From a candidate division WWE3 bacterium UBA1379 (lineage in GTDB: Bacteria; Patescibacteriota; WWE3; UBA101185; UBA10185): a DNA stretch of 64,000 nt. Shown here in pieces: positions 1 through 64,000 of the stretch (its first letter is position 1; every line of letters begins with the position of its first letter). The stretch spans positions 111,844-175,843 of the forward strand of contig DBRB01000003.1 of assembly GCA_002305475.1 (NCBI GenBank). Direction: 5' to 3'. The notes beneath the pieces were generated by a model. It saw only the letters and a list, made by a program, of their open reading frames with translations. It did no database searches and was not told the DNA's origin. Position numbers and translations under genes: made by a program.

Positions 1-183
1 AAATTCCTCCCATTTATCGGGATCATGACCGAACCATTTTCGTAATTCAGTAGAGGGAGAGATATCTTTAAGCCATAAGTCTATATGAGCTTTTTCTTTA
101 GAAACTCCCCGTGGCCATAATCTATCAACAAGTATTCTATAACCATCTTCCTTATCGTATAGGTCATAGATTCTTTTAAGCAT
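1..183 (-). CDS. DUF488 (YeaO-like) family protein, partial; the start codon is at 183 and the C-terminus runs off the left edge of the window
   Basis: The reverse-strand translation from the ATG (plus-strand cat at 181-183) reads [61 protein letters not shown]. This matches the DUF488 pattern recalled from memory ([14 protein letters not shown]...[22 protein letters not shown]). It is not in the ORF track because it is truncated by the window edge. Confidence 0.55.
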
Positions 184-246
184 TATTTGCATGTGTATGT
201 GATAACAATTACGAGAAGGTTTGTCAAAAAAAAGTGCATGAATATT

Positions 247-1209
247 TTATTTTGATAATTGCTCAATGCTACTGGGTAAGGTTACATAGAAGTAATCATC
301 AGGACTATGAAAGATACCGATGACACCAAAGGGTTTTCCCCTATAGACTATCTCATCCTTTAGAACTTTAGCCGGGTCTTTTTCATCTAAAGTCAGTTTA
401 TGCACACTCCCTTCGTTGAAACTGCCAAAGTAGAAATCATTACCTACAAATGTGCATTGGGTGGGTGTGATAACGGGTGTATAAGTTTTAATAGGGTTGA
501 TATAACGATTATCCTTTGAAATTCCCATTACCTCAGGCCACCCGTAATTTCCCCCCTTTTCTATGATATTAATTTCGTCATTATTATCAGGACCTACATC
601 ACATATATAAAGCTTTTTTGTTTTCGGATGAAAGGCAAGTCCAAATGGGTTTCTGTGACCGTATGAGTACACAGGTGAGTTAGGATAGGGATTATCCTGT
701 GGGATACTTCCGTCAGAGTTTATCCGTAGAATCTTACCTCCTAGCCAGTTTATATCCTGAGCTTTAACTTTAATTTCATTCGGGATGCCAACTCCAATAT
801 AGAGGGTTTTATCTTCGGCAAAAGTAATAATACCGCCGTTATGGATCATGCCAGCCGGGATGTTATCTAGAATAATCTGTTCGTTACTTCCGTCATCCTT
901 TATTCTCACTACTCTGTTGTAAAAGTCTTTATTATTAGTCCCTGTCGTATAGTAGCAATAAATATATGAGTTAGACTCAAAATCCGGATCCAGAGCAATT
1001 CCTAACAGCCCTGTTTCATGATGTCCGATTAAAGGTACAATCGGAAAAGTTTTAATTAATCTATAATTTTCATGATCGATCTGCCATAAACGACCCGTAA
1101 TTCTTTCACTTAAGTAAACTCTATTATCTTGTGAAAATGCCAACGTTATAGGAAAGCCAAAATCTTCAATGGACTCGGGTAAAATCATAGAAGTATTATT
1201 GGCGCTCAT
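247..1209 (-). CDS. PQQ-dependent sugar dehydrogenase (soluble glucose/sorbosone dehydrogenase-like beta-propeller); no obvious signal peptide
   Basis: Motifs GLLGIALDPDF and YSYGHRNPFGLAF are typical of the soluble glucose/sorbosone dehydrogenase family. It is a paralog of the ORF at 52931..54067 (GLLGMVLHPDF, YSYGHRNPQGLTW). Confidence 0.7.
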   Translation of the reverse strand: MSANNTSMILPESIEDFGFPITLAFSQDNRVYLSERITGRLWQIDHENYRLIKTFPIVPLIGHHETGLLGIALDPDFESNSYIYCYYTTGTNNKDFYNRVVRIKDDGSNEQIILDNIPAGMIHNGGIITFAEDKTLYIGVGIPNEIKVKAQDINWLGGKILRINSDGSIPQDNPYPNSPVYSYGHRNPFGLAFHPKTKKLYICDVGPDNNDEINIIEKGGNYGWPEVMGISKDNRYINPIKTYTPVITPTQCTFVGNDFYFGSFNEGSVHKLTLDEKDPAKVLKDEIVYRGKPFGVIGIFHSPDDYFYVTLPSSIEQLSK

Positions 1210-1273
1210 GCAGATACAATAGTGGTTAATCTACAAAGATAGGTATTTTATTGCATAAAGGTATGTAAGAATA

Positions 1274-1361
1274 TGGTGGGCGAAGAGGGAGTCGAACCCT
1301 CACGAGCTTAGAAGCCCAGCAGATTTTAAGTCTGCCGCGTATACCATTCCGCCACTCGCCC
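1274..1361 (-). tRNA. tRNA-Leu, anticodon TAA; type II long variable arm; CCA encoded
   Basis: The reverse complement folds as a cloverleaf. The acceptor stem is GGGCGAG/CTCTTCGCCC. The anticodon stem is GCAGA/TCTGC around the loop CTTAAAA, giving anticodon UAA. It has a long variable arm and a GGTTCGACTCC T-arm, and ends in ACCA. Confidence 0.85.
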
Positions 1362-1377
1362 AAAGTATAATAATATT

Positions 1378-1770
1378 TTAGCTTCGAATAATGTCTGCAA
1401 TTCTTGAAAGTTCTTCATCCGTAGCTCTATCCCCTACCCCTTCTACTTCAATCTGACCCTTGTACATCGGTAAAAGTTTAGCATGAAGGTGGTCAACGTC
1501 AACGCCTTCAAAAACCACTTTAGTCCTATAAATATTTTCCAGTTTATTGTCTAGAAGTTTTCCGACTTTCTGAACTGCTTCCATCAGTTTGCATGCCACA
1601 TCCGTATCTGTATCAACAATATAGCTTGAGTGATGTTCTTTAGGTATTACCAAAGTCATACCTTCAGCTGCCGGTTTAATATCCAGGAAAGCAATATGGT
1701 TTTCATCTTCCCAAATTTTATAACTAGGCGCTTCACCTCGAACTATTTTACAGAAAATGCAGTCTTCCAT
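1378..1770 (-). CDS. HIT (histidine triad) family hydrolase; the triad region reads VDVDHLHAK and looks partly degenerate
   Basis: The N-terminus CIFCKIVRGEAPSYKIWEDENHIAFLDIKPAAEGMTLVIPKEHH is a textbook HIT N-terminal region. The C-terminal motif DHLHAKLL has two of the three canonical His residues. Confidence 0.8.
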   Translation of the reverse strand: MEDCIFCKIVRGEAPSYKIWEDENHIAFLDIKPAAEGMTLVIPKEHHSSYIVDTDTDVACKLMEAVQKVGKLLDNKLENIYRTKVVFEGVDVDHLHAKLLPMYKGQIEVEGVGDRATDEELSRIADIIRS

Positions 1771-1819
1771 AGGATTTTCCTTTTATAGTCTCTCGAACGA
1801 AATACAATTTGGCTGTATT

Positions 1820-3121
1820 TTAACTTATAATAGTATGTTTGGTAAAGGATCTATTTCTATGAGAATGAATACTGATTACTTCATCCTCATCAACTGATTC
1901 AAGTTCTTTATTAGGCATTCTGATTTTTCTAGGTACTACTGTATAACTGGCTATGGATATAGATGCTAGAAATATTCCCACTGCGGCAAAAGACCCATGG
2001 CGACCCATTATTGATGCAAAATACCCGGATAATATTGGACCAAATATGTAGCCTATACTAGCTGAGGATTGTTCCAGGCCGATCATGTCATTACCAAACC
2101 CCTTCAATCTTGTGATGTATTCTTCATATGTGGCAAATAGGGCTGGTGCAGCAATTGCCCGAAAAGTTGCAGCTAGAATAACGAAAAACAGCATCATGTA
2201 AATACTGGTAGAGAAACTAACCAATATTAGGAATAATCCTGCTAAGGTTCCGCTGATAAATGCCGTTTTCTTTTTACCAAATTTCGGAGATATTCTTCCG
2301 GCCAGTAATCCCATAACCATATGGGGAAACATATATGCACTCATAAATGCAGCACCAAGAGCATTAGTATTTTTTATCTGTTCAGCAAAAACAATACCTA
2401 CTGTCCAGAAGAATGCATCTGTCATGACTAGTGCTACAGTAAATATCCATAACGGCCAGATATGTTTGAGAAGTATTTTCCAGATCTTTAGTTCGGCCTT
2501 AATTCCTGGTTTTACTATAGATGGTTTTTCTACCTTAACTTTTTCACATTTAAAAAGGAATGCTAAACCGCAGACACTAGCTAACAGAAAGATGGCAAGC
2601 GAGACCTCATAAGAAAGAATAATATTTATTGTTAATGCAAAAGTAGCTATTGCAGGACCGATTAAATACGCTAGAGACGAATTTGCAGATAGAATTCCCC
2701 AGACTTTAGAATAGTCAGCTTTATGGGTGTTTTCCTTAATGTAATTGAAAAGCGTAAATCCGATGGTTTCATAATAAATTCCCCATAGTGCTAGCCCTAT
2801 TACTGCTGTTACTACATGAGAAGGAAACACCATGTATACAATCGGTAGGACGATGGAAGCAAGCAATGTTATGTATAAGAAAAATCTGAAATTTTTTGTT
2901 CTAAATTTATCTCCTGCAAAAAAATCAAATATCAAACCGACTAATGAAGATAATGAAAAAATTATCCCCAAAAGAAATGCGTCATGGAGAATATTTTCCA
3001 GATACATGGGTGTGGCGTAAGAAATAATGGCATCCCCCAGTGAAATTAAGAAAATTACAACAATAAATGATGGTAAGGATTTGGATATTAGAAGTGGTGG
3101 GTTTCTTCTTGTCAATAACAT
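1820..3121 (-). CDS. MFS transporter (about 12 TM)
   Basis: The 433-aa protein has alternating hydrophobic helices. It carries an MFS-like loop motif AGRISPKFGKKKT between TM2 and TM3, and repeated N and C halves. Confidence 0.65.
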   Translation of the reverse strand: MLLTRRNPPLLISKSLPSFIVVIFLISLGDAIISYATPMYLENILHDAFLLGIIFSLSSLVGLIFDFFAGDKFRTKNFRFFLYITLLASIVLPIVYMVFPSHVVTAVIGLALWGIYYETIGFTLFNYIKENTHKADYSKVWGILSANSSLAYLIGPAIATFALTINIILSYEVSLAIFLLASVCGLAFLFKCEKVKVEKPSIVKPGIKAELKIWKILLKHIWPLWIFTVALVMTDAFFWTVGIVFAEQIKNTNALGAAFMSAYMFPHMVMGLLAGRISPKFGKKKTAFISGTLAGLFLILVSFSTSIYMMLFFVILAATFRAIAAPALFATYEEYITRLKGFGNDMIGLEQSSASIGYIFGPILSGYFASIMGRHGSFAAVGIFLASISIASYTVVPRKIRMPNKELESVDEDEVISIHSHRNRSFTKHTIIS

Positions 3122-3133
3122 GGCAGATACATA

Positions 3134-3209
3134 TGGAGCGGTGGACCGGATTCGAACCGGCGACCTTCTCCTTGGAAGGGAGACATTCTACCAACTGAAC
3201 TACCACCGC
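3134..3209 (-). tRNA. tRNA-Gly, anticodon TCC; CCA encoded
   Basis: The reverse complement is GCGGTGGTAGTTCAGTTGGTAGAATGTCTCCCTTCCAAGGAGAAGGTCGCCGGTTCGAATCCGGTCCACCGCTCCA. The acceptor stem is GCGGTGG/CCACCGC and the anticodon loop CTTCCAA gives anticodon UCC. Confidence 0.85.
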
Positions 3210-3456
3210 ACTACCACTTAATTCTAACAGATTACCAACCTATTAGAATACGTCCTTTTTATAGGGATTAAATTTATCCCTTGCGTTCTTTGGACTTCGG
3301 GGACATTTTATATGATTTAAAGTAAAAAATATAGTCCTCTAATCAGTGAGTACCTTTGAAAGAATAGAAAGGGTATGCTTTACATTCCTGGACAAGTACA
3401 CCCTATTTTATCTACCAGCATTCGGTTTCTCTGAGTGATTCCGGTATATTGAATCT

Positions 3457-3831
3457 TTAATCTGATACAAAGCTACTACGGACATAAAACTCGTAACCCT
3501 TTCCCATGTTAGCTTCAAAATTTTCTAATGCATCCTGGGTTCCGACATTTAATGCGTAGCTACCATCACTGTCGTCCAAAATAACAAAGAATTCATTTTC
3601 TCTTGGAACAGGGATAGGTATGTCCCCCACTTTGAGAGTCGGGTTCTTGACTTCCCAACCTGTTCCTCTGATTTCTCTTAATGCCGTCTCACCATTTTTT
3701 GTTGTGACACCGATACTTTTATACCACACAGCACCGTTTACTTTACCAGAAGATCTCGGTAAACAGGATGTTAAGACGGATGCAGAAAGAAGTGAGATTG
3801 CAATTAAGAGTATGCAAGACTTACTTAACAT
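3457..3831 (-). CDS. small secreted lipoprotein-like protein (hypothetical)
   Basis: The N-terminal signal peptide MLSKSCILLIAISLLSASVLTSC carries a lipobox-like LTSC. The rest is a soluble domain with no recognisable catalytic motif. Confidence 0.45.
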   Translation of the reverse strand: MLSKSCILLIAISLLSASVLTSCLPRSSGKVNGAVWYKSIGVTTKNGETALREIRGTGWEVKNPTLKVGDIPIPVPRENEFFVILDDSDGSYALNVGTQDALENFEANMGKGYEFYVRSSFVSD

Positions 3832-3945
3832 TTTGCTCCCTCCTATATTATTATTCTTTGGTTATTGGATAAATTGATTATACAATAATCCTTGTGATTT
3901 AGTAGAAAAGGTATATCAATATAATAAAAAAAGTGTAATTAATTA

Positions 3946-4022
3946 TGGCGCTCCCGGGGTGATTCGAACACCCGACCTCTTCCTTAGAAGGGAATTGCTC
4001 TATCCAGCTGAGCTACGGGAGC
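3946..4022 (-). tRNA. tRNA-Arg, anticodon TCT; CCA encoded
   Basis: The reverse complement is GCTCCCGTAGCTCAGCTGGATAGAGCAATTCCCTTCTAAGGAAGAGGTCGGGTGTTCGAATCACCCGGGAGCGCCA. The anticodon loop CTTCTAA gives anticodon UCU, which reads AGA, the preferred Arg codon in AT-rich genomes. Confidence 0.85.
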
Positions 4023-4052
4023 AAAATGCTACAACCTAAATCAGACGCTATT

Positions 4053-4499
4053 TTACCTCAATTTTTTCAACAAGTCAGCCTTTTTGCGGCTGTATTCTTT
4101 TTTGGTCAGTTTTCCCCTATTCAGCAATTCGTTTAATCTACCCAGGGATCGTTCGTAATCCAATGATATACTGGAAACCTTTTCTTCCTCTCCTTTATGT
4201 TTGGAAGCAGAATATATTTTCTGATCAATTATTTTCTTTGCCTTAATTGCATCCTTTTTTCCGATAAATTTTACTGTTATATGTTCATGGGCATGTGTGA
4301 AGATATTTAGAGTGGCAAAGAACAACCCTCTCTCCAGATCTATTCTAACAATATGACTGTATGCCATTGTCACTTCCTTCAGCCGGAAAAATTTCCGTTT
4401 TCTATACACCAGCAAGTCATCATAAACATATAAGTAGGGAGGCCAGGGGGTATGGTTTAATTCCCGGTTCCCATGCAATACCATCAATAAAGTAGACAT
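4053..4499 (-). CDS. SHOCT-domain protein (N-terminal PH-like region with a C-terminal SHOCT-like oligomerisation motif)
   Basis: The C-terminus RLNELLNRGKLTKKEYSRKKADLLKKL matches the SHOCT pattern (L..L...G.IT.EEY...K..LL). Confidence 0.5.
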   Translation of the reverse strand: MSTLLMVLHGNRELNHTPWPPYLYVYDDLLVYRKRKFFRLKEVTMAYSHIVRIDLERGLFFATLNIFTHAHEHITVKFIGKKDAIKAKKIIDQKIYSASKHKGEEEKVSSISLDYERSLGRLNELLNRGKLTKKEYSRKKADLLKKLR

Positions 4500-4547
4500 A
4501 GTACAGTCAGTTTACGCTCAAAAACGTATTTGTAAAAATTGACTAGT

Positions 4548-4817
4548 TTAGAACCAGTCGTCCCCGTTTTCTGCACTTTCCAGCTCTCTGTCTATGAGCC
4601 AGTTATCTATGTCATGCTTTTCTACTTTTTTTGGTTTTTGTGGTTTTGTGAGAAGTTGGGCAATTTCCTGTTCTTCAGGATCAAATTCTTCAGGTTTGAC
4701 TATTTCTACTTCGTCGTCAAGCTCCTCAAGATTTACATCAACTTTTTTATTTGATTTATTTTTTGAGTTTTTAACGGATTTAGTACCGTTTTTTGTTTCC
4801 TTATTAGGCATGATCAT
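4548..4817 (-). CDS. hypothetical small protein with a Lys-rich N-terminus and a strongly acidic C-terminus
   Basis: The 89-aa ORF has no recognised motif. It is placed only because it fits the coding strand between its neighbours. Confidence 0.35.
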   Translation of the reverse strand: MIMPNKETKNGTKSVKNSKNKSNKKVDVNLEELDDEVEIVKPEEFDPEEQEIAQLLTKPQKPKKVEKHDIDNWLIDRELESAENGDDWF

Positions 4818-4912
4818 TATTATGCATATCTGAGAAATGTTGTCTAGTAGTTAATGAGTTAAAAAAGTAGAACGGAGTAGGAATAACCCTTTTACTCCGT
4901 TCGTATACTTTA

Positions 4913-5185
4913 TTAGCACATCTTTAGATTTTGCTCAGTCTGTACATCTGTATATCCCTCTGTGGCTATAAGAATCAACTTTTTCCAATTTTGCACAATA
5001 AACGATGCCGTATCCTTCGCTGATGAAAACGTACGGGCAGTATCAATAGGACCAAACTCAATCGGGTCGTAAATATTCCCTTGGAGGTATTCACCACTAA
5101 CCATGTGACGTAATCTATACATTCTACTTTTATCAATTTCAATAATAACTGGGATTCTTTTAAAATTACTGGTAACCGTTGTCAC
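4913..5185 (-). CDS. hypothetical protein
   Basis: The 90-aa ORF lies upstream of and divergent from trxB. No motifs were recognised. Confidence 0.35.
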   Translation of the reverse strand: MTTVTSNFKRIPVIIEIDKSRMYRLRHMVSGEYLQGNIYDPIEFGPIDTARTFSSAKDTASFIVQNWKKLILIATEGYTDVQTEQNLKMC

Positions 5186-5227
5186 GTTAAACTCCTTTCT
5201 TTTTGGAGAGGCTGATATAATAAGTAT

Positions 5228-6172
5228 ATGAATGATAACAAAATTTACGACACTTTAATAATCGGCGGAGGACCGGCTGGTTTAACCGCATCCATATATA
5301 CATCCAGAGCAATGTTATCCACGTTGGTTATTGCAGGACAACCTAGCGGAGGTCAGTTAACCTTAACCAGTGAGGTGGAAAACTACCCGGGATTTCCTAG
5401 GGGAATTATTGGACCGGAATTGATCAGTAATTTTAAAGATCAGGCTCAAAGATTTGGAGCAGTCATGGTAGAAGAAAATGCGGTGGAAATTTCTGGATCA
5501 TATGATGAATGTTTTACGGTGAAAACTGATGCTGGAAATATATATACAGGAAGAACTGTAATATTAGCTATGGGAGCATCCGCTAAATGGTTGGGTCTGG
5601 AAAGTGAACAAAGACTCCGAGGTAAGGGAGTGTCAGCTTGTGCCACTTGTGACGCATTTTTCTTCAAAGATAAAGTTGTGGCTATAGTAGGTGGTGGAGA
5701 TGCTGCCATGGAAGAAGCAACCTATCTAACAAAATTCGCAGGCAAAGTATATGTATTAGTCAGAGGTAGTCAGCAGGAGATGAAAGCTAGTAAGTTCATG
5801 CAGAACAAAGCACAAAATGAACCTAAAATTGAGTTTATGTTCAATACGGAAGTAACAGAAGTGTTGGGTCAGGATAAAGTACAGGGATTAAAGGTAAAGA
5901 ATAATCTGACCGGTGAAGAAAAAACATTGAATGATGTAGAGGGATTATTTATTGCGATCGGACATAAACCAAATACCGATTTCTTGGAAGGATTTGTTGA
6001 GCTTGGAAAGTTTGGATACATCCATGTCATGGAAAATACCAGAACTTCAAAAGAAGGAGTGTTTGTGGCAGGAGATGTATCGGATTTCAAATACCGACAG
6101 GCAGTTACAGCTGCAGGCTTGGGATGCATGGCCGCCATAGACGTTGAGAAGTTTTTAACCAAGAAAGAATAA
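5228..6172 (+). CDS. trxB: thioredoxin-disulfide reductase
   Basis: It has the FAD motif GGGPAG, the NADPH motif GGGDAAMEEA and the redox-active CATCD (CxxC). The length of 314 aa is typical of low-Mr thioredoxin reductase. Confidence 0.92.
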   Translation: MNDNKIYDTLIIGGGPAGLTASIYTSRAMLSTLVIAGQPSGGQLTLTSEVENYPGFPRGIIGPELISNFKDQAQRFGAVMVEENAVEISGSYDECFTVKTDAGNIYTGRTVILAMGASAKWLGLESEQRLRGKGVSACATCDAFFFKDKVVAIVGGGDAAMEEATYLTKFAGKVYVLVRGSQQEMKASKFMQNKAQNEPKIEFMFNTEVTEVLGQDKVQGLKVKNNLTGEEKTLNDVEGLFIAIGHKPNTDFLEGFVELGKFGYIHVMENTRTSKEGVFVAGDVSDFKYRQAVTAAGLGCMAAIDVEKFLTKKE

Positions 6173-6182
6173 AAAGAAAAAA

Positions 6183-6213
6183 CCAGCCTAAAATGTTCTA
6201 GGCTGGTTTCTTT
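6183..6213. terminator. bidirectional rho-independent terminator between trxB and the convergent Cys-rich gene
   Basis: The hairpin CCAGCCTA-aaatgttc-TAGGCTGG is followed by TTTCTTTT. It is preceded by AAAAAGAAAAAA, which gives a T-run on the minus strand. It sits 11 nt after the trxB stop. Confidence 0.6.
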
Positions 6214-6497
6214 TGGCCCTTCTTCGGTTTATCAATAACCACTTCACCCATGAATATTCCACAGTATGGGCAAAAAAAGCACAATACTTTTTCACCATTT
6301 TTATTGATGACTTTGATATTTTTTGTCTTAGTTCCACACCTTCCGCAATACACAACTTTCTGATTGTTAGAAAGCGTGGGTGACGTGTCCTTTGGTCTTA
6401 GGTTCTTGTTGTGAAAACCATCGTTACATCTCTTGCACAATTCGTCATCTCCTGCTTTATTATGGCAAACACAAACGCCACACTTACAATATTCCAT
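6198..6497 (-). CDS. cysteine-rich small protein (multi-CxxC, zinc-ribbon-like)
   Basis: The 99-aa protein carries many Cys pairs: CKCGVCVC, CKRC, CGRCG and CFFCPYCG. Confidence 0.45.
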   Translation of the reverse strand: MEYCKCGVCVCHNKAGDDELCKRCNDGFHNKNLRPKDTSPTLSNNQKVVYCGRCGTKTKNIKVINKNGEKVLCFFCPYCGIFMGEVVIDKPKKGQKKPA

Positions 6498-6646
6498 GAC
6501 TTCCTCCTTATTTTATTCTATGTGACGAAACCTATAGTATTATAAGTTATTTTACAGATTTCTTCAAGTTATTTAACTCTCCTCTAAACATAGTAAATGA
6601 AAAGTAGGATTTTATAAATACTATATTTTAGGAATTTTCAATTTGG

Positions 6647-6677
6647 GAAAAAAAGTCCATGGCAAAAGTCATGGACT
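6647..6677 (-). terminator. rho-independent terminator for the minus-strand gene 6694..6948
   Basis: Read on the minus strand, the hairpin AGTCCATG-acttttgc-CATGGACT is followed by TTTTTTT. It lies 17 nt downstream of the stop. Confidence 0.6.
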
Positions 6678-6693
6678 ATATGGGTTGAGCATA

Positions 6694-6948
6694 TTATCTT
6701 AGTAAGATACCCTGATTGCTTAATTCATTAAATAATCTGTTAGTTGCTATCCATCCATTACCTTCTCTACAGACTAAGTCGAGATAAAGCAGGTTTTCTA
6801 ATTCAGCTTCCATATTGATATTTGTAATATCAATTCGTTCTTTATCAAAACTATCCGTAATCTCCTTAATACTTAAAGGTCTTGATTTTATTCTATGGTA
6901 CAGATAACTCAGTTGTTCCTCTGTAAGTTTTACGTCAACCCTTGGCAT
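6694..6948 (-). CDS. hypothetical small protein
   Basis: The 84-aa ORF is followed by a clean terminator. No motif was recognised. Confidence 0.4.
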   Translation of the reverse strand: MPRVDVKLTEEQLSYLYHRIKSRPLSIKEITDSFDKERIDITNINMEAELENLLYLDLVCREGNGWIATNRLFNELSNQGILLR

Positions 6949-6984
6949 GATTTTCTCCTTAACAACAGATTGTGATTTGATTAC

Positions 6985-7917
6985 CTATTTATATGCTCTC
7001 CTTCTTAGGAGTGTTCTGACAATGATGAAAACCAGAATAGCCGGAATCCAGATTATTGAGTATACCCCTATCCAGATGAATGCATTTCCCACTCCTCTTA
7101 GTGTTCCGAGTAGGGCTCTTACAGCTTGTTTAAACACAACTTCAGGTCTCCAAGCTTTGTCAGGAGCATAAGGCAGTGATAATTCATCCGTAGACAGATT
7201 CATTGTCACCAGTGATGTGGAAGAGATTCCGTCCATGTACTGAAGCTGTCCTTTTAATGAATCTATTTGTGATTGGATATCAAAAATCTGTTTCTGCACT
7301 CTTAGCATTTCATCAGATGTATTAGCGCTGGTCATAATAGACATAAACTGGGTTTTCAGCTCGTTTAGTACTTCCAGTCTGGCTTCTGCATCCATATACT
7401 GGTCTGTGATGTCTCTTCCGTATGTATTTTCATAGACGACTTTTACGGATTTTGAGCGGGCAAATTGCATAAAGTTTTCCAGTTCACTGGTAGGAATTCT
7501 TACGGATATATGTCCGGTTGCTCCTTCTTCTGGTCTGGAGATTGAAGAATTAACAACGTATCCTTTTTTTACTGATGTCTCATTTTTTATTTCATCCATG
7601 GTACTTTTTACATCCTTAACCAGAAGGGACATATTGGCATCCGTGGCGGTTTTTCTATCTATTGCATCCGGATGAGGGATATTTTGTGGTATAGGCACGG
7701 GCATGTCACTACCGGTATCAGATAAACGTTTTGCAGATGGGCTAAATCCCATTTCTCCGGATATACCCTCGGATGGTACGTATGAAACTACATCCGATGA
7801 ATATTTATTAGCGGATATACTAGAAGTTAAGTTATTGAAATAAGGGAATAATGCAATTAAACCAATAAATAGTAATAGTGCATTCTTTTTTATAAAAGAG
7901 ATTAGTCTTTCCAACAT
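6985..7917 (-). CDS. membrane-anchored protein with an N-terminal TM, a coiled-coil centre and C-terminal TMs; a DUF4349-like architecture is possible
   Basis: It has an N-terminal hydrophobic helix, a central charged and coiled region, and the C-terminal helices FIWIGVYSIIWIPAILVFIIV. The domain name is only a guess. Confidence 0.45.
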   Translation of the reverse strand: MLERLISFIKKNALLLFIGLIALFPYFNNLTSSISANKYSSDVVSYVPSEGISGEMGFSPSAKRLSDTGSDMPVPIPQNIPHPDAIDRKTATDANMSLLVKDVKSTMDEIKNETSVKKGYVVNSSISRPEEGATGHISVRIPTSELENFMQFARSKSVKVVYENTYGRDITDQYMDAEARLEVLNELKTQFMSIMTSANTSDEMLRVQKQIFDIQSQIDSLKGQLQYMDGISSTSLVTMNLSTDELSLPYAPDKAWRPEVVFKQAVRALLGTLRGVGNAFIWIGVYSIIWIPAILVFIIVRTLLRRRAYK

Positions 7918-7974
7918 CTAGATAAATTCTATGCCCATGGATTAGTTTGAGTCAACAAGTTTAAGAAATTATTT

Positions 7975-8487
7975 TTATATTTTTTCTATGGTTGTAACCT
8001 GGGAATTAGGGATGATGATGATTCTATCGTTTTCCCCTTTTATAACGGTGGTTCTCAGATTCATTTCAATTACCGTACCCTCAATTCCGGCAATTTTCAC
8101 TTTATCTCCTACATTGTATTGATTTTCAAAAAGGACAAAGAATCCGGTTACGATATCTTTAACAAGAGCCTGTGACCCAAATCCTACTGCTAGTCCGATT
8201 ATTCCTGCACCTGTAATGATGGGAGCAATATTAATTCCCCACTCGGACATAATCATAATAGCTGCCGTACCTACTATTAAAACGTTCACAATATTGTTGA
8301 ATAAGCTGCCCAAAGTCTGTGCTCTTTTTTCTATACTGCTAACTGAATCGGGATTATTATCCTGAAACCTTTTAACAAAGGTATTAATTAAAATTCCTGC
8401 AAATATCTTTGCCAGGAATGCTATTCCGATAATAATTAACGTAATTATTATGCTTTTAGTTGCTTGCATTGTAGAGTTGATCCACAT
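7975..8487 (-). CDS. MscS-family mechanosensitive-channel-like protein; a short mini-MscS with one or two TMs and the conserved beta domain
   Basis: The motif GDKVKIAGIEGTVIEMNLRTTVIKGENDRIIIIPNSQV matches the MscS beta-domain signature. The protein is only 170 aa. The start may instead be the second Met at 8469. The gene overlaps the 3' end of sodA. Confidence 0.55.
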   Translation of the reverse strand: MWINSTMQATKSIIITLIIIGIAFLAKIFAGILINTFVKRFQDNNPDSVSSIEKRAQTLGSLFNNIVNVLIVGTAAIMIMSEWGINIAPIITGAGIIGLAVGFGSQALVKDIVTGFFVLFENQYNVGDKVKIAGIEGTVIEMNLRTTVIKGENDRIIIIPNSQVTTIEKI

Positions 8488-9064
8488 ATTCCCAGTTTAC
8501 TACATTCCACCAGTTTTCGATATATTCCTGTCTGCGGTTATGATATTTCAGATAATAGGCATGCTCCCAAACGTCCAGACCCAGGACAGGTTTTTTACCT
8601 TCTGATATTGGGCTGTCCTGATTAGCAGTGGACATTATTTCCAGTTGTTTATTTTCATTTATTGCTAACCATGCCCACCCGCTCCCAAATCTATTAAGTG
8701 CTGCCTGGCTGAATTGCTGTTTGAAATTATCGAATGAACCGAATGTATTTTCTATAGCTGTTTTAATATCTTTGATGGGTTCTTTTGTACTCTCCGGTGA
8801 CATTACTTCCCAGAATAATGCATGATTGACATATCCCCCGCCGTTGTTGCGTACTGCAGTTCTGATTTCTTCTGGAACCAGATTTAAATCGATTAATAGT
8901 TCTTCTACATATTTTGTCTGCAGATCCGGATATTTCTCCAGTGCCTTATTTAAATTATCCAGATATGCCTGATGATGTTTCGAATAATGGATTTCCATAG
9001 TCTGCGCATCTATGTAAGGTTCAATAGCACTAAATGAGTATTTTAAAGTTGGCAATGCAAACAT
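8456..9064 (-). CDS. sodA: Fe/Mn superoxide dismutase
   Basis: The start was chosen at MFALPTLKY because an AGGAGG Shine-Dalgarno lies 6 nt upstream. Motifs EIHYSKHHQAYLDNLN and DVWEHAYYL are present. Confidence 0.9.
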   Translation of the reverse strand: MFALPTLKYSFSAIEPYIDAQTMEIHYSKHHQAYLDNLNKALEKYPDLQTKYVEELLIDLNLVPEEIRTAVRNNGGGYVNHALFWEVMSPESTKEPIKDIKTAIENTFGSFDNFKQQFSQAALNRFGSGWAWLAINENKQLEIMSTANQDSPISEGKKPVLGLDVWEHAYYLKYHNRRQEYIENWWNVVNWEYVDQLYNASN

Positions 9065-9183
9065 TTTTCCTCCTAATAAATATTTATGTATGTCTATATG
9101 AAACACTATCATAGAAGCGGATAGTATTTCAAGACGCAGGTATATGTATGATACATTTAGATGAGTAGGTTGTTAGATCTGAT

Positions 9184-10725
9184 ATGGACATCTGTAAGAG
9201 AAATATTTTAATATTTTTTGGTATATCGATTCTTCTTTTCACATTAATGTTTCCCCTTTCTTATTCGATCTCATTTATCCAAAATGATGAATGGGTACAT
9301 TACCTGGTTTTAAATAATTTTCTGGGTGGAAATTTTTCCCTGCATCCCAGAATAGGTTCAACATTTTATACACAGGGTATCCTGGCATATTTGTTTTCTT
9401 TAATCTGGTCCGTGGAAAGAATTCCCATCCTTACCCTATTTATATCTGTATTAAATTTTTATCTTACAGCATTAATTGTTCTCGTAAGGATGAAAAAAAG
9501 CCTTCTTATTTCCATCATAAGCGGATTATTTATTCTACTAAATCCTATCCATGTCTATTCACAATGGGGATTTATGACGGAAAACTACTTCCTGTTTTTC
9601 TTTCTATTATCACTGTATTTCAGTTTCGGATTTTTAAGTAATAATAAGTTTAATAACTTTTTCTTAGCTAATCTTTTTATGATCTTAGGTTTTTTCATCA
9701 AACAGTATGGATTGGTTCTGCCTGTATCATTCTCTTTTGCACTATTTGTTAAAAAACAATATAAACATGCAGTTATTCAATTTGTATTATCCGCAGTTCT
9801 ATTTCTTTTTTACAAAACATTATTCCCCATTACTCCTATAATGGAGAATCAGAGTTTAAGTTTTGATCATATATTTAACCTTAAATATATGGTTTCATAT
9901 TCTGCTGGGATTATGGTTTATTTATGTGCTTTTGTTCTTCCTTTAGTGTTTTCAGCTTCACTTAAAGGTTTATCCAGATCAAAACTGATAATTTCAGGAA
10001 TATTATCCCTCATATTATTATTTCTTCTTTTAAGTTTTTTTGATCGTTTGCAGTTTGAAAAAAGAGAATTTCCTTACTTTGAAAATACATTTGAGAGAAA
10101 TGGCTTTTTTACCATTGATATAACGGGATCCAAATACCCCCTTCCTTATGTGGATAATATTTTTAACTTATGGGAAATTATATCTTTTATTGTATTGGTT
10201 ATCGGGTTACCTCTTATACTTATGCGAAGAAAAGTGAATGATCCGGTATTTGTTCAACTGGGTTCCTGTATTCTTTTGTATTTTTCTTTCCTTTTACTGT
10301 CACCTATGTTATACGATCGATATCTTCTTCCTTTGGTTCCGTTATTTATTCTGATTGTTGTATTACCGCATCAATCGTTTTCAAAATCATCAATAAGTGT
10401 ATTTATGGCTTTTCTCATATTTCTGTTTTTTTTGAATTATCAATTCTCCATGGATTTTTTGGGACGGAATAATTACACCTGGCAGAAATCGGAGTCATTA
10501 TATAATTCAGGAATATCAAAAACTGATATAAATCCCGGTCATTCGTGGCGTATGCTTTCTTTGGACGAAGAACAAGTTGAACGTTGGGATTATATCTTCC
10601 GATATGATCCCATCAGTAAACGTCCGAAAGATATCGGGGATTGGGAAGTAATAGAAACTTATGAAGTGAAGTATCCGTTTAATATGTTTGAAGACCCATA
10701 CATCTATTTGTATAAACGGTTGTAA
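9184..10725 (+). CDS. polytopic membrane protein, putative GT-C-fold glycosyltransferase (paralog of 20877..22412)
   Basis: At least 10 TM helices are predicted. The motif FIQNDEWVHY directly after TM1 is a DE motif in the first outer loop, as in ArnT/PMT. It shares long stretches with 20877..22412 (NPIHVYSQWGFMTENYFLFFFLLSLYF versus NPLNIYSMWGFMSENYFLLFFLISVYF). Confidence 0.5.
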   Translation: MDICKRNILIFFGISILLFTLMFPLSYSISFIQNDEWVHYLVLNNFLGGNFSLHPRIGSTFYTQGILAYLFSLIWSVERIPILTLFISVLNFYLTALIVLVRMKKSLLISIISGLFILLNPIHVYSQWGFMTENYFLFFFLLSLYFSFGFLSNNKFNNFFLANLFMILGFFIKQYGLVLPVSFSFALFVKKQYKHAVIQFVLSAVLFLFYKTLFPITPIMENQSLSFDHIFNLKYMVSYSAGIMVYLCAFVLPLVFSASLKGLSRSKLIISGILSLILLFLLLSFFDRLQFEKREFPYFENTFERNGFFTIDITGSKYPLPYVDNIFNLWEIISFIVLVIGLPLILMRRKVNDPVFVQLGSCILLYFSFLLLSPMLYDRYLLPLVPLFILIVVLPHQSFSKSSISVFMAFLIFLFFLNYQFSMDFLGRNNYTWQKSESLYNSGISKTDINPGHSWRMLSLDEEQVERWDYIFRYDPISKRPKDIGDWEVIETYEVKYPFNMFEDPYIYLYKRL

Positions 10726-10783
10726 TGGGTATTAGTACTATAGTTACATTATCCGTAATTGCATTGTATAATTTGTTAGTTAC

Positions 10784-12118
10784 ATGAAGCTGTTAAAATT
10801 AAGAAACAATCTTATTGTTCAGGCACTTATTGTATTTATAATATTTTTCATCGCATACCTATCTAATCTTCGTTACGATTATTTCAAGAATCTAGAAACA
10901 CATTCTCCCAGGCGACTTATGACTTCCAGAGATTATGTCGGTAATACATTTCTTCCGTATCTGATCATTAAAAAAGGCACGTTTAATTTTGCAGATGATT
11001 TAAAGGTTATAAATAAATACATCCAGGGAAAACCATACTATGTGATAGACGTCAATGGAGGTTATTATGGTAAGTATCCCGTGTTTACAGGAGTATTAGC
11101 TGTACCGATATATCTAATTCCCGTGATCCTAAAAATACCACAACTTGAAACTATGCTGGATGTTTATAAAATTCTAGCGCTTGGTAGAATTGCTGCCTCT
11201 TTTTATACTGCTCTTTCAGTCGCAATCTTATACATGATTATTAGAAAATTATGGGATAAAAATAATTACGGTATATTTCCATTTCTATTTATAACTGCAT
11301 ATGCTCTTGGTACAAATGTATTATCCATAGCTAGTAGAGGGTTATGGCTTCATACCAGTTCGATATTGCTTATCAGTTTAGGGATTTTACTTATGGTATT
11401 AAGCATCAAAAACCCGAAATACATTCCATTTCTAAGTCTAATTGCCGGACTGTCCGTTATCGCCAGAACTACAAATATATTTTTTGCTGCCACGTTGTTT
11501 TTATATGTACTACTTCATTATAGGAAGTATTTGATAACATTCATTCTTTTTACCACTCCTACGGTAATCCTGTATTTTCTGCAAAACAAATTATTATATG
11601 GGGATTTTTTTCTGGAAGGATATCAGCTAAATGACAAAATTGAGTTTGTGACACCGCTTTTTGATGGTTTACATGGTCTGTTGTTCAGTCCCGGAAAAGG
11701 TTTTTTGTTTACGACTCCACTAATGTTTATAGGTATCATCTATATGATATTTTTCTATATATTGAGACTTCAGAAAAACGATATGGATGAAAAGAAGAGG
11801 TTAATGGCATATTTAGGTATTGTGTTTTTATGTGGTTTATTATTAAATGCGAAATGGCGGGACTGGCATGGGGCTGACAGATTCGGGCCTGCCTTATTAA
11901 CGGAGTTTTTGCCCATAACCGCGCTATTCAGTTATGATTTATTTGATAAATTTATCAGACGGAATAAAGTTCTTGCCTTATCAATATTCGTGATCATCTC
12001 TCTATATAGTATGTATGCACATGTAAATACAGTTCATTTCCGTAAGTCACGTTGTTCAGCAGATCATGTATGGACTTTTTACTGTCTGACAAAACCAAGT
12101 AAAGAATTGTTATATTAA
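10784..12118 (+). CDS. polytopic membrane protein, possibly GT-C-like
   Basis: The 444-aa protein has more than 10 TM helices and is co-directional and adjacent to GT-C genes. No clear DE motif was found. Confidence 0.4.
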   Translation: MKLLKLRNNLIVQALIVFIIFFIAYLSNLRYDYFKNLETHSPRRLMTSRDYVGNTFLPYLIIKKGTFNFADDLKVINKYIQGKPYYVIDVNGGYYGKYPVFTGVLAVPIYLIPVILKIPQLETMLDVYKILALGRIAASFYTALSVAILYMIIRKLWDKNNYGIFPFLFITAYALGTNVLSIASRGLWLHTSSILLISLGILLMVLSIKNPKYIPFLSLIAGLSVIARTTNIFFAATLFLYVLLHYRKYLITFILFTTPTVILYFLQNKLLYGDFFLEGYQLNDKIEFVTPLFDGLHGLLFSPGKGFLFTTPLMFIGIIYMIFFYILRLQKNDMDEKKRLMAYLGIVFLCGLLLNAKWRDWHGADRFGPALLTEFLPITALFSYDLFDKFIRRNKVLALSIFVIISLYSMYAHVNTVHFRKSRCSADHVWTFYCLTKPSKELLY

Positions 12119-12122
12119 TATT

Positions 12123-13580
12123 ATGAGTATTATGGGAATTAAGAATTCTAAAATTGAAATAGTATTTTTTATTCTACTAGCAGTAATATCTGCGATTCCC
12201 CGGTTTACACAGCTAGGATATTCTCATTTCTATGGTGATGAAACAAAAGCCATGTATGTGAAGAAAAACTTCTCGGCAACAGAGTTTTTTTTCAATCAGA
12301 GAAAGGGTCCGATGCAGGGATTGATCAGCTGGTTAACGGAAAAAGTATCAGGAGGTTTTAGTGAAAGAGATATGAGAATACCTTTTGCTATCAGCGGATT
12401 TCTCTCTGTAATTTTATTCTACTTTATTGTTCGTGCAGCAATAAATTGGCAAACCGCAGCTGTGAGTTCATTCCTGTTTTCTTTAAACGGGTTTTATTTA
12501 GCATTTAGTAGGACAGTGCAGTATCAAAGTTTACTCTTATTCTTCGGATTGTTCTCCATACTACTATGTGTACTCATATCAAAAACTGCTAATCAGCGAT
12601 TAAAAATTCATTTGTTGATAGGTGCTGGTTTATTTATGGGTTTGAGCTTTTTAACTCATTATGATGCTGTATTCTTTATGGTTCCCTCAGTACTGCTTCT
12701 ATGGAGTGGCGGTAATAGGATCCGAAATATATTTATTTATGGTGCTACTACTGCAATTATGGCTTCACTTTTTTATGTTCCATATATTTTCAAAGGGTTT
12801 TTCTACTTCAACACCAGCATCTATATGATAAACCGGTTTGCAGGTATCGACTCCCTGCCCAATAACAGTCTTTTTACCTATAATGTATACAATCCTTTTT
12901 ATATAACTTTTGCATTTGTTGTATTTATCATCATGGCACTTCTCAGACTGCATAAGAATTATATTGTCAGAATTACACTTGTCTGGTTTTTAGTTCCATT
13001 TGTGGCATTTGAAGTGGTGTTTTCCAACCCCGGTACGCATATTCATAATTATGTTATTCCGCTGTTTATATTTGCTGGATATGGAGTGTATCTTGTGTAC
13101 TGCTATTTGAAAAACAAAATAGTGAGGTCGGTATTTTCCTTTGTTGTAGTTGCTGCTTTAGCACTGATAACTACCATAGGTTATTCATTGTATATTCCCG
13201 CATTTCACACCGGTTATCCCTGGAAACAGTCAAAGTTTCTGACGATGGATATTCCTGCCGTAGATAGAAATACATTTCAATTATTTATATATGGATTCCC
13301 ATATTACAGAGGATGGGATCAGGTTAGAAATTTTGTATTTAACCAAAAAGCAGAGTTAGCGAGAAACTTTTCCACTAATGATAATGTGACGGTGGCTGAA
13401 TACTATCTATCTCCACTGCTGGCATATCATGCTAAACCGCAGTTCTATATCTATGTAGTGGACGGTATGCTTGCAAAACCAAAACTACCTGAAACCGAAG
13501 ATATATTTACGTACTTTTTAATGAAAGAAATTATGGTAGACGATGAAGTGACCGCCCAGATCTATAGAAGAATCATTTAG
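12123..13580 (+). CDS. GT-C glycosyltransferase, ArnT/PMT_2-like (GT39/GT83-type); paralog of 15823..17310
   Basis: The motif YGDETKAMYV...NQRKGPMQGLISW...RIPFAISGFLSVILFYFIVR matches the ArnT/PMT_2 pattern (DEa.Y...KPPL.YWl...RLPSAL.G.L.VLL.Y). Its paralog carries KDEH...SQRKGPMQVFVSY. Confidence 0.6.
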   Translation: MSIMGIKNSKIEIVFFILLAVISAIPRFTQLGYSHFYGDETKAMYVKKNFSATEFFFNQRKGPMQGLISWLTEKVSGGFSERDMRIPFAISGFLSVILFYFIVRAAINWQTAAVSSFLFSLNGFYLAFSRTVQYQSLLLFFGLFSILLCVLISKTANQRLKIHLLIGAGLFMGLSFLTHYDAVFFMVPSVLLLWSGGNRIRNIFIYGATTAIMASLFYVPYIFKGFFYFNTSIYMINRFAGIDSLPNNSLFTYNVYNPFYITFAFVVFIIMALLRLHKNYIVRITLVWFLVPFVAFEVVFSNPGTHIHNYVIPLFIFAGYGVYLVYCYLKNKIVRSVFSFVVVAALALITTIGYSLYIPAFHTGYPWKQSKFLTMDIPAVDRNTFQLFIYGFPYYRGWDQVRNFVFNQKAELARNFSTNDNVTVAEYYLSPLLAYHAKPQFYIYVVDGMLAKPKLPETEDIFTYFLMKEIMVDDEVTAQIYRRII

Positions 13581-15108
13581 TCAGAGTACCGATATATAAT
13601 AGTGGTGCATTTTCTCTTTTAATCTCCCCAAGAATATTTAATTTCATATCCCTTTGTTTTGTCCTTTCGTAATCACATAGAATCAGATCAGCATCCCTTG
13701 ATTCATTCACCATCTCAAAACTTCCCTTTCCAAAGTACCATACAGAATTTGATACATTACAAGGGTATACTTTTAAAACTTTTGGAAATTCTTTGCGGTG
13801 ATCAATAACCCACTGCGTTCCCTCTTTATACGAGGCACCCCAGTAGTCGGTTTCGTATGCATCATAAGTGTTTTTAAGTCCTCCTGTTAATTCATTGAAA
13901 TATATGTATTCAAAAGGGTGCAGATGAATCATCCTGATAAGAGTGAATAGCAGATAAATGGTGAAGATGGATACTACTGTAATAAATAATTTACGATTGT
14001 TTGTTGAATATAAGTCATTAAGAAATATTACGGCTAACATGATAAAAATGGGAACTAAAAAGAGAAAATGACGGATACCGTTATATATTATCGGATTGAT
14101 GGAAAAATAAACAGTGAAATTAATCAATACAGAAATAAGTAGTAAAAAATATATGGGTATTTTTATAAACCTCTTAACATAGATCACAGACAGTATTAAA
14201 GGTATTAATGTGTGTAGTGGTGTGGTGATAAGAAACCAAATAGGAAGATAAATGATCGGATGATTATATTTATCCAACATACTTCCCATGAATAGAATTT
14301 CATGATTCCATAGATCAAATGTTGAGGATACTGCGATAAGTCGGATGAAATTTCTTACCGGAGATTCCCACAAACTGGGAAGAAATCCCACCATAACTAT
14401 GATTGATCCGATTCCTACAAAGATAGTGCTATATGTGGTTTTCATCAGGGATTTTTTAATATTATCCAAAGTTAAACTGTCTTTTAATCCCATCTTAAGG
14501 TTAAAGACCGCATATATAATTAAGAGTGTAAGTCCTAATATCCGGGTGCTTTGCGTTATTCCTATTAATACTGCTAAGCTTAAATATTCAATGATGGGTT
14601 TATTCTTAGTTGTTCCAAAGTAATATATTGCAAAAAGACTGAGAGTATACATAATGGCAAAAGGTATATCTTTAGGGTTACCCGGAAGATCACCTGTAAA
14701 TCTAGGGGTGAGAAATAAAAGTAGTACTGCGGATATAGCAGCAAATTTACTTTTAAGAGCCTTATATATAAAAAGATAGATTAATATGAAAGCTGCAGAT
14801 CCTAATATCAGATTGATCAGGTGATTCCATTCATAATAGTTTTTGGTATTGATTAATATATGTATCAGAAGATGAGCGCGTGAATAAGGAGCTTCAAGAG
14901 GATTATAATTCCATCCCTTAGAATAAAGATAATCACGTGATGCATTATCAAATAACATCTGTTTAAGTAGTCTGGTTGAAATATATTCTGTATCTTCATC
15001 CGCTGTTATTCCAAAGTCCTTATAGAATAGAAATGATAAAACCAGATAAAAAACTAAGAATATAAAAATCGGGTAATGTTTTCTAATAATATTTATAATC
15101 ACCGTCAC
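13573..15108 (-). CDS. GT-C-like membrane glycosyltransferase; paralog of 23870..25426
   Basis: The motif ITADEDTEYIS follows TM1. The protein has more than 10 TMs, and its architecture matches 23870..25426 (YADEPEIAELA). Confidence 0.5.
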   Translation of the reverse strand: MTVIINIIRKHYPIFIFLVFYLVLSFLFYKDFGITADEDTEYISTRLLKQMLFDNASRDYLYSKGWNYNPLEAPYSRAHLLIHILINTKNYYEWNHLINLILGSAAFILIYLFIYKALKSKFAAISAVLLLFLTPRFTGDLPGNPKDIPFAIMYTLSLFAIYYFGTTKNKPIIEYLSLAVLIGITQSTRILGLTLLIIYAVFNLKMGLKDSLTLDNIKKSLMKTTYSTIFVGIGSIIVMVGFLPSLWESPVRNFIRLIAVSSTFDLWNHEILFMGSMLDKYNHPIIYLPIWFLITTPLHTLIPLILSVIYVKRFIKIPIYFLLLISVLINFTVYFSINPIIYNGIRHFLFLVPIFIMLAVIFLNDLYSTNNRKLFITVVSIFTIYLLFTLIRMIHLHPFEYIYFNELTGGLKNTYDAYETDYWGASYKEGTQWVIDHRKEFPKVLKVYPCNVSNSVWYFGKGSFEMVNESRDADLILCDYERTKQRDMKLNILGEIKRENAPLLYIGTLTK

Positions 15109-15197
15109 TATTTTACACTATATAAATCTATCCTTTAAGCAATAAATCTCCAATGCAAATACTTGCATATAAAATATATACCCTCTATGATTAAGCT

Positions 15198-15815
15198 ATG
15201 GGTGATAAGATTACCCGTCATTACCAGCCCAGAGGTAGTAAGGATAAACTGATAACCTCTAAAGAGAAAACCAGCGGAGCTGCAGCGGTTATTTCAAAAT
15301 TTCTCAGCACCAGTGAATCAGATGATCCAGAGACCATAATCGATATTAAAATAACCAATCCCCTAAAAAGAATCTATGAGTTAATACAGGAAATTAAAAA
15401 GCATCAGACTACTACCTTTAATCTGAAGTTTACTATTCCTCTTATTGCTTTACCTATATTTCTATTTGCGGCATTTAAAATTGGGCAAGGTCAGGGTGCC
15501 TGCCGGCAGTTTTATAAGTCAAAAACTGGGTTAGTAAGGGTGCTGAGTATTGATGTTCCGCAGGAATCTAAGGATAGAATTACTTTCTTATCATCTCTAC
15601 TATCATTCATTCCCTCTTTTGAACCGACAACATATTATATTGAGGAAAGCAGAACAATCTTAATTGACAATAATGGGAATACGACAACGATTTTACATCC
15701 TAAGTATATTAACTTTTCTCTGCTGGATAATAAGAAAGTAATAATTACAGGTGAATACTCTTCCTGTGCAAGTGTATTAAGTGTAGTATCAGAAAAGAAT
15801 GTGATGGAACTTTAA
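15198..15815 (+). CDS. hypothetical protein with one TM
   Basis: The 205-aa ORF has one central hydrophobic helix (IPLIALPIFLFAAF). No motif was recognised. Confidence 0.4.
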   Translation: MGDKITRHYQPRGSKDKLITSKEKTSGAAAVISKFLSTSESDDPETIIDIKITNPLKRIYELIQEIKKHQTTTFNLKFTIPLIALPIFLFAAFKIGQGQGACRQFYKSKTGLVRVLSIDVPQESKDRITFLSSLLSFIPSFEPTTYYIEESRTILIDNNGNTTTILHPKYINFSLLDNKKVIITGEYSSCASVLSVVSEKNVMEL

Positions 15816-15822
15816 GTATGAT

Positions 15823-17310
15823 TTATGGGTTTTCCACCCGATAAATTCTCACAACCGTTTCTCCGTTAATTTCAATCTCTTTTACAGTTCTTTTGTTTTT
15901 TATTTGAGGTGCTTTCCAGTCATTGACAAAACTTAACGGCTGTTTTACAGCTATGTAGTAATAAGCAGGAGTACTTGTCCCATATGAAGCATCCATATAA
16001 AAATTACTGGTGGATGCATCTTCATTGGTAATATATTTTAGATTCTCGTTATTGATCCTGTTTTGTTCATTGACGAATTCATTTATTTGATCCCAATCTC
16101 TACGCAATGGAAAACCGAATAAAGGTAGTACTGGGTAATCCTCATAATTAATTGTTTCATATTTACCCAGTATTTTTTCCTGTCTCCAAGGATACTCTAC
16201 CGTATGATCTACAAAAAGTATGTAGGTCTGATAGTAGAAGAAAGAAAAAAGAGCAAGAAAAGAAAGGATGATAACTCCTCTGATTAATTTCGGAGAATAA
16301 CAAAGTATTCTTTCAATGCCGATAGCACAAACTACCAGTGCCGGTATTACAAAATTATAGATATGGGTTCCCGGTTTAATAACAAAGAAATTGAACACCA
16401 GGTAAGTAAATACTGCCCAGCTTAAAAAGTAATAATTCTTTTTAATAAAGATACCTCCGATTGCAGTTCCTATGATCAGAAACCAGTAGAATACGAAAGG
16501 ATGATACAGTTCAATAAGAGTTCTTATACTATGGTCTTTCTCACCAACTCCAACCCTTCTGAATAAATAGCGTTGATTATCAGAAGATTCTAATTGATAC
16601 AAAATATATGGAATAAGATATGGCAGAAGAAGAAGGCAACCCAGCAGAAAGTTAATTACCAATACTTGTATTTTGTATTTAGTTTCATGTCGTTTATTAA
16701 ACAAGAATTGAGCCAAGATAATAGCTATTGGTAGGACAGCAAATACTGCATCCCAATGGGAAAGAATTGATAAACAGTAAAAAAATGTTCCTAGCAGGGT
16801 TTTAAAGAAAGTCTTTTTCCTGTCTTTTATATCAAGAAGGTCGCTATACAAGTATAGAGACAGAAAAGTAAATATAAGATTCAGATTTTGGTATTGAACT
16901 ATCCTACCAAAAGCTGAGACAAAACCGTTAACCAGATATAGCAAAGCTGAGATAAATCCTATCATGCGATTTTTGGTGAGTTTGGAAATCATTAGATAGA
17001 AAAATACTACTGAAGCAATATTAATTAATGCATATGGGATACGTTCTGCAAGTTCATTATGAAAATCATGGGTAAATAAATATGGTATATAGGATACAAA
17101 GACCTGCATTGGCCCTTTACGCTGTGAGATGAAAAATTGTACAGGTGACACTGTAACTCTGTGATCAAAAAAGGTCCTATGTTCATCCTTAACATAATCT
17201 GAATATCCTAAATTGATGAATCTTAGGGGGAGGGTTAATATTATCAACAATACGATGATAATCCATTCTTTTGTGACTATTCTCATTAAAGCATTAAATG
17301 AGTTTTTCAT
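15823..17310 (-). CDS. GT-C glycosyltransferase, ArnT/PMT_2-like; paralog of 12123..13580
   Basis: The motif GYSDYVKDEHRTFF...SQRKGPMQVFVSYIPY is present. The TM topology matches its paralog. Confidence 0.6.
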   Translation of the reverse strand: MKNSFNALMRIVTKEWIIIVLLIILTLPLRFINLGYSDYVKDEHRTFFDHRVTVSPVQFFISQRKGPMQVFVSYIPYLFTHDFHNELAERIPYALINIASVVFFYLMISKLTKNRMIGFISALLYLVNGFVSAFGRIVQYQNLNLIFTFLSLYLYSDLLDIKDRKKTFFKTLLGTFFYCLSILSHWDAVFAVLPIAIILAQFLFNKRHETKYKIQVLVINFLLGCLLLLPYLIPYILYQLESSDNQRYLFRRVGVGEKDHSIRTLIELYHPFVFYWFLIIGTAIGGIFIKKNYYFLSWAVFTYLVFNFFVIKPGTHIYNFVIPALVVCAIGIERILCYSPKLIRGVIILSFLALFSFFYYQTYILFVDHTVEYPWRQEKILGKYETINYEDYPVLPLFGFPLRRDWDQINEFVNEQNRINNENLKYITNEDASTSNFYMDASYGTSTPAYYYIAVKQPLSFVNDWKAPQIKNKRTVKEIEINGETVVRIYRVENP

Positions 17311-20300
17311 TGTATACTACCAATAATATGGGTGATAAAGAAAATCGGCAAGTCCCGGCGATTAACATCAGAGAGGTTGTAACTTTAATAATATTTTCTT
17401 TAATATTTTTATTTGTTTATAGATTTGATTATTTTTTCAGCGGAAAAATTGTTAAGGGAGGAGATCCAGAAGGGTTTTTCTATCCCTCTGCCTATTATCT
17501 TTATCAGCAATTAATTTCAGGAAAGTTTCCTTTTTGGACAGAACGGATATTTTTAGGTTTCCCTGCTTTCGCAATGTCCGAATTTGCTTATCTTAATCCC
17601 TTACGTATTATCGGTGTTTTGGTTTTTGGTCCTTTTGCAGTTTTTAAATTTGAACATATACTTTTTTATCTATTGGGTGTCATCGGAATATACGGAATAT
17701 TAAAAAAAACAGGTGTCAACATTTTGGGAATATTCGTCAGTATCATTACCTACTACTTTTCTTTTTTTCACATATACCGCACTATACATTTTAATTTTCT
17801 TCTCACCACATATCTATTGCCTATTAACATATTCTTAATATGGTCATTTATAACTTCGAATCGCCTAAGGTATTTATTAATTAATGCACTATTGGTATCA
17901 ATTACTATATATTATGGAAACTACAATGCAGTGGCATTATGTCTGATTCCTCAGATATTGTTGTTTGCTGTATATATAACCAAAGTTAAAATTCTTGAAC
18001 TGGTTAAAGGTTTAATGGTGATGTTGTTTTTTATTTCCATGTTTTCTATGCCTGCAATTATGTCAACATATTCTTTGTATTCTCAGAGCACACGGGGATC
18101 AGGAAATTTAAATTTTGTGGATGGATCAATAGCCCCCATACTATCATTATCTGTAGTTTATCCGTTTCTGTTAGGATACGGTGAAAATTTTATCGGTCAG
18201 ACGATAAATAATAATTATTATGAGCATGAAATCTACTTTTATTTCGGAATAGTGTCGGTATTATTAGCAATAATAGGTTATGTGTTTCAAGAGAGAAACA
18301 GTCGGGTTAGATTATTTCTATCTCTGAATATAGCAATATTTTTTATCTTTGGTTTTTTGGAATACTTGCCGTTTAAAACCCTGTTGAATGTCTTTCCGGT
18401 AAATCTTTTCAGATATTATGTCAGAACGTCCTTTTTAGGGTTATTATCTGTATCGATTTTTTCCGCAATTGGACTGCATATTTTAATCACTAATACAGAC
18501 TTTAAGCTGACAAAAACACGAATAATTCGAATACTTGTCTTATGCATTATTCCTTTCTATTATCTACTCTTGGATCTGATTAACCCCGGTCTAATTTATT
18601 CTAAGCAGATACTTGCTTTTATTATTAGAGGAGGTGCATTATATGAAAAAATTTGGTTCACCATTTTAGTTTCCTCTATTATTATTTTTGTGTTTTTCCT
18701 GAAACAAAAGAAATTTAGAAAAATATATACCGGTGTAATTATTTTTCTTGTTATTGCAGATTTGTATTTTTTTACCGGTATCGTTGGAAATGAGTTGTTA
18801 ATAGAAAAATATATACCGGATGCCCCTGAGTTAGGAAATACCAGGGTACTTTATACAAATCCCGAAATCATAGGTAATATGCCATTGTATTGGAATAATT
18901 GGAGTGTTTATGGCACATCCACCACTTTTGAATCTGGTTTGCAAAAAGAACTCTACAAATCTCATGGTTTAAAAAGTATAAGAAGATTTGATGATTCATT
19001 TCGCATGGATCAATTGCCAGCGTATTCCGAGAACCTGACCAAGCTAGGAATAGAAAAGGTAATCGTGGATGATAATACTGTTTTAGATTTAAACAATGAA
19101 AATAATGTTTTTGACAAAAGTATATATGGACTAACTGGAAACGTTATTGAAGCTGAAGAGGGTCATATTAAATATGAGATAGATAGTGATAAACGCCAGG
19201 AGATAACAACAAAAATAAAGAACTTTACCGGATGGAGAGTGTTTATAAACAATATAGAACGAAAAGTTACTTCTACTAAGGATGATCTGTTTATAAAGTT
19301 TTATCTGGACATGGGTAAAAATATAGTAGAAATGCAATACTTTCCCCTACCCTTATATAGAGGTTTACTTATCTCATTCTGTTTATTACTAGTTTATTTG
19401 TATTTTAGGTTAGTAAGACTGGATAAAATAAAAAAATTTATTCTATTTATTTCCATAGTACTATCTCTTGCTGTTTTTCTTTATAAATCCGATTACAAAT
19501 CAGTATTTACTGATGAGGTGCTGTATTTAGAATCAGGAAGAGAGTATCTGTCGGGTAATTTTGAAAACAATCTTCAGCACCCGCTTATTGGAAAATATAT
19601 TGCAGGGATATCCGATTTCACCAGATCAAGAGATTTATCAATATTAAGACTGCCGTTTGTTTTGTTATCCTTTGGCACAGCTATAGTGACTTTTATGATT
19701 ATAAGTCCTGTATATGGCTTTTATTTTGGCATATTAGGGATGCTTCTATACACCACAATGCCATTTACATATATCTCGGGGAGAATGATTCTTTTTGAAT
19801 CCCCTATGCATTTCTTCTGGTCATTGTTTCATCTGTATTTTCTGAAATACCTGAAAAACAGAAATTTGAAAACAGCACTAGTTGCAGGATTTTTTATCGG
19901 GCTGAGTATGGGAACAAAGTATACTTCTATTATTTTATATCCGTTTTCTTTACTAATAGTATTAATGGTATGTGGTAAGAAGATCAATATAAGACAATTA
20001 CTCACTATGTATATATCATCTGCGTTTGTATTCGGTATTACTTGGCTTCATATGGTAATAAAGTTAGGTATGCCATCATTGATTATCGCTGCCAAGGAAG
20101 CTAAGAATATATTTTTCGGAAGAAATGAGGAAGGAAAAATCCATGTTGTTAACGGTAAGTTATATGAGAAGTCTCCTTTTTGGTTCTATTTTTATTATAT
20201 ATACCATCAGTATAATCCTGTTCAAATGATAGTATCAGGGTTATCAGTATTGGCTGCTCTGTTCAGAAGAAAATATTTTGAGAATTACTGGTTGATATTT

Positions 20301-20858
20301 CTTCTATTTACGTTCGTATTTCATCAACTATTATCTTTGAAAAATGATCGTTATATCTCCTCACTTGAATTACCTTTGACAATTCTGATAGTGTCATTGT
20401 TTTATTATTTATACACCAGACTGAATAATTATAAATGGGTGGTGCTTATCCTAGTCTTGTCTCTTTTTATCTGGCGTACATTTGATTTGTTACAACTTAA
20501 ACCAGATAAATATAATGAATTACGAAATTACTTATCACAACAGACAAATGATTTTACTGACGGGCAAAGGTCATATATTTACGGCTCAATCAGGAGCGGG
20601 AGATGGACATTCGCAGATCTTCCCGATACAGTAGTCACCAGAAAAGACTTTTTAATAAAATGTGATTTTCCAAACTTCAACTACATAGTTTTTGATCAGG
20701 AAGAGTTGCTTAAATCAGATAAGAATGAATTGATGGATTTTGTTCAATTGAATAAAGTTAGGTTTAATTACACAGAGATTGGAAATTTTGATATTTACGA
20801 AAAGATAGAGGGGGAATCACCGGAAGTTGTAGATAAGGTTTTTTGTAAAGTTATTTAG
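17298..20858 (+). CDS. 1186-aa fusion protein: an N-terminal YfhO-like GT-C module joined to a C-terminal PMT/GT39-like GT-C module
   Basis: The N-terminal half carries FFYPSAYYLYQQLISGKFPFWTERIFLGFPAFAMSEFAYLNPLRII. This resembles the YfhO family pattern as recalled from memory, not checked against a model (lksGelPfWs..lglG......y...sPf). The C-terminal half carries DEVLYLESGREYLSGNFENNLQHPLIGKYIAG, which matches PMT-family DE...HPPLgK. The true start may be the Met at 17328, because 17298 overlaps the divergent neighbour. Confidence 0.6.
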   Translation: MSFSLYTTNNMGDKENRQVPAINIREVVTLIIFSLIFLFVYRFDYFFSGKIVKGGDPEGFFYPSAYYLYQQLISGKFPFWTERIFLGFPAFAMSEFAYLNPLRIIGVLVFGPFAVFKFEHILFYLLGVIGIYGILKKTGVNILGIFVSIITYYFSFFHIYRTIHFNFLLTTYLLPINIFLIWSFITSNRLRYLLINALLVSITIYYGNYNAVALCLIPQILLFAVYITKVKILELVKGLMVMLFFISMFSMPAIMSTYSLYSQSTRGSGNLNFVDGSIAPILSLSVVYPFLLGYGENFIGQTINNNYYEHEIYFYFGIVSVLLAIIGYVFQERNSRVRLFLSLNIAIFFIFGFLEYLPFKTLLNVFPVNLFRYYVRTSFLGLLSVSIFSAIGLHILITNTDFKLTKTRIIRILVLCIIPFYYLLLDLINPGLIYSKQILAFIIRGGALYEKIWFTILVSSIIIFVFFLKQKKFRKIYTGVIIFLVIADLYFFTGIVGNELLIEKYIPDAPELGNTRVLYTNPEIIGNMPLYWNNWSVYGTSTTFESGLQKELYKSHGLKSIRRFDDSFRMDQLPAYSENLTKLGIEKVIVDDNTVLDLNNENNVFDKSIYGLTGNVIEAEEGHIKYEIDSDKRQEITTKIKNFTGWRVFINNIERKVTSTKDDLFIKFYLDMGKNIVEMQYFPLPLYRGLLISFCLLLVYLYFRLVRLDKIKKFILFISIVLSLAVFLYKSDYKSVFTDEVLYLESGREYLSGNFENNLQHPLIGKYIAGISDFTRSRDLSILRLPFVLLSFGTAIVTFMIISPVYGFYFGILGMLLYTTMPFTYISGRMILFESPMHFFWSLFHLYFLKYLKNRNLKTALVAGFFIGLSMGTKYTSIILYPFSLLIVLMVCGKKINIRQLLTMYISSAFVFGITWLHMVIKLGMPSLIIAAKEAKNIFFGRNEEGKIHVVNGKLYEKSPFWFYFYYIYHQYNPVQMIVSGLSVLAALFRRKYFENYWLIFLLFTFVFHQLLSLKNDRYISSLELPLTILIVSLFYYLYTRLNNYKWVVLILVLSLFIWRTFDLLQLKPDKYNELRNYLSQQTNDFTDGQRSYIYGSIRSGRWTFADLPDTVVTRKDFLIKCDFPNFNYIVFDQEELLKSDKNELMDFVQLNKVRFNYTEIGNFDIYEKIEGESPEVVDKVFCKVI

Positions 20859-20876
20859 GACTGCTAGAATTTTTCT

Positions 20877-22412
20877 ATGCTTCATAAAAGCGAAAATAAA
20901 CTATTCATTACCAGCGTTATATTATTTATCTTGTTATTACCCTTGTCATTATCTATTGATTTTATGCAGAATGATGACTGGGTTTATTATCGGATGGTAC
21001 AAAATTTTCTAAATGGTGATTTTATACTTGATCCAATATCAGCACCCACATTTTATTTACAGGGTATATTAGCAGCGTTATTTGCATTGTTATTCGGAAT
21101 AACAAAACTACCTGTTCTCACTTTGCTTATATCAGTAATTTCTTTTTATGTATTAGGTATAATTTTAATAAAGAGATTAAATCGAAAATTCTCGGATTCT
21201 CTACTTCTCTCTCTGCTTTTTTTCTTCAATCCGTTAAATATATATTCAATGTGGGGGTTTATGTCAGAGAATTACTTTTTATTATTTTTTCTGATTTCTG
21301 TTTATTTTATCTTGGGTTATGAACAGACAGGACACAAAAAGGATTTTATATTAGCTAATATCTTTATTATCCTGGGATTTTTTATCAGGCAGGTCTCATT
21401 TGTATTATCACTTACCTGGGCTGTTTATTTAGTTTTAAAAAAGCAATACAAAACAGCAATAATTCAATTTGGAATATTTGTCGGCCACTATATTTTTTAT
21501 CTTTACTTATTTCCCAAAACAGCGGAAATGTATGAAAAACCTCTGCAGTTTAAACATATATTAGAGCTTAATTATTCGTATTCATTAATTTATTCGATGT
21601 ATATGTATATATGTGCTTTACTTCTGCCTGTGGTGTTAATACTTATTTACCGTACCGTAATGAGTGATAAAAAAGTAATCAAAGTAATCATTTTTATCGG
21701 GTTGAGTGTATTTGCATACTACCTACTAAATAAATTCTTTAACCCGTCTCATCTTGCCTGGGGAGAATTTCCATATCTGGAAAATGTATGGGAAAGAAGA
21801 GGTTATTATCCAAGAAGCATAGGGGGAACAAAGTATTATTTTTATGGGATATTTGACCTGTATAGATATTGGGAAATATCTGCAAAAATTACTGTATCAG
21901 GATTAGTAGCTGCGATACTATTTAATTTCAAAAAACTAATCAATTATCCTTTCATTTTTATGATTGGTTACTTTGGTTTGATGATAGTAACCGAAAAAGT
22001 TTACGATAGATATCTGACAGTATTAATACCTATGTTTATTTTATTTGGAATTACAATAATACAAAGGTTAGAACGTATTGATTTACTACTATTATTACCT
22101 TTTATACTGTTCATGATGTTTTATACATATCAGTTTTCAATGGATTATATTTTTTTAAATAAATATATCTGGGATAAAAGCAGAAATATCGTAAACACAG
22201 AAAATATTCTTCCCGAAAAAATTCAGGGTGCAAATGCCTGGAAACTAAATTACAGAAATGAATCCAGAGAATATCTATATGATTTCTCATATGATTCACC
22301 GGATATTAATGAAGGCTATAAAAAGATATATGATTTAAAAGAGATTCATGAGATTGATTATCCATTAAATTTCTTTATTGATTCCAAGGTTTATTTATAT
22401 AGAAAAAAATGA
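20877..22412 (+). CDS. putative GT-C-fold membrane glycosyltransferase; paralog of 9184..10725
   Basis: The motif FMQNDDWVYY follows TM1. The protein is largely collinear with 9184..10725. Confidence 0.5.
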   Translation: MLHKSENKLFITSVILFILLLPLSLSIDFMQNDDWVYYRMVQNFLNGDFILDPISAPTFYLQGILAALFALLFGITKLPVLTLLISVISFYVLGIILIKRLNRKFSDSLLLSLLFFFNPLNIYSMWGFMSENYFLLFFLISVYFILGYEQTGHKKDFILANIFIILGFFIRQVSFVLSLTWAVYLVLKKQYKTAIIQFGIFVGHYIFYLYLFPKTAEMYEKPLQFKHILELNYSYSLIYSMYMYICALLLPVVLILIYRTVMSDKKVIKVIIFIGLSVFAYYLLNKFFNPSHLAWGEFPYLENVWERRGYYPRSIGGTKYYFYGIFDLYRYWEISAKITVSGLVAAILFNFKKLINYPFIFMIGYFGLMIVTEKVYDRYLTVLIPMFILFGITIIQRLERIDLLLLLPFILFMMFYTYQFSMDYIFLNKYIWDKSRNIVNTENILPEKIQGANAWKLNYRNESREYLYDFSYDSPDINEGYKKIYDLKEIHEIDYPLNFFIDSKVYLYRKK

Positions 22413-22454
22413 GGGAGTATAAATCATAGATTCATACCCCCAATTGAATTTTAT

Positions 22455-22760
22455 TTAACTGTGATCATGATGACCATGAAATACGATGGCCTCTAAGGTT
22501 TCATTAGAAGTGAGTTTTCCTCCTGTGGAAATGAAATCCATAAGAGATAAATTTAAATGTTCCTCACAATCAGGAGTGAATCTGAATCTTATATCCTCAC
22601 CGACTTTTTGACCGTTATCATTCACCACTAAAGTGATAATATGCATGTGGTGTGGTTCTTCTTTTAATACCTGGCCAGCTGTGTCAAGTAAATCACTCAT
22701 CTTTTTGTGGGGATCGGGAAATTCTAATTTAAACCTTGGTGATGTAAACCTTATATGCAT
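22455..22760 (-). CDS. hypothetical protein
   Basis: The 101-aa ORF is His-rich at both ends (HHMHI, HGHHDHS). No motif was recognised. Confidence 0.4.
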   Translation of the reverse strand: MHIRFTSPRFKLEFPDPHKKMSDLLDTAGQVLKEEPHHMHIITLVVNDNGQKVGEDIRFRFTPDCEEHLNLSLMDFISTGGKLTSNETLEAIVFHGHHDHS

Positions 22761-23117
22761 GACACATCTTCTCCTTAATGCTGATTTGTATTATATTGTC
22801 TTTTCCTGAGAGATTAACCACTTAATATGGTTTATTAAAGTGTATGAGGGAATAGAATTAGAATCCACTAAAATTCATAGGAATACTGATGCTAAAATGT
22901 CCAATCATATATAAATCTATATATTTCAATGATAGAAGCTCGTATCCGATAATGACGAAAATGATAATCTATTTATAATGGTAAATGTACCTGAAGGAAA
23001 TTCCATAATTGGTATGAAATTTATACCTCTGATAATATAATACTCACTGTAAATCAGTGCGGTAATGACTGGAATGACTTCTATCTATCTTTATGTATTT
23101 GTGAGAAAGCACACAAA

Positions 23118-23864
23118 ATGAATATTAACGAATATAAAATAATGGCAGATCTCGAGAAGGAATATTGGTGGCATAAAGGAAAAGTACATCTGATTGAAGC
23201 AATGATAAAAAAGTATTTCGGATCAAATCGGGAAAATCCTATAGAAATAATGGAAATAGGATGTGGTACCGGCGGTGTAACATCAATCCTGCTTAATTAT
23301 GGCAATGTGACAGCCATTGATATATCAGAGGAAGCAGTAACTCTTAATAAAGAGTCAGGGGTTAAAAATGCTTTTTGCGGTGATGTTAATGATATGGATT
23401 TATCACCTTATGAGAAGAAATTTGATTTGATTCTAGCATTAGATGTATTGGAACATATACAGGATGATATAGAAGCCATGAGAAGAGTTCATTATATGCT
23501 TAAGGATAACGGAATGTTTTTCATTAATGTTCCGGCTCATAAATTTTTGTGGAGTGAGCATGATGAAGCTTTGCATCATAAACGCAGATATCATTCATTC
23601 GAAATGATAAGTAAATTGAAGGATACATCTTTCACCATCTTAAAGAAATCATACTTTGTAACTTTTACCTCTCCGATAATAATTCTTTATAGAATATGGG
23701 GTAATTTATTCGGGAAATCTGCCTATCCAAAAACATCATATGTAATGCTGCCAGAAATTATTAACAATTTTTTTATTAACATTTTGAAGTTGGAAGTAAA
23801 GATGGTTGAAAAATTTAATCTGCCCTTTGGTGTAACGCTTACCGTTGTTGCTCGAAAAAAATAA
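23118..23864 (+). CDS. class I SAM-dependent methyltransferase
   Basis: Motif I IMEIGCGTGG is present, as is the post-I acidic residue (AIDISEE) and motif II LILALDVLEH. Confidence 0.8.
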   Translation: MNINEYKIMADLEKEYWWHKGKVHLIEAMIKKYFGSNRENPIEIMEIGCGTGGVTSILLNYGNVTAIDISEEAVTLNKESGVKNAFCGDVNDMDLSPYEKKFDLILALDVLEHIQDDIEAMRRVHYMLKDNGMFFINVPAHKFLWSEHDEALHHKRRYHSFEMISKLKDTSFTILKKSYFVTFTSPIIILYRIWGNLFGKSAYPKTSYVMLPEIINNFFINILKLEVKMVEKFNLPFGVTLTVVARKK

Positions 23865-23869
23865 TATCA

Positions 23870-25426
23870 CTATTTTTTCTTATATATGGTTACATCCGAC
23901 AACGGGATTAGATTAGGCTTTGGAAGTTCAAATACTTTTTCTAACTGATACTCACCTGAATAAACCACAGTATATTCGAACTCATCCCATCTACTGACAT
24001 AAAACGGGTATGCTTTACGAACTTCTTTTCTCTTAAAGTTTTCCATCGGTCTGGATGACAGAATTATATAATCATAACCGATGGGATATTCCGGCATGAA
24101 AAATTGAGCGGACTCGGAAGTATATACCTGATATCGGATAACTCTTGCACCGGGTAGTTTATTCATCGGATCCAGCCCTTCTTCTGTATAGATCAGTTTA
24201 TTTGCAGAAGTCGGTACATTATCCCTCATCCAAAGATATGCTTCCGATTTTGGTGTGTGTCTTTGAAATTGAAAAAGAAGCAATGTTGGGAAGTAAAGAT
24301 AAGTAATCAAAGTCATTATTCCTCCCGTAATAGCTGCAGCTTTTAAATATCCGTTATTTTCTTTTAGTAAATCCCAGATTCTGATAAATCCATAAGAAGC
24401 ATACACCATTACAATTGGAATAATCGGTAGTAGCCAACGGTCTACTCTTCTGGACTGTATGGAGTAAAACAGAAGATAGAAAATTATGTGCCCTATTAAA
24501 AAGATGTGAATGGGAAATATTTCATTATTCTTTTCCTCTTTTATTTTGATGTAAGTTCCGTAAATAGATGAAATCAAAATAGGTATGGTAGATATAAATC
24601 CAAGGGCAAAAATATATTTGAATGGGTTTGAATCTACCGAATCAAAAACCATACCCGCTTCTTTAAAAAGCATCTCATAAATTCTAAAAACAAAATTATT
24701 GGCAAATATAAGGGCAAACGGATTGGTGATAACAAAAACTCCGTATATGAGAAAAAGAAAACCAAACATACCCCTGGGATCTTTTCTTTTTACATAGAGA
24801 TAAATGTATAAAGGTAATGTTAGTAAAGCCGTAATTTTTGTACCAACAGCCAGTCCGACAAGAAGACCATTAAACCAGGTATATCTAGATTTTTGAGGAT
24901 TTTCATAGTACAAGAGTGCAGAAACAAATGAGAGTGATAATAAAATAGTAAGTATTATATCTGCATTAATATAGTGAGCATGCACGATTAGTTTCCAGTT
25001 AAGAGTAGTAAGAATGAAAGATATAAAGGCAACCTTTTTATTTTTAGTGAGTATCCATGCTATAAGAGATGTAACAGGCATTATTGATAGTGAAAGAATT
25101 GAATTAATTACACGCATAAAGACATAAAGCGTGGTTTTATCAAACGATATATTAAAAAGATTCAAACCTTTACTAAAAAGCATTACTGTAATGGTGAAAA
25201 AGTATGAGGGAAAAGAACCGTATACATAAGAGATGGGTATCAGTTTGTAGTAGTCCTTTTTTTCAACAATACTTCTGATTTCATAAGTATATTTTATGGC
25301 CAGTTCTGCAATTTCCGGTTCATCAGCATAAAAACTATGAGGAAGACCAAATTCTATATGCCACAACCTAAAAAATATTCCGAGGAGAGATATTAATAAT
25401 ATGATTAAGAGGATGCTTTTCCTCAT
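23870..25426 (-). CDS. GT-C-like membrane glycosyltransferase; paralog of 13573..15108
   Basis: The motif FYADEPEIAELAIKY follows TM1. The 518-aa protein has more than 10 TMs. Confidence 0.5.
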   Translation of the reverse strand: MRKSILLIILLISLLGIFFRLWHIEFGLPHSFYADEPEIAELAIKYTYEIRSIVEKKDYYKLIPISYVYGSFPSYFFTITVMLFSKGLNLFNISFDKTTLYVFMRVINSILSLSIMPVTSLIAWILTKNKKVAFISFILTTLNWKLIVHAHYINADIILTILLSLSFVSALLYYENPQKSRYTWFNGLLVGLAVGTKITALLTLPLYIYLYVKRKDPRGMFGFLFLIYGVFVITNPFALIFANNFVFRIYEMLFKEAGMVFDSVDSNPFKYIFALGFISTIPILISSIYGTYIKIKEEKNNEIFPIHIFLIGHIIFYLLFYSIQSRRVDRWLLPIIPIVMVYASYGFIRIWDLLKENNGYLKAAAITGGIMTLITYLYFPTLLLFQFQRHTPKSEAYLWMRDNVPTSANKLIYTEEGLDPMNKLPGARVIRYQVYTSESAQFFMPEYPIGYDYIILSSRPMENFKRKEVRKAYPFYVSRWDEFEYTVVYSGEYQLEKVFELPKPNLIPLSDVTIYKKK

Positions 25427-25513
25427 AGAGATATTATAACCTTAATTTTGAAAAACTATTTAATAGAAAAAATAAATCCCCGCCTGATATTACATTGGCG
25501 GGGTTAATAATTT

Positions 25514-25935
25514 TTAAGGATCTGAAATTATCGTTACAATAACACACTGGACATATTTACTTTCTTTTAAGTTGGATCGTTTATGAACACCAGGTATCTG
25601 GTTTTGTTTGAGATCCTTTCCATCTACGCCAAAGCATTTTCTAGTTCTCATAATTCTGACGCAATATCCACTCGTATTGTTTGTACATACTATAGCCTCG
25701 GTGTTGATCCAAACAGTACCTTCTATTCCAAATCTTAATGCATCAGGTTGTACATACGCGACTTCATTTATTTTTAATTGACTCAAATTAAAATATTCAA
25801 TTTTTGCTGTACTTCTCCTGCCACTATTTAAAGGGATCGGATCTCCGATAAAGTGTTTTTCACAGAGAATACCTGATTTTATATCTATGCCGCAATGAAC
25901 ACACTTGCCATTGTCGAATATTTTTCTCCGTCCAT
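25514..25935 (-). pseudogene. probable frameshifted gene for a zinc-ribbon-containing small protein; the frameshift sits in a T5/A5 homopolymer at 25921..25925
   Basis: An ATG at 25933..25935 (minus strand) has a GAAAGGAG Shine-Dalgarno 6 nt upstream and begins MDGEK. After a -1 shift in the A5 run, the reading frame continues without a stop as IFDNGKCVHCGIDIKSGILCEKHF...RRSTAKIEYFNLSQLKINEVAY... into the annotated 90-aa ORF. That ORF would otherwise need a TTG start. Confidence 0.35.
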
Positions 25936-25979
25936 GTCTACTCCTTTCATAATTACGATAATTCCACTATTATGATGAT

Positions 25980-27413
25980 ATGACTAGAAGAACACAGATA
26001 GGATTTATTGTGCTGCTTCTTCTCTTTCTAGCTCTTAGAATACCATATTTGGGGTGGGATTTATCAAATTCCGATGCAGCTAGATGGCATCGAAGATCCG
26101 AACGCTTCTTAACAGCAGTCAAGCAAATGTCCTTTGGTGATACATACCAGCATTATCAGCCGGGAGTTACCTTGATGTGGCTGGGTGCGGTAATTAAACA
26201 GGTCACACATACGTATTCATTAACTGAAAATGCTGATTACTATCCAATAATACACGGTTATATAAAGACAGCCTTAGTTATTATTCTCTTTATTATATTA
26301 ATTATTCAATCACTATTAATCCGTAAACTTTTCGGAAATGAGACGTCGTTATTCTATATAGGTCTAATGGCAGTAGAACCGTACTTAATAGGAATAGACC
26401 GGTGGATGCATCTTACTTCATTAGAAACGTATCTGGCTTTCACAGCATTTCTCCTTATTCTGTACTGGAGAAAAAACAGTAAAACATGGTATCTAGTTCT
26501 ATCCTCTGTCTTTTTATCTTTAGCCTTTTTGTCAAAACTGACTTCTCTTTCGGTATTACCTCTCATCTTTCTTGTGATCTATTTTAGGGAAAGAAAAATT
26601 AATGGAAAATTTATACAGCAAGGTCTTTTATTTTTAGCAGGATTTTTTGTGACATCGATATTATTGTTCCCAGCATTATGGGTGCAGCTAATTGAAGTAC
26701 TGATGAAACTGTTTTCTGCAATTTCCGGAGCTGTAGGAGATGATATCAGAGGTCAATATTTCACTGGTTGGTTCTCACTTGTTTATTATGTGGTTATTCT
26801 GGCATTCAAATTATCACCAATTACTTTATCCTTGCTGTTGTTTGCATTGTTAATAAGAAAACATCTTTGGAAAAACTATCAATGGATTTATATCTACTTC
26901 CTATTCTCTCTGCTTGTCCTGACGGTATCAGAGAAAAAAATTGATCGATACAGCATCTTTCTCTTCCCTTCTCTGATTCTGCTTTCTGCAGCAGCTATGT
27001 CACTGCTAAATAAGTATCGATACATATTGTATGCTGGTATCTTTCTTTATACGGTGTGTGTAGTATATTTCTTCTATCCCGTTTATTCGGCATACTACTC
27101 CCCTGCTTTTGGTGGTACACAACAGGCAATAAAAGTTGGAGTATATGAAAATAGCGGAGAATATTTTTCCGATGCTGCTTTCTACTTAAATACTTTAGGA
27201 AGGGACAACTATCTGTATGTTCCGAATAATTATGAGTCTATCTCATATTTCTATAAAGGAAAAATGCAAAGAGAATACAATGATCAGACAACTCATATGG
27301 TAACTTCCCTGGATTTTGACAGACCACTGGCAGAAAACAGACTATGCCCACAACTTGTCAAGTCTTTTGGGTCAAGGGATATGGAAGTTGTGTTTGTCTG
27401 GAAGTGTCGGTAA
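25980..27413 (+). CDS. GT-C glycosyltransferase, ArnT/PMT_2-like
   Basis: The motif GWDLSNSDAARWHRRSERFLTAV...QHYQPGVTLMWLGA aligns with the ArnT DEARY...KPPLLYWL pattern. The 477-aa protein has more than 10 TMs. Confidence 0.55.
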   Translation: MTRRTQIGFIVLLLLFLALRIPYLGWDLSNSDAARWHRRSERFLTAVKQMSFGDTYQHYQPGVTLMWLGAVIKQVTHTYSLTENADYYPIIHGYIKTALVIILFIILIIQSLLIRKLFGNETSLFYIGLMAVEPYLIGIDRWMHLTSLETYLAFTAFLLILYWRKNSKTWYLVLSSVFLSLAFLSKLTSLSVLPLIFLVIYFRERKINGKFIQQGLLFLAGFFVTSILLFPALWVQLIEVLMKLFSAISGAVGDDIRGQYFTGWFSLVYYVVILAFKLSPITLSLLLFALLIRKHLWKNYQWIYIYFLFSLLVLTVSEKKIDRYSIFLFPSLILLSAAAMSLLNKYRYILYAGIFLYTVCVVYFFYPVYSAYYSPAFGGTQQAIKVGVYENSGEYFSDAAFYLNTLGRDNYLYVPNNYESISYFYKGKMQREYNDQTTHMVTSLDFDRPLAENRLCPQLVKSFGSRDMEVVFVWKCR

Positions 27414-27422
27414 ACTAGGATT

Positions 27423-28331
27423 ATGCCGTTATTATCAACCATTATCGTAAATTACAACACAAAAGATTTACTTGAAAAATGTGTCAGAAATTTATTGGAA
27501 GTGTATCCTGATCAGGAAATTATTGTAGTGGATAACGGATCATCGGATGGTTCAGCGGATATGTTATCACTCGAATTTTCTTCTAAAATATCCTCTAATA
27601 AATTATGTCTGATAAGAGCTGAAAATAATGGTTTGGCATCAGGACAAAATCTTGGTTTAAAAAAAGCTGGCGGGAAATATATTCTATATATCGGTACTGA
27701 TGCTTTTCCAAAAAAAGGTGATATAGATGGGATTATTCAATACATGGATGAACATTCTGATGTGGGTATTGTTACACCAAAACTTGTTTTAAGAAACGGG
27801 GAGGTTGATATGCATGCACATAGAGGATTTCCTACTCCCTGGGCATCATTAACATACTTTTCCAGACTGTCAAAAATATTTCCTAAATCGCGTCTTTTTA
27901 ATCAGTACTATCTGGGATATCTGAATATGGACGAACCGCATGAAATTGATTTATGTATATCTCACTTTATGGTAGTAAACCGTAAAGTACATGAAATAAT
28001 CGGAGAATGGGATGAAAGTTTTTTCCTTTACGGTGAGGATGTGGATTTTTGCTACCGGACAAAAGAAGCCGGATTTAAAATCATGTACTTACCTAATTTT
28101 GAAGTTCTCCATTATAAAGGAGCAAGTGTTGGAATTCGAAAAGAGACACAGGATATATCCTCCGCTTCAGCAGAAACGAGAAAAAGAATGAAACTGGAAA
28201 CTACTAAAGCCATGAGAATATTTTATGAAAAACATTATTTGAAGAAATATCCCATGTGGTTAAACAGAATGGTACTGTTAGGAACGGATGTTCTGCGCTG
28301 GGCACGGATGAGAGGATGGTTTCTAAGTTAA
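27423..28331 (+). CDS. GT2-family glycosyltransferase with a GT-A fold (rhamnosyl/galactofuranosyl-transferase-like)
   Basis: The N-terminus TIIVNYNTKDLL...IIVVDNGSSDGS is present, as are a DxD-like YIGTDAF and the acidic motif YGEDVDFCYR. Confidence 0.8.
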   Translation: MPLLSTIIVNYNTKDLLEKCVRNLLEVYPDQEIIVVDNGSSDGSADMLSLEFSSKISSNKLCLIRAENNGLASGQNLGLKKAGGKYILYIGTDAFPKKGDIDGIIQYMDEHSDVGIVTPKLVLRNGEVDMHAHRGFPTPWASLTYFSRLSKIFPKSRLFNQYYLGYLNMDEPHEIDLCISHFMVVNRKVHEIIGEWDESFFLYGEDVDFCYRTKEAGFKIMYLPNFEVLHYKGASVGIRKETQDISSASAETRKRMKLETTKAMRIFYEKHYLKKYPMWLNRMVLLGTDVLRWARMRGWFLS

Positions 28332-29344
28332 TTATTATTAATTACTGTGGGCTGTCCGTAATTTTCAATATAAACAGGTATCATTTCCTTTTCAATCATT
28401 CTAACTTTTTTACTATCAGTATTTTTCTCAAAGGAATATACTCCAATCACTCCCCTTTTTGTTTCTTCGGACCACATTTGATCGAAGACAAAATTACCGT
28501 GTGAATATTTGATATAAACATCCCGATAATATTCTTCTGATTGTTCCCAATGCGGATGATTGCCTATTATCAGATCTGCTCCGTTTTCTACAGCCAGACG
28601 CGCCAAATAGATCTGTTGAGCATTCGATTGGTTAGTATACTCTATACCCCAATGGAACGAAGCAACTACCAGATCAGCATTTTTATCTGCTTCCGATACC
28701 AATTTGGTAATTATACTTGGATCAGCAGGAGCTATCCCTTTTGGAGAGCTGCCTACTTCATTGAAACCTAAAAAAGCGATTTTAATTCCGTTTCTTTCTA
28801 TATATGTAGGTTGTTCTACACCTGTATACAAAATACCGTAAGAAGTGAGGATTTTTTTAGTTTCCTCTATTCCCTCAAGACCGTAGTTGCCTATATGATT
28901 ATTGGCTAGATTTGCCACGTCAATTCCTGCATAAACCAAACCTTCTGCGTTTTTTGCTTCTCCGCAGAATTTAAATCCTTCCACAGTAACTGGACAATTT
29001 TTTATCAACGGAGATTCAAGATTAATAAGAGTGATATCAGCACTGATGAGGATATCCTTTGTATAAAGAAATGGCCAATTGGGATTGCTGTTTTTTTGAA
29101 TTTGATAATTGACTGATCTAGATAAACCAACATCACCTGTAGCGATAATTTTTATTCTGTTGTTTTCTTTATTCTGCGAAGTACTGTTTTCATTACTGGG
29201 ATTTCTCTGAATCAGTAATGTAATATCTTGTTGTGTCAGCAAATAAAGAAATAGAAGAAAAGCAAGAATTGAACTGATGGACAGAATGAACAGTAATAGT
29301 TTTCTCATAACTTGATTATGCCATAAAAAACGGGACATTAGCAT
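28328..29344 (-). CDS. CapA/PGA_cap family metallophosphatase-like protein (poly-gamma-glutamate capsule synthesis-type), membrane anchored
   Basis: It carries the motifs IIATGDVGLSR, LANNHIGNYG, SFHWGIEY and GNHPHWEQ. The N-terminus is a TM anchor. Confidence 0.75.
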   Translation of the reverse strand: MLMSRFLWHNQVMRKLLLFILSISSILAFLLFLYLLTQQDITLLIQRNPSNENSTSQNKENNRIKIIATGDVGLSRSVNYQIQKNSNPNWPFLYTKDILISADITLINLESPLIKNCPVTVEGFKFCGEAKNAEGLVYAGIDVANLANNHIGNYGLEGIEETKKILTSYGILYTGVEQPTYIERNGIKIAFLGFNEVGSSPKGIAPADPSIITKLVSEADKNADLVVASFHWGIEYTNQSNAQQIYLARLAVENGADLIIGNHPHWEQSEEYYRDVYIKYSHGNFVFDQMWSEETKRGVIGVYSFEKNTDSKKVRMIEKEMIPVYIENYGQPTVINNN

Positions 29345-29367
29345 ATAGCCTTTGTCCCATATTCTGA

Positions 29368-29619
29368 CTACTGTTTCCGTAGTATTATGGTAGAGACTGC
29401 AGTAATGACATAGATTGCAATAGATATCCCCAAACCCCCCAAAACAATTAATATGTCAACTTGAAACGATTGTGTGGGTGAGATAGGAACCAGAGGATCA
29501 CCCTGGTATATAAAACCAAACTCAAAAAACATACTGATGCCGATCATCCCTGAAATAACAGAAATTAGGATCAGAAACAGATTTAACCGAACAGGAAGAT
29601 TTAAAATATCCCGTAACAT
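29368..29619 (-). CDS. small membrane protein (hypothetical, 2 TM)
   Basis: The 83-aa ORF has two hydrophobic helices. Confidence 0.35.
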   Translation of the reverse strand: MLRDILNLPVRLNLFLILISVISGMIGISMFFEFGFIYQGDPLVPISPTQSFQVDILIVLGGLGISIAIYVITAVSTIILRKQ

Positions 29620-29710
29620 ATTTCTCCTTTTTTCTATTATCTCTCTGAAATATTATCTGTATATTCTAAAGAGCATAATATAATAATAAATATTAGCAGA
29701 CAATTTTAAG

Positions 29711-30229
29711 CTATCTTTTTACAAAAAACCTCCATGGTACATCCTTATACTCATCTGCATAATCAATACCGATTCTTGGTGAAGTGCATATGTCAAAAGA
29801 TTGAGGATTTAGATTTTTAGTTATATATAAATAGTCACTTGTGGTTACGTCGATATTGTAATGCTCTTTTGTAATACCAAGAGCTCTTGTCAGCTTTCCC
29901 GGACCGTTTGTTTTATCATTAATGTTTTTTATCGGTACTATAGTTCTTATTAATACTCCAGCAGGGAATCCTTCTCTCTCTGTGGAAATATTTAACATGT
30001 AATACATTCCGTAGATCAGATAAATGTAGGTAAAACCACCGGAACCCCATAGAGGTGCACATGTTTCTTTTCTTCTGAATGATGCATGGCATGCTTTATC
30101 TTCTGTACCAATGTAGGCTTCAGTTTCCGTTATCATTCCCTCTTTGTCATAAAATACAAGTATTTTCCCCAAAAGTTCTCGGGCAACACTCAGGGTATCT
30201 CTTTCAAAAAAATCTCTGGTCAGTTTCAT
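29711..30229 (-). CDS. DNA-3-methyladenine glycosylase (Mpg/AAG family)
   Basis: The motifs MKLTRDFFERDTLSVARELLGKIL...ITETEAYIGTEDKACHA match the AAG-family pattern, and the 172-aa length fits. Confidence 0.8.
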   Translation of the reverse strand: MKLTRDFFERDTLSVARELLGKILVFYDKEGMITETEAYIGTEDKACHASFRRKETCAPLWGSGGFTYIYLIYGMYYMLNISTEREGFPAGVLIRTIVPIKNINDKTNGPGKLTRALGITKEHYNIDVTTSDYLYITKNLNPQSFDICTSPRIGIDYADEYKDVPWRFFVKR

Positions 30230-30309
30230 AGACGTATTGTACCTGATACAAATAATTCTATCTGTTCTATATTATTGGTTATACGGGGTATTTTGTGTAT
30301 CATTAAAAT

Positions 30310-30732
30310 ATGAATTGGGTATTTTATGCTCTTTTATCTGCGCTTTTTGCCGCATTAACTGCTATTCTTGCCAAGGTAGGCGTAAAAGATGTCAATTCCA
30401 ATCTGGCTACAGCTATTAGGACTATTGTTATTCTTATATTTGCCTGGGCGATTGTATTTTTTCAGCAGACTCATAAACAACTTCCAAATATAAATAAAAC
30501 ATCCCTTGCTTTTTTGCTGGCATCCGGTCTAACTACAGCTGCATCCTGGATATTTTACTTTAGAGCGTTGCAGCTTGGTGATGCATCAAAGGTTGCCCCT
30601 GTGGATAAAATGAGTTTAATATTTACCATACTATTAGCATTAGTATTTCTTCATGAAAAATTAACTCTTAGTGTATTTATCGGTGCCGTACTCATGACCG
30701 CAGGAGTTTTAGTTATTACGATTATTAAATAA
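30310..30732 (+). CDS. EamA-like (DMT superfamily) small transporter
   Basis: The 140-aa protein has 4 TM helices and an EamA-type motif, ILAKVGVKDVNSNLATAIRT. Confidence 0.65.
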   Translation: MNWVFYALLSALFAALTAILAKVGVKDVNSNLATAIRTIVILIFAWAIVFFQQTHKQLPNINKTSLAFLLASGLTTAASWIFYFRALQLGDASKVAPVDKMSLIFTILLALVFLHEKLTLSVFIGAVLMTAGVLVITIIK

Positions 30733-30817
30733 ATTTTTCTTCTTTTTTACTCCAACCCTGGTTTGACCTATAACAATTTTAACAGTATAATAACAAAGTC
30801 GCCTGCCAGCCTTTTTT

Positions 30818-31498
30818 ATGGCCTTAGAAACCTTATTTGCGTCTCTTTTAGCGGCTTCCCTGGCGGTAAATCCCGTAACCAGCGATAGCCCGGAGCTTGC
30901 CCCGCAGGACAATTCCATATACTACGATCAAAGATTCATATACAAAAATGAGTCTACTATTGTATTGAATGTGCCATATGTTCATCAGATTGATGACTTA
31001 CCGGAAGATAAAAAGGATTTAATCAGAAATACGGCTTGTGGTCCGTCTGCTTTGGCAATGGTTTTAAACTATGTCGGACATGATTACAGTCTGTGGGACG
31101 TTATATCCACCGTACCTGATTCAGTATATGTAAAAGGAAAAATGTATTATGCCCTGCAGGAAGGTCCGAAATATTTTGGTGAAGAAGCTACAGAGTTTGA
31201 ATATTCTCAGGCAGCATTATTTGATAAGTTAAGTCAGGGACTTCCCGTAGTATTAAACGTGCAGAATTATGATGGAATAACCGGTCATGCTCTGGTTGTA
31301 GTTGGTATGAGAAACTTTGATGGTGAAAATGCTGATTCTTTGATTGTGCATGATCCGTTCAGAGAAGGTTACCGGGAATTTAAATATTTAAACCCAATGG
31401 TATTAGAACAGCCCGAGGGTTATGATAACTATATCGGTCATCGTGACCCCTTCTATGTCGCAAAGAAAGAAGTCTTGGCATCCGGACACGTTGATTAA
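30818..31498 (+). CDS. secreted peptidase C39-like (papain-fold) domain protein
   Basis: It has a signal-like N-terminus. The motif NTACGPSALAMVLNYVG matches the catalytic-Cys region of C39-like peptidases, and a downstream His is present (GHALVVVG). Confidence 0.6.
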   Translation: MALETLFASLLAASLAVNPVTSDSPELAPQDNSIYYDQRFIYKNESTIVLNVPYVHQIDDLPEDKKDLIRNTACGPSALAMVLNYVGHDYSLWDVISTVPDSVYVKGKMYYALQEGPKYFGEEATEFEYSQAALFDKLSQGLPVVLNVQNYDGITGHALVVVGMRNFDGENADSLIVHDPFREGYREFKYLNPMVLEQPEGYDNYIGHRDPFYVAKKEVLASGHVD

Positions 31499-31597
31499 AG
31501 TTGTTCCTCGTCTTTAATATGAGGAAACTTCAGAATTAAGATTAATTTTTCATTTTTTGTCTGTTTGCTATTCTGTTTTTCCTGCTTCTTATGTGAT

Positions 31598-31807
31598 TTA
31601 GACCTTACCTCCCGTAATCTTTTCAACAGCAATTTTAGTAGCCTGATTAGTTATATCAAGCACTAAAACTAAATACTTTTTACCCTTCATTCCGAACACG
31701 GCATACGATCCGTTTTCGTCCGTCAGGCTCATACTATTTGGAATATGGGTATCTGCGGGTTGATTTTGTAACAATATTTCTTTTAAGGAGATTGGTTCCC
31801 ATTCCAT
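31598..31807 (-). CDS. hypothetical small protein
   Basis: The 69-aa ORF shows a weak resemblance to a carboxypeptidase-regulatory-like beta-sandwich fragment. It may not be a real gene. Confidence 0.3.
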   Translation of the reverse strand: MEWEPISLKEILLQNQPADTHIPNSMSLTDENGSYAVFGMKGKKYLVLVLDITNQATKIAVEKITGGKV

Positions 31808-31952
31808 TAATGATAATTTAATAGACGTGTTTTATCCTGCGATTAAGGTAGTGTAAATGTCGTGTAATATAAAATCCTGATTTAATAAGATATTTACTTT
31901 TTTTCGAAAAATCATATTGAATTCGGGTATTATTTGGTAGTATAGTAATTAC

Positions 31953-33158
31953 ATGGCTATAGAAAATATTCCTCTTCCTGAATTACTCAGACCAAAAACC
32001 CTTGATGAGTTTTTAGGACAGGAGCATTTAGTCGGACCGCAGGGTCCGATAAGAAAACTGCTAGAAAACAGAACTATCAACTCAATGATTTTTTGGGGTT
32101 CTCCCGGTGTAGGAAAGACAACTCTGGCAAGAATTATCGCTTCTGAATTAAAAGCAAACTTTATAGAGATATCCCCGACCGTTTCTGGTGTGAAAGACAT
32201 TAAAATGGCGGTTGATAATGCAAAAAAGGAATTCTTCGGAGAAAAAACTCTGACTGTACTCTTTGTAGATGAAATCCACAGATTTAATAAAGCACAGCAG
32301 GATTATCTGCTTCCTCACGTGGAAAACGGTACGCTTATTCTTATAGGTGCAACTACCGAAAACCCATCCTTTGAAGTTGTGGCACCTCTTCTTTCCAGAA
32401 CCAGGGTATATAAATTTACACCTGTTAGTGCTAAGGATATGGAGTTGATGCTTCATAAAGCAATGGACTTTCTCAAAAACAAAGGAGTTGTTCTTAATAT
32501 TTCTTACGAAATAAAGGAGTTTTTAATTCAGCTATCAAACGGTGATGTGAGAAATCTTTTAAACTCCCTGGATACTTTAACCCGGGCTGGACTATCATCT
32601 AAACATTCGGATGAAATCAAACTTGAACAAGTTAAAAATATCCTACAACAAAATCCAAATCGATATGATAAAAAAGGTGATGAACACTACGACACCATAA
32701 GCGCATATATTAAAAGTATGCGTGCTTCCCAACCTGATGCTGCACTGTATTATCTGGCACGAATGGTGGATGCGGGTGAAGATCCGAAATTTATAGCCAG
32801 AAGGATGGTGGTATTTGCTTCCGAAGATGTAGGTATTGCAGATCCTACGGCTCTTCAGGTTGCTATCAGTGTTTTTAAAACCTGTGAAGTGATCGGATAT
32901 CCAGAATGTCAGTTTAATCTGGCACACGGTACTGTATATATGTGCAAAGCTCCAAAGAACCGTTCATCATATGATGCCTATTTTTCAGCTTTAGAAGATG
33001 TAAAAAAATTCGGTAATCTTCCGATCCCGTTAGATATAAGAAATGCTCCGACAAAACTAATGAAGGAATTTGGATACGGTAAGGGATATCAGGCATATCC
33101 AGATAAAGATGTATCTTATCTTCCGGATAAATTAAAAGGTAAGAAGTACTTACGCTGA
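31953..33158 (+). CDS. rarA: replication-associated recombination protein A (AAA+ ATPase)
   Basis: It has the Walker A motif GSPGVGKTTLARIIA, the Walker B motif LFVDEIHRFNK, and the MgsA C-terminal region YLARMVDAGEDP...RRMVVFASEDVG. Confidence 0.9.
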   Translation: MAIENIPLPELLRPKTLDEFLGQEHLVGPQGPIRKLLENRTINSMIFWGSPGVGKTTLARIIASELKANFIEISPTVSGVKDIKMAVDNAKKEFFGEKTLTVLFVDEIHRFNKAQQDYLLPHVENGTLILIGATTENPSFEVVAPLLSRTRVYKFTPVSAKDMELMLHKAMDFLKNKGVVLNISYEIKEFLIQLSNGDVRNLLNSLDTLTRAGLSSKHSDEIKLEQVKNILQQNPNRYDKKGDEHYDTISAYIKSMRASQPDAALYYLARMVDAGEDPKFIARRMVVFASEDVGIADPTALQVAISVFKTCEVIGYPECQFNLAHGTVYMCKAPKNRSSYDAYFSALEDVKKFGNLPIPLDIRNAPTKLMKEFGYGKGYQAYPDKDVSYLPDKLKGKKYLR

Positions 33159-33518
33159 TTCCTTTTTAAAATACTTTCTTAGGATTTTCAGATTTTTGGT
33201 ATTTGATCTGAAAAATATATCACCGATATCCCCTAATACCGGTACGCTTCCGATGGCAAAATCAAATATAATATTCAAAAACATTCTGTACAAATCTTTC
33301 TGGGGAAGTTCCATTCTTATTCCTATACTGAATATATACAGTGAAAGAATCAAGGCAATAAGATCTCCGATACCCGGAACCAGACCAAGAATAGGATCCA
33401 AACCAAAACTTACTCCTCCTATCTTGAACTGATTTTCCAATAAATCCGTCAGGAACTCCGCACGTCTGTATTCTTCCTGAAAGTCGCGAACTGGTGGTAA
33501 TTTGTTAATTCTGTTCAT
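33150..33518 (-). CDS. DUF4112-like small membrane protein
   Basis: The motif GLDPILGLVPGIGDLIALILSLYI is duplicated in a second half, VPVLGDIGDIFFRSN. Confidence 0.5.
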   Translation of the reverse strand: MNRINKLPPVRDFQEEYRRAEFLTDLLENQFKIGGVSFGLDPILGLVPGIGDLIALILSLYIFSIGIRMELPQKDLYRMFLNIIFDFAIGSVPVLGDIGDIFFRSNTKNLKILRKYFKKESA

Positions 33519-33709
33519 ATCCTCACCTTACTAAAATATTGAAGTAATATCAAACAATATTGATATAAGTTAACCTACCTTTAACTTATCTCTAATTTCC
33601 ATATCAAACTATAAACATATTCTTCCAAGTAATTGTAATAAGATTGCTTTCCTAAAAAAGAAGCACATCAATATTTATATTGATTATAAATTTCATGGAG
33701 AACAATTAA

Positions 33710-34966
33710 ATGATTAATACCCTTTCGAATAAAAAGGTAATACTAATAATGAGCTTTTTGTCCCTGCTTTTAATCTCTTTTGGTGTTTTTATCATTCTCA
33801 GGGATAAATATCTTGCGGACAAAATCGGTTCCACCGTAAAACAGATGCCTGATACGATTCAGGAGAACCTGGATAAAAGCGTTTTTACCGAGCGATACCC
33901 TTATGCTACTTTGGAAAATACCTGGATAGCATATAAAGAAAATGACATACAAAATGACGGAAGAACTGTAGATAAGTCTGCAAATTTGCTTACCACATCC
34001 GAAGGGCAGTCGTATTCATTATTAAGAGCAGTATGGGTTGATGATAAAGCAACATTTGACGAAGTATTAACCTGGACTAAAAATAATTTGCAAAAAAGAC
34101 CCAATGATAATCTATTATCCTGGAAATGGGGTCAGAGAAGTGATGGCTCCTGGGGTGTCCTGGAAGAAGATGGCGGTTTAAACACGGCCAGTGATGCTGA
34201 TTTGGATATTGCACTGGCATTAATCTTAGCCAGTGAGAGATGGAATGATGACTACTATATGAGTGAAGCACGAAAAATTCTCACGGATGTTTGGATGGTG
34301 GAGGTGATAGAGATCCAGGGTAGACCTTATCTGACTGCCGGGAATTGGGCTAAGCTTGAAGAGAACCCTGCCATTAATCCCTCATATTTTAATCTTGCAG
34401 GCTACCCTCTTTTTGCTGGAGTTGACCCTGTTCATGACTGGATGGCATTAAAAGATACATCTTATGAAATATTAAACTCATCCACAGATATGTTACCTCC
34501 TGATTGGATACGCATTAACAGGAATACCGGTGAGCTTATTCCTGATGCGGAAGTAAATGGAAACAGTGAAAAATTTTCCGATGATGCAGTTAGAATTCCT
34601 TGGAGAGTAGGTCTGGATTGGGAATGGCATAAAGATCCAAGGGCCGAGCAGTATATGAAGAAACTGGATGCCATTAATGAACTATGGAGTCAGCACCGAG
34701 CAATCTTTCGTGAATACAAAACAGACGGAACTCCCTTATCAAATAATGAAACACTGAGTACATATGGTGCGGTACTCCCCTATTTTGTTGTTCGTAACCC
34801 ACAAGCAGCTTCAGAAATTTTCAGAAATAAACTGGCTAAAAACTACAATGTGGATCAGCTGGATTTTTCCGGTGATGCAAATTATTACTCAAAAAACTGG
34901 GCTTGGTTTGGTATGGCATTTTATCAGGACTTTTTAAAAAATTACTATGAGGAGGATACTAATTGA
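33710..34966 (+). CDS. glycoside hydrolase family 8 endo-beta-1,4-glucanase (BcsZ-like), N-terminal TM/signal anchor
   Basis: The sequence ASDADLDIALALILASERW is a perfect match to the GH8 active-site signature A-[ST]-D-[AG]-D-x2-[IM]-A-x-[SA]-[LIVM]-[LIVMG]-x-A-x3-[FW]. The motif TTSEGQSYSLLRA is also present. Confidence 0.8.
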   Translation: MINTLSNKKVILIMSFLSLLLISFGVFIILRDKYLADKIGSTVKQMPDTIQENLDKSVFTERYPYATLENTWIAYKENDIQNDGRTVDKSANLLTTSEGQSYSLLRAVWVDDKATFDEVLTWTKNNLQKRPNDNLLSWKWGQRSDGSWGVLEEDGGLNTASDADLDIALALILASERWNDDYYMSEARKILTDVWMVEVIEIQGRPYLTAGNWAKLEENPAINPSYFNLAGYPLFAGVDPVHDWMALKDTSYEILNSSTDMLPPDWIRINRNTGELIPDAEVNGNSEKFSDDAVRIPWRVGLDWEWHKDPRAEQYMKKLDAINELWSQHRAIFREYKTDGTPLSNNETLSTYGAVLPYFVVRNPQAASEIFRNKLAKNYNVDQLDFSGDANYYSKNWAWFGMAFYQDFLKNYYEEDTN

Positions 34967-36564
34967 TGACAAACACAGAGCCGATCAAATTAAACAATAG
35001 AGGAAAGATCGGAACATTTACCCTGTCCGTAATCAGCATATTCACAATCGGATATTTTACATGGTGGCTGAACCTTAATCATGCAGGGCATCCGGTATTA
35101 TATGCCCTGCTTTTTGTTGGTGAAGTATTTCACGTCTGGCAGGCTCTCGGATATATTTTTACCGTCTGGTCCCAAAAGGAAGTGGTTTCACCAAAGATTA
35201 CAAAGTATTACCCCGTTGATATATTTATAACGGTGTGTGGAGAACCTGCTGAGATAGTTGAAAAGACAATTCAGGGAGCATTATCCATCGATTATCCGAA
35301 TTTTAAAGTATATATATTAAATGACGGAAAAGGAGCGGGTAAACATAACTGGAGAGAAATTGATGAATTGGCATTAAGATACGGAGTTATCCCGATCACA
35401 AGAGAGCGAAATGGAGGTTTTAAAGCCGGTAATCTGAATAATGCCCTCCGACAAACAAAAGGAGAATTTTTTGCTGTATTTGATGCCGATCAGATACCCG
35501 AGAAGAATTTCCTCACAAAGACCATCGGATTTTTTAAAGATCCACTGATGGCATTGGTACAGACTCCTCAGTATTATGCTAATAAAGATGAGAATTCTCT
35601 TACCAAAGCTGCCTGGGAACAGCAAGAGCTATTTTTCGGACCGATTTGTGTGGGGAAAAACAGATACAATGCTACATTATGGTGTGGTACAAATGCGGTA
35701 GTGAGAAAAAATGCCATCTATTCCATAGGCGGTGTGCCGGAACATAATATTGCCGAAGATTTTTTGGCCAGTCTTTTTCTTCATGAAAAAGGTTGGAAGA
35801 GCATCTATGTTCCAGAAATACTTGCCAAGGGTCTGGCTCCACACAATCTGAGTGACTATGTTAATCAGCAGTTTAGATGGGCTAGAGGTTCTTTGGAAGT
35901 GATATTTAAATACAATCCCCTTTTTCGAAAAGGCTTATCATGGGCTCAGAAAATACAGTATCTCTATTCATCCGGTTATTATCTTAACGGATTGATTGTC
36001 ATTATTGATGCAGTAATTCCTCTTGCGGCATTGACATTTAATGTGCTTCCTGTGAATGCTTCCACCAGTGATTTTATGATTTACTTTTTCCCGTTTATTT
36101 TCTCAACAATTTATCTTCTGATGATGTCTACCAGAAATCAGATTACATTTAATGCTATACAGCTGTCTATGAGTTCATTCTTTGTTTTTTTTATTGCCAC
36201 TTTGTCTACGGCTTTTGGAATAAAAGCAGCATTTAAAGTCACTAATAAATCCAAAGAAACCGGTAATTTCTTAAATCTGGTAATTCCCCATGCTTTATAT
36301 ACGATAGCGGCCATAATTTCAATTGTGGTAGCGGTGATTAGGGATGGAATAGTACCATCAGTAGTAACAAATGCGGCGTGGGCAGTTTTTAATATCACAT
36401 TCTTTTCGGCGTTTTTTAAAGTGGCATATCCCTGGGATGAATTATGGAGTAGGGTAACATCTCTGTTTCATTCCGAAAAAGAGGATGTGGTATCTCCTAG
36501 TACAAAGCTGGCATATACATTTGTCGAAGCAGCAAGGGATCCAGAATTTGATTTTGAGGAATAA
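34963..36564 (+). CDS. processive GT2 beta-glycan synthase, cellulose-synthase (BcsA)-like, lacking a PilZ domain
   Basis: It has the motifs DGKG, FDADQIP (DxD), NIAEDF (TED-like) and QQFRWARG (QxxRW), with 2 N-terminal and at least 4 C-terminal TMs. At 533 aa it has no C-terminal PilZ (no RxxxR/DxSxxG). Its start overlaps the GH8 stop (ATGA). Confidence 0.8.
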   Translation: MMTNTEPIKLNNRGKIGTFTLSVISIFTIGYFTWWLNLNHAGHPVLYALLFVGEVFHVWQALGYIFTVWSQKEVVSPKITKYYPVDIFITVCGEPAEIVEKTIQGALSIDYPNFKVYILNDGKGAGKHNWREIDELALRYGVIPITRERNGGFKAGNLNNALRQTKGEFFAVFDADQIPEKNFLTKTIGFFKDPLMALVQTPQYYANKDENSLTKAAWEQQELFFGPICVGKNRYNATLWCGTNAVVRKNAIYSIGGVPEHNIAEDFLASLFLHEKGWKSIYVPEILAKGLAPHNLSDYVNQQFRWARGSLEVIFKYNPLFRKGLSWAQKIQYLYSSGYYLNGLIVIIDAVIPLAALTFNVLPVNASTSDFMIYFFPFIFSTIYLLMMSTRNQITFNAIQLSMSSFFVFFIATLSTAFGIKAAFKVTNKSKETGNFLNLVIPHALYTIAAIISIVVAVIRDGIVPSVVTNAAWAVFNITFFSAFFKVAYPWDELWSRVTSLFHSEKEDVVSPSTKLAYTFVEAARDPEFDFEE

Positions 36565-36567
36565 TAT

Positions 36568-38148
36568 ATGCACACAACAAAACTGACCACTATCAATAAA
36601 TACTCCTCATATTTTTTCAATGCCGTAGTATTATCTGCTATTGCAATAGGCGCCGCTCTTCGTTTATACGGGTTGGGACAAGAAAGTATGAGACTTGATG
36701 AAGCACAGAGTGTGTGGCAGGCTTCTCATTCCATTAATTTTATTAAAAGTTATATGGTTCAGAATATTCATCTTCCTTTGCACAATGTTTTATTACACTG
36801 GTGGATGAAGTTTGTAGGGACGGAGGAAGTATCAGTTAGATTGATGTCAGCCATACCTGGCATATTATCCCTACCTGCATTATATCTTTTAGCTTGGGAA
36901 ATATTTCAGGATAAAAAGAAGGCATTAATTACTCTTCTGATAGCCGCTATTTCACCTTTCTGGATCTGGTACAGCAGGGAAATCCGAATGTATACCTTAC
37001 TGACATTGGTCAGTTCTTTGTCTTATTACTTTTATCTTAGGATTCTAAAAGAAAACAGACCTGTTCTTTTTACTTTCTTTATTGCTGTTAATGTTCTTGG
37101 CATCTATACACACTACTTTTTTAATTTTGTTTTATTGATTCAGGCTTTATTTTTTATAATCGCAAAAAGACAGATGTGGTTTAGGAAGGTTAAATATAAC
37201 GCAAAAGAGCTTTTTATAAGGTTTACTTTATCCGCTGCTGTTGTATATTTAGTGTTTCTACCTTGGGTATTGTATTTCATTGTAAACCATGCACAGGGAG
37301 GTAGTTTTGCACCGGAATTGGAAAAACCCAGCAGTTTTAACGTCGTTCTCAGCTTTTTTGAATTTGCTTTGGGATATCAGCCGGAAAATCTAACTGCGGC
37401 GATTATTGCCTTATGGCCTTTGAGTGTTTTGATCGGATTTATATTTCTGACAAAAAGAAAAAACCCACTAACACCTGGTGTCTATCTGGCATTTTTCGGA
37501 ACTGTTGTACCGGTGGTACTTGTATACCTGATAAGTATTTTTATCAGTCCGATCTATCTTACTCGATATCTGATACATACTACTCCTCTTTTTATGGTGG
37601 CAGTTGCTTGGTTATTAACTGAAATGCAAGGCTCAATACGACAGCTATCAATGGGTGTGTTTTTCGTAATAATAATGCTTGCTTTGTATAACCAGAAAAA
37701 AAATCCCGAAAATCCAGCTCGGGAGAACTATCGGGATGCTGTTGCCTATGTTAATAGTGTGGCTACGGATCGGGATGTCATTGTCGTCAGTCCTCCGTAT
37801 ACTCTGTATCCGGTTTACTACTATTATGATCTTCCAAATAAAGTTGTATCCATGCCTATTTGGGATAAAAGAGAGTTAAGTCTTCCTCCACTTACTCCTC
37901 AGAATCTGGAAACGGATTCAACATTAATTCAGGAGGGACACAGAAGAATATTTTTAATCACTACTTTAAATCTGGCCGGGGGGTATGATGTGGAAAGATA
38001 TCTGGATCTTAACTACACCCGTCTTGATAAAAAACAATTTTCCAAATTTGTCTGGGTAGAAACATATCAGGCTGAATATCCGGATTTGGCGGAAGAAACT
38101 AATACATCTGGAACAGAAGAGATTGTGTCTCAAATTAACGCGGAGTAG
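36568..38148 (+). CDS. GT-C glycosyltransferase, ArnT/PMT_2-like
   Basis: The motif LGQESMRLDEAQSVWQASH...LPLHNVLLHWWMKFVGTEEVSVRLMSAIPGILSLPALYLLAWEIF matches the PMT_2/ArnT pattern well. Confidence 0.65.
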   Translation: MHTTKLTTINKYSSYFFNAVVLSAIAIGAALRLYGLGQESMRLDEAQSVWQASHSINFIKSYMVQNIHLPLHNVLLHWWMKFVGTEEVSVRLMSAIPGILSLPALYLLAWEIFQDKKKALITLLIAAISPFWIWYSREIRMYTLLTLVSSLSYYFYLRILKENRPVLFTFFIAVNVLGIYTHYFFNFVLLIQALFFIIAKRQMWFRKVKYNAKELFIRFTLSAAVVYLVFLPWVLYFIVNHAQGGSFAPELEKPSSFNVVLSFFEFALGYQPENLTAAIIALWPLSVLIGFIFLTKRKNPLTPGVYLAFFGTVVPVVLVYLISIFISPIYLTRYLIHTTPLFMVAVAWLLTEMQGSIRQLSMGVFFVIIMLALYNQKKNPENPARENYRDAVAYVNSVATDRDVIVVSPPYTLYPVYYYYDLPNKVVSMPIWDKRELSLPPLTPQNLETDSTLIQEGHRRIFLITTLNLAGGYDVERYLDLNYTRLDKKQFSKFVWVETYQAEYPDLAEETNTSGTEEIVSQINAE

Positions 38149-38154
38149 GAATAT

Positions 38155-39672
38155 ATGGATTTACATGACAAAATAAACGCGAGAAATAAAGAGATAATTC
38201 TTATTATTACCGCCCTGATAATATCTTTTCTGGCTCATGCTGTTAATATGTTCGGTTATCCGTATTATGAAAGTGACGAGGGAACATATATTTCTCAGGC
38301 ATGGTCAATCTTAAAGTTAAACCAGCTTGCGCCATATGAATATTGGTATGACCATCCTCCTTTTGGATGGCTTCTGATTGCATTATGGATGCTATTAACG
38401 GGTGGGATGTATGTTTTCGGATTATCAGTAAATTCCGGAAGGGTCTTAATGCTGGTGATGCATTTGTTTTCCTCCTTGCTTTTATATCTGATTACAAAAA
38501 AATTTACAAGATCGGCTTTTACTGGAACAGTCTCCGTATTGATATTTTCAGTTTCTCCTTTGGCTGTCTTTTTTCATCGCAGAGTACTTCTGGATAATAT
38601 TGCCGTATTCTGGCTCCTTTTATCTATTACGATAATTTTATACAGAAGATCTAATTTTGCTGTTTTATTAAGTGCAGCATCTTATGGTTTTTCTTTTCTT
38701 ACTAAAGAATCTATGCTAGTTTTTTCACCTGTGATGCTTTATCTGGTTTATGTAATATTTACTAGTAAAAAAAGAAAAACTGTACTGTGGTTTGTTATAG
38801 CGTCATTAATCATTCTAACCTATCCCCTGTTTGCGCTTTTTAGAGGACAGTTGTTTCCTAATGACACTGGAATAAGTCTGTGGCAGTCAGTTATGACTCA
38901 GGTAACCAGAAGGAATGCTGAGATAGCGGGAACTCAAATCAGTGCATTTTGGTTTACTTTCTCTGAATGGATTAAGGAGGATCCCGTACTCATTTATCTG
39001 GGGATTGGATCTATATTTTTAAATATTATGCTGGGACTTAAAAGCCTATACGCAAGAATTATCGCATTGTTTAGCGTGGTCTTTGTCACATTTTTGTATT
39101 TCAATAGTTTAGTATTGGAGTTTTATATTGTTCCTATTCTACCCTTTTTTGCATTAAATATTTCCTACTTTATGGAACGGTTGAAAAATGTATTTTACAA
39201 CCGCGTACCTGCGAAACTAAGAAAAATTTCATATCTACCGTATTTTGGGATTGTTGTATCACTTTTAGTGATGTTTTTTAGGTATTCAAACAGTTCAAAG
39301 GATTTCTATAACATATACAGAACCGATCAGACTACCGGTCAGAGACAGGCAATTTCGTGGATGGTCAAAAATATTCCACCGGGTTCCAAAACGATATCGG
39401 ACAGTTATGCATATGTGGATCTAAATGACGGGAATAAAAACAGAAGATTTGACTACTATTGGAAAGTTGATTTTGATCCTGATATCAAAGAGACGATTTA
39501 CGGTAATTCCTGGAATAATGTTGATTATATTGCAATGACTCCTCAGATGGAGCGCGATCTGGAAAACAATTCCGGATTTGCACTCACCTCGACCGCTCTA
39601 AAAAATTCCAAAGAAATCCAACGTTTCTTTTCAAACGGATGGGGTGTGAGAATATTCAAGGTTAATCAGTAA
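38155..39672 (+). CDS. GT-C glycosyltransferase, protein O-mannosyltransferase (PMT/GT39)-like
   Basis: The motif YYESDEGTYISQAWSI...YWYDHPPFGWLLIALWM matches the DE...HPPLgKlLiA hallmark. Confidence 0.7.
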   Translation: MDLHDKINARNKEIILIITALIISFLAHAVNMFGYPYYESDEGTYISQAWSILKLNQLAPYEYWYDHPPFGWLLIALWMLLTGGMYVFGLSVNSGRVLMLVMHLFSSLLLYLITKKFTRSAFTGTVSVLIFSVSPLAVFFHRRVLLDNIAVFWLLLSITIILYRRSNFAVLLSAASYGFSFLTKESMLVFSPVMLYLVYVIFTSKKRKTVLWFVIASLIILTYPLFALFRGQLFPNDTGISLWQSVMTQVTRRNAEIAGTQISAFWFTFSEWIKEDPVLIYLGIGSIFLNIMLGLKSLYARIIALFSVVFVTFLYFNSLVLEFYIVPILPFFALNISYFMERLKNVFYNRVPAKLRKISYLPYFGIVVSLLVMFFRYSNSSKDFYNIYRTDQTTGQRQAISWMVKNIPPGSKTISDSYAYVDLNDGNKNRRFDYYWKVDFDPDIKETIYGNSWNNVDYIAMTPQMERDLENNSGFALTSTALKNSKEIQRFFSNGWGVRIFKVNQ

Positions 39673-40346
39673 TTAATAAAGTAATTAATTTCTGATTTAT
39701 TCTTAAGTTCTGCCAGCCAGTTGTTATATTCCTGAGCAAACTTTTCTTGCTGAATCTGTTCTTTTACCTGTTGTCTGACGATTTCATCCCCTATAGCATT
39801 TTCCGGCATATATTTTTCGTTAGCTGTAATAAACTCATTAATTTCATTTTCTTCCACTGAGATATTGCCCAAAAGCATTTTTTCCAGCTGCTTTTGGAGA
39901 ACTATCTGATCTATCATATCGTTTCTGGTCATTTTTCTCAGCTGTAACACTTCATCTATAGTTTGATTCTGAGATTTGAGAAGTTCTTCAACTTTTGATA
40001 TTTCAGCATTTATTTCATCCTGAGTCACAACTATATTCTGTCTTTTAGCTTCCTGCCTGATCAATGCCATTGATACCAGTCCGTCCAGTGCCTTTCCACC
40101 GCTTGCTCTCTCTAAATCTCTGATGACTGAAAATCTGGTGATAGGCTCACCATTGACAGTTGCAGCAATTAAATAATTTTTGGCAAGATAAGCAAAACTT
40201 CCGGTAACAGCTATCAGTAAAACTATTAAAAATATTTTTCTTGGCATTTTGACAGAAGGAAGTTTAATTCTTCTTTTTTCCGAATTATTTTCCAATGTCT
40301 TCTCGTTGCTAACTTCATTTATTGTATTTTCTTTTTCATTAATCAT
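39666..40346 (-). CDS. membrane-anchored SurA N-terminal-domain-like chaperone protein
   Basis: An N-terminal TM is followed by VNGEPITRFSVIRDLE...LIRQEA, which is SurA-N-like. Confidence in this call is low. Confidence 0.4.
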   Translation of the reverse strand: MINEKENTINEVSNEKTLENNSEKRRIKLPSVKMPRKIFLIVLLIAVTGSFAYLAKNYLIAATVNGEPITRFSVIRDLERASGGKALDGLVSMALIRQEAKRQNIVVTQDEINAEISKVEELLKSQNQTIDEVLQLRKMTRNDMIDQIVLQKQLEKMLLGNISVEENEINEFITANEKYMPENAIGDEIVRQQVKEQIQQEKFAQEYNNWLAELKNKSEINYFINY

Positions 40347-40468
40347 GGGAAAAGTATATCACACCATTAAATATTTTATTCAAAGAAAAAAATAAACTTA
40401 ATAACAATGTGATATTTTTTTAACATTAGAATAACTATCTGTTTATACATTCCAACCAGAATTTAATT

Positions 40469-41119
40469 ATGGCTGAAGAACGATATTTCTCTAACAGAAG
40501 TGAAGCCGGTAAGCAATTAGCTTTATATTTATCCAGGTTTAAAGAAGAATCAGTACATGTATTCGCCCTTCCCAAAGGAGGTGTACCCGTTGCCTATGAA
40601 GTAGCTGAAGTACTTCATTGTCCGTTGGATGTATTTATTGCCAGAAAAATCGGATCACCGTTTGATCCTGAATTCGGGATAGGAGCTGTAGCGGAGGGTG
40701 ATGTTCTTATTTTAAATAATGAAGTGATTGAACAGCTGAATATCGATCAGGATGCTATTGATATAGTTGTATCAAATCAGCTTAAGGAAATAGAAAGGCA
40801 GATTAATTTGTATAGAAAAGGAAAAACTCTGCCGGATATTAAGGGAAAGACGGTGATTTTGATTGATGACGGGGTGGCAACCGGTTTGACGGCTCAAGCT
40901 GCATTAACCTCCCTGGATAATATGGAACCAGAAAAGCTAATATTTGCATCTCCTGTTTGTTCCTATTATTCTTCTGAAGGATTAAGTGAGTTTGCCGATG
41001 AACTATACTTTGTATTAAAACCTTTCGATTTAACGGCTGTTGGGGTCTATTATGAGAATTTTGATCAGGTAACTGATGATGAAGTGATAAAATTGCTAAA
41101 ACTCGCACAAATTACCTAG
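40469..41119 (+). CDS. phosphoribosyltransferase-family protein (COG1926-like)
   Basis: A PRPP-binding loop, VILIDDGVATGLTAQAAL, is present. The N-terminus reads ERYFSNRSEAGKQLA. Confidence 0.7.
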   Translation: MAEERYFSNRSEAGKQLALYLSRFKEESVHVFALPKGGVPVAYEVAEVLHCPLDVFIARKIGSPFDPEFGIGAVAEGDVLILNNEVIEQLNIDQDAIDIVVSNQLKEIERQINLYRKGKTLPDIKGKTVILIDDGVATGLTAQAALTSLDNMEPEKLIFASPVCSYYSSEGLSEFADELYFVLKPFDLTAVGVYYENFDQVTDDEVIKLLKLAQIT

Positions 41120-41144
41120 TTTGTGGTATATTAATGCCTGTATT

Positions 41145-41747
41145 ATGGGTAGATATACTGGACCTAAAGATAAATTATCCAGACGGGAAGGCAAGGAGCT
41201 TTTCGGAAGAACCAGAGCATCCTTGCTAAGGCGTTTGAGACAGGCTCCCGGTCAGCACGGAACATCAAGAAGCCGTGCATCTGTTTATGGTCGTCAATTA
41301 AGGGAAAAACAGAAAGTTAAAAGAATTTACGGGCTTAGGGAAAAACAGTTTAAAAATCTGTATGAGAAAGCTTTAAAGGCAAAAGATGTACCTACAGGAA
41401 CGGCATTGCTTCAGACACTGGAAATGAGGTTGGATAATGTGGTTTATCGCTTAGGACTTGCTCGAACCAGACCGCAGGCCAGACAGTTTGTGACTCAGGG
41501 TAGAGTTTTAGTTGACGGAAAGAAAGTGGATATTCCTTCATATGAAGTAAAAGAAGGTCAGAAAGTTTCCCTACAACCGGAAGCATTCCAATCCCCTTTT
41601 ATTCAGTCAATACTTGCCAGAGAGATTGTTCTTCCCGCATGGCTTCAAGTCAAGGAAGGTATCGGCTCAGTACTGCGAAAACCCGAACGTGAAGAAATGG
41701 ATCAAGATATTGATGAAAATATGATTGTTGCTTTTTACTCCAGATAA
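41145..41747 (+). CDS. rpsD: 30S ribosomal protein S4
   Basis: The N-terminus MGRYTGPKDKLSRREGKELFGR is the canonical S4 N-terminus. The S4 RNA-binding domain motif LDNVVYRLGLARTRPQARQFVTQGRVLVDGKKV is present. Confidence 0.9.
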   Translation: MGRYTGPKDKLSRREGKELFGRTRASLLRRLRQAPGQHGTSRSRASVYGRQLREKQKVKRIYGLREKQFKNLYEKALKAKDVPTGTALLQTLEMRLDNVVYRLGLARTRPQARQFVTQGRVLVDGKKVDIPSYEVKEGQKVSLQPEAFQSPFIQSILAREIVLPAWLQVKEGIGSVLRKPEREEMDQDIDENMIVAFYSR

Positions 41748-41939
41748 TTAGCTCAGTGTTGCACTTACGTCTGCCGCAGACTCGAACTCCTCATCATCGG
41801 GAAGATTCTGTTCAAGATAATCTATAACATCAGGTGGTGCACCGTTCTCTTTTGCTGTATCAATAAGAGTCTGTTTATCGCAGGGATATGCTACTCCGCT
41901 TAAATATTTCTGAACCTGGACGGGGTTAATTTCATCCAT
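41748..41939 (-). CDS. DUF2795-like small protein
   Basis: The 63-aa sequence VQKYLSGVAYPCDKQTLIDTAKENGAPPDVIDYLEQNLPD fits the DUF2795 pattern. Confidence 0.55.
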   Translation of the reverse strand: MDEINPVQVQKYLSGVAYPCDKQTLIDTAKENGAPPDVIDYLEQNLPDDEEFESAADVSATLS

Positions 41940-42115
41940 AGAAATTTCTCCAATTAAATAGACTGTTGTATGGGAAAAAGTTTAAATATGAATAGTTATG
42001 GTGAATTGAATTTGAAGTAAAAGGCTCGTAAATATATGTATAACGGATTTATATATCAGCTCGACAAAAGCAACTTTTTGTCCTGACTGCGGAAATAAGT
42101 TAGAATAAATTATCT

Positions 42116-42709
42116 ATGAAAAGATATCTGCCATTAATTATCGTTTCAGTTATTGTATTCGGGTTAGCTTATATCATCTATACTTTCAATCAACCAAAAA
42201 ATAACACACCAATTCAAGTTCCCGTTGATGATATAAAAAACACTGTAATATTCCCTGTACAGGGAGATATATTGGTGAAAGGATTTCCGTATCATTTGGA
42301 ATGGGAAATAATTGATGCACCTAAGGAGTCTATAGCAATATTTTTGATAGATGCTTCTTTAGAGCAACAAGGTGAATCCGTCAGTATATCCGATCGTGTA
42401 TATGATATTCCTAATATTGGAACTTATGACTATTCAATTCCGACAAATCTTCCTGAGGGAACATACAAGCTGCGTATTGGTAAAATGGATAGTGGATACT
42501 TTAGAGTATTATCATTAAGAGATGCCATTTCGGATTGTATGCCGAAAAGTGATATTAAAAGCAAGACACAATGCGATGAGCTGATCAGTATGATTGATGA
42601 TTATGAGAAATGTACCCAAGCCGGTTTTCCTGTTATAGAATCGTATCCTCAACAGTGCAGAACTCCCGACGGTAGAACATTCACACAGGACATAACTGCA
42701 GATAACTAG
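42116..42709 (+). CDS. secreted hypothetical protein
   Basis: An N-terminal signal or TM (LPLIIVSVIVFGLAYIIY) is followed by a soluble domain with 4 Cys. Confidence 0.4.
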   Translation: MKRYLPLIIVSVIVFGLAYIIYTFNQPKNNTPIQVPVDDIKNTVIFPVQGDILVKGFPYHLEWEIIDAPKESIAIFLIDASLEQQGESVSISDRVYDIPNIGTYDYSIPTNLPEGTYKLRIGKMDSGYFRVLSLRDAISDCMPKSDIKSKTQCDELISMIDDYEKCTQAGFPVIESYPQQCRTPDGRTFTQDITADN

Positions 42710-42711
42710 CT

Positions 42712-45066
42712 CTACATCGCACCCATCTGTGTGCTGAGTTTTGCGAATTCAATAAACAGAAGTGTGAATATTACGGCAATAATTATCGGAGTCATTATTG
42801 ATAGATAATTTCTCTTTCCGGGCTGATAGGCCTTTAGAGTTAGTGAATTTGAAACCACGGATATTGAACTTAAAGCCATGGCAAGTCCTGCAAGTTCAGG
42901 TTTTAATACCAGACCAAAATCCGAAAAGACTCTGGCGGCAATCGGAATACCGATAATATTATAGAAAAGAGCAAAGAACATATTCTGTCTAATTTTTCCT
43001 ACTGTTGCTTTTGATAAATCTATAGCTGTTGAGACATCTCTTAAATCATTTTTGATAATGACAATACCTCCGGTTTCCATCGCTACATCAGTCCCCGAAC
43101 CCATGGCAATACCAAGATCTGCTTGTGCCAGTGCTGGAGCGTCATTGATACCATCACCCACCATTGCCACTTTATATCCCTTTTTCTGGAGCATCTTTAC
43201 TTCGTTGGCTTTCTCTTCAGGTAGAACTTCAGCCAAGACATGATCTATCCCTGCCTGTTTGGCTATAGCATCTGCCGTCTTTTTATTGTCACCCGTGATC
43301 ATATAGACTTTGATACCTAGTTTTTTTAGGTTTTTTATTGCTTCGTATGATGTATCCTTGATAGTATCCGCTACTGCTACCGCACCAAGTAAGGTATCTA
43401 CGGTAGACAGAATCATAGCTGTTTTCCCCTGTTCCTCAAGTTTTGATAGAGGTTCATTAATATCCTGAAGCGATAGCTTAAGCTCTTCAGATATTAATTT
43501 TCTATTTCCCAAATAATATTTCGTATCTCTGATATTTCCTGAAACCCCGTGACCTGGTATTACTTTAAAGGACTCCGTTGCAGGCAGATTTATAGATTTT
43601 GTTTTTGCATGTGAGTAAATAGCTTCCGCGAGAGGGTGTTCGGAATGTTTTTCCAGACCTGCTGCAATACTTAGAATTTCATCTTTTGTGTAATCGGTGA
43701 ATGAAATGACATCAGTAACTTCAGGTTTACCTTTAGTAATGGTGCCGGTTTTATCAAAAATAATTGTGTTTATTTTTAAAGCACTTTCCAATGGTTCCCC
43801 TCCTTTAATGAGGATACCGTTTTCTGCTCCCTTGCCGGTTCCCACCATCAGAGACGTCGGGGTGGCAAGACCCAAAGCACATGGACAGGCAATAACAATT
43901 ACTGAGGTGAAAGCCATTAATGAGTATGATAAGGATGAATTAAAAATGAAGAACCATGCGATAAATGTTAAAGCTGCAATAAATAAAACGCTAGGTACAA
44001 ATACTGCGGATATTTTATCGGCAAACTCCTGGATAGGTGCTTTTGAACCCTGAGCTTCTTCTACCAGTCTTATAATCTGTGCCAGAGTTGTTTCCTGACC
44101 GATTCGGACAGCTTGGTATTCAAAACTTCCCGTTTTATTAATGGTACCTCCGATTACCTGATCACCTTCAAATTTTTCTACAGGAAGACTTTCACCTGTG
44201 ATCATAGATTCATCTACGCCTGAGCTACCTTTGATAATTATTCCATCTACCGGGATTTTTTCACCCGGACGAACCACTATGTTATCCCCTTTTACTACCT
44301 GATCAATCGGGATATCCATTGTTTCTTCTCCCCTGATCACTCTGGCTGTTTTTGCATGAAGCCCCATCAATTTTTTGATTGCATCCGAGGTTCTGCCTTT
44401 TGCTTTAGATTCCAGCCACTTTCCTAGAAGAACGAAAGTAATTAAAAAAGCAGATGTTTCAAAATATATTTCAGTTACTTTTTCGCCTTTTATACCTGCT
44501 ATGGAACCGGTATTTATATAGTGAATAATTAAATTTGCCAGGCTGTAAAAATAGGCTACTGATGTGCCGATGGCTATCAGACTATCCATATTAAACGTCT
44601 TCATCTTCAGAGCGGACCACATTCCTTTATAAAATCCTTTGCCGATTATAAACTGGACGGGAGTAGCAAGAATAAAGGAAATGAATGCAGCATAAGGAAG
44701 GATCTCATTCCGCCCCCAAAGACCGGTGAAGAAATCGTAAAGCATGAAATATAGCATCGGTAAACTTAAGAGTAGTCCAAATAAAAATTTACTTAAGTAC
44801 CCTGCTTCCTGTTTCTTCTTGTTTTGTGTGGTGGTGTCAGTAGTGCCGCCGATTACTGCTTCTTTAGCTTTATATCCGGCGCTTTCTACGGCATTAATCA
44901 AATCCTTTACATCTACTGTTTCTTCTACTACTACTCCTGCTTTTTCGGAAGAGAAATTAACATTGGCAGACTGAACACCACCAACTTTATTCAGTGATTT
45001 TTCAATTAAATTTGCACAGGATGCACAGTGCATACCTTCAATATTAAGATTAACTTTCTTAGACAT
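42712..45066 (-). CDS. copA: copper-translocating P1B-type ATPase
   Basis: It has an N-terminal HMA domain ([15 protein letters not shown]), the TM metal-binding CPC motif ([11 protein letters not shown]), [17 protein letters not shown], and 8 TM helices. Confidence 0.92.
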
Positions 45067-45074
45067 CTTATTTT

Positions 45075-46589
45075 TTATTGGACTGTAAGTGTTCCTCTGG
45101 GAACACCCATCGCACAGGTAATTTGATACTTTCCTTTTTTAGTAGGAGTAAATTCCATTACAACCGTTTTTCCTTTTCGGAATACTTCATATTTATTTAC
45201 CAGACCGGGAAGGGCAAGGCTTCCCATGCATCCGTATCCATCATCTTTTGCTTCCACTTCCATACGTACCGGTTTTCCTACCTCGACTGTAAAGGACGCC
45301 GGACGCATATCATCTCTTGCGGTATATACTGCTTTAAGAATTTGAACAACACCTTGATTTTCCGATGCACCGTTAGGATAATTATTGCTGTTAGGCTTTG
45401 CACTGGTGCATAAACTTGTTCCGTATTTCTCTTCATAAGCTTTTGCAACTTCAGGGTCCATATCTGTACTGCAGTTTGTACTTGTACCTTCTGCGGAGGC
45501 GATAGAATTACTTAAATTTACTCCGGTAAGATTAAGTCCGTTTTGAATATTGTAAAAAGAAAACATTATCACTAAAAGACCTACAAACTTAAACAGTGGT
45601 TTGGTAAATGAACCTTTTGACCAGGAAGTCAATCCTCCGATTCCGAGAAGCCCCGGTGTCGTACCTAAAGCAAAGACTGACATTGTAATAGCTCCTGTAA
45701 CTAAACTTCCGCTGGACATGGCAAACAACTGCATGACCTGTGTAAAGCCGCAAGGCAGAAAGAAGGTTAACCCGCCTGCTATCAATGCCCCGCTATGCGA
45801 ATACTCATTATTTCCTTTTTTGCTTATACCCAGTACATTATTTATACTCTTAGGTAATGTAAAACGGATTTTAGATAATATGGGGAATAAACCGATAGTC
45901 TGTATTCCCATCAATAGCATAACAGCTCCTACAAAGACGGTAAGGTAACCCAGCGTAGTTGTGGAAAATTGCAAGGCAGATCCAACAAACCCTAATATCC
46001 CCCCGAATAACGCAAAGAATAATACTCTTCCTAAATTAAAGTATATGTGGGGTATAAATTTTTCAGCAGGTTTTAAGTTTTTATGTTTTTCAGAAAATCT
46101 GGCGGAGACAGCAAGGACAATTCCCCCCACTAATGCCATACAAGTGGATAATCCTGCGGTCAGACCTACTAAAAATACTACCGGGATTTTTGAATAATCA
46201 CTGGATTTTGTAAATGAATAGTCTGCTACACCGGAAGAACGAAATATCAGAAAGAGGAACAGGAGAATGCCTGCTGAATAAAGCAGATGTTTATAATCAA
46301 TAATATCAGTAGAAATCCATTTTACTTCATTTTTTCCGACTGAATAACCGGCAGCGGATACTGCATCATTTATATCCCCGTCACTGATCTCTTTTGCTGA
46401 AAATATTTCTGCAGTCCCCTTCTTTTCACTGATGATTACATTTTTAATTCCCGAAATTTTTTTTAGTTCGTCTTCAATTACAATTTCACATGAACGACAG
46501 TGCATGCCTTTTATGGGTATTGTTTTCCTTATGTTATTGGTCATATTGTTATGATAGATAACAGATATTAGAAAGTTATTAACGGGCAA
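45075..46589 (-). CDS. three-part fusion: an HMA metal-binding domain, a polytopic permease (TauE/CcdA-like, with conserved Cys in TM helices) and a C-terminal cupredoxin-like domain
   Basis: The N-terminus [17 protein letters not shown] is an HMA CxxC domain. The central part has about 8 TM helices with [11 protein letters not shown] and FFLPCGFTQ. The C-terminus [26 protein letters not shown]...[19 protein letters not shown] is a cupredoxin-like beta-sandwich. The start may be the Met at 46544. Confidence 0.55.
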
Positions 46590-47889
46590 GATTGAAAATT
46601 ACTCTGAAAGTACTACCTTTTCGTTTTTCACTATGTACTTCAATTTTACCTTTATGTGCTTTGATAATGGAATATGCAATAGCCAGGCCTAATCCATAAC
46701 CGGTAATTTTTTCGCCTGAATCACTTCTATAAAAACGCGAGAATAAATTTGGAAGATCCTTTTTTTCAATGCCCATGCCGTTATCCGTGATTTCAAAAAT
46801 TGCATGTTTTTCAGTATTTTTTAAATTTATTTTAATTAACCCGCTACCGTCATTGCCGGTGAATTTTACTGCGTTGGATGCCAGATTATAAAAAACCTGA
46901 AGGAGTTTATCCCTTCTTCCAAGTGTTTTAATGCCTTTATTAATATGGCATTCGACTTTAATATTTCTGCTTCCTGCCATATAAGTAATTGTTTCTGCAA
47001 TTTCTTCAGTCAGTTTTGACAGATTAACTTTTTCAAACTGTTTTTCAACGTCTTCCGATTGAGCCCAGGCATAGTCAATCAGACTTCCCAGCCTATTAGT
47101 AAGTCTGTCGGTCTGTTGGATGGTTTGGGACAAAGCTTGTATATATTCATCCGCGTTGCGTTCTTTGGAAAGAGCTACTTCTGCACCTGTTTTAATAACT
47201 GAGAGAGGGGTTTTTACTTCATGGGCAACATCTGCAATGAATTGCCTTTCCCTGATAAAAGAGGTGTGTATTCGTTTTAATAGCTCATTAAAACTTTTAA
47301 TCAGAATTGCGGATTCTGATGAACGGGTATCCATCATAATACCATCATTCATATTTTCTGTACTGATGTCTTTCATTCTTGTAGACAATCTGATGATCGG
47401 ATTTAGAGCACCACCTGCCATAAGATATCCGGCTAATATGGAAGGTATTATTAGGAGCAGTGTTATTAACATAAGGTTGTTTTTTAGCTGATTGAGAGCG
47501 TTTACATAGTTGTCTACCGGATGACCCATAATCAACACGCTGCTAATAACTCCCCCATCAATCAGCGGATATGCAATAATTCTTAGTTCGTCATTTCCCA
47601 GTTTATAATTCCTATACTGTGGTTCTTGTTTATCAAAGACCATAGTAACGATGTCCACAAAATCTCCAGCATCCTGTTTTGTGGCAGTCATAAGCAACAT
47701 ATTAGGGAACTGTTGATGATTAGGATTTTCCGCTATTTCCATGGCATGGGTAAGAAGTGAGCGATCAGTTTCTGATATCAGGTATTTTTTTGTTGATGAA
47801 TAAAAACTTGTAAATAAAACCGCCGACAGGATAAATATGACTAATGAATACCAGAGAGTTATTTGTGTTTTGATACTGATTTTGTTCAT
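46579..47889 (-). CDS. sensor histidine kinase (HisKA + HATPase_c), 2 TM, probably metal/copper-responsive
   Basis: It has the H-box DVAHEVKTPL, the N-box NLASNAVKFT, G1 ITDNGMGIE and G2 GYGLGLAI. Confidence 0.8.
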   Translation of the reverse strand: MNKISIKTQITLWYSLVIFILSAVLFTSFYSSTKKYLISETDRSLLTHAMEIAENPNHQQFPNMLLMTATKQDAGDFVDIVTMVFDKQEPQYRNYKLGNDELRIIAYPLIDGGVISSVLIMGHPVDNYVNALNQLKNNLMLITLLLIIPSILAGYLMAGGALNPIIRLSTRMKDISTENMNDGIMMDTRSSESAILIKSFNELLKRIHTSFIRERQFIADVAHEVKTPLSVIKTGAEVALSKERNADEYIQALSQTIQQTDRLTNRLGSLIDYAWAQSEDVEKQFEKVNLSKLTEEIAETITYMAGSRNIKVECHINKGIKTLGRRDKLLQVFYNLASNAVKFTGNDGSGLIKINLKNTEKHAIFEITDNGMGIEKKDLPNLFSRFYRSDSGEKITGYGLGLAIAYSIIKAHKGKIEVHSEKRKGSTFRVIFNLAR

Positions 47890-47893
47890 ATGT

Positions 47894-48568
47894 TTAGGAA
47901 GGATCTTTCATAGAAAAACCGACACCGAATACTGTATGAATTAGTTTATTTGATTTGTCGATCTCTATCTTTTTTCTTAAAGATGCAATGATCACATCAA
48001 TAATGTTACTCATTCCCTCATAACTGTAATCCCATACATGTTCCAGAATCATGGATCTGGTTACAACCTTATTTTTATTTCTTAAAAGGTATTCTAATAC
48101 TGCAAATTCTTTTGGAGTAAGATCTATAACTTTATCTCCTGCTAAAACTTCATGCTTTTGGATATTCATTACTAGATTTCCAATTTTTAATACCGGAAGT
48201 TCTATGTTTTCCTTTCGTCTTAATAAGGCATTTATTCTGGCTTTCAGTTCTTCGAAGGAAAACGGTTTGGTTAAGTAATCATCAGCTCCTGTATTTAGAC
48301 CCAATACTTTATCTTCTGTTTGTGATCTTGCTGTCAGCATTAATATCGGGGTGCGGTTGCCCTGTGACCTGATTTCTTTACAGATAGTCAGACCGTCAAT
48401 TTTAGGAAGAGATAAATCAAGAATAATCAGGTCATACGGTTCATGCTGGGCATAGTATAACCCCTCTTCTCCATCATAAGCAGTGTCTATGGCATATCCC
48501 TGCTCACTAAGGCCTTTTTTTAAGGTACTTACTAAATTTAGTTCATCTTCAATCATTAATATTCTCAT
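47894..48568 (-). CDS. OmpR-family response regulator
   Basis: The receiver domain has MRILMIEDE...LIILDLSLP...TARSQTEDK. A winged-helix C-terminus is present. The start was taken at the Met giving MRILMIEDE. Confidence 0.85.
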   Translation of the reverse strand: MRILMIEDELNLVSTLKKGLSEQGYAIDTAYDGEEGLYYAQHEPYDLIILDLSLPKIDGLTICKEIRSQGNRTPILMLTARSQTEDKVLGLNTGADDYLTKPFSFEELKARINALLRRKENIELPVLKIGNLVMNIQKHEVLAGDKVIDLTPKEFAVLEYLLRNKNKVVTRSMILEHVWDYSYEGMSNIIDVIIASLRKKIEIDKSNKLIHTVFGVGFSMKDPS

Positions 48569-48661
48569 AGTATTTGCAGCCATCTATATATATCTCATAA
48601 AATCACCAAAATGTGAAGTGGTATTGTAGAATGATCGGATAATTTCAGGTATACTGATTAT

Positions 48662-48997
48662 ATGAAGCTGATTTTAAGAATCATTGCATCAACAATTGCG
48701 GTTTTTGTAACAGCAAATATTATTCCAGGTGTAAATGTGGAGGATCTAGTTACTGCCCTCATAGTAGCTATTGTTTTAGGTCTTCTGAATACTTTTCTGA
48801 AACCGATTCTGGTGATATTAACTCTTCCTGTAACAATATTTACTCTTGGTTTTTTCTACCTGATAATAAATGCATTGATAGTACTGCTAGCTGCGCAGAT
48901 TGTTCCTGGATTTACGGTAGATTCCATTATTGCCGCGTTACTGTTTAGCTTTGTCAGCGCTGTAATCAACTTTTTCTTAAATGCATTTACTAAATAA
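48662..48997 (+). CDS. Phage_holin_4_2 / DUF360 family membrane protein
   Basis: The motifs IVLGLLNTFLKPILVILTLPVTIFTLGFFYLIINALIVLLAAQIVPGFTVDS match the DUF360 family. Confidence 0.6.
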   Translation: MKLILRIIASTIAVFVTANIIPGVNVEDLVTALIVAIVLGLLNTFLKPILVILTLPVTIFTLGFFYLIINALIVLLAAQIVPGFTVDSIIAALLFSFVSAVINFFLNAFTK

Positions 48998-49781
48998 ACC
49001 GGTGAAAATCGTCAGCTGGAATGTTAACGGTATACGGTCTGCCTATTTTTCAGGTCTAGGTGAATATATTAAGTCTTATCAACCCGATATCCTATGTCTG
49101 CAGGAAATAAAAGCCAATGAAAACGATATTCCAGATGAAATCAGAAATCCCGCAGGGTATCGGTCATACTTTAATTCTGCAATAAAAAAAGGATATGCAG
49201 GAACTGCACTTTACTATAAGGACAATATTTCAAAATCTGTGGATATTAAAACGGATATTGGATTTGATGACTTTGATAAATCGGGAAGGATAATTCGAGT
49301 GGATTTTAGGGATTTTACGCTGATTAACGTATACATGCCCCACGGAGGAAGATTTAAAGAAAAGCTTGGATTTAAAATAGAGAGTTATCAGAATCTTTTT
49401 AAATATCTATCAAAAATAAATAGACAAAACGTAATTCTGGTTGGAGATTTTAATATTGCTCACAGCGAGATAGATTTAGCAAGACCAAAACAAAATATAA
49501 ATAACATTATGTTTACTAGGCAAGAAAGAGATATGCTTGATGAATTGATAGGCTTAGGATATACGGATGTATTCAGGAAATATTGTTCTGTACCTGGATA
49601 TTATACCTGGTGGTCGTATGCTCATGATGCAAGAATAAAAAACATTGGCTGGAGAATAGATTATATCTTTGCGTGCGGACAAATATTGAATCAGGTTAAA
49701 TCAATAAATATACTAAAGAGTGTGACTGGATCGGATCACTGTCCTGTGATGTTAGAACTATCTGATGACTACGGTATTTAG
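48981..49781 (+). CDS. xth: exodeoxyribonuclease III (AP endonuclease, EEP fold)
   Basis: The motifs VKIVSWNVNGIRS, ILCLQEIKA, VGDFNIAH and SDHCPV are present. Confidence 0.85.
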   Translation: MHLLNKPVKIVSWNVNGIRSAYFSGLGEYIKSYQPDILCLQEIKANENDIPDEIRNPAGYRSYFNSAIKKGYAGTALYYKDNISKSVDIKTDIGFDDFDKSGRIIRVDFRDFTLINVYMPHGGRFKEKLGFKIESYQNLFKYLSKINRQNVILVGDFNIAHSEIDLARPKQNINNIMFTRQERDMLDELIGLGYTDVFRKYCSVPGYYTWWSYAHDARIKNIGWRIDYIFACGQILNQVKSINILKSVTGSDHCPVMLELSDDYGI

Positions 49782-50714
49782 AATGGTATTAAAAATATCC
49801 TGATTCAGTTCTGAATTTACGGAATTATTATCAATATACCCCCCGAATATTATAGTATTGTCCGAAGTGGCGAATATATATCTGTATTCTATAGTACCGT
49901 CCGGAAATTCCCATGGTTTCTGATTCACATACACCATGGCATTTCTTCCGTTTATATTCACATTTGATTTCCTCTCATACATATACCAGTCATCCTGTTG
50001 AGTGTTGTCACTGACGGATCTGATTTGTCCGACAGGTATTCTTGTCAGTTTTTTGTGTATTTCAGAATTGTAGTTATAGATATCGGATGACTGTTCAGGA
50101 TATCCTGTGGGAATTACTGAGATATAAACAAAACTTGTTTTTATGGCTGAAGGAGTTGTTTCCATTGGTCCTGCCATGAAGCTGTTTTTTCCGTTTGTTG
50201 TGATTTCAAATTTTTCGGGAACTGAAAAACTGATGCCTAATGATTCATCCTTATAACTTTTCCATCCCTGTTTGGTTTGTATGTTAATCGGTGTGTTTGC
50301 GTCCTGGACTACTATAGTTCCTTCCATACCCATCTGTCTGTGATTACCAACGCTACAGTAAAAAGTGTATGTCCCGGGTTTTACTGCAAACTCAAACTCC
50401 GTCCCGTCTTCCATTGGTTGCCTGATATCAAGTTCATCAATCACAAAATCATGAAACCCTCCGCTATTGGTAACTCTTACTTTGACTGTGCCGGCATTGA
50501 CAACAATTTGGGCAGGTCTGAAGTAAAAATTACCTGCTTCAAGTTCTATAGTTGTTACATTACTCTGTTCTTCGGATAGTGGGTCAATTGTATTTGATTG
50601 GGGAGAACTAGTGTTGTTTGTGTTATTTGATCTTAAAGAAATTGCATAAATCAGACCGGCAAATAATAATAAGGGAACTAAAATTACAATAAATTTAGTA
50701 TTTTTGATCTGCAT
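49758..50714 (-). CDS. membrane-anchored type-1 copper protein (plastocyanin/amicyanin-like cupredoxin) with an uncharacterised C-terminal domain
   Basis: The copper ligands are in place: His in GGFHDF, then Cys-x4-His-x2-Met in YCSVGNHRQMGM. An N-terminal TM anchor and a Ser/Thr/Asn-rich linker are present. Confidence 0.7.
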   Translation of the reverse strand: MQIKNTKFIVILVPLLLFAGLIYAISLRSNNTNNTSSPQSNTIDPLSEEQSNVTTIELEAGNFYFRPAQIVVNAGTVKVRVTNSGGFHDFVIDELDIRQPMEDGTEFEFAVKPGTYTFYCSVGNHRQMGMEGTIVVQDANTPINIQTKQGWKSYKDESLGISFSVPEKFEITTNGKNSFMAGPMETTPSAIKTSFVYISVIPTGYPEQSSDIYNYNSEIHKKLTRIPVGQIRSVSDNTQQDDWYMYERKSNVNINGRNAMVYVNQKPWEFPDGTIEYRYIFATSDNTIIFGGYIDNNSVNSELNQDIFNTILNTVVIR

Positions 50715-50819
50715 ATAAACATACTATCAGACATATTTATATGTGTGAATATCATTCATACGAAATATTTACAGTAAATATACGGATATAAAAAGGAGAA
50801 ATAGAATGTGTATTCAGAA

Positions 50820-51527
50820 TTAGTCCTCTGATTCGTCAAGTTTAGTAAATACCACTAGTCGGTCAGTATAATCTTCGAAATGTTCATCAAAAGCACCGGT
50901 ACAGGTAATTAAATTTAGATAAGCTTCATTTGAACTACCGAATATGGTATTGATAGGAAATCCTCTTTCGCTATAGACACTTACTTTATATACCTTAAAA
51001 GTACGGTTATTTCCTAGATTATCCGTAACTATCACCTCATCTCCTGTTCTTAACTCATGAAGTCTGCTGAATATTGCCGGTCCGGTTTTAGTATCAAGAT
51101 GACCTGCAATCACAGAATTGCCATTTTCTCCCGGTAATGCCCCATATTTATACCACCCGGTATTAAAGGGATCTACCGGTACATCCATATTTCCCACCGG
51201 ATCAAGACCCACATGTTCCACCAGTGTATTTACTTTTATTTTGGGTATAGATATCCGTGCAGGAGTACCCGGTTTGTTTTCTGTAATTACATCCTCAATA
51301 TCAGAAAAATCTCTATCATCTCTGATAACTTCTTTTTGCTGATCTTCATTTTGACGATTAGGTGTGATTTGAGGAATATCGGAAATTTTTGTGATAACTG
51401 CCTGATCGTATATCTTTTTGGTCTGCAATGCATCTGAAACCTTTGTATAAATAAATCCGCCTAAAAGGAGATTCAGCACTAATAACAGGGGTATTAGAAT
51501 GTCATTTACTCTTTTGTTTTTTAGCAT
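50820..51527 (-). CDS. sortase-family transpeptidase
   Basis: An N-terminal TM is present. The catalytic His is in SVIAGHLDT, the TLxTC-type catalytic Cys is in LNLITCTG, and a downstream Arg is present (DRLVVF). Confidence 0.7.
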   Translation of the reverse strand: MLKNKRVNDILIPLLLVLNLLLGGFIYTKVSDALQTKKIYDQAVITKISDIPQITPNRQNEDQQKEVIRDDRDFSDIEDVITENKPGTPARISIPKIKVNTLVEHVGLDPVGNMDVPVDPFNTGWYKYGALPGENGNSVIAGHLDTKTGPAIFSRLHELRTGDEVIVTDNLGNNRTFKVYKVSVYSERGFPINTIFGSSNEAYLNLITCTGAFDEHFEDYTDRLVVFTKLDESED

Positions 51528-51668
51528 ATCTTTTACAGGTCTTTGATGGTTTATTTAAAAACCACCGCATTCTACTAATCAGATAGAAGCGGATCAAGCG
51601 ATAATAATTATCTCAAGTTATACAAATATCATAATGTCCGGTTTAAAACATTACATTTTGGTAAAAGG

Positions 51669-51700
51669 AACTACCTAGGCAACGTACCTAGGTAGCTCGG
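51669..51700 (-). terminator. stem-loop between the small secreted-protein gene and the sortase gene; a possible terminator or attenuator
   Basis: It is a perfect 9-bp inverted repeat CTACCTAGG-caacgta-CCTAGGTAG. On the minus strand it is followed by CCTTTTACC, a short T-run. Confidence 0.35.
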
Positions 51701-51748
51701 TATCTAAGAAATATTATTAATATTAATCATATTCATCAAACTGTTTAA

Positions 51749-51991
51749 TTATTTGTATAATCCGCCCATACCAGTTCTCGGAGCTCCCTCAGGTGTAGGA
51801 GATGGTGTGGGAGTCGGAGAAGGTGTTGGTGTGGCTTCCTGTGCCTGTATGATTTGATTTTCAGTCGTAGTAATTACATAACCGTCATTTGCCAGAGCAA
51901 TTGCCGATCCTGTCAGGCCCATCATCAGTACTGATAATCCTAAGATTATTGATTTTTTAACCATATCTATCACCCCCTTTGATATGCTCAA
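51749..51991 (-). CDS. small secreted Pro/Thr/Ser-rich protein (hypothetical) upstream of the sortase
   Basis: The signal peptide is KKSIILGLSVLMMGLTGSAIALA. The mature part of about 50 aa contains the TPTPSPTPTPSPTPEGAPRTGMGGLYK repeat. There is no LPXTG plus TM sorting signal. Confidence 0.45.
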   Translation of the reverse strand: MSISKGVIDMVKKSIILGLSVLMMGLTGSAIALANDGYVITTTENQIIQAQEATPTPSPTPTPSPTPEGAPRTGMGGLYK

Positions 51992-52028
51992 TAATGAAAT
52001 ATTGACATTATTTTTGGATTAGAATGTT

Positions 52029-52934
52029 TTAAGATTTGGGTAAACTTAGGTTTCTCTTTTTTATTAATTCAGCAGCCTTTTTAACTTTTCCCATGACCAC
52101 CAGACTACAATAAGGGTTATTCGGATTGTTTTCATAAAAATTCATGTGATAATCTTCTGCCTGATAAAACACCATATAAGGTATAACTTGGGTTACTGCC
52201 ATTATTCCGGTATTTTTTAATACTTCTATATATCTCTTGGTTTTTTGTTCCTGTTCTATAGTTGTAAATAATATTATAGAACGGTATTGTTCTCCTACAT
52301 CATTACCTTGTCTGTTTAGGGTTGTCGGATCATGAATTTCAAAAAATATTTGAAGCAGATCATCAAAAGTCACTATAACGTTGTTAAATTCTATCCGTAC
52401 TACTTCCGCATGATGAGTGTTTCCTTCGGATACATCCTCATACGAAGGATTATCTTTTGATCCTCCGGAATAACCGGATATTACACTGATAACTCCCGGA
52501 ATTAGTTTAAAGACAGCTTCAGTGCACCAGAAACATCCCCCTCCGAAATATGCAACCTCAATATTTCCTTCATTAGATTTTGGTATAAATTTGATTGATA
52601 GTGAATTGACACAATGGCGGGTATCTTTTTCCGTCATTTTTTCCCCCTCAAATACATGTCCTAAATGACCCTTGCAGTTTGAACAAATTATTTCTGTTCT
52701 TATTCCGTCAGAGTCAGGTTTTCTTACCACGGATCCGGGAAAATGTTCATCAAAACTTGGCCATCCGCATCCGGAATTAAATTTGGCTTCAGCTGAAAAC
52801 AGCGGTTGGGAACATTGTCTGCAGTAAAACACCCCATCTTTAAACATTGAATCATATTCATTCGTAAATGGATTCTCGGTTTTCTTATTTATTATCACCT
52901 GTTTTTCTTCTTTAGTAAGCGGATTTTTAATCAT
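52029..52934 (-). CDS. msrBA: bifunctional peptide-methionine sulfoxide reductase with an N-terminal MsrB and a C-terminal MsrA
   Basis: The MsrB part has the Zn site CRQC...CSNC and RTEIICSNCKGHLGHVF. The MsrA part has the active site GGGCFWC. Confidence 0.9.
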   Translation of the reverse strand: MIKNPLTKEEKQVIINKKTENPFTNEYDSMFKDGVFYCRQCSQPLFSAEAKFNSGCGWPSFDEHFPGSVVRKPDSDGIRTEIICSNCKGHLGHVFEGEKMTEKDTRHCVNSLSIKFIPKSNEGNIEVAYFGGGCFWCTEAVFKLIPGVISVISGYSGGSKDNPSYEDVSEGNTHHAEVVRIEFNNVIVTFDDLLQIFFEIHDPTTLNRQGNDVGEQYRSIILFTTIEQEQKTKRYIEVLKNTGIMAVTQVIPYMVFYQAEDYHMNFYENNPNNPYCSLVVMGKVKKAAELIKKRNLSLPKS

Positions 52935-54067
52935 AAATTATTAGGATTAACCTTAATTAATTTGTCATCATTATCTCTTGCCTGTCCTCTGCCGTCTCTG
53001 TTGCTTGTAGTCAGATAAAATTGGTTGTTGGGTCCTATCTTCAGACCTCTTAATCTTCCGAATGTATTATCAAGATGAACCGTAAATTCACTGACATTGT
53101 TGTTTTGTATACGTGCTTCATAAAGAGCAGTACCACGTAACCCGGTAAAATAGATGGATCCGTTGAAATAGACGGTAGAACCGGGGGCCCATGTGTCGGA
53201 TGCCCCAGAATGGATTACGGGAGGAATCATTCCTTCGCGGGTCTGATCTCCGCGTATAATCGGCCATCCGTAATTACCTCCCTTAGTAATCAGATTTAAT
53301 TCGTCAAATCCTGACTGGCTGCCTGACGGACCGTGTTCCGTTTCCCAGAGATTACCATTTTCGTCCCAGGTAAGACCCTGTGGATTTCTATGCCCGTATG
53401 AATATATTGCATTATTAAAGGGATTATCTTCAGGAATACTGCCGTCATCAGCAATTCTTAGGATTTTTCCATTAAGGGATGAGAGATCTTGGGCAAGATT
53501 TTGACTACCAGCATCCCCTGTAGTGATGTATAAGTAACCATCAGGAGCGAACGCCATCTTCCCCCCATCATGATTTGATGCACCTGCGATTCCATCAAGT
53601 ATCACTTCCCTATCAGTCAACCTGTTATCAGTAAGAACATATCTTTCTACTCTGTTTTCCAATCCAGTTTCAGTTCTGACGGTTAAGTATAAATATATAT
53701 ATCTATTGTTTTCAAAATCTGGATGCAGAACCATTCCTAATAGTCCACCCTCTCCTATATGAGCAACGCCATCAATTCTTTGAGAAGTTCTGGTTTCCTG
53801 ATTAATCCTTATCACATTTCCTACTCTTTCGGTAATCAGAAGATCTCCATCAGAAAGAAACACTAATTCCCATGGGATATTCAGATTATCTGCAATTACA
53901 GTTATGGGTTCATTACTTTGTGTAGAGTCATTAGCAGGATTATTAAATACCGTATCTTGGGAAGATGATTGCAAACTATCTATATCTACAGTTTCATTTC
54001 TAATTAAATATAGGGTAATTCCAATAAGTAATGCAATAGGTAAAACTATTAATAATTTATTTCTCAT
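52931..54067 (-). CDS. PQQ-dependent sugar dehydrogenase (soluble glucose/sorbosone dehydrogenase-like), secreted
   Basis: A signal peptide is present. The motifs GLLGMVLHPDF and YSYGHRNPQGLTW match the paralog at 247..1209. Confidence 0.75.
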   Translation of the reverse strand: MRNKLLIVLPIALLIGITLYLIRNETVDIDSLQSSSQDTVFNNPANDSTQSNEPITVIADNLNIPWELVFLSDGDLLITERVGNVIRINQETRTSQRIDGVAHIGEGGLLGMVLHPDFENNRYIYLYLTVRTETGLENRVERYVLTDNRLTDREVILDGIAGASNHDGGKMAFAPDGYLYITTGDAGSQNLAQDLSSLNGKILRIADDGSIPEDNPFNNAIYSYGHRNPQGLTWDENGNLWETEHGPSGSQSGFDELNLITKGGNYGWPIIRGDQTREGMIPPVIHSGASDTWAPGSTVYFNGSIYFTGLRGTALYEARIQNNNVSEFTVHLDNTFGRLRGLKIGPNNQFYLTTSNRDGRGQARDNDDKLIKVNPNNL

Positions 54068-54133
54068 ATCATCATCTTATATAAAAATTGTTAAATATGT
54101 GTTGGATTATGACAGTATGAAAATGTAAAGATT

Positions 54134-54643
54134 TTAATGAATTATATTAATCAAAGAATTCCCAAATGAGAAAGCCGGATTATGTTCAACAATGTAGAAA
54201 TTAAGTAGCACTGAAAAACCAACCCAATACATATAGGGAACCATTAAATATGTAGCGGCTTTGCTGATACCGTTAAATAATAATTCCAAAAATACGATAG
54301 TCGCAAGTAATAAAAGAATATCCAACAAAGCCAGAACCGGACTTCTGAGTACAAAAAACAGAATTGGCCAGAGGATATTTAGTACTAGTTGAACTGCAAA
54401 TAAGCCAAGAACTTTTAACTGATGTTGTGGATCGGTTTTCTGCCAGACGATATAAAGGGATATACCCATCAAAAAGTACAGGAATATCCATATAGGACAA
54501 AAAACCCATTTCTGAGGAGTAAAGTATGGTTTTATAAGTGAGTCATACCAGATTGAAGATGAAGTAGATATGAATATGGCAGCAAACATGCCGATGAGTT
54601 GAGGTATCGTGACTGCGATAGTTAATTTGAGCAGTTTAGTCAT
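54134..54643 (-). CDS. tspO: TspO/MBR (tryptophan-rich sensory protein) family
   Basis: The 169-aa protein has 5 TMs and is Trp-rich. The motif LIKPYFTPQKWVFCPIWIFLYFLMGISLYIVWQ matches the TspO pattern. Confidence 0.7.
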   Translation of the reverse strand: MTKLLKLTIAVTIPQLIGMFAAIFISTSSSIWYDSLIKPYFTPQKWVFCPIWIFLYFLMGISLYIVWQKTDPQHQLKVLGLFAVQLVLNILWPILFFVLRSPVLALLDILLLLATIVFLELLFNGISKAATYLMVPYMYWVGFSVLLNFYIVEHNPAFSFGNSLINIIH

Positions 54644-54770
54644 ACATATTTAGTGTACCACCGCAATATATTAAGTAAATATGGTAATACCTGTATTTTA
54701 ACATTAAATTTCAATTTTTAAATTGTGTCTATAAATGGAGAAGTATATATATAAATGTTATGATTCATAA

Positions 54771-55304
54771 ATGAATAATAAAAGAAAAATTATCCAAATA
54801 ATTTTATTAATAATTATCGGAGGGGTAGCCATATTATTAGTCCGTATGAATACCGGAAACAGTCTTAACCTCCAGAATGTCGAACACAACGATATCCACT
54901 ACCATACCGGTGTAAACATATATATTGATGGTGAATTACAGGATTACTCGAATTCTCAGTATATGTATGCCAGTCCTTGTGATTTAAACCAGAAACAGGA
55001 AACTGATCTTTCTGATCCCAGAGCAAGAGTACATTTACATAATAATATCGGGGATGTAGCTCATGTTCATGCTGAAAATATTGTATGGGGAGATTTCCTG
55101 GAATACCTGAATATTGACGGCGATGATCAGAAAATAGTTGGTTATAACAAAGATGGGGATATTGAAAATATTACTTTGGCACCTATTACACCTGACGACA
55201 GCGTGGTAATTGTTATCGGAGATGCCATGCCAAAGTCTATAACTTTCGTATCTTCCGAGAGAATTATTGAAGCGGAAAAGTCAATTGAAAACTGTGGGAA
55301 GTAA
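54771..55304 (+). CDS. membrane-anchored hypothetical protein
   Basis: An N-terminal TM is present. No motif was recognised. Confidence 0.4.
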   Translation: MNNKRKIIQIILLIIIGGVAILLVRMNTGNSLNLQNVEHNDIHYHTGVNIYIDGELQDYSNSQYMYASPCDLNQKQETDLSDPRARVHLHNNIGDVAHVHAENIVWGDFLEYLNIDGDDQKIVGYNKDGDIENITLAPITPDDSVVIVIGDAMPKSITFVSSERIIEAEKSIENCGK

Positions 55305-55310
55305 TATAAG

Positions 55311-56024
55311 TTAATGACCCTTTGCCTTTAGTATACTTCTTACGGATTTCCATGCGGGATAATGTCGGTCAAGTAAATTATAGAATTTTTTGCTGTGATT
55401 TAGCTCTATCAGATGACAGAATTCATGGATAATCACGTAATCAATACACTTTGGGTCATATTTAATCAGATCTTTATTTATTTTAATAATACCCCGTGCA
55501 GAACACTGTCCCCATTTATTCTTCATGGAACAAATTGATATTTCAGGCACAGACAGGCTGTATTGATTAAACTCTGAAAATATAATAAAAGCTCTCTCAC
55601 TGATTATTTTTCTAGCCTGGTTATAATACCAGTTATATAATAGATGTCTGACCAAAAGCTCATTGTCCGTATTGATACAACTAACAATCAGATTACAGTC
55701 AAAAATTTCTACCAAAGCATTATCTGATTTAACCAATTGTAGTGTGTAGTCTTTGCCTAAATATGGGTGAATTTCTCCTTGTTTAAAGAGTTTGTTATTG
55801 CTTTGTTTTTTCTTAATATACTCAAGTTTATTTCTGATCCATCTTTCTTTTTCCTTAAGTATATTGAAAATAACCTCATCACTGATGTGGTTAGGTGAAG
55901 ATACAACTATTAGATTGATGTCTTTAACCGAAATTCCGATAGTATGTTTCCTCTTAGTTCTCTTGATTTTAATGGAAGCAGTTGTGTCGTTTCCAAGTTT
56001 TATAACGGATGTTTTGTCAGTCAT
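55311..56024 (-). CDS. DUF45/YgjP-like M48-family zinc metallohydrolase
   Basis: The HExxH motif sits in DYVIIHEFCHLIELNHSKKFYNLL, which matches the YgjP signature HElcHL...NHs..Fw. Confidence 0.7.
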   Translation of the reverse strand: MTDKTSVIKLGNDTTASIKIKRTKRKHTIGISVKDINLIVVSSPNHISDEVIFNILKEKERWIRNKLEYIKKKQSNNKLFKQGEIHPYLGKDYTLQLVKSDNALVEIFDCNLIVSCINTDNELLVRHLLYNWYYNQARKIISERAFIIFSEFNQYSLSVPEISICSMKNKWGQCSARGIIKINKDLIKYDPKCIDYVIIHEFCHLIELNHSKKFYNLLDRHYPAWKSVRSILKAKGH

Positions 56025-56433
56025 TACTCATTTTATGGTACAGGTTTTTTACTAATAACGGAGTCAGAAACATAGTAATAAGAAAAAGCAGCCAAATTCT
56101 ACCTTTAAATATGTTGTAATCGTTTAATAACCTTATCCAGGAAGCTCCGTCAATAATGTGACCGAACCCAAACTCAAATATTATAGTCATTAATACCCAC
56201 AATGTGCCTATTTTTATTAATGTAAGACTGCTTAAGTCTTTAACTGTGTTATTGAGAATTAAATAACATAATAAAAAGAATGCTACTGAACCGGTTAGTG
56301 TACTAATCTGATGGGCTGTCAGTTCCCCTACATAATGCTGATAGACTAAATTTCTGATAATTCCATTAAGTATTGCTATAGGTGTGAATAACAGCCAGAT
56401 AATCAATGCTTTTTTATAAACTGTATCGAGCAT
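56017..56433 (-). CDS. small membrane protein (4 TM, hypothetical)
   Basis: The 138-aa ORF has four hydrophobic helices. Its stop overlaps the start of the DUF45 gene. Confidence 0.4.
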   Translation of the reverse strand: MLDTVYKKALIIWLLFTPIAILNGIIRNLVYQHYVGELTAHQISTLTGSVAFFLLCYLILNNTVKDLSSLTLIKIGTLWVLMTIIFEFGFGHIIDGASWIRLLNDYNIFKGRIWLLFLITMFLTPLLVKNLYHKMSND

Positions 56434-56605
56434 ATATTAATTCTATCATGAGAAAAATTGGTCATAGATTGTGTGATTTTGAACATTAATACCACTTTTA
56501 CACGAAATTGAATTCAGGCTTACTTATTATTCGTACTATAAGTAGCACATTGCCTTACCAGTGTGCAGTAATAAAGTTTAATTAATAGGAGGTGAGCCAT
56601 CACTT

Positions 56606-56752
56606 ATGTGCTACGACGAATACTATAGCTACTACGCAAATCAGAAAAGGGAAGCTGCTAAAAAGGAATTAGAAAAGAAAGCAGAACAGAATAAGAAACA
56701 GGAAATCAAAGTAGATATTCCTGTACCGGCTGATTCAGAAGTAAGAAGTTAA
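56606..56752 (+). CDS. unannotated small ORF (48 aa, Lys/Glu-rich)
   Basis: A strong AGGAGG lies 8 nt upstream of the ATG. The translation is MCYDEYYSYYANQKREAAKKELEKKAEQNKKQEIKVDIPVPADSEVRS. It falls below the ORF-track length cutoff. Confidence 0.3.
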   Translation: MCYDEYYSYYANQKREAAKKELEKKAEQNKKQEIKVDIPVPADSEVRS

Positions 56753-56845
56753 AAATGAAAATAAAAACAAATAATAAGTAGATAAGGTCCTGAAAACAAA
56801 TATCGGGGCCTTTTCTACTATAAACTTAGTATTAAAATAGGTTGG

Positions 56846-58060
56846 TTAATATCTGAGGATTGCCGCGAGAGGAGAATCAAGCTGTTTACCGTTCTCAACA
56901 GAGTACACCATACCCCCATTTTTTAATGTATTTATAGCCGTATAGTTAGTTAATTCAGTAATGTTATTATTACTGCCATTATTAATCCGTTCGGCTTTCA
57001 ATAGTCCGTTTTCCATTTTTATATTTACTTTCAGTTCATCCTCCGGCCTGACCAAAAGTGTGTCTACCTGTCCGTAATAGGCTTTATTTAACACTTCTTG
57101 CGAATTTCTGGAAGATTTTTCGTACTCCAGTTTCTGTAGATTTTGGGATATTTCATCATTAATATCCTGCTGTTGGATTTCTTTCATAACTTCCCAAGCT
57201 CTTTTTCCAAGAAGATCAGGATGCAGACTGCGTTTATCAAGTCTCACATATTGATTCAGAATACCTTTAATTTTTGATAGTTTAGAAAATATTGAGTATG
57301 TTTTAATATCCGAAGCTATTAATAGTGGGGTATTTTGTGAAGATATTTTTTGGGATGCCGCGTTATCCACACTAGTGCAAAATCTAATAAGGTTGTCATT
57401 TTTTGCATCAATATATGCCCCGTGTCCGTGATAGATCATTGCACCTGATAAACCTGGTCCGGTTTTTGATGACGTTTTATTCTGGATTGACTTTTCAGGA
57501 TCATCAAATTCCATTATTTCATCCATATTAATAGGCATATCAGGAACATTAATTTCAAAAAGTTTTGCTTCCCTTCCCCTGTATAAAGATACCTGTTTTT
57601 GAGAGAGCAACAACAAATAGTAGTCATAATTGCGGGATAGGATATTAATTAAAGGTTTAATATAGAAAGCACAGTCTTGATGAATCTGATTACCCATTTC
57701 ATCGGATACTGTAAAAACACATTCCTGATTCTTCTCCATCATAATTACCAATGTATCTTGAACGTGTTTCCAGAATTGTTCATCATCAATAAGATGGGCG
57801 AGAAATTTTCTATGATAATCATCAACATCATTTGCGTAATTCTTCAGTTGAATTTTTGCTTCTTCATTCTGGTCCCATACCGGACTTGTCTGAAGATATA
57901 TTGTGGTTGAATCAATGTTGTTTTCGGAAAAATTTTTAGCATATTGAAAAATGAAATCTTTGATATCTGCAGAAGTACTGGTTAATTCCATATATAAAAT
58001 ATGCTCTTGTAATTTATGGGATATATTAAAAGAATGTTTGCGGTTTATCACAGCCCACAT
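56846..58060 (-). CDS. eRF1/Pelota-like (bacterial baeRF-type) release-factor-fold protein
   Basis: The C-terminus GGMVYSVENGKQLDSPLAAILRY matches the eRF1 domain-3 signature (GGIGGILRY). The central glycine-rich segment GPGLSGAMIYHGHGAY is compatible with an RNase-H-like domain 2. No GGQ is present. Confidence 0.45.
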   Translation of the reverse strand: MWAVINRKHSFNISHKLQEHILYMELTSTSADIKDFIFQYAKNFSENNIDSTTIYLQTSPVWDQNEEAKIQLKNYANDVDDYHRKFLAHLIDDEQFWKHVQDTLVIMMEKNQECVFTVSDEMGNQIHQDCAFYIKPLINILSRNYDYYLLLLSQKQVSLYRGREAKLFEINVPDMPINMDEIMEFDDPEKSIQNKTSSKTGPGLSGAMIYHGHGAYIDAKNDNLIRFCTSVDNAASQKISSQNTPLLIASDIKTYSIFSKLSKIKGILNQYVRLDKRSLHPDLLGKRAWEVMKEIQQQDINDEISQNLQKLEYEKSSRNSQEVLNKAYYGQVDTLLVRPEDELKVNIKMENGLLKAERINNGSNNNITELTNYTAINTLKNGGMVYSVENGKQLDSPLAAILRY

Positions 58061-58398
58061 AATTAGTTGATAAAATTAAATCTCTATGTATTTAGCCAGA
58101 TTGTTTTTCACATTGAGAATAATATTTATATTATTGAGTGCACTTTACTATCTATTTAATAGGTTATCTCCGTTCAATGAGTTGCCCAGTGATATTATTA
58201 TTCGCAGAGGTAATTATATCTTTTATTTTCCTATAGTATCAATATTACTTCTAAGTTTAATACTCAGCATTGTTATTAATCTTTTTATTAGAAAGTAATC
58301 ATAAGTAATAGGATTGTTAGAAAGTAAGGCAGTAGATTATTTTTTATGGTATAAATCATTCTGAGACTAAAGAATCCAGATACAGGAGGGAGAGAAAA

Positions 58399-58848
58399 AT
58401 GAAAAAAATTAGCTGGAATCACATCAATTTAGGTGGGGATATCGAATTAATAAACCGTATAGCTGCTATTTTTATCAAGTTGATGAAAGACAAAAATGTA
58501 GAATGCAAATTTGTCTGCGCAAGGATTAATTGTAAAGAAGAGTTTGGTGGTAGTTTGACAATCAAAATAAAACCGCCTTGGAGTGCTTCTGAATTTTATA
58601 GTAATCTAAATATTTTTGTATGTAGAGAGAACAACGGATTTAATTTACTGGATATTAAAGAGTTCGAAGGAAACATACTTTGGCCTAATATTGTCGAAAC
58701 AAATGCAATTTCATTTAAGTTAGGTCAGAGGACGCAGGAATACAGATTACGTTTAGTTGATTTGTTGCAACTGATACAACTTATATCAGCGCATGACAGT
58801 ACAAATACTATGAGAGTGAAAGAAATAATCATGAGGTTGAAATTATAG
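58399..58848 (+). CDS. hypothetical protein
   Basis: The 149-aa ORF is followed by a clean terminator. No motif was recognised. Confidence 0.4.
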   Translation: MKKISWNHINLGGDIELINRIAAIFIKLMKDKNVECKFVCARINCKEEFGGSLTIKIKPPWSASEFYSNLNIFVCRENNGFNLLDIKEFEGNILWPNIVETNAISFKLGQRTQEYRLRLVDLLQLIQLISAHDSTNTMRVKEIIMRLKL

Positions 58849-58857
58849 TCAGTACTA

Positions 58858-58900
58858 AGTGTCCGTCTTACAACAAAGCCGGACACTATTTTTATTTTTC
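58858..58900 (+). terminator. rho-independent terminator after 58399..58848
   Basis: The hairpin AGTGTCCG-tcttacaacaaagc-CGGACACT is followed by ATTTTTATTTTT. Confidence 0.55.
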
Positions 58901-59122
58901 ACGATCTGTGATATCAAATATCTTGTATCTATACTTTTCACCGGATAATAATCGGATATAGGATTTTGGTACATTAAATAACTCTGAAAGTGATTTTATT
59001 GCATCCTGGTTAGCCTTACCTTCGATGGCAGGAGAAGATACATAAATGTGAAGCATTTGATACTCATCTTTTTTTATCCGGGGGTTTTTTGAATTTGGGT
59101 GAACAAAAACCTTTACTTTCAT
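58892..59122 (-). CDS. DUF167 (YggU-like) family protein
   Basis: The motifs KVKVFVHP...LHIYVSSPAIEGKANQDAIKSLSELFNVPKSYIRLLSGEKYRYKIFDI match the DUF167 pattern (G.AN.al...l...l.v.ks.v.i..G..sr.K.v.i). Confidence 0.65.
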   Translation of the reverse strand: MKVKVFVHPNSKNPRIKKDEYQMLHIYVSSPAIEGKANQDAIKSLSELFNVPKSYIRLLSGEKYRYKIFDITDREK

Positions 59123-59233
59123 ATATACAGTATACTTTATGCTTTCAAATAAATAATTGTATTAATATAAATAGAAGTAATTTCTTACAGAAGTATAACT
59201 TTTTTCCAAATTAACAGATTAAAATTATGTTGT

Positions 59234-60301
59234 ATGTTTAATACTAAACTGGCATATTTTTTGCAAATAGGTGCCCTATTAGTATTTATAGTGATCACAA
59301 TAATTAGTAGATTTGGCGATAAAATACCTAAGTCTGATTATTCTTTTGTTTTAATGGAAAACCCTGAAATCTCAGGATGGGTCGCGTGGTGGAAAGAGGA
59401 TGAGGGGATGGATTTAATTAACAGACACAACAGCCAGATATCGTCAATATCGCCTTTCTGCTTTATCGTGAATGACAGTTTAGAAGTGGAAAATAAATGC
59501 AAAAAACTTCTCAATAAAGATGTGGTGCTACAATATAAGGACGCAGGTATAAAAGTAATTCCTACCTTAGGCTCAGATATTCGTTATGAACAATGGACTC
59601 CTCTACTTACCAATGATACTGGTATTAAACAATTAGCCGAATACCTATCTACGCAAATTGCGGATATTGGAGCTGACGGTATAGATTTGGACATTGAGGG
59701 TATAGAAGAATCAGATAGGGATAGGTTTACTAGAATGGTAGAAATATTTAATGACGTATTTTCCAGTCGCGGGCAGCATTTATCTGTTACTATCCATGCC
59801 CAGGACGGTAAGAATTTCTACAAAATAACAAAAGGTCAGGATATTAGAGCAATTGGAAGATTGGCGGATGAAGTGAGAATTATGGCGTATGACCAACACG
59901 GTACTTTTTCGGGTCCTGGTCCTATCACCTCACTAAACTGGCTGAAGGATACGGTTAACTATAATCTATCTCTAATACCAAGAGATAAATTAGTGATAGG
60001 TCTTCCATCGTATGGATATATCTGGGAACAAACTGGATATTCTAAAGGATATTTGTATAGTGAATTTATGGACTATCTGAATAAAAGCACAGAAAAATAT
60101 TATGTTGATCGGGATTCTTCATCAAAAGAGCTAGTATATAAAACCTCATTGTATGAGGGATGGTTATCCGATGCCTTTTCTGTTATTGCCAAGATTAATA
60201 CTGTCAGATTCCTTGGGGTGAACAGATTCGTAATTTGGAATCTTAGCGGTATTGATGAACGCCTGTTTGATCATAATTGGACTTTTCCTGATAATGGATG
60301 A
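59234..60301 (+). CDS. membrane-anchored GH18-like (chitinase-fold) protein
   Basis: An N-terminal TM is present. The catalytic-type motif DGIDLDIEGIE is close to the GH18 motif DGxDxDWE but has Ile in place of Trp. Confidence 0.5.
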   Translation: MFNTKLAYFLQIGALLVFIVITIISRFGDKIPKSDYSFVLMENPEISGWVAWWKEDEGMDLINRHNSQISSISPFCFIVNDSLEVENKCKKLLNKDVVLQYKDAGIKVIPTLGSDIRYEQWTPLLTNDTGIKQLAEYLSTQIADIGADGIDLDIEGIEESDRDRFTRMVEIFNDVFSSRGQHLSVTIHAQDGKNFYKITKGQDIRAIGRLADEVRIMAYDQHGTFSGPGPITSLNWLKDTVNYNLSLIPRDKLVIGLPSYGYIWEQTGYSKGYLYSEFMDYLNKSTEKYYVDRDSSSKELVYKTSLYEGWLSDAFSVIAKINTVRFLGVNRFVIWNLSGIDERLFDHNWTFPDNG

Positions 60302-60391
60302 TCCCAGTTTATTTAAAAGACTAAGTATGATCATAACTAAATGAAACAGTATGGATATACTTCCTAACTGGCTGTTTAACATTGCCATATT

Positions 60392-61462
60392 TTAATCTCC
60401 TTTATTAATCTTATATCTAGTGGTATCCCATGAGTAATTTTTCTCATAGCTCAGATAGCCTTGGAAAAAACTTCTGATAAAAACTAAGCTAGACAAGAAA
60501 CGTAAGAAGTAAAAATGAAATATGTAAGGAAACAGTTTAAAGCTTCTGATTCTTATGGAAACCCAAAGTAGACTTGGAATAAAAAATAATCCCAGATCCA
60601 GTAGTATCGGATATTTTAGAACATGAATATAGTTAAAAACTAGAACTGAAGGAAAAAAGAAGATCAGCATAAATGCTAGTATGCTGTTGTATAACCCTTC
60701 TATAGCCATCAAAGTCACTTCAAAATCCAGAGTCTGACCGCCCCAAGGAATATTATGTTTCTTAACCGCCTGCCAGAAACCTGTATACCAACGGGTTATT
60801 TGTTTTAAAAAATCTTTAAGGTTGTTGGGGTCCTGAGTATATACTACCGCTTGTGGTACAAATACCATGTGATTATACCCTCTTCTGTGCAGTTGAAAGG
60901 TAAAGTCCATATCTTCGGTCAGGGTGCCGGTAGGAAATACGTTATTCCTCAGAATTTTGCTTCTGTAGACAGTAGCACATCCCGGCACAACTATGATTGC
61001 AGACATAAATGCTTGTGCCTGTTTATGTATGAAGTGTGAAATCTGGTATTCCCAGATCCGGTATTTTTCCACCCAGCTGTTTCCCCTACCCTCAACTCTC
61101 CCTACAGCAATCTGTACCTTTTTGTTTTTTTCCATAATTGGAATAATGTATTTAAGAAATTTCTTATCCGGTCTGGTGTCCGCATCCATTAGCAAGATAT
61201 AATGATAATTGTGTGCAATATTAAAATGAGCAATTCCCTGGTTTAATGCTGAAGCTTTGCCGGAGTTGGGCAGAATTAAAACATTGTCGGTGTATCTTAA
61301 TGCGATTTTTGACGTTTTGTCTTTAGACCCGTCATCAATCACATAGATATGTTCTTTTTTAACGATATTTTTAACTGCTTTTAGAGTATCAGATAGCACC
61401 AGTGCTTCATTATATGCTGGTATTATTACGGCTGTTTTATCGTCTACGGATTTTCTTGCCAT
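60392..61462 (-). CDS. processive GT2 beta-glycosyltransferase (PgaC/IcaA/NodC/chitin-synthase-like) with C-terminal TMs
   Basis: The motifs AVIIPAYNE, VIDDGSKD, LMDADT (DxD), TEDMD and QITRWYTGFWQ (QxxRW) are present, followed by 3 to 4 C-terminal TMs. Confidence 0.8.
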   Translation of the reverse strand: MARKSVDDKTAVIIPAYNEALVLSDTLKAVKNIVKKEHIYVIDDGSKDKTSKIALRYTDNVLILPNSGKASALNQGIAHFNIAHNYHYILLMDADTRPDKKFLKYIIPIMEKNKKVQIAVGRVEGRGNSWVEKYRIWEYQISHFIHKQAQAFMSAIIVVPGCATVYRSKILRNNVFPTGTLTEDMDFTFQLHRRGYNHMVFVPQAVVYTQDPNNLKDFLKQITRWYTGFWQAVKKHNIPWGGQTLDFEVTLMAIEGLYNSILAFMLIFFFPSVLVFNYIHVLKYPILLDLGLFFIPSLLWVSIRIRSFKLFPYIFHFYFLRFLSSLVFIRSFFQGYLSYEKNYSWDTTRYKINKGD

Positions 61463-62337
61463 ATGATGTCCTCGAAGATCTGACTGGGCGTAACAACCGC
61501 AAGTCCAGAATTATTTATTTCCTCTATCAGCTGCCGAAAGGTTGATTCCTCAATACCATACTGTTCGTCCTTATCATTATTGATTTCGGCTCCTATCTGA
61601 TGAAATACAATTATGAGCCAATAACGGTTTTGTTTTGATTCATCAATCCACGACTTGATTTCATCAAAGGTTGTATTGATCTGAATATTTTTCACTTTCA
61701 AGTGATAAGAATCCAGATTATTTAAATCATTAAAACCTGGTTCAACCGTCCTATATGCAGAAAACTGCCTTGTAGCTTCCTCTTCGAGATCCGTACTGTT
61801 AACACCACAAGGACTAACAAAGACATCTGATGCCAGATCTTGATTCCACATTTCCATAGTTGCATATCTTAGTTCGTTTCTGATTTTGGTGCGACTCCAA
61901 TCTTGCATGGTACAGTCATGAAAGCGGCTGTGATTGGTTATTTCCCATCCTAGCTCCTGAAGAATTTTTACCTGTGCCCAGTTCATATAATTTGGTTTGC
62001 CGACTGCTTGTGTAGGTACTGCCAGTGTTCCGACATATCCGTATTCGTTTAGGATTTGTGCACCTTTGAGATATTGAGAAATCCAGGCGTCATCAAACCA
62101 GAAGGTGATATATCCAGAATCCGAAGGAGGAAGGGGCGGGTAGTCTATATCACCAACAGGAGCAGCATTAATTACACTGTTATCTGCAGATGCGATCTGA
62201 GGATTGTTGGTGATAAAAAGCAAAGTTCGGACATAGTTGAATGCCAACCATGCAATAAGACACGGAACTATCAACCAGAATAGAAAAGTATGATCTGATT
62301 TATTATTATTTCTTTTCATAAATACTGAAATCTCCAA
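61444..62337 (-). CDS. polysaccharide deacetylase (CE4 / NodB-homology), membrane anchored
   Basis: It has an N-terminal TM. CE4 motif 1 is present as TFWFDDAW, and motif 2 (H[ST]xxH) as TNHSRFHD. It overlaps the GT2 start by 19 nt. Confidence 0.65.
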   Translation of the reverse strand: MEISVFMKRNNNKSDHTFLFWLIVPCLIAWLAFNYVRTLLFITNNPQIASADNSVINAAPVGDIDYPPLPPSDSGYITFWFDDAWISQYLKGAQILNEYGYVGTLAVPTQAVGKPNYMNWAQVKILQELGWEITNHSRFHDCTMQDWSRTKIRNELRYATMEMWNQDLASDVFVSPCGVNSTDLEEEATRQFSAYRTVEPGFNDLNNLDSYHLKVKNIQINTTFDEIKSWIDESKQNRYWLIIVFHQIGAEINNDKDEQYGIEESTFRQLIEEINNSGLAVVTPSQIFEDIIWQENP

Positions 62338-63745
62338 CTTGATATACTAGGTTGTACTGCTTCTCCACTTCCGGTAAAAGAATCTCTCTTAATGATTCTT
62401 TTTTTGGTGTATCGTCTGCAGTATTAAGCTCGATATATTGGAAGTACTTATCTTTGACCGCCTGCAGATAGCCATTTTCATCTGTGAATCCGGAATAATT
62501 TATCCAGTCAAAAGTTGTGATATTCACGGGATGATTTTTCTCATATAAGGCAAGCATCGTGGATGCACCTGCCTGAGTAAGTATTTTATCCCCCTGCTTG
62601 GAATTTTCAGAAAGAAATGAATCGATCATTGTGGTGTCAGGCCATGAGTGTTCCAGCTGTTTAAAAGTTATGATCGAACTGACAAGAAAATAGAGAATTC
62701 CGTAATATGCCGTGGCTTTTAGGAAAATAGAAGGAAAGGATTGAGAGTGGATTATATAAGACAGACCATAACCAATAATCGGAGAAAGAAAAACGACGGA
62801 AAAGTAGAGATGTTTATCCAGTGTAGTAAATCGATGGTAATAAAGATGAAAAGCCGGAAGTACTGATGCAAGAAACACAAGCATAGAAGCAGCATAGAAT
62901 TTCTTTTTAAGGATTAAAATAATTGCTGATATTAACCCGAATATCAGAACCAGTTTCATGTCATTCCATATTGTTTCAATAATTTCAGTTAGTGGATATA
63001 TTTCATAATCTATTTGTCCTGATACATAAGCCTTAAGGCTTTCCATATCAAAGACTAAGTAGACGGCAAATCCGGATAGCAAAGGTATTAAAAAATATTT
63101 AAACCAGATGTGAAGATTTTGTTTTTGGTACTTTCTTGTAAATATATAGGAAGCTACGACAATAAACGGAAAATAGATAGCAGTAACAATTTTGCAGAAA
63201 TATGAAAGAAGTAATCCTAAAGCTGATAAGAAATAATGTTTTCCCGTGCTTGTTTTTCCTGCTTTTATCATTTCGTTTATGGAAAAAATCAACAGAAAAA
63301 AGCTCGGAATATCATATGTAGCAAGACGGCTTGAGTATATGCCCACCCCGGAAAATCCTGCGATAATTACTGCTAGATACGCTGCAGTTTGATTAATCTT
63401 TTTTGAGAAAAGATTAAGGTGTCTGGTTAATATAAAAACCTCTTCTACTATCAACAGACTAAACATAATATTTAATAGCCTAGAGGCAGTGATTCCTCCG
63501 GTTTGAAAAACCAGGGATGTCATGATGGGATATACAAGCGGGGATCCTGCCATCCAAGACCGGGCTCCGAACGTGACAAAGTCATTTTCTAACAATCCCA
63601 TCTTGCCTACTACAATATATATGGCTTCATCGTTAAACGGAGAGTTATAATTCAGGTTGAATATCCGTAGGAAAGTTATTACGGCAATAAGCATATAAAA
63701 CAATATTAACGGGTGTTTTTTATTATAAATTTCAAAATTTATCAC
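62306..63745 (-). CDS. GT-C-like membrane glycosyltransferase (ArnT/PMT_2-like)
   Basis: The motif YNSPFNDEAIYIVVGKMG follows TM1. The 479-aa protein has more than 10 TMs. Its 3' end overlaps the CE4 gene by 32 nt. Confidence 0.5.
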   Translation of the reverse strand: MINFEIYNKKHPLILFYMLIAVITFLRIFNLNYNSPFNDEAIYIVVGKMGLLENDFVTFGARSWMAGSPLVYPIMTSLVFQTGGITASRLLNIMFSLLIVEEVFILTRHLNLFSKKINQTAAYLAVIIAGFSGVGIYSSRLATYDIPSFFLLIFSINEMIKAGKTSTGKHYFLSALGLLLSYFCKIVTAIYFPFIVVASYIFTRKYQKQNLHIWFKYFLIPLLSGFAVYLVFDMESLKAYVSGQIDYEIYPLTEIIETIWNDMKLVLIFGLISAIILILKKKFYAASMLVFLASVLPAFHLYYHRFTTLDKHLYFSVVFLSPIIGYGLSYIIHSQSFPSIFLKATAYYGILYFLVSSIITFKQLEHSWPDTTMIDSFLSENSKQGDKILTQAGASTMLALYEKNHPVNITTFDWINYSGFTDENGYLQAVKDKYFQYIELNTADDTPKKESLREILLPEVEKQYNLVYQVGDFSIYEKK

Positions 63746-63878
63746 TAAAATCGATATCTCTTTAACTATTTATATAGGTCTAAAGTATACGTAGAAAAGT
63801 ATTAGAAGCGTTAGTATTATGTTAAAGGAATAATATTTAAAATAAGTTATTCTATTAATTATTATAATATGAATGAGA

Positions 63879-64000
63879 CTACCTGTTTCTCTCGTTTTTA
63901 ACAAACAACCAGGTACCGATGGTGATGAATATAATTGTAAGTATTGCAATAATTAACAGATTAATAAAGTAATTATGAAGTACTATCTTGTTGTATTCCT
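63879..64000 (-). CDS. 3' end of a membrane-protein gene entering from the right edge (partial)
   Basis: The reverse strand has an open frame ...EYNKIVLHNYFINLLIIAILTIIFITIGTWLFVKNERNR, with a TAG stop at 63879..63881. Confidence 0.25.
   Translation of the reverse strand, partial: EYNKIVLHNYFINLLIIAILTIIFITIGTWLFVKNERNR

Follow-up and report, generated by a model that had tools for sequence, protein, structure and literature searches.

Within the 64,000-nucleotide stretch of DNA analysed here (the window), four adjacent genes between 59234 and 63745 encode a GT-C protein, a CE4 deacetylase, a synthase-type GT2 and a GH18 protein, raising the question whether they form a functional unit and which glycan such a unit would make. 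An earlier note had read the locus as a PNAG/chitin-oligosaccharide-like cassette. All four open reading frames proposed there were verified with their coordinates, and the family assignments of all four proteins were borne out by profile or structure:

59234..60301, plus strand: GH18 hydrolase, membrane-anchored or secreted, 355 aa (Pfam Glyco_hydro_18)
60392..61462, minus strand: GT2 of the synthase type (processive family), 356 aa (Pfam, NCBIfam, AF2/Foldseek)
61444..62337, minus strand: CE4 deacetylase, N-terminally anchored and predicted to be extracytoplasmic, 297 aa from TTG 62337 (Polysacc_deac_1)
62306..63745, minus strand: dedicated glycosyltransferase of the GT-C fold, 479 aa, GTG start (AF2/Foldseek, orthologues)
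63746..63880, minus strand: AT-rich intergenic region of 135 nt upstream of the GT-C gene

We compared 18 loci, one on the contig of the window and the others in 17 further genomes of Patescibacteria. The gene order GT-C, CE4, GT2 is kept in all 18, the GT-C gene being the first of the operon and lying directly upstream of the CE4 gene in each, and the GH18 gene adjoins the GT2 gene in 17 of the 18. The GH18 gene had been described as a convergent neighbour, which is correct for six loci, the window among them; in 11 of the 17 complete loci it instead lies downstream of GT2 in the same direction, as gene four of the operon. The flanks of the 18 loci are unrelated and no gene family besides these four recurs there. 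Because this gene set recurs without further members in unrelated surroundings, the four-gene module is real and autonomous and goes beyond a chance association. Orthologues of GT2 and GT-C also seem to occur together on 29 or more additional contigs, a count based on the longest contigs of the two sets having identical lengths, and the module is confined mainly to Patescibacteria (CPR).

The genes are tightly coupled. The 19-nt overlap between the CE4 and GT2 genes is solid, with GAGGA 6 nt upstream of the GT2 ATG. The overlap between the GT-C and CE4 genes, given before as 32 nt, has this length if CE4 starts at TTG 62337 but measures 14 nt from ATG 62319; the latter is the more likely start, has GGAG 12 nt upstream and is used in the Logan gene call (291 aa). 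An ABC-2 permease gene upstream of the GT-C gene ends near 63880. The intergenic region 63746..63880 is a probable, if weakly supported, promoter region of the GT-C/CE4/GT2 operon: it contains two promoter-like matches on the minus strand (63858-63830 and 63825-63798), although such sites are no more frequent in it than in shuffles.

The GT2 contains the motifs quoted in the earlier note, D93-A-D95, T182-E-D184 and Q221-I-T-R-W225, and residues D93, D95, T182-E183-D184, Q221, R224, W225 and P239-W240 are invariant in 22 orthologues. In synthases, TED and QxxRW bind the sugar acceptor. In the protein, a cytoplasmic GT-A domain at the N-terminus is followed by the QxxRW interface helix and then by three membrane helices at the C-terminus; there is no transmembrane (TM) helix ahead of the GT-A domain. 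Profile searches return Pfam Glycos_transf_2 and Glyco_tranf_2_3 (both ~1e-24) as well as Chitin_synth_2 (44.5 bits, gathering score 27). Over the 22 orthologues the top two curated families are PgaC_IcaA (best E = 1e-30) and NodC (1.5e-22), both of which are GlcNAc polymerases. Membership in the pga/ica family proper does not hold, as the match to PgaC_IcaA reaches 106 bits where 422.3 would be required, TM helices are missing from the N-terminus and no PgaD/IcaD-like gene is conserved; the NodC score is 51.8 against 550. Profile searches against the PDB align E. coli BcsA over residues 7-307 (1.6e-17), extending through the membrane region, and HAS (1.8e-13), while ArnC, GtrB and DPMS match the first ~100 residues only (1e-4 to 1e-5) and the ArnC model scores 21.9 bits against a cutoff of 529. 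In Foldseek the AF2 model (pLDDT 89.3) matches Chlorella virus hyaluronan synthase (HAS) best (TMq 0.76), with XlHAS1, BcsA and chitin synthases ranking next, and it also matches the minimal PcManGT fold (6yv7, TMq 0.58, TMt 0.59). Judged by sequence and model, the GT2 is a synthase-type enzyme. Its three TM helices are, to our knowledge, fewer than in any solved autonomous polysaccharide channel; because of this number and the missing N-terminal helices, the enzyme might instead yield a short or lipid-linked product in the manner of PcManGT.

The CE4 protein shows the previously quoted motifs W80-F-D-D-A-W and N-H136-S-R-F-H140 and matches Polysacc_deac_1 with 32.3 bits (threshold 23.1). Its metal and catalytic residues D82, D83, H136, H140, R196 and H246 are intact and invariant in 17 orthologues. 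Neither does this protein lack the metal triad nor does the GT2 fall into a non-hexosamine family, the two outcomes that the earlier note had named as speaking against its proposal. The best relatives in the PDB profile search are the polysaccharide deacetylase 6dq3 (1.1e-11), BpsB/PgaB (8.4e-9) and IcaB (1.3e-6); PdaA and PgdA are also among the profile matches, scoring below the PgaB/IcaB-type deacetylases, and the PDB profile search gave no match to ArnD. A single N-terminal TM helix with a basic N-terminal side is seen in 15 of 17 orthologues, topology being called here by simple hydropathy and positive-inside analysis rather than by a dedicated predictor. The CE4 is catalytically complete, is predicted to lie outside the membrane and is closest to extracellular polysaccharide deacetylases (PgaB/BpsB, IcaB, 6dq3), not to ArnD. 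Distant relatives are consistent with such a substrate. In Saccharimonadia the GT2 stands beside CE4s fused to CBM_4_9 carbohydrate-binding modules, the fetched flanks containing no GT-C orthologue, and a Ktedonobacter locus combines a large CE4 with the GT2, with no GT-C found nearby. Because of these pairs, the GT2-CE4 core probably acts on a polysaccharide and appears to be independent of the GT-C.

In the GH18 protein the motif D148-G-I-D-L-D-I-E155-G is present as described, and the Pfam assignment is clear (Glyco_hydro_18, E = 2.5e-21), with an additional match to TIM-barrel_EndoS (1.2e-7) above the Pfam gathering score. The replaced Trp in this motif, to which the earlier note had drawn attention, carries no meaning: orthologues vary between W, F, L and I at this site, and many of them have DxDWE. 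Residues G149, D151, E155, M217, Y219, D220 and W335 are conserved in at least 90% of 17 orthologues and D153 in 16 of them, so that DxDxE, MxYD and the -1 subsite Trp are retained. Hydropathy indicates an N-terminal hydrophobic anchor in 16/17 orthologues, and the Pfam search of the module revealed no LysM or other peptidoglycan-binding domain. The best PDB relatives are a 'probable chitinase' (5jh8, 1.8e-21), B. subtilis YdhD (3cz8, 2.7e-20) and SleL/YaaH (~1e-8); SleL and YaaH act on spore-cortex peptidoglycan rather than chitin, and the function of YdhD is putative. The GH18 is the cognate hydrolase of the module. As this protein is conserved and the GH18 enzymes of CAZy are known to act on β-1,4 GlcNAc linkages only, analogy argues for a β-1,4 chitin- or chitosan-like product over β-1,6 PNAG.

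The GT-C protein is predicted to comprise ~11 TM helices and a small extracytoplasmic C-terminal domain. The 479-aa protein itself has no Pfam or NCBIfam match, and PF13231 (PMT_2) or PF02366 (PMT) is found in 40 of 99 orthologues. These ~99 orthologues (E < 1e-50) form a discrete group, since scores drop from 193 to 81 bits for the next PMT_2 proteins. The proposed fold is confirmed by the AF2 model (pLDDT 91.8, pTM 0.90), which in Foldseek matches STT3, ArnT, ALG12 and PglB (TMq 0.54-0.63). Residues D39, E40, R89, D145, K185, H300, R305, K311 and H312 are invariant, with D39-E40 sitting in the first outer loop. The suggestion that a GT-C stands in place of a porin does not amount to functional equivalence, as the catalytic D-E motif is kept. 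This motif implies a lipid-phosphate-linked donor and thereby opens an Arn/Lgm-type alternative (see below), which the earlier note had left out of account.

A second cassette in the window, at 33710..39672, encodes a BcsZ-like GH8, a BcsA-like GT2 and GT-C and is kept in all three other Patescibacteria contigs checked. Its GT2 is full-size (533 aa) with N-terminal TM helices. BcsB is absent from both cassettes, and apart from a D-E-A motif that follows TM1, the GT-Cs of the GH8 cassette have no detectable similarity in sequence to the GT-C of 479 aa. The GH8 cassette shows the same design for a second polymer, a presumed glucan.

We consider it moderately likely that the module is a synthase-dependent pathway that makes and processes a surface glycan based on GlcNAc, with CE4 and GH18 acting outside and the GT-C decorating or anchoring the product. 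The GT2, with its active site in the cytoplasm, would add successive HexNAc units to a glycan chain, the sugar most probably being GlcNAc supplied as UDP-GlcNAc, and the chain would cross the membrane through or alongside the three conserved, charge-bearing C-terminal helices. Outside, the anchored CE4 would strip part of the N-acetyl groups and the anchored GH18 would cut or trim the chain at GlcNAc residues, a role like that of BcsZ in cellulose systems or of the PgaB hydrolase domain in PNAG systems. The catalytically intact GT-C would use a polyprenyl-phosphate-linked donor at the outer face, either decorating the glycan or joining it to the acceptor on which it ends up. The original proposal, a GlcNAc polymer that is synthesised, de-N-acetylated and trimmed, remains the best-supported reading, while the pga/ica identity and the PNAG linkage are dropped. 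Gene content, folds, catalytic residues, predicted topology and the conservation of the module are established by the analysis, whereas we infer the sugar (GlcNAc), the linkage (β-1,4 favoured), how long the chain is and what the GT-C does; specificity is assigned wholly by homology, with curated scores far below cutoff (PgaC_IcaA, 106 against 422 bits). The model is weakest at the GT-C, which is equally conserved and first in the operon yet has a vague role and a donor from outside the module, and at the GH18, whose nearest characterised relatives SleL/YaaH are peptidoglycan cortex enzymes. Most likely, the module represents a GlcNAc-based surface glycan route so far undescribed for ultrasmall Patescibacteria; we know of no Patescibacterium in which a chitin-like polymer has been shown.

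An Arn/Lgm-type pathway, in which the GT2 forms a polyprenyl-phosphate-HexNAc monosaccharide, the CE4 de-N-acetylates it and the GT-C moves the cationic HexN to a wall polymer, lipid or protein, is in our view unlikely. Parallels are ArnC-ArnD-ArnT (Ara4N on lipid A), LgmA-LgmC-LgmB of Bordetella (GlcN on lipid A) and mycobacterial PpgS with Rv3779 (GalN on arabinogalactan). The combination of GT2, deacetylase and GT-C is the exact enzyme set of the Arn and Lgm pathways. In Bordetella, lgmA, lgmB and lgmC are all needed for the GlcN modification of lipid A (PMC4993483). Moreover, as the GT-C retains D39-E40 and its conserved basic residues, it depends on a sugar donor linked to lipid phosphate, for which the module holds no candidate synthase other than the GT2. 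The few TM helices of the GT2 and its weak N-terminal PpgS match, seen in 21 of the 22 orthologues with a best E of 1.4e-10, would fit. However, TED and QxxRW are invariant in this GT2 and its alignment and superposition with BcsA, HAS and Chs take in the membrane part as well, while its similarity to ArnC, GtrB and DPMS is limited to the generic first ~100 residues. The CE4 is predicted outside, resembles PgaB/IcaB and is unmatched by ArnD, which acts on the cytoplasmic face. No flippase is conserved among the 18 loci, the strictly conserved GH18 would be left without a role, and for the distant GT2-CE4 pairs, with a CBM in Saccharimonadia, the fetched flanks show no GT-C orthologue.

Comparably doubtful is a lipid-linked chito-oligosaccharide, where the GT2 would build a short β-1,4-GlcNAc oligomer on polyprenyl phosphate that is moved outward, edited by CE4 and GH18 and transferred en bloc to protein or wall by the GT-C, which is similar to OST and AglB. 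Such a linear pathway would explain why the four genes travel together and would provide the GT-C donor from within the module. It is also in line with the GT2 having the size of the 'minimal cellulose-synthase-like' PcManGT (6yv7) and too few helices for a classical channel, and with the EndoS-type TIM-barrel match of the GH18 above gathering score. STT3-type oligosaccharyltransferases are the top Foldseek matches of the GT-C, but Foldseek cannot separate STT3 from ArnT or ALG12 (TMq 0.61-0.63 each). The lipid acceptor is hypothetical, GT-Cs occur in the BcsA-like cassette of this genome together with a synthase of full size that needs no hand-over, and the Saccharimonadia and Ktedonobacter pairs lack an orthologous GT-C nearby. 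There is little to recommend peptidoglycan remodelling by a YdhD/SleL-like N-acetylglucosaminidase and a PgdA/PdaA-like deacetylase, with the two glycosyltransferases adding an unrelated wall decoration. It draws on the cortex activity of SleL and YaaH and on PdaA and PgdA as CE4 matches, but the latter are outscored by PgaB/IcaB-type enzymes, peptidoglycan-binding domains are absent, it leaves unexplained why hydrolase and deacetylase are so strictly tied to the operon of a synthase-type GT2 (17 to 18 loci) and in the parallel GH8/BcsA-like cassette the hydrolase fits the synthase product. We regard as most improbable a glycolipid pathway in which the GT2 places GlcNAc on a diacylglycerol- or hopanoid-like lipid and the CE4 converts it to a GlcN-lipid. 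QxxRW GT2s with few TM helices do include lipid glycosyltransferases, (Q/R)xxRW being present in MGlcDAG synthases and HpnI, and 14 of 22 GT2 orthologues weakly match HpnB (best E = 2.4e-11); yet the best matches are PgaC, NodC and CelA, with HpnI and ceramide- or DAG-glucosyltransferase models not among them, GH18 and GT-C are unexplained, and the CBM-fused CE4 partners of distant relatives point to a polysaccharide.

Among known systems, the synthase-dependent glycan module that we favour shares with pgaABCD/icaADBC a membrane GT2 synthase (D, DxD, TED, QxxRW), an extracytoplasmic CE4 and a hydrolase activity in one operon; PgaC_IcaA is the best curated model for the GT2, and PgaB/BpsB and IcaB are among the best structural relatives of the CE4. 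It differs in the low-scoring GT2 without N-terminal TM helices, in the obligatory GT-C, in having no conserved PgaD/IcaD-like small subunit or PgaA porin and in its hydrolase, a separate GH18 where PgaB carries a GH153 domain. The motifs of the CE4 follow the canonical order with a C-terminal His motif, whereas the aligned motif of 6dq3 lies at the chain N-terminus. Arn and Lgm share the triad of GT2, deacylase (of CE4 fold for ArnD) and GT-C, but the module GT2 is of the synthase and not the ArnC/GtrB type, the CE4 is predicted to face outward, there is no flippase and GH18 is integral; moreover, Patescibacteria are not known to us to make lipid A. Among monoderm synthase-dependent systems, Streptomyces MatAB, in which a deacetylase is fused to a PNAG-type synthase, and CslA-GlxA-CslZ likewise join a GT2 to a deacetylase or cognate hydrolase. 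Neither has detectable orthology to the module or a GT-C, and the domains fused in MatB correspond to separate, translationally coupled genes here. With BcsA-BcsZ operons and the GH8 cassette the module has in common a synthase-type GT2 next to a product-matched glycoside hydrolase, the synthase gene being directly adjoined in Patescibacteria by genes for one or two GT-C proteins, although the GH8 cassette is directed to a glucan and has no deacetylase. The same three families act on β-1,4-GlcNAc chains in the eukaryotic toolkit of chitin synthase, CE4 chitin deacetylase and GH18 chitinase and in rhizobial NodC-NodB. The GT2 passes the Chitin_synth_2 gathering score, with NodC as second-best curated family and HAS and Chs as best structural matches, and the GH18 catalytic motif is intact; on the other hand, chitin synthases are much larger than the GT2, which also stays far below the NodC cutoff, NodA is absent and NodB is cytoplasmic, unlike the predicted location of the CE4. 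The module further differs from the chitin toolkit and NodC-NodB in being a bacterial operon with a GT-C as additional member.

Each of the four open reading frames proposed in the earlier note is present in the window with exactly the boundaries it had been assigned:

59234..60301, plus strand, GH18-like protein, 355 aa
60392..61462, minus strand, GT2, 356 aa
61444..62337, minus strand, CE4, 297 aa, TTG start
62306..63745, minus strand, membrane protein (GT-C), 479 aa, GTG start

The claimed overlap of the CE4 and GT2 genes (19 nt) is likewise found, while that between the GT-C and CE4 genes amounts to 32 nt only with the TTG start and to 14 nt with an alternative ATG at 62319, the one adopted by the public gene call, with a GGAG 12 nt before it. 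The GT2 ATG is preceded by GAGGA 6 nt upstream. For the GT-C gene an alternative call gives 462 aa, but this shorter protein would lose part of the first transmembrane (TM) helix of the structural model, and we prefer the start yielding 479 aa. The contig, from an uncultured Patescibacterium, is also present in Logan SRR5321211 and in an NCBI assembly. In this window of ~35% GC no intrinsic terminator was found in the convergent gap between the GH18 and GT2 genes, and promoter-like matches in the cassette region do not rise above shuffle expectation. Directly upstream of the GT-C gene, 185 nt off on the same strand, lies an ABC_tran and ABC2_membrane pair (positions 5855-7584 of L001, the locus on the window's own contig), which resembles TagGH/Wzm-Wzt-type exporters. 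The pair extends past window position 64000, the 3' end of the permease gene occupying window ~63880-64000 on the minus strand. It was rejected as the exporter of the module, since it is not conserved beside the cassette in other loci.

General GT2 models match the putative synthase at ~1e-24, in line with the family proposed earlier. The best curated family for the window protein is PgaC_IcaA (TIGR03937), with 106 bits, under the curated equivalog cutoff of 422.3, and an alignment that begins at profile position 45. NodC (TIGR04242) gives 51.8 bits, where the cutoff is 550, and ArnC (NF007986) 21.9 bits, where it is 529, while Pfam Chitin_synth_2 reaches 44.5 bits (gathering score 27), covering only profile positions 199-288 of 527. 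Over 22 GT2 orthologues the best E-values are 1e-30 for PgaC_IcaA, 1.5e-22 for NodC and 5e-16 for CelA. The protein carries all catalytic motifs of the PgaC/IcaA type, i.e. D, DxD, (T)ED and QxxRW: D93, D95, T-E183-D184, Q221, R224 and W225 are invariant among the 22 orthologues and D44 is nearly so (≥90%). An N-terminal TM helix is absent from all 22.

The AF2 model of GT2 (pLDDT 89.3) is closest in Foldseek to Chlorella virus HAS (TM-score by query 0.76, r.m.s.d. 4.1 Å), followed by Xenopus HAS1, BcsA and chitin synthases; the GT-A domain, the QxxRW interface helix and the membrane helices superpose on the solved synthases. The family profile aligns with E. coli BcsA over residues 7-307, and thus into the membrane part, whereas ArnC, GtrB and DPMS from the PDB align only to the generic GT2 N-terminal ~100 residues (~6-120). 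Three C-terminal membrane helices are modelled (244-275, 279-305 and 311-336), and this region bears the invariant charged residues D246, E248, D289 and R321. In the solved synthases a complete transmembrane glycan channel comprises six or more TM helices; that of GT2, whose active site would be cytoplasmic, might be completed by a partner or by an oligomer.

The deacetylase assignment holds as well, with 32.3 bits for Pfam Polysacc_deac_1 (gathering score 23.1). Residues D82, D83, H136, H140, R196 and H246 are invariant in 17 CE4 orthologues, so that the metal triad (D83, H136 and H140) is intact; from the canonical motifs we take D82 to be the catalytic base and the triad to be the metal ligands. 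The region of motifs 1 and 2 aligns to CE4 enzymes of the PDB, where the profile matches 6dq3, BpsB/PgaB, IcaB and PdaA; ArnD is not among the matches of this search. In a simple analysis of hydropathy and of the positive-inside rule, 15 of the 17 orthologues have one N-terminal hydrophobic segment, for most of them with its basic side towards the N-terminus, and the CE4 domain is therefore predicted to lie outside.

For the convergent gene product, Pfam Glyco_hydro_18 gives 2.5e-21 and 77.1 bits (gathering score 29.6), consistent with the proposed GH18 family. Its motif D148-G-I-D151-L-D153-I-E155 fits DxxDxDxE; across 17 orthologues the conservation of D151, E155, W335 and the MxYD residues M217, Y219 and D220 is 90% or more, and 16 of them keep D153. 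The replacement of a conserved Trp, to which the earlier note had drawn attention, carries no information: orthologues have W, F, L or I in front of the catalytic Glu, so this is normal variation. Its nearest relatives of solved structure are 5jh8 (a 'probable chitinase', uncharacterised), YdhD of B. subtilis and the cortex-lytic SleL/YaaH; classical chitinases come next. The same hydropathy analysis places an N-terminal hydrophobic segment in 16/17 GH18 orthologues. The active sites of CE4, GH18 and GT-C would all be extracytoplasmic.

The 479-aa membrane protein has no direct match in Pfam or NCBIfam, and its 33-sequence profile matches no PDB sequence. Its designation as a GT-C is borne out by orthologue annotations and structure: 40 of 99 orthologues match PMT_2 or PMT (PF13231 or PF02366), and the AF2 model (pLDDT 91.8), in which ~11 TM helices are joined by a small domain of alpha/beta type at the C-terminus, finds STT3, ArnT, ALG12, PglB and AglB in Foldseek with probability 1.00 and TM-scores by query of 0.54-0.63. 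The model thus shows a GT-C fold with multiple TM helices, its C-terminal domain being extracytoplasmic. In 33 sequences the D39-E40 pair that immediately follows TM1 is unchanged, as are several basic residues, and this acidic motif is placed in the first extracytoplasmic loop. Based on the fold matches, the orthologue annotations and the invariant D39-E40, the protein is a bona fide and probably active GT-C. Its orthologues form a discrete group, the score falling from 193 to 81 bits at the next PMT_2 proteins. The one over-long orthologue, P0189, was inspected for a Rosetta-stone fusion joining GT-C to CE4 and shows none.

Species-representative genomes were scanned with the GT2 alignment, which gave 22 loci, and the ORFs of these loci were searched with the window proteins. 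Beyond the contig of the window, 17 loci have the order GT-C, CE4, GT2, with relatives in WWE3, Woesebacteria, Shapirobacteria and Gottesmanbacteria, and wherever the contig extends further a GH18 gene adjoins. This gene is convergent in the clade of the window (loci L001, L003, L004, L005, L007, L008 and L017) and co-directional, immediately downstream, in others (L006, L009-L016, L022 and L023). When the ORFs of at least 90 aa from 18 loci were clustered all against all, only the four families of the module came back, within unrelated flanks, the other recurrence being antisense shadow ORFs inside the GT2 gene. Among these ORFs there is no fifth conserved gene, be it a flippase, a small activator or a polyprenyl-phosphate sugar synthase, and no small conserved membrane ORF of the PgaD/IcaD kind of at least 90 aa, the size range that the screen covered. 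In a large protein database many GT2 and GT-C orthologues agree in the length of their longest contig, which suggests at least 29 further co-occurrences of the two.

More distant GT2 relatives (31-34% identity) in three Saccharimonadia loci (L019, L020 and L021) and in Ktedonobacter sp. SOSP1-85 (L024) have large CE4 neighbours of 460-590 aa, one on each side of GT2 in Saccharimonadia, and no orthologous GT-C within the fetched flanks. Both CE4 proteins of L019 match CBM_4_9, one of them below the Pfam gathering score, and a GH18 gene lies ~5 kb away in that locus. Complete copies of the module also occur on a contig labelled Bathyarchaeia archaeon (L022, DATKWK010000035.1, 394 kb) and on three labelled uncultured Gammaproteobacteria (L006, L010 and L018); these labels probably reflect mis-binning or mislabelling, which we favour over horizontal transfer. 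In L008, from a Patescibacteria MAG, GT-C (3861-5354) and GH18 (7402-8495) are each broken into two ORFs, with masked X residues in that of GH18; this points either to an assembly or frameshift error or to a decaying copy of the module.

The window contains a parallel, cellulose-like cassette:

33710..39672, plus strand, four genes in a row encoding a GH8 protein, a BcsA-like GT2 and two PMT_2 GT-Cs

Here the GH8 protein matches the BcsZ model with 166.6 bits and the 533-aa GT2 matches CelA with 296 bits. The order GH8, BcsA-like GT2, GT-C is kept in all three other Patescibacteria contigs checked (L025 4788-9127, L026 3716-9159 and L027 4790-9056), two of which have a small extra GT2 gene upstream. 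Because this order is conserved in other Patescibacteria, the combination of a synthase-type GT2 with a product-matched hydrolase and a GT-C is a recurrent patescibacterial design, and the module would be its HexNAc version with a deacetylase added. BLASTP detects no similarity between the GT-C of the module and those of the cellulose-like cassette.

Further genes of the window were recorded in passing. PMT_2-type GT-C paralogues start at 12123, 15823, 17298, 20877, 23870 and 25980, the one at 17298 having 1186 aa, of which residues 761-897 are the PMT_2 region; similar-sized ORFs without hits lie at 9184 and 13573. Next after this run come a small GT2 that looks soluble (27423..28331), a candidate polyprenyl-phosphate-sugar or glycan glycosyltransferase, and a PGA_cap (CapA-like) gene (28328..29344), with which the region 9184..29344 ends. 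On the minus strand, 42712..48583 is a metal-handling cluster with a P-type ATPase bearing an HMA domain (784 aa), an unusual fusion of HMA, DsbD_2 and cupredoxin (504 aa), a histidine kinase and an OmpR-type response regulator. A 404-aa protein (56846..58060, minus strand) matches several baeRF (bacterial archaeo-eukaryotic release-factor-like) families, among them family 7 with an E-value of 9.6e-30; it is adjoined by small ORFs that hit no family (58399..58848 and 56017..56433), and a YgjP-like metallopeptidase is encoded nearby (55311..56024). Two paralogues of glucose/sorbosone dehydrogenase (247..1209 and 52931..54067, both minus strand) occur in this genome of reduced metabolism, and sortase and MsrA/B genes lie nearby (L001 18529-20643).

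With the folds, catalytic residues and synteny of the module in hand, we propose, with slightly more confidence than doubt, that its product is a glycan based on GlcNAc and assembled in a synthase-dependent manner. CE4 would partly de-N-acetylate the glycan outside, GH18 would cleave or trim it, and GT-C may decorate or couple the product using a polyprenyl-phosphate-linked donor; substrate, linkage, chain length, topology and the role of GT-C are our predictions. The same enzyme triad could instead belong to an Arn/Lgm-type pathway, in which GT2, deacylase and GT-C together transfer an amino sugar, once deacylated, from its lipid carrier; lgmABC are required in the Lgm pathway (PMC4993483). 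This would suit an autonomous module whose GT-C needs a lipid-linked donor. We nevertheless regard it as unlikely: GT2 is of the synthase type and not a polyprenyl-phosphate glycosyltransferase like ArnC, GtrB or DPMS, CE4 is predicted to face outward whereas the deacylase should act at the cytoplasmic face, no flippase gene (ArnE/F, LgmD) and no fifth conserved gene is present among the ORFs of at least 90 aa in the 18 loci, GH18 is left unexplained, and GT2-CE4 pairs exist without a neighbouring GT-C.

For a lipid-linked chito-oligosaccharide the minimal synthase would build a short oligomer that GT-C then hands over en bloc; this would use all four genes in one line, but we consider it similarly improbable. 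Peptidoglycan remodelling by the module seems highly improbable, and its use in glycolipid synthesis we find barely credible. For the synthase-dependent glycan, a chitin- or chitosan-like linkage is favoured over β-1,6 poly-GlcNAc (PNAG) because GH18 is obligatory and such enzymes are known to act only on β-1,4 GlcNAc linkages, as in chitin, chitobiose cores and peptidoglycan (CAZy). The sequence of GT2, however, lies on the other side of this argument, being slightly closer to PgaC/IcaA than to NodC.

A bolder and rather doubtful extension is that many Patescibacteria (Microgenomates, WWE3/Katanobacteria, some Saccharimonadales and Parcubacteria) produce a genuine chitin- or chitosan-like β-1,4-GlcNAc/GlcN surface polymer with a minimal three-helix synthase obligatorily paired with a dedicated GT-C, which would either complete the export path or covalently couple or decorate the chain. 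If true, such a polymer would be unusual for bacteria and could determine the attachment of episymbionts to their hosts, and assembly in which a synthase acts with its cognate hydrolase and a GT-C, as it would for a cellulose-like glucan too, would be a mode undescribed in other bacteria. That synthase-type GT2 and GT-C are regularly paired, and this for two polymers, suggests that monoderm-like cells use an unrecognised step when they assemble polysaccharides by the synthase-dependent route.

A large part of bacterial diversity belongs to Patescibacteria, which spend their lives attached to other cells and whose envelope chemistry is almost unknown. The compact, autonomous and widely conserved module predicts a GlcNAc surface glycan that is partly deacetylated and therefore cationic, a concrete and testable candidate for an adhesion or wall component. 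At ~4.5 kb in total the four genes are suited to heterologous reconstitution, which matters as most Patescibacteria are uncultured, and they offer a compact handle on the envelope glycobiology of this huge radiation, with a chemistry that we infer. Neither full-text searches nor two recent reviews or studies of Patescibacteria yielded a description of this cassette, the mentions of PgaC concerning other phyla.

Compared with known systems, the module would work like a pga/ica or chitin toolkit, and its proteins show the defining features of GT2 synthases (BcsA/HAS/Chs), CE4, GH18 and GT-C, except for a complete channel in GT2. The earlier picture of synthesis, deacetylation and trimming is partly supported. 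GT2 does not belong to PgaC/IcaA, since it departs from that family in score, in N-terminal TM helices and, among the ORFs of at least 90 aa, in the small partner subunit. What sets the module apart is its obligatory GT-C, a separate GH18, a minimal three-helix synthase and its restriction mainly to Patescibacteria.
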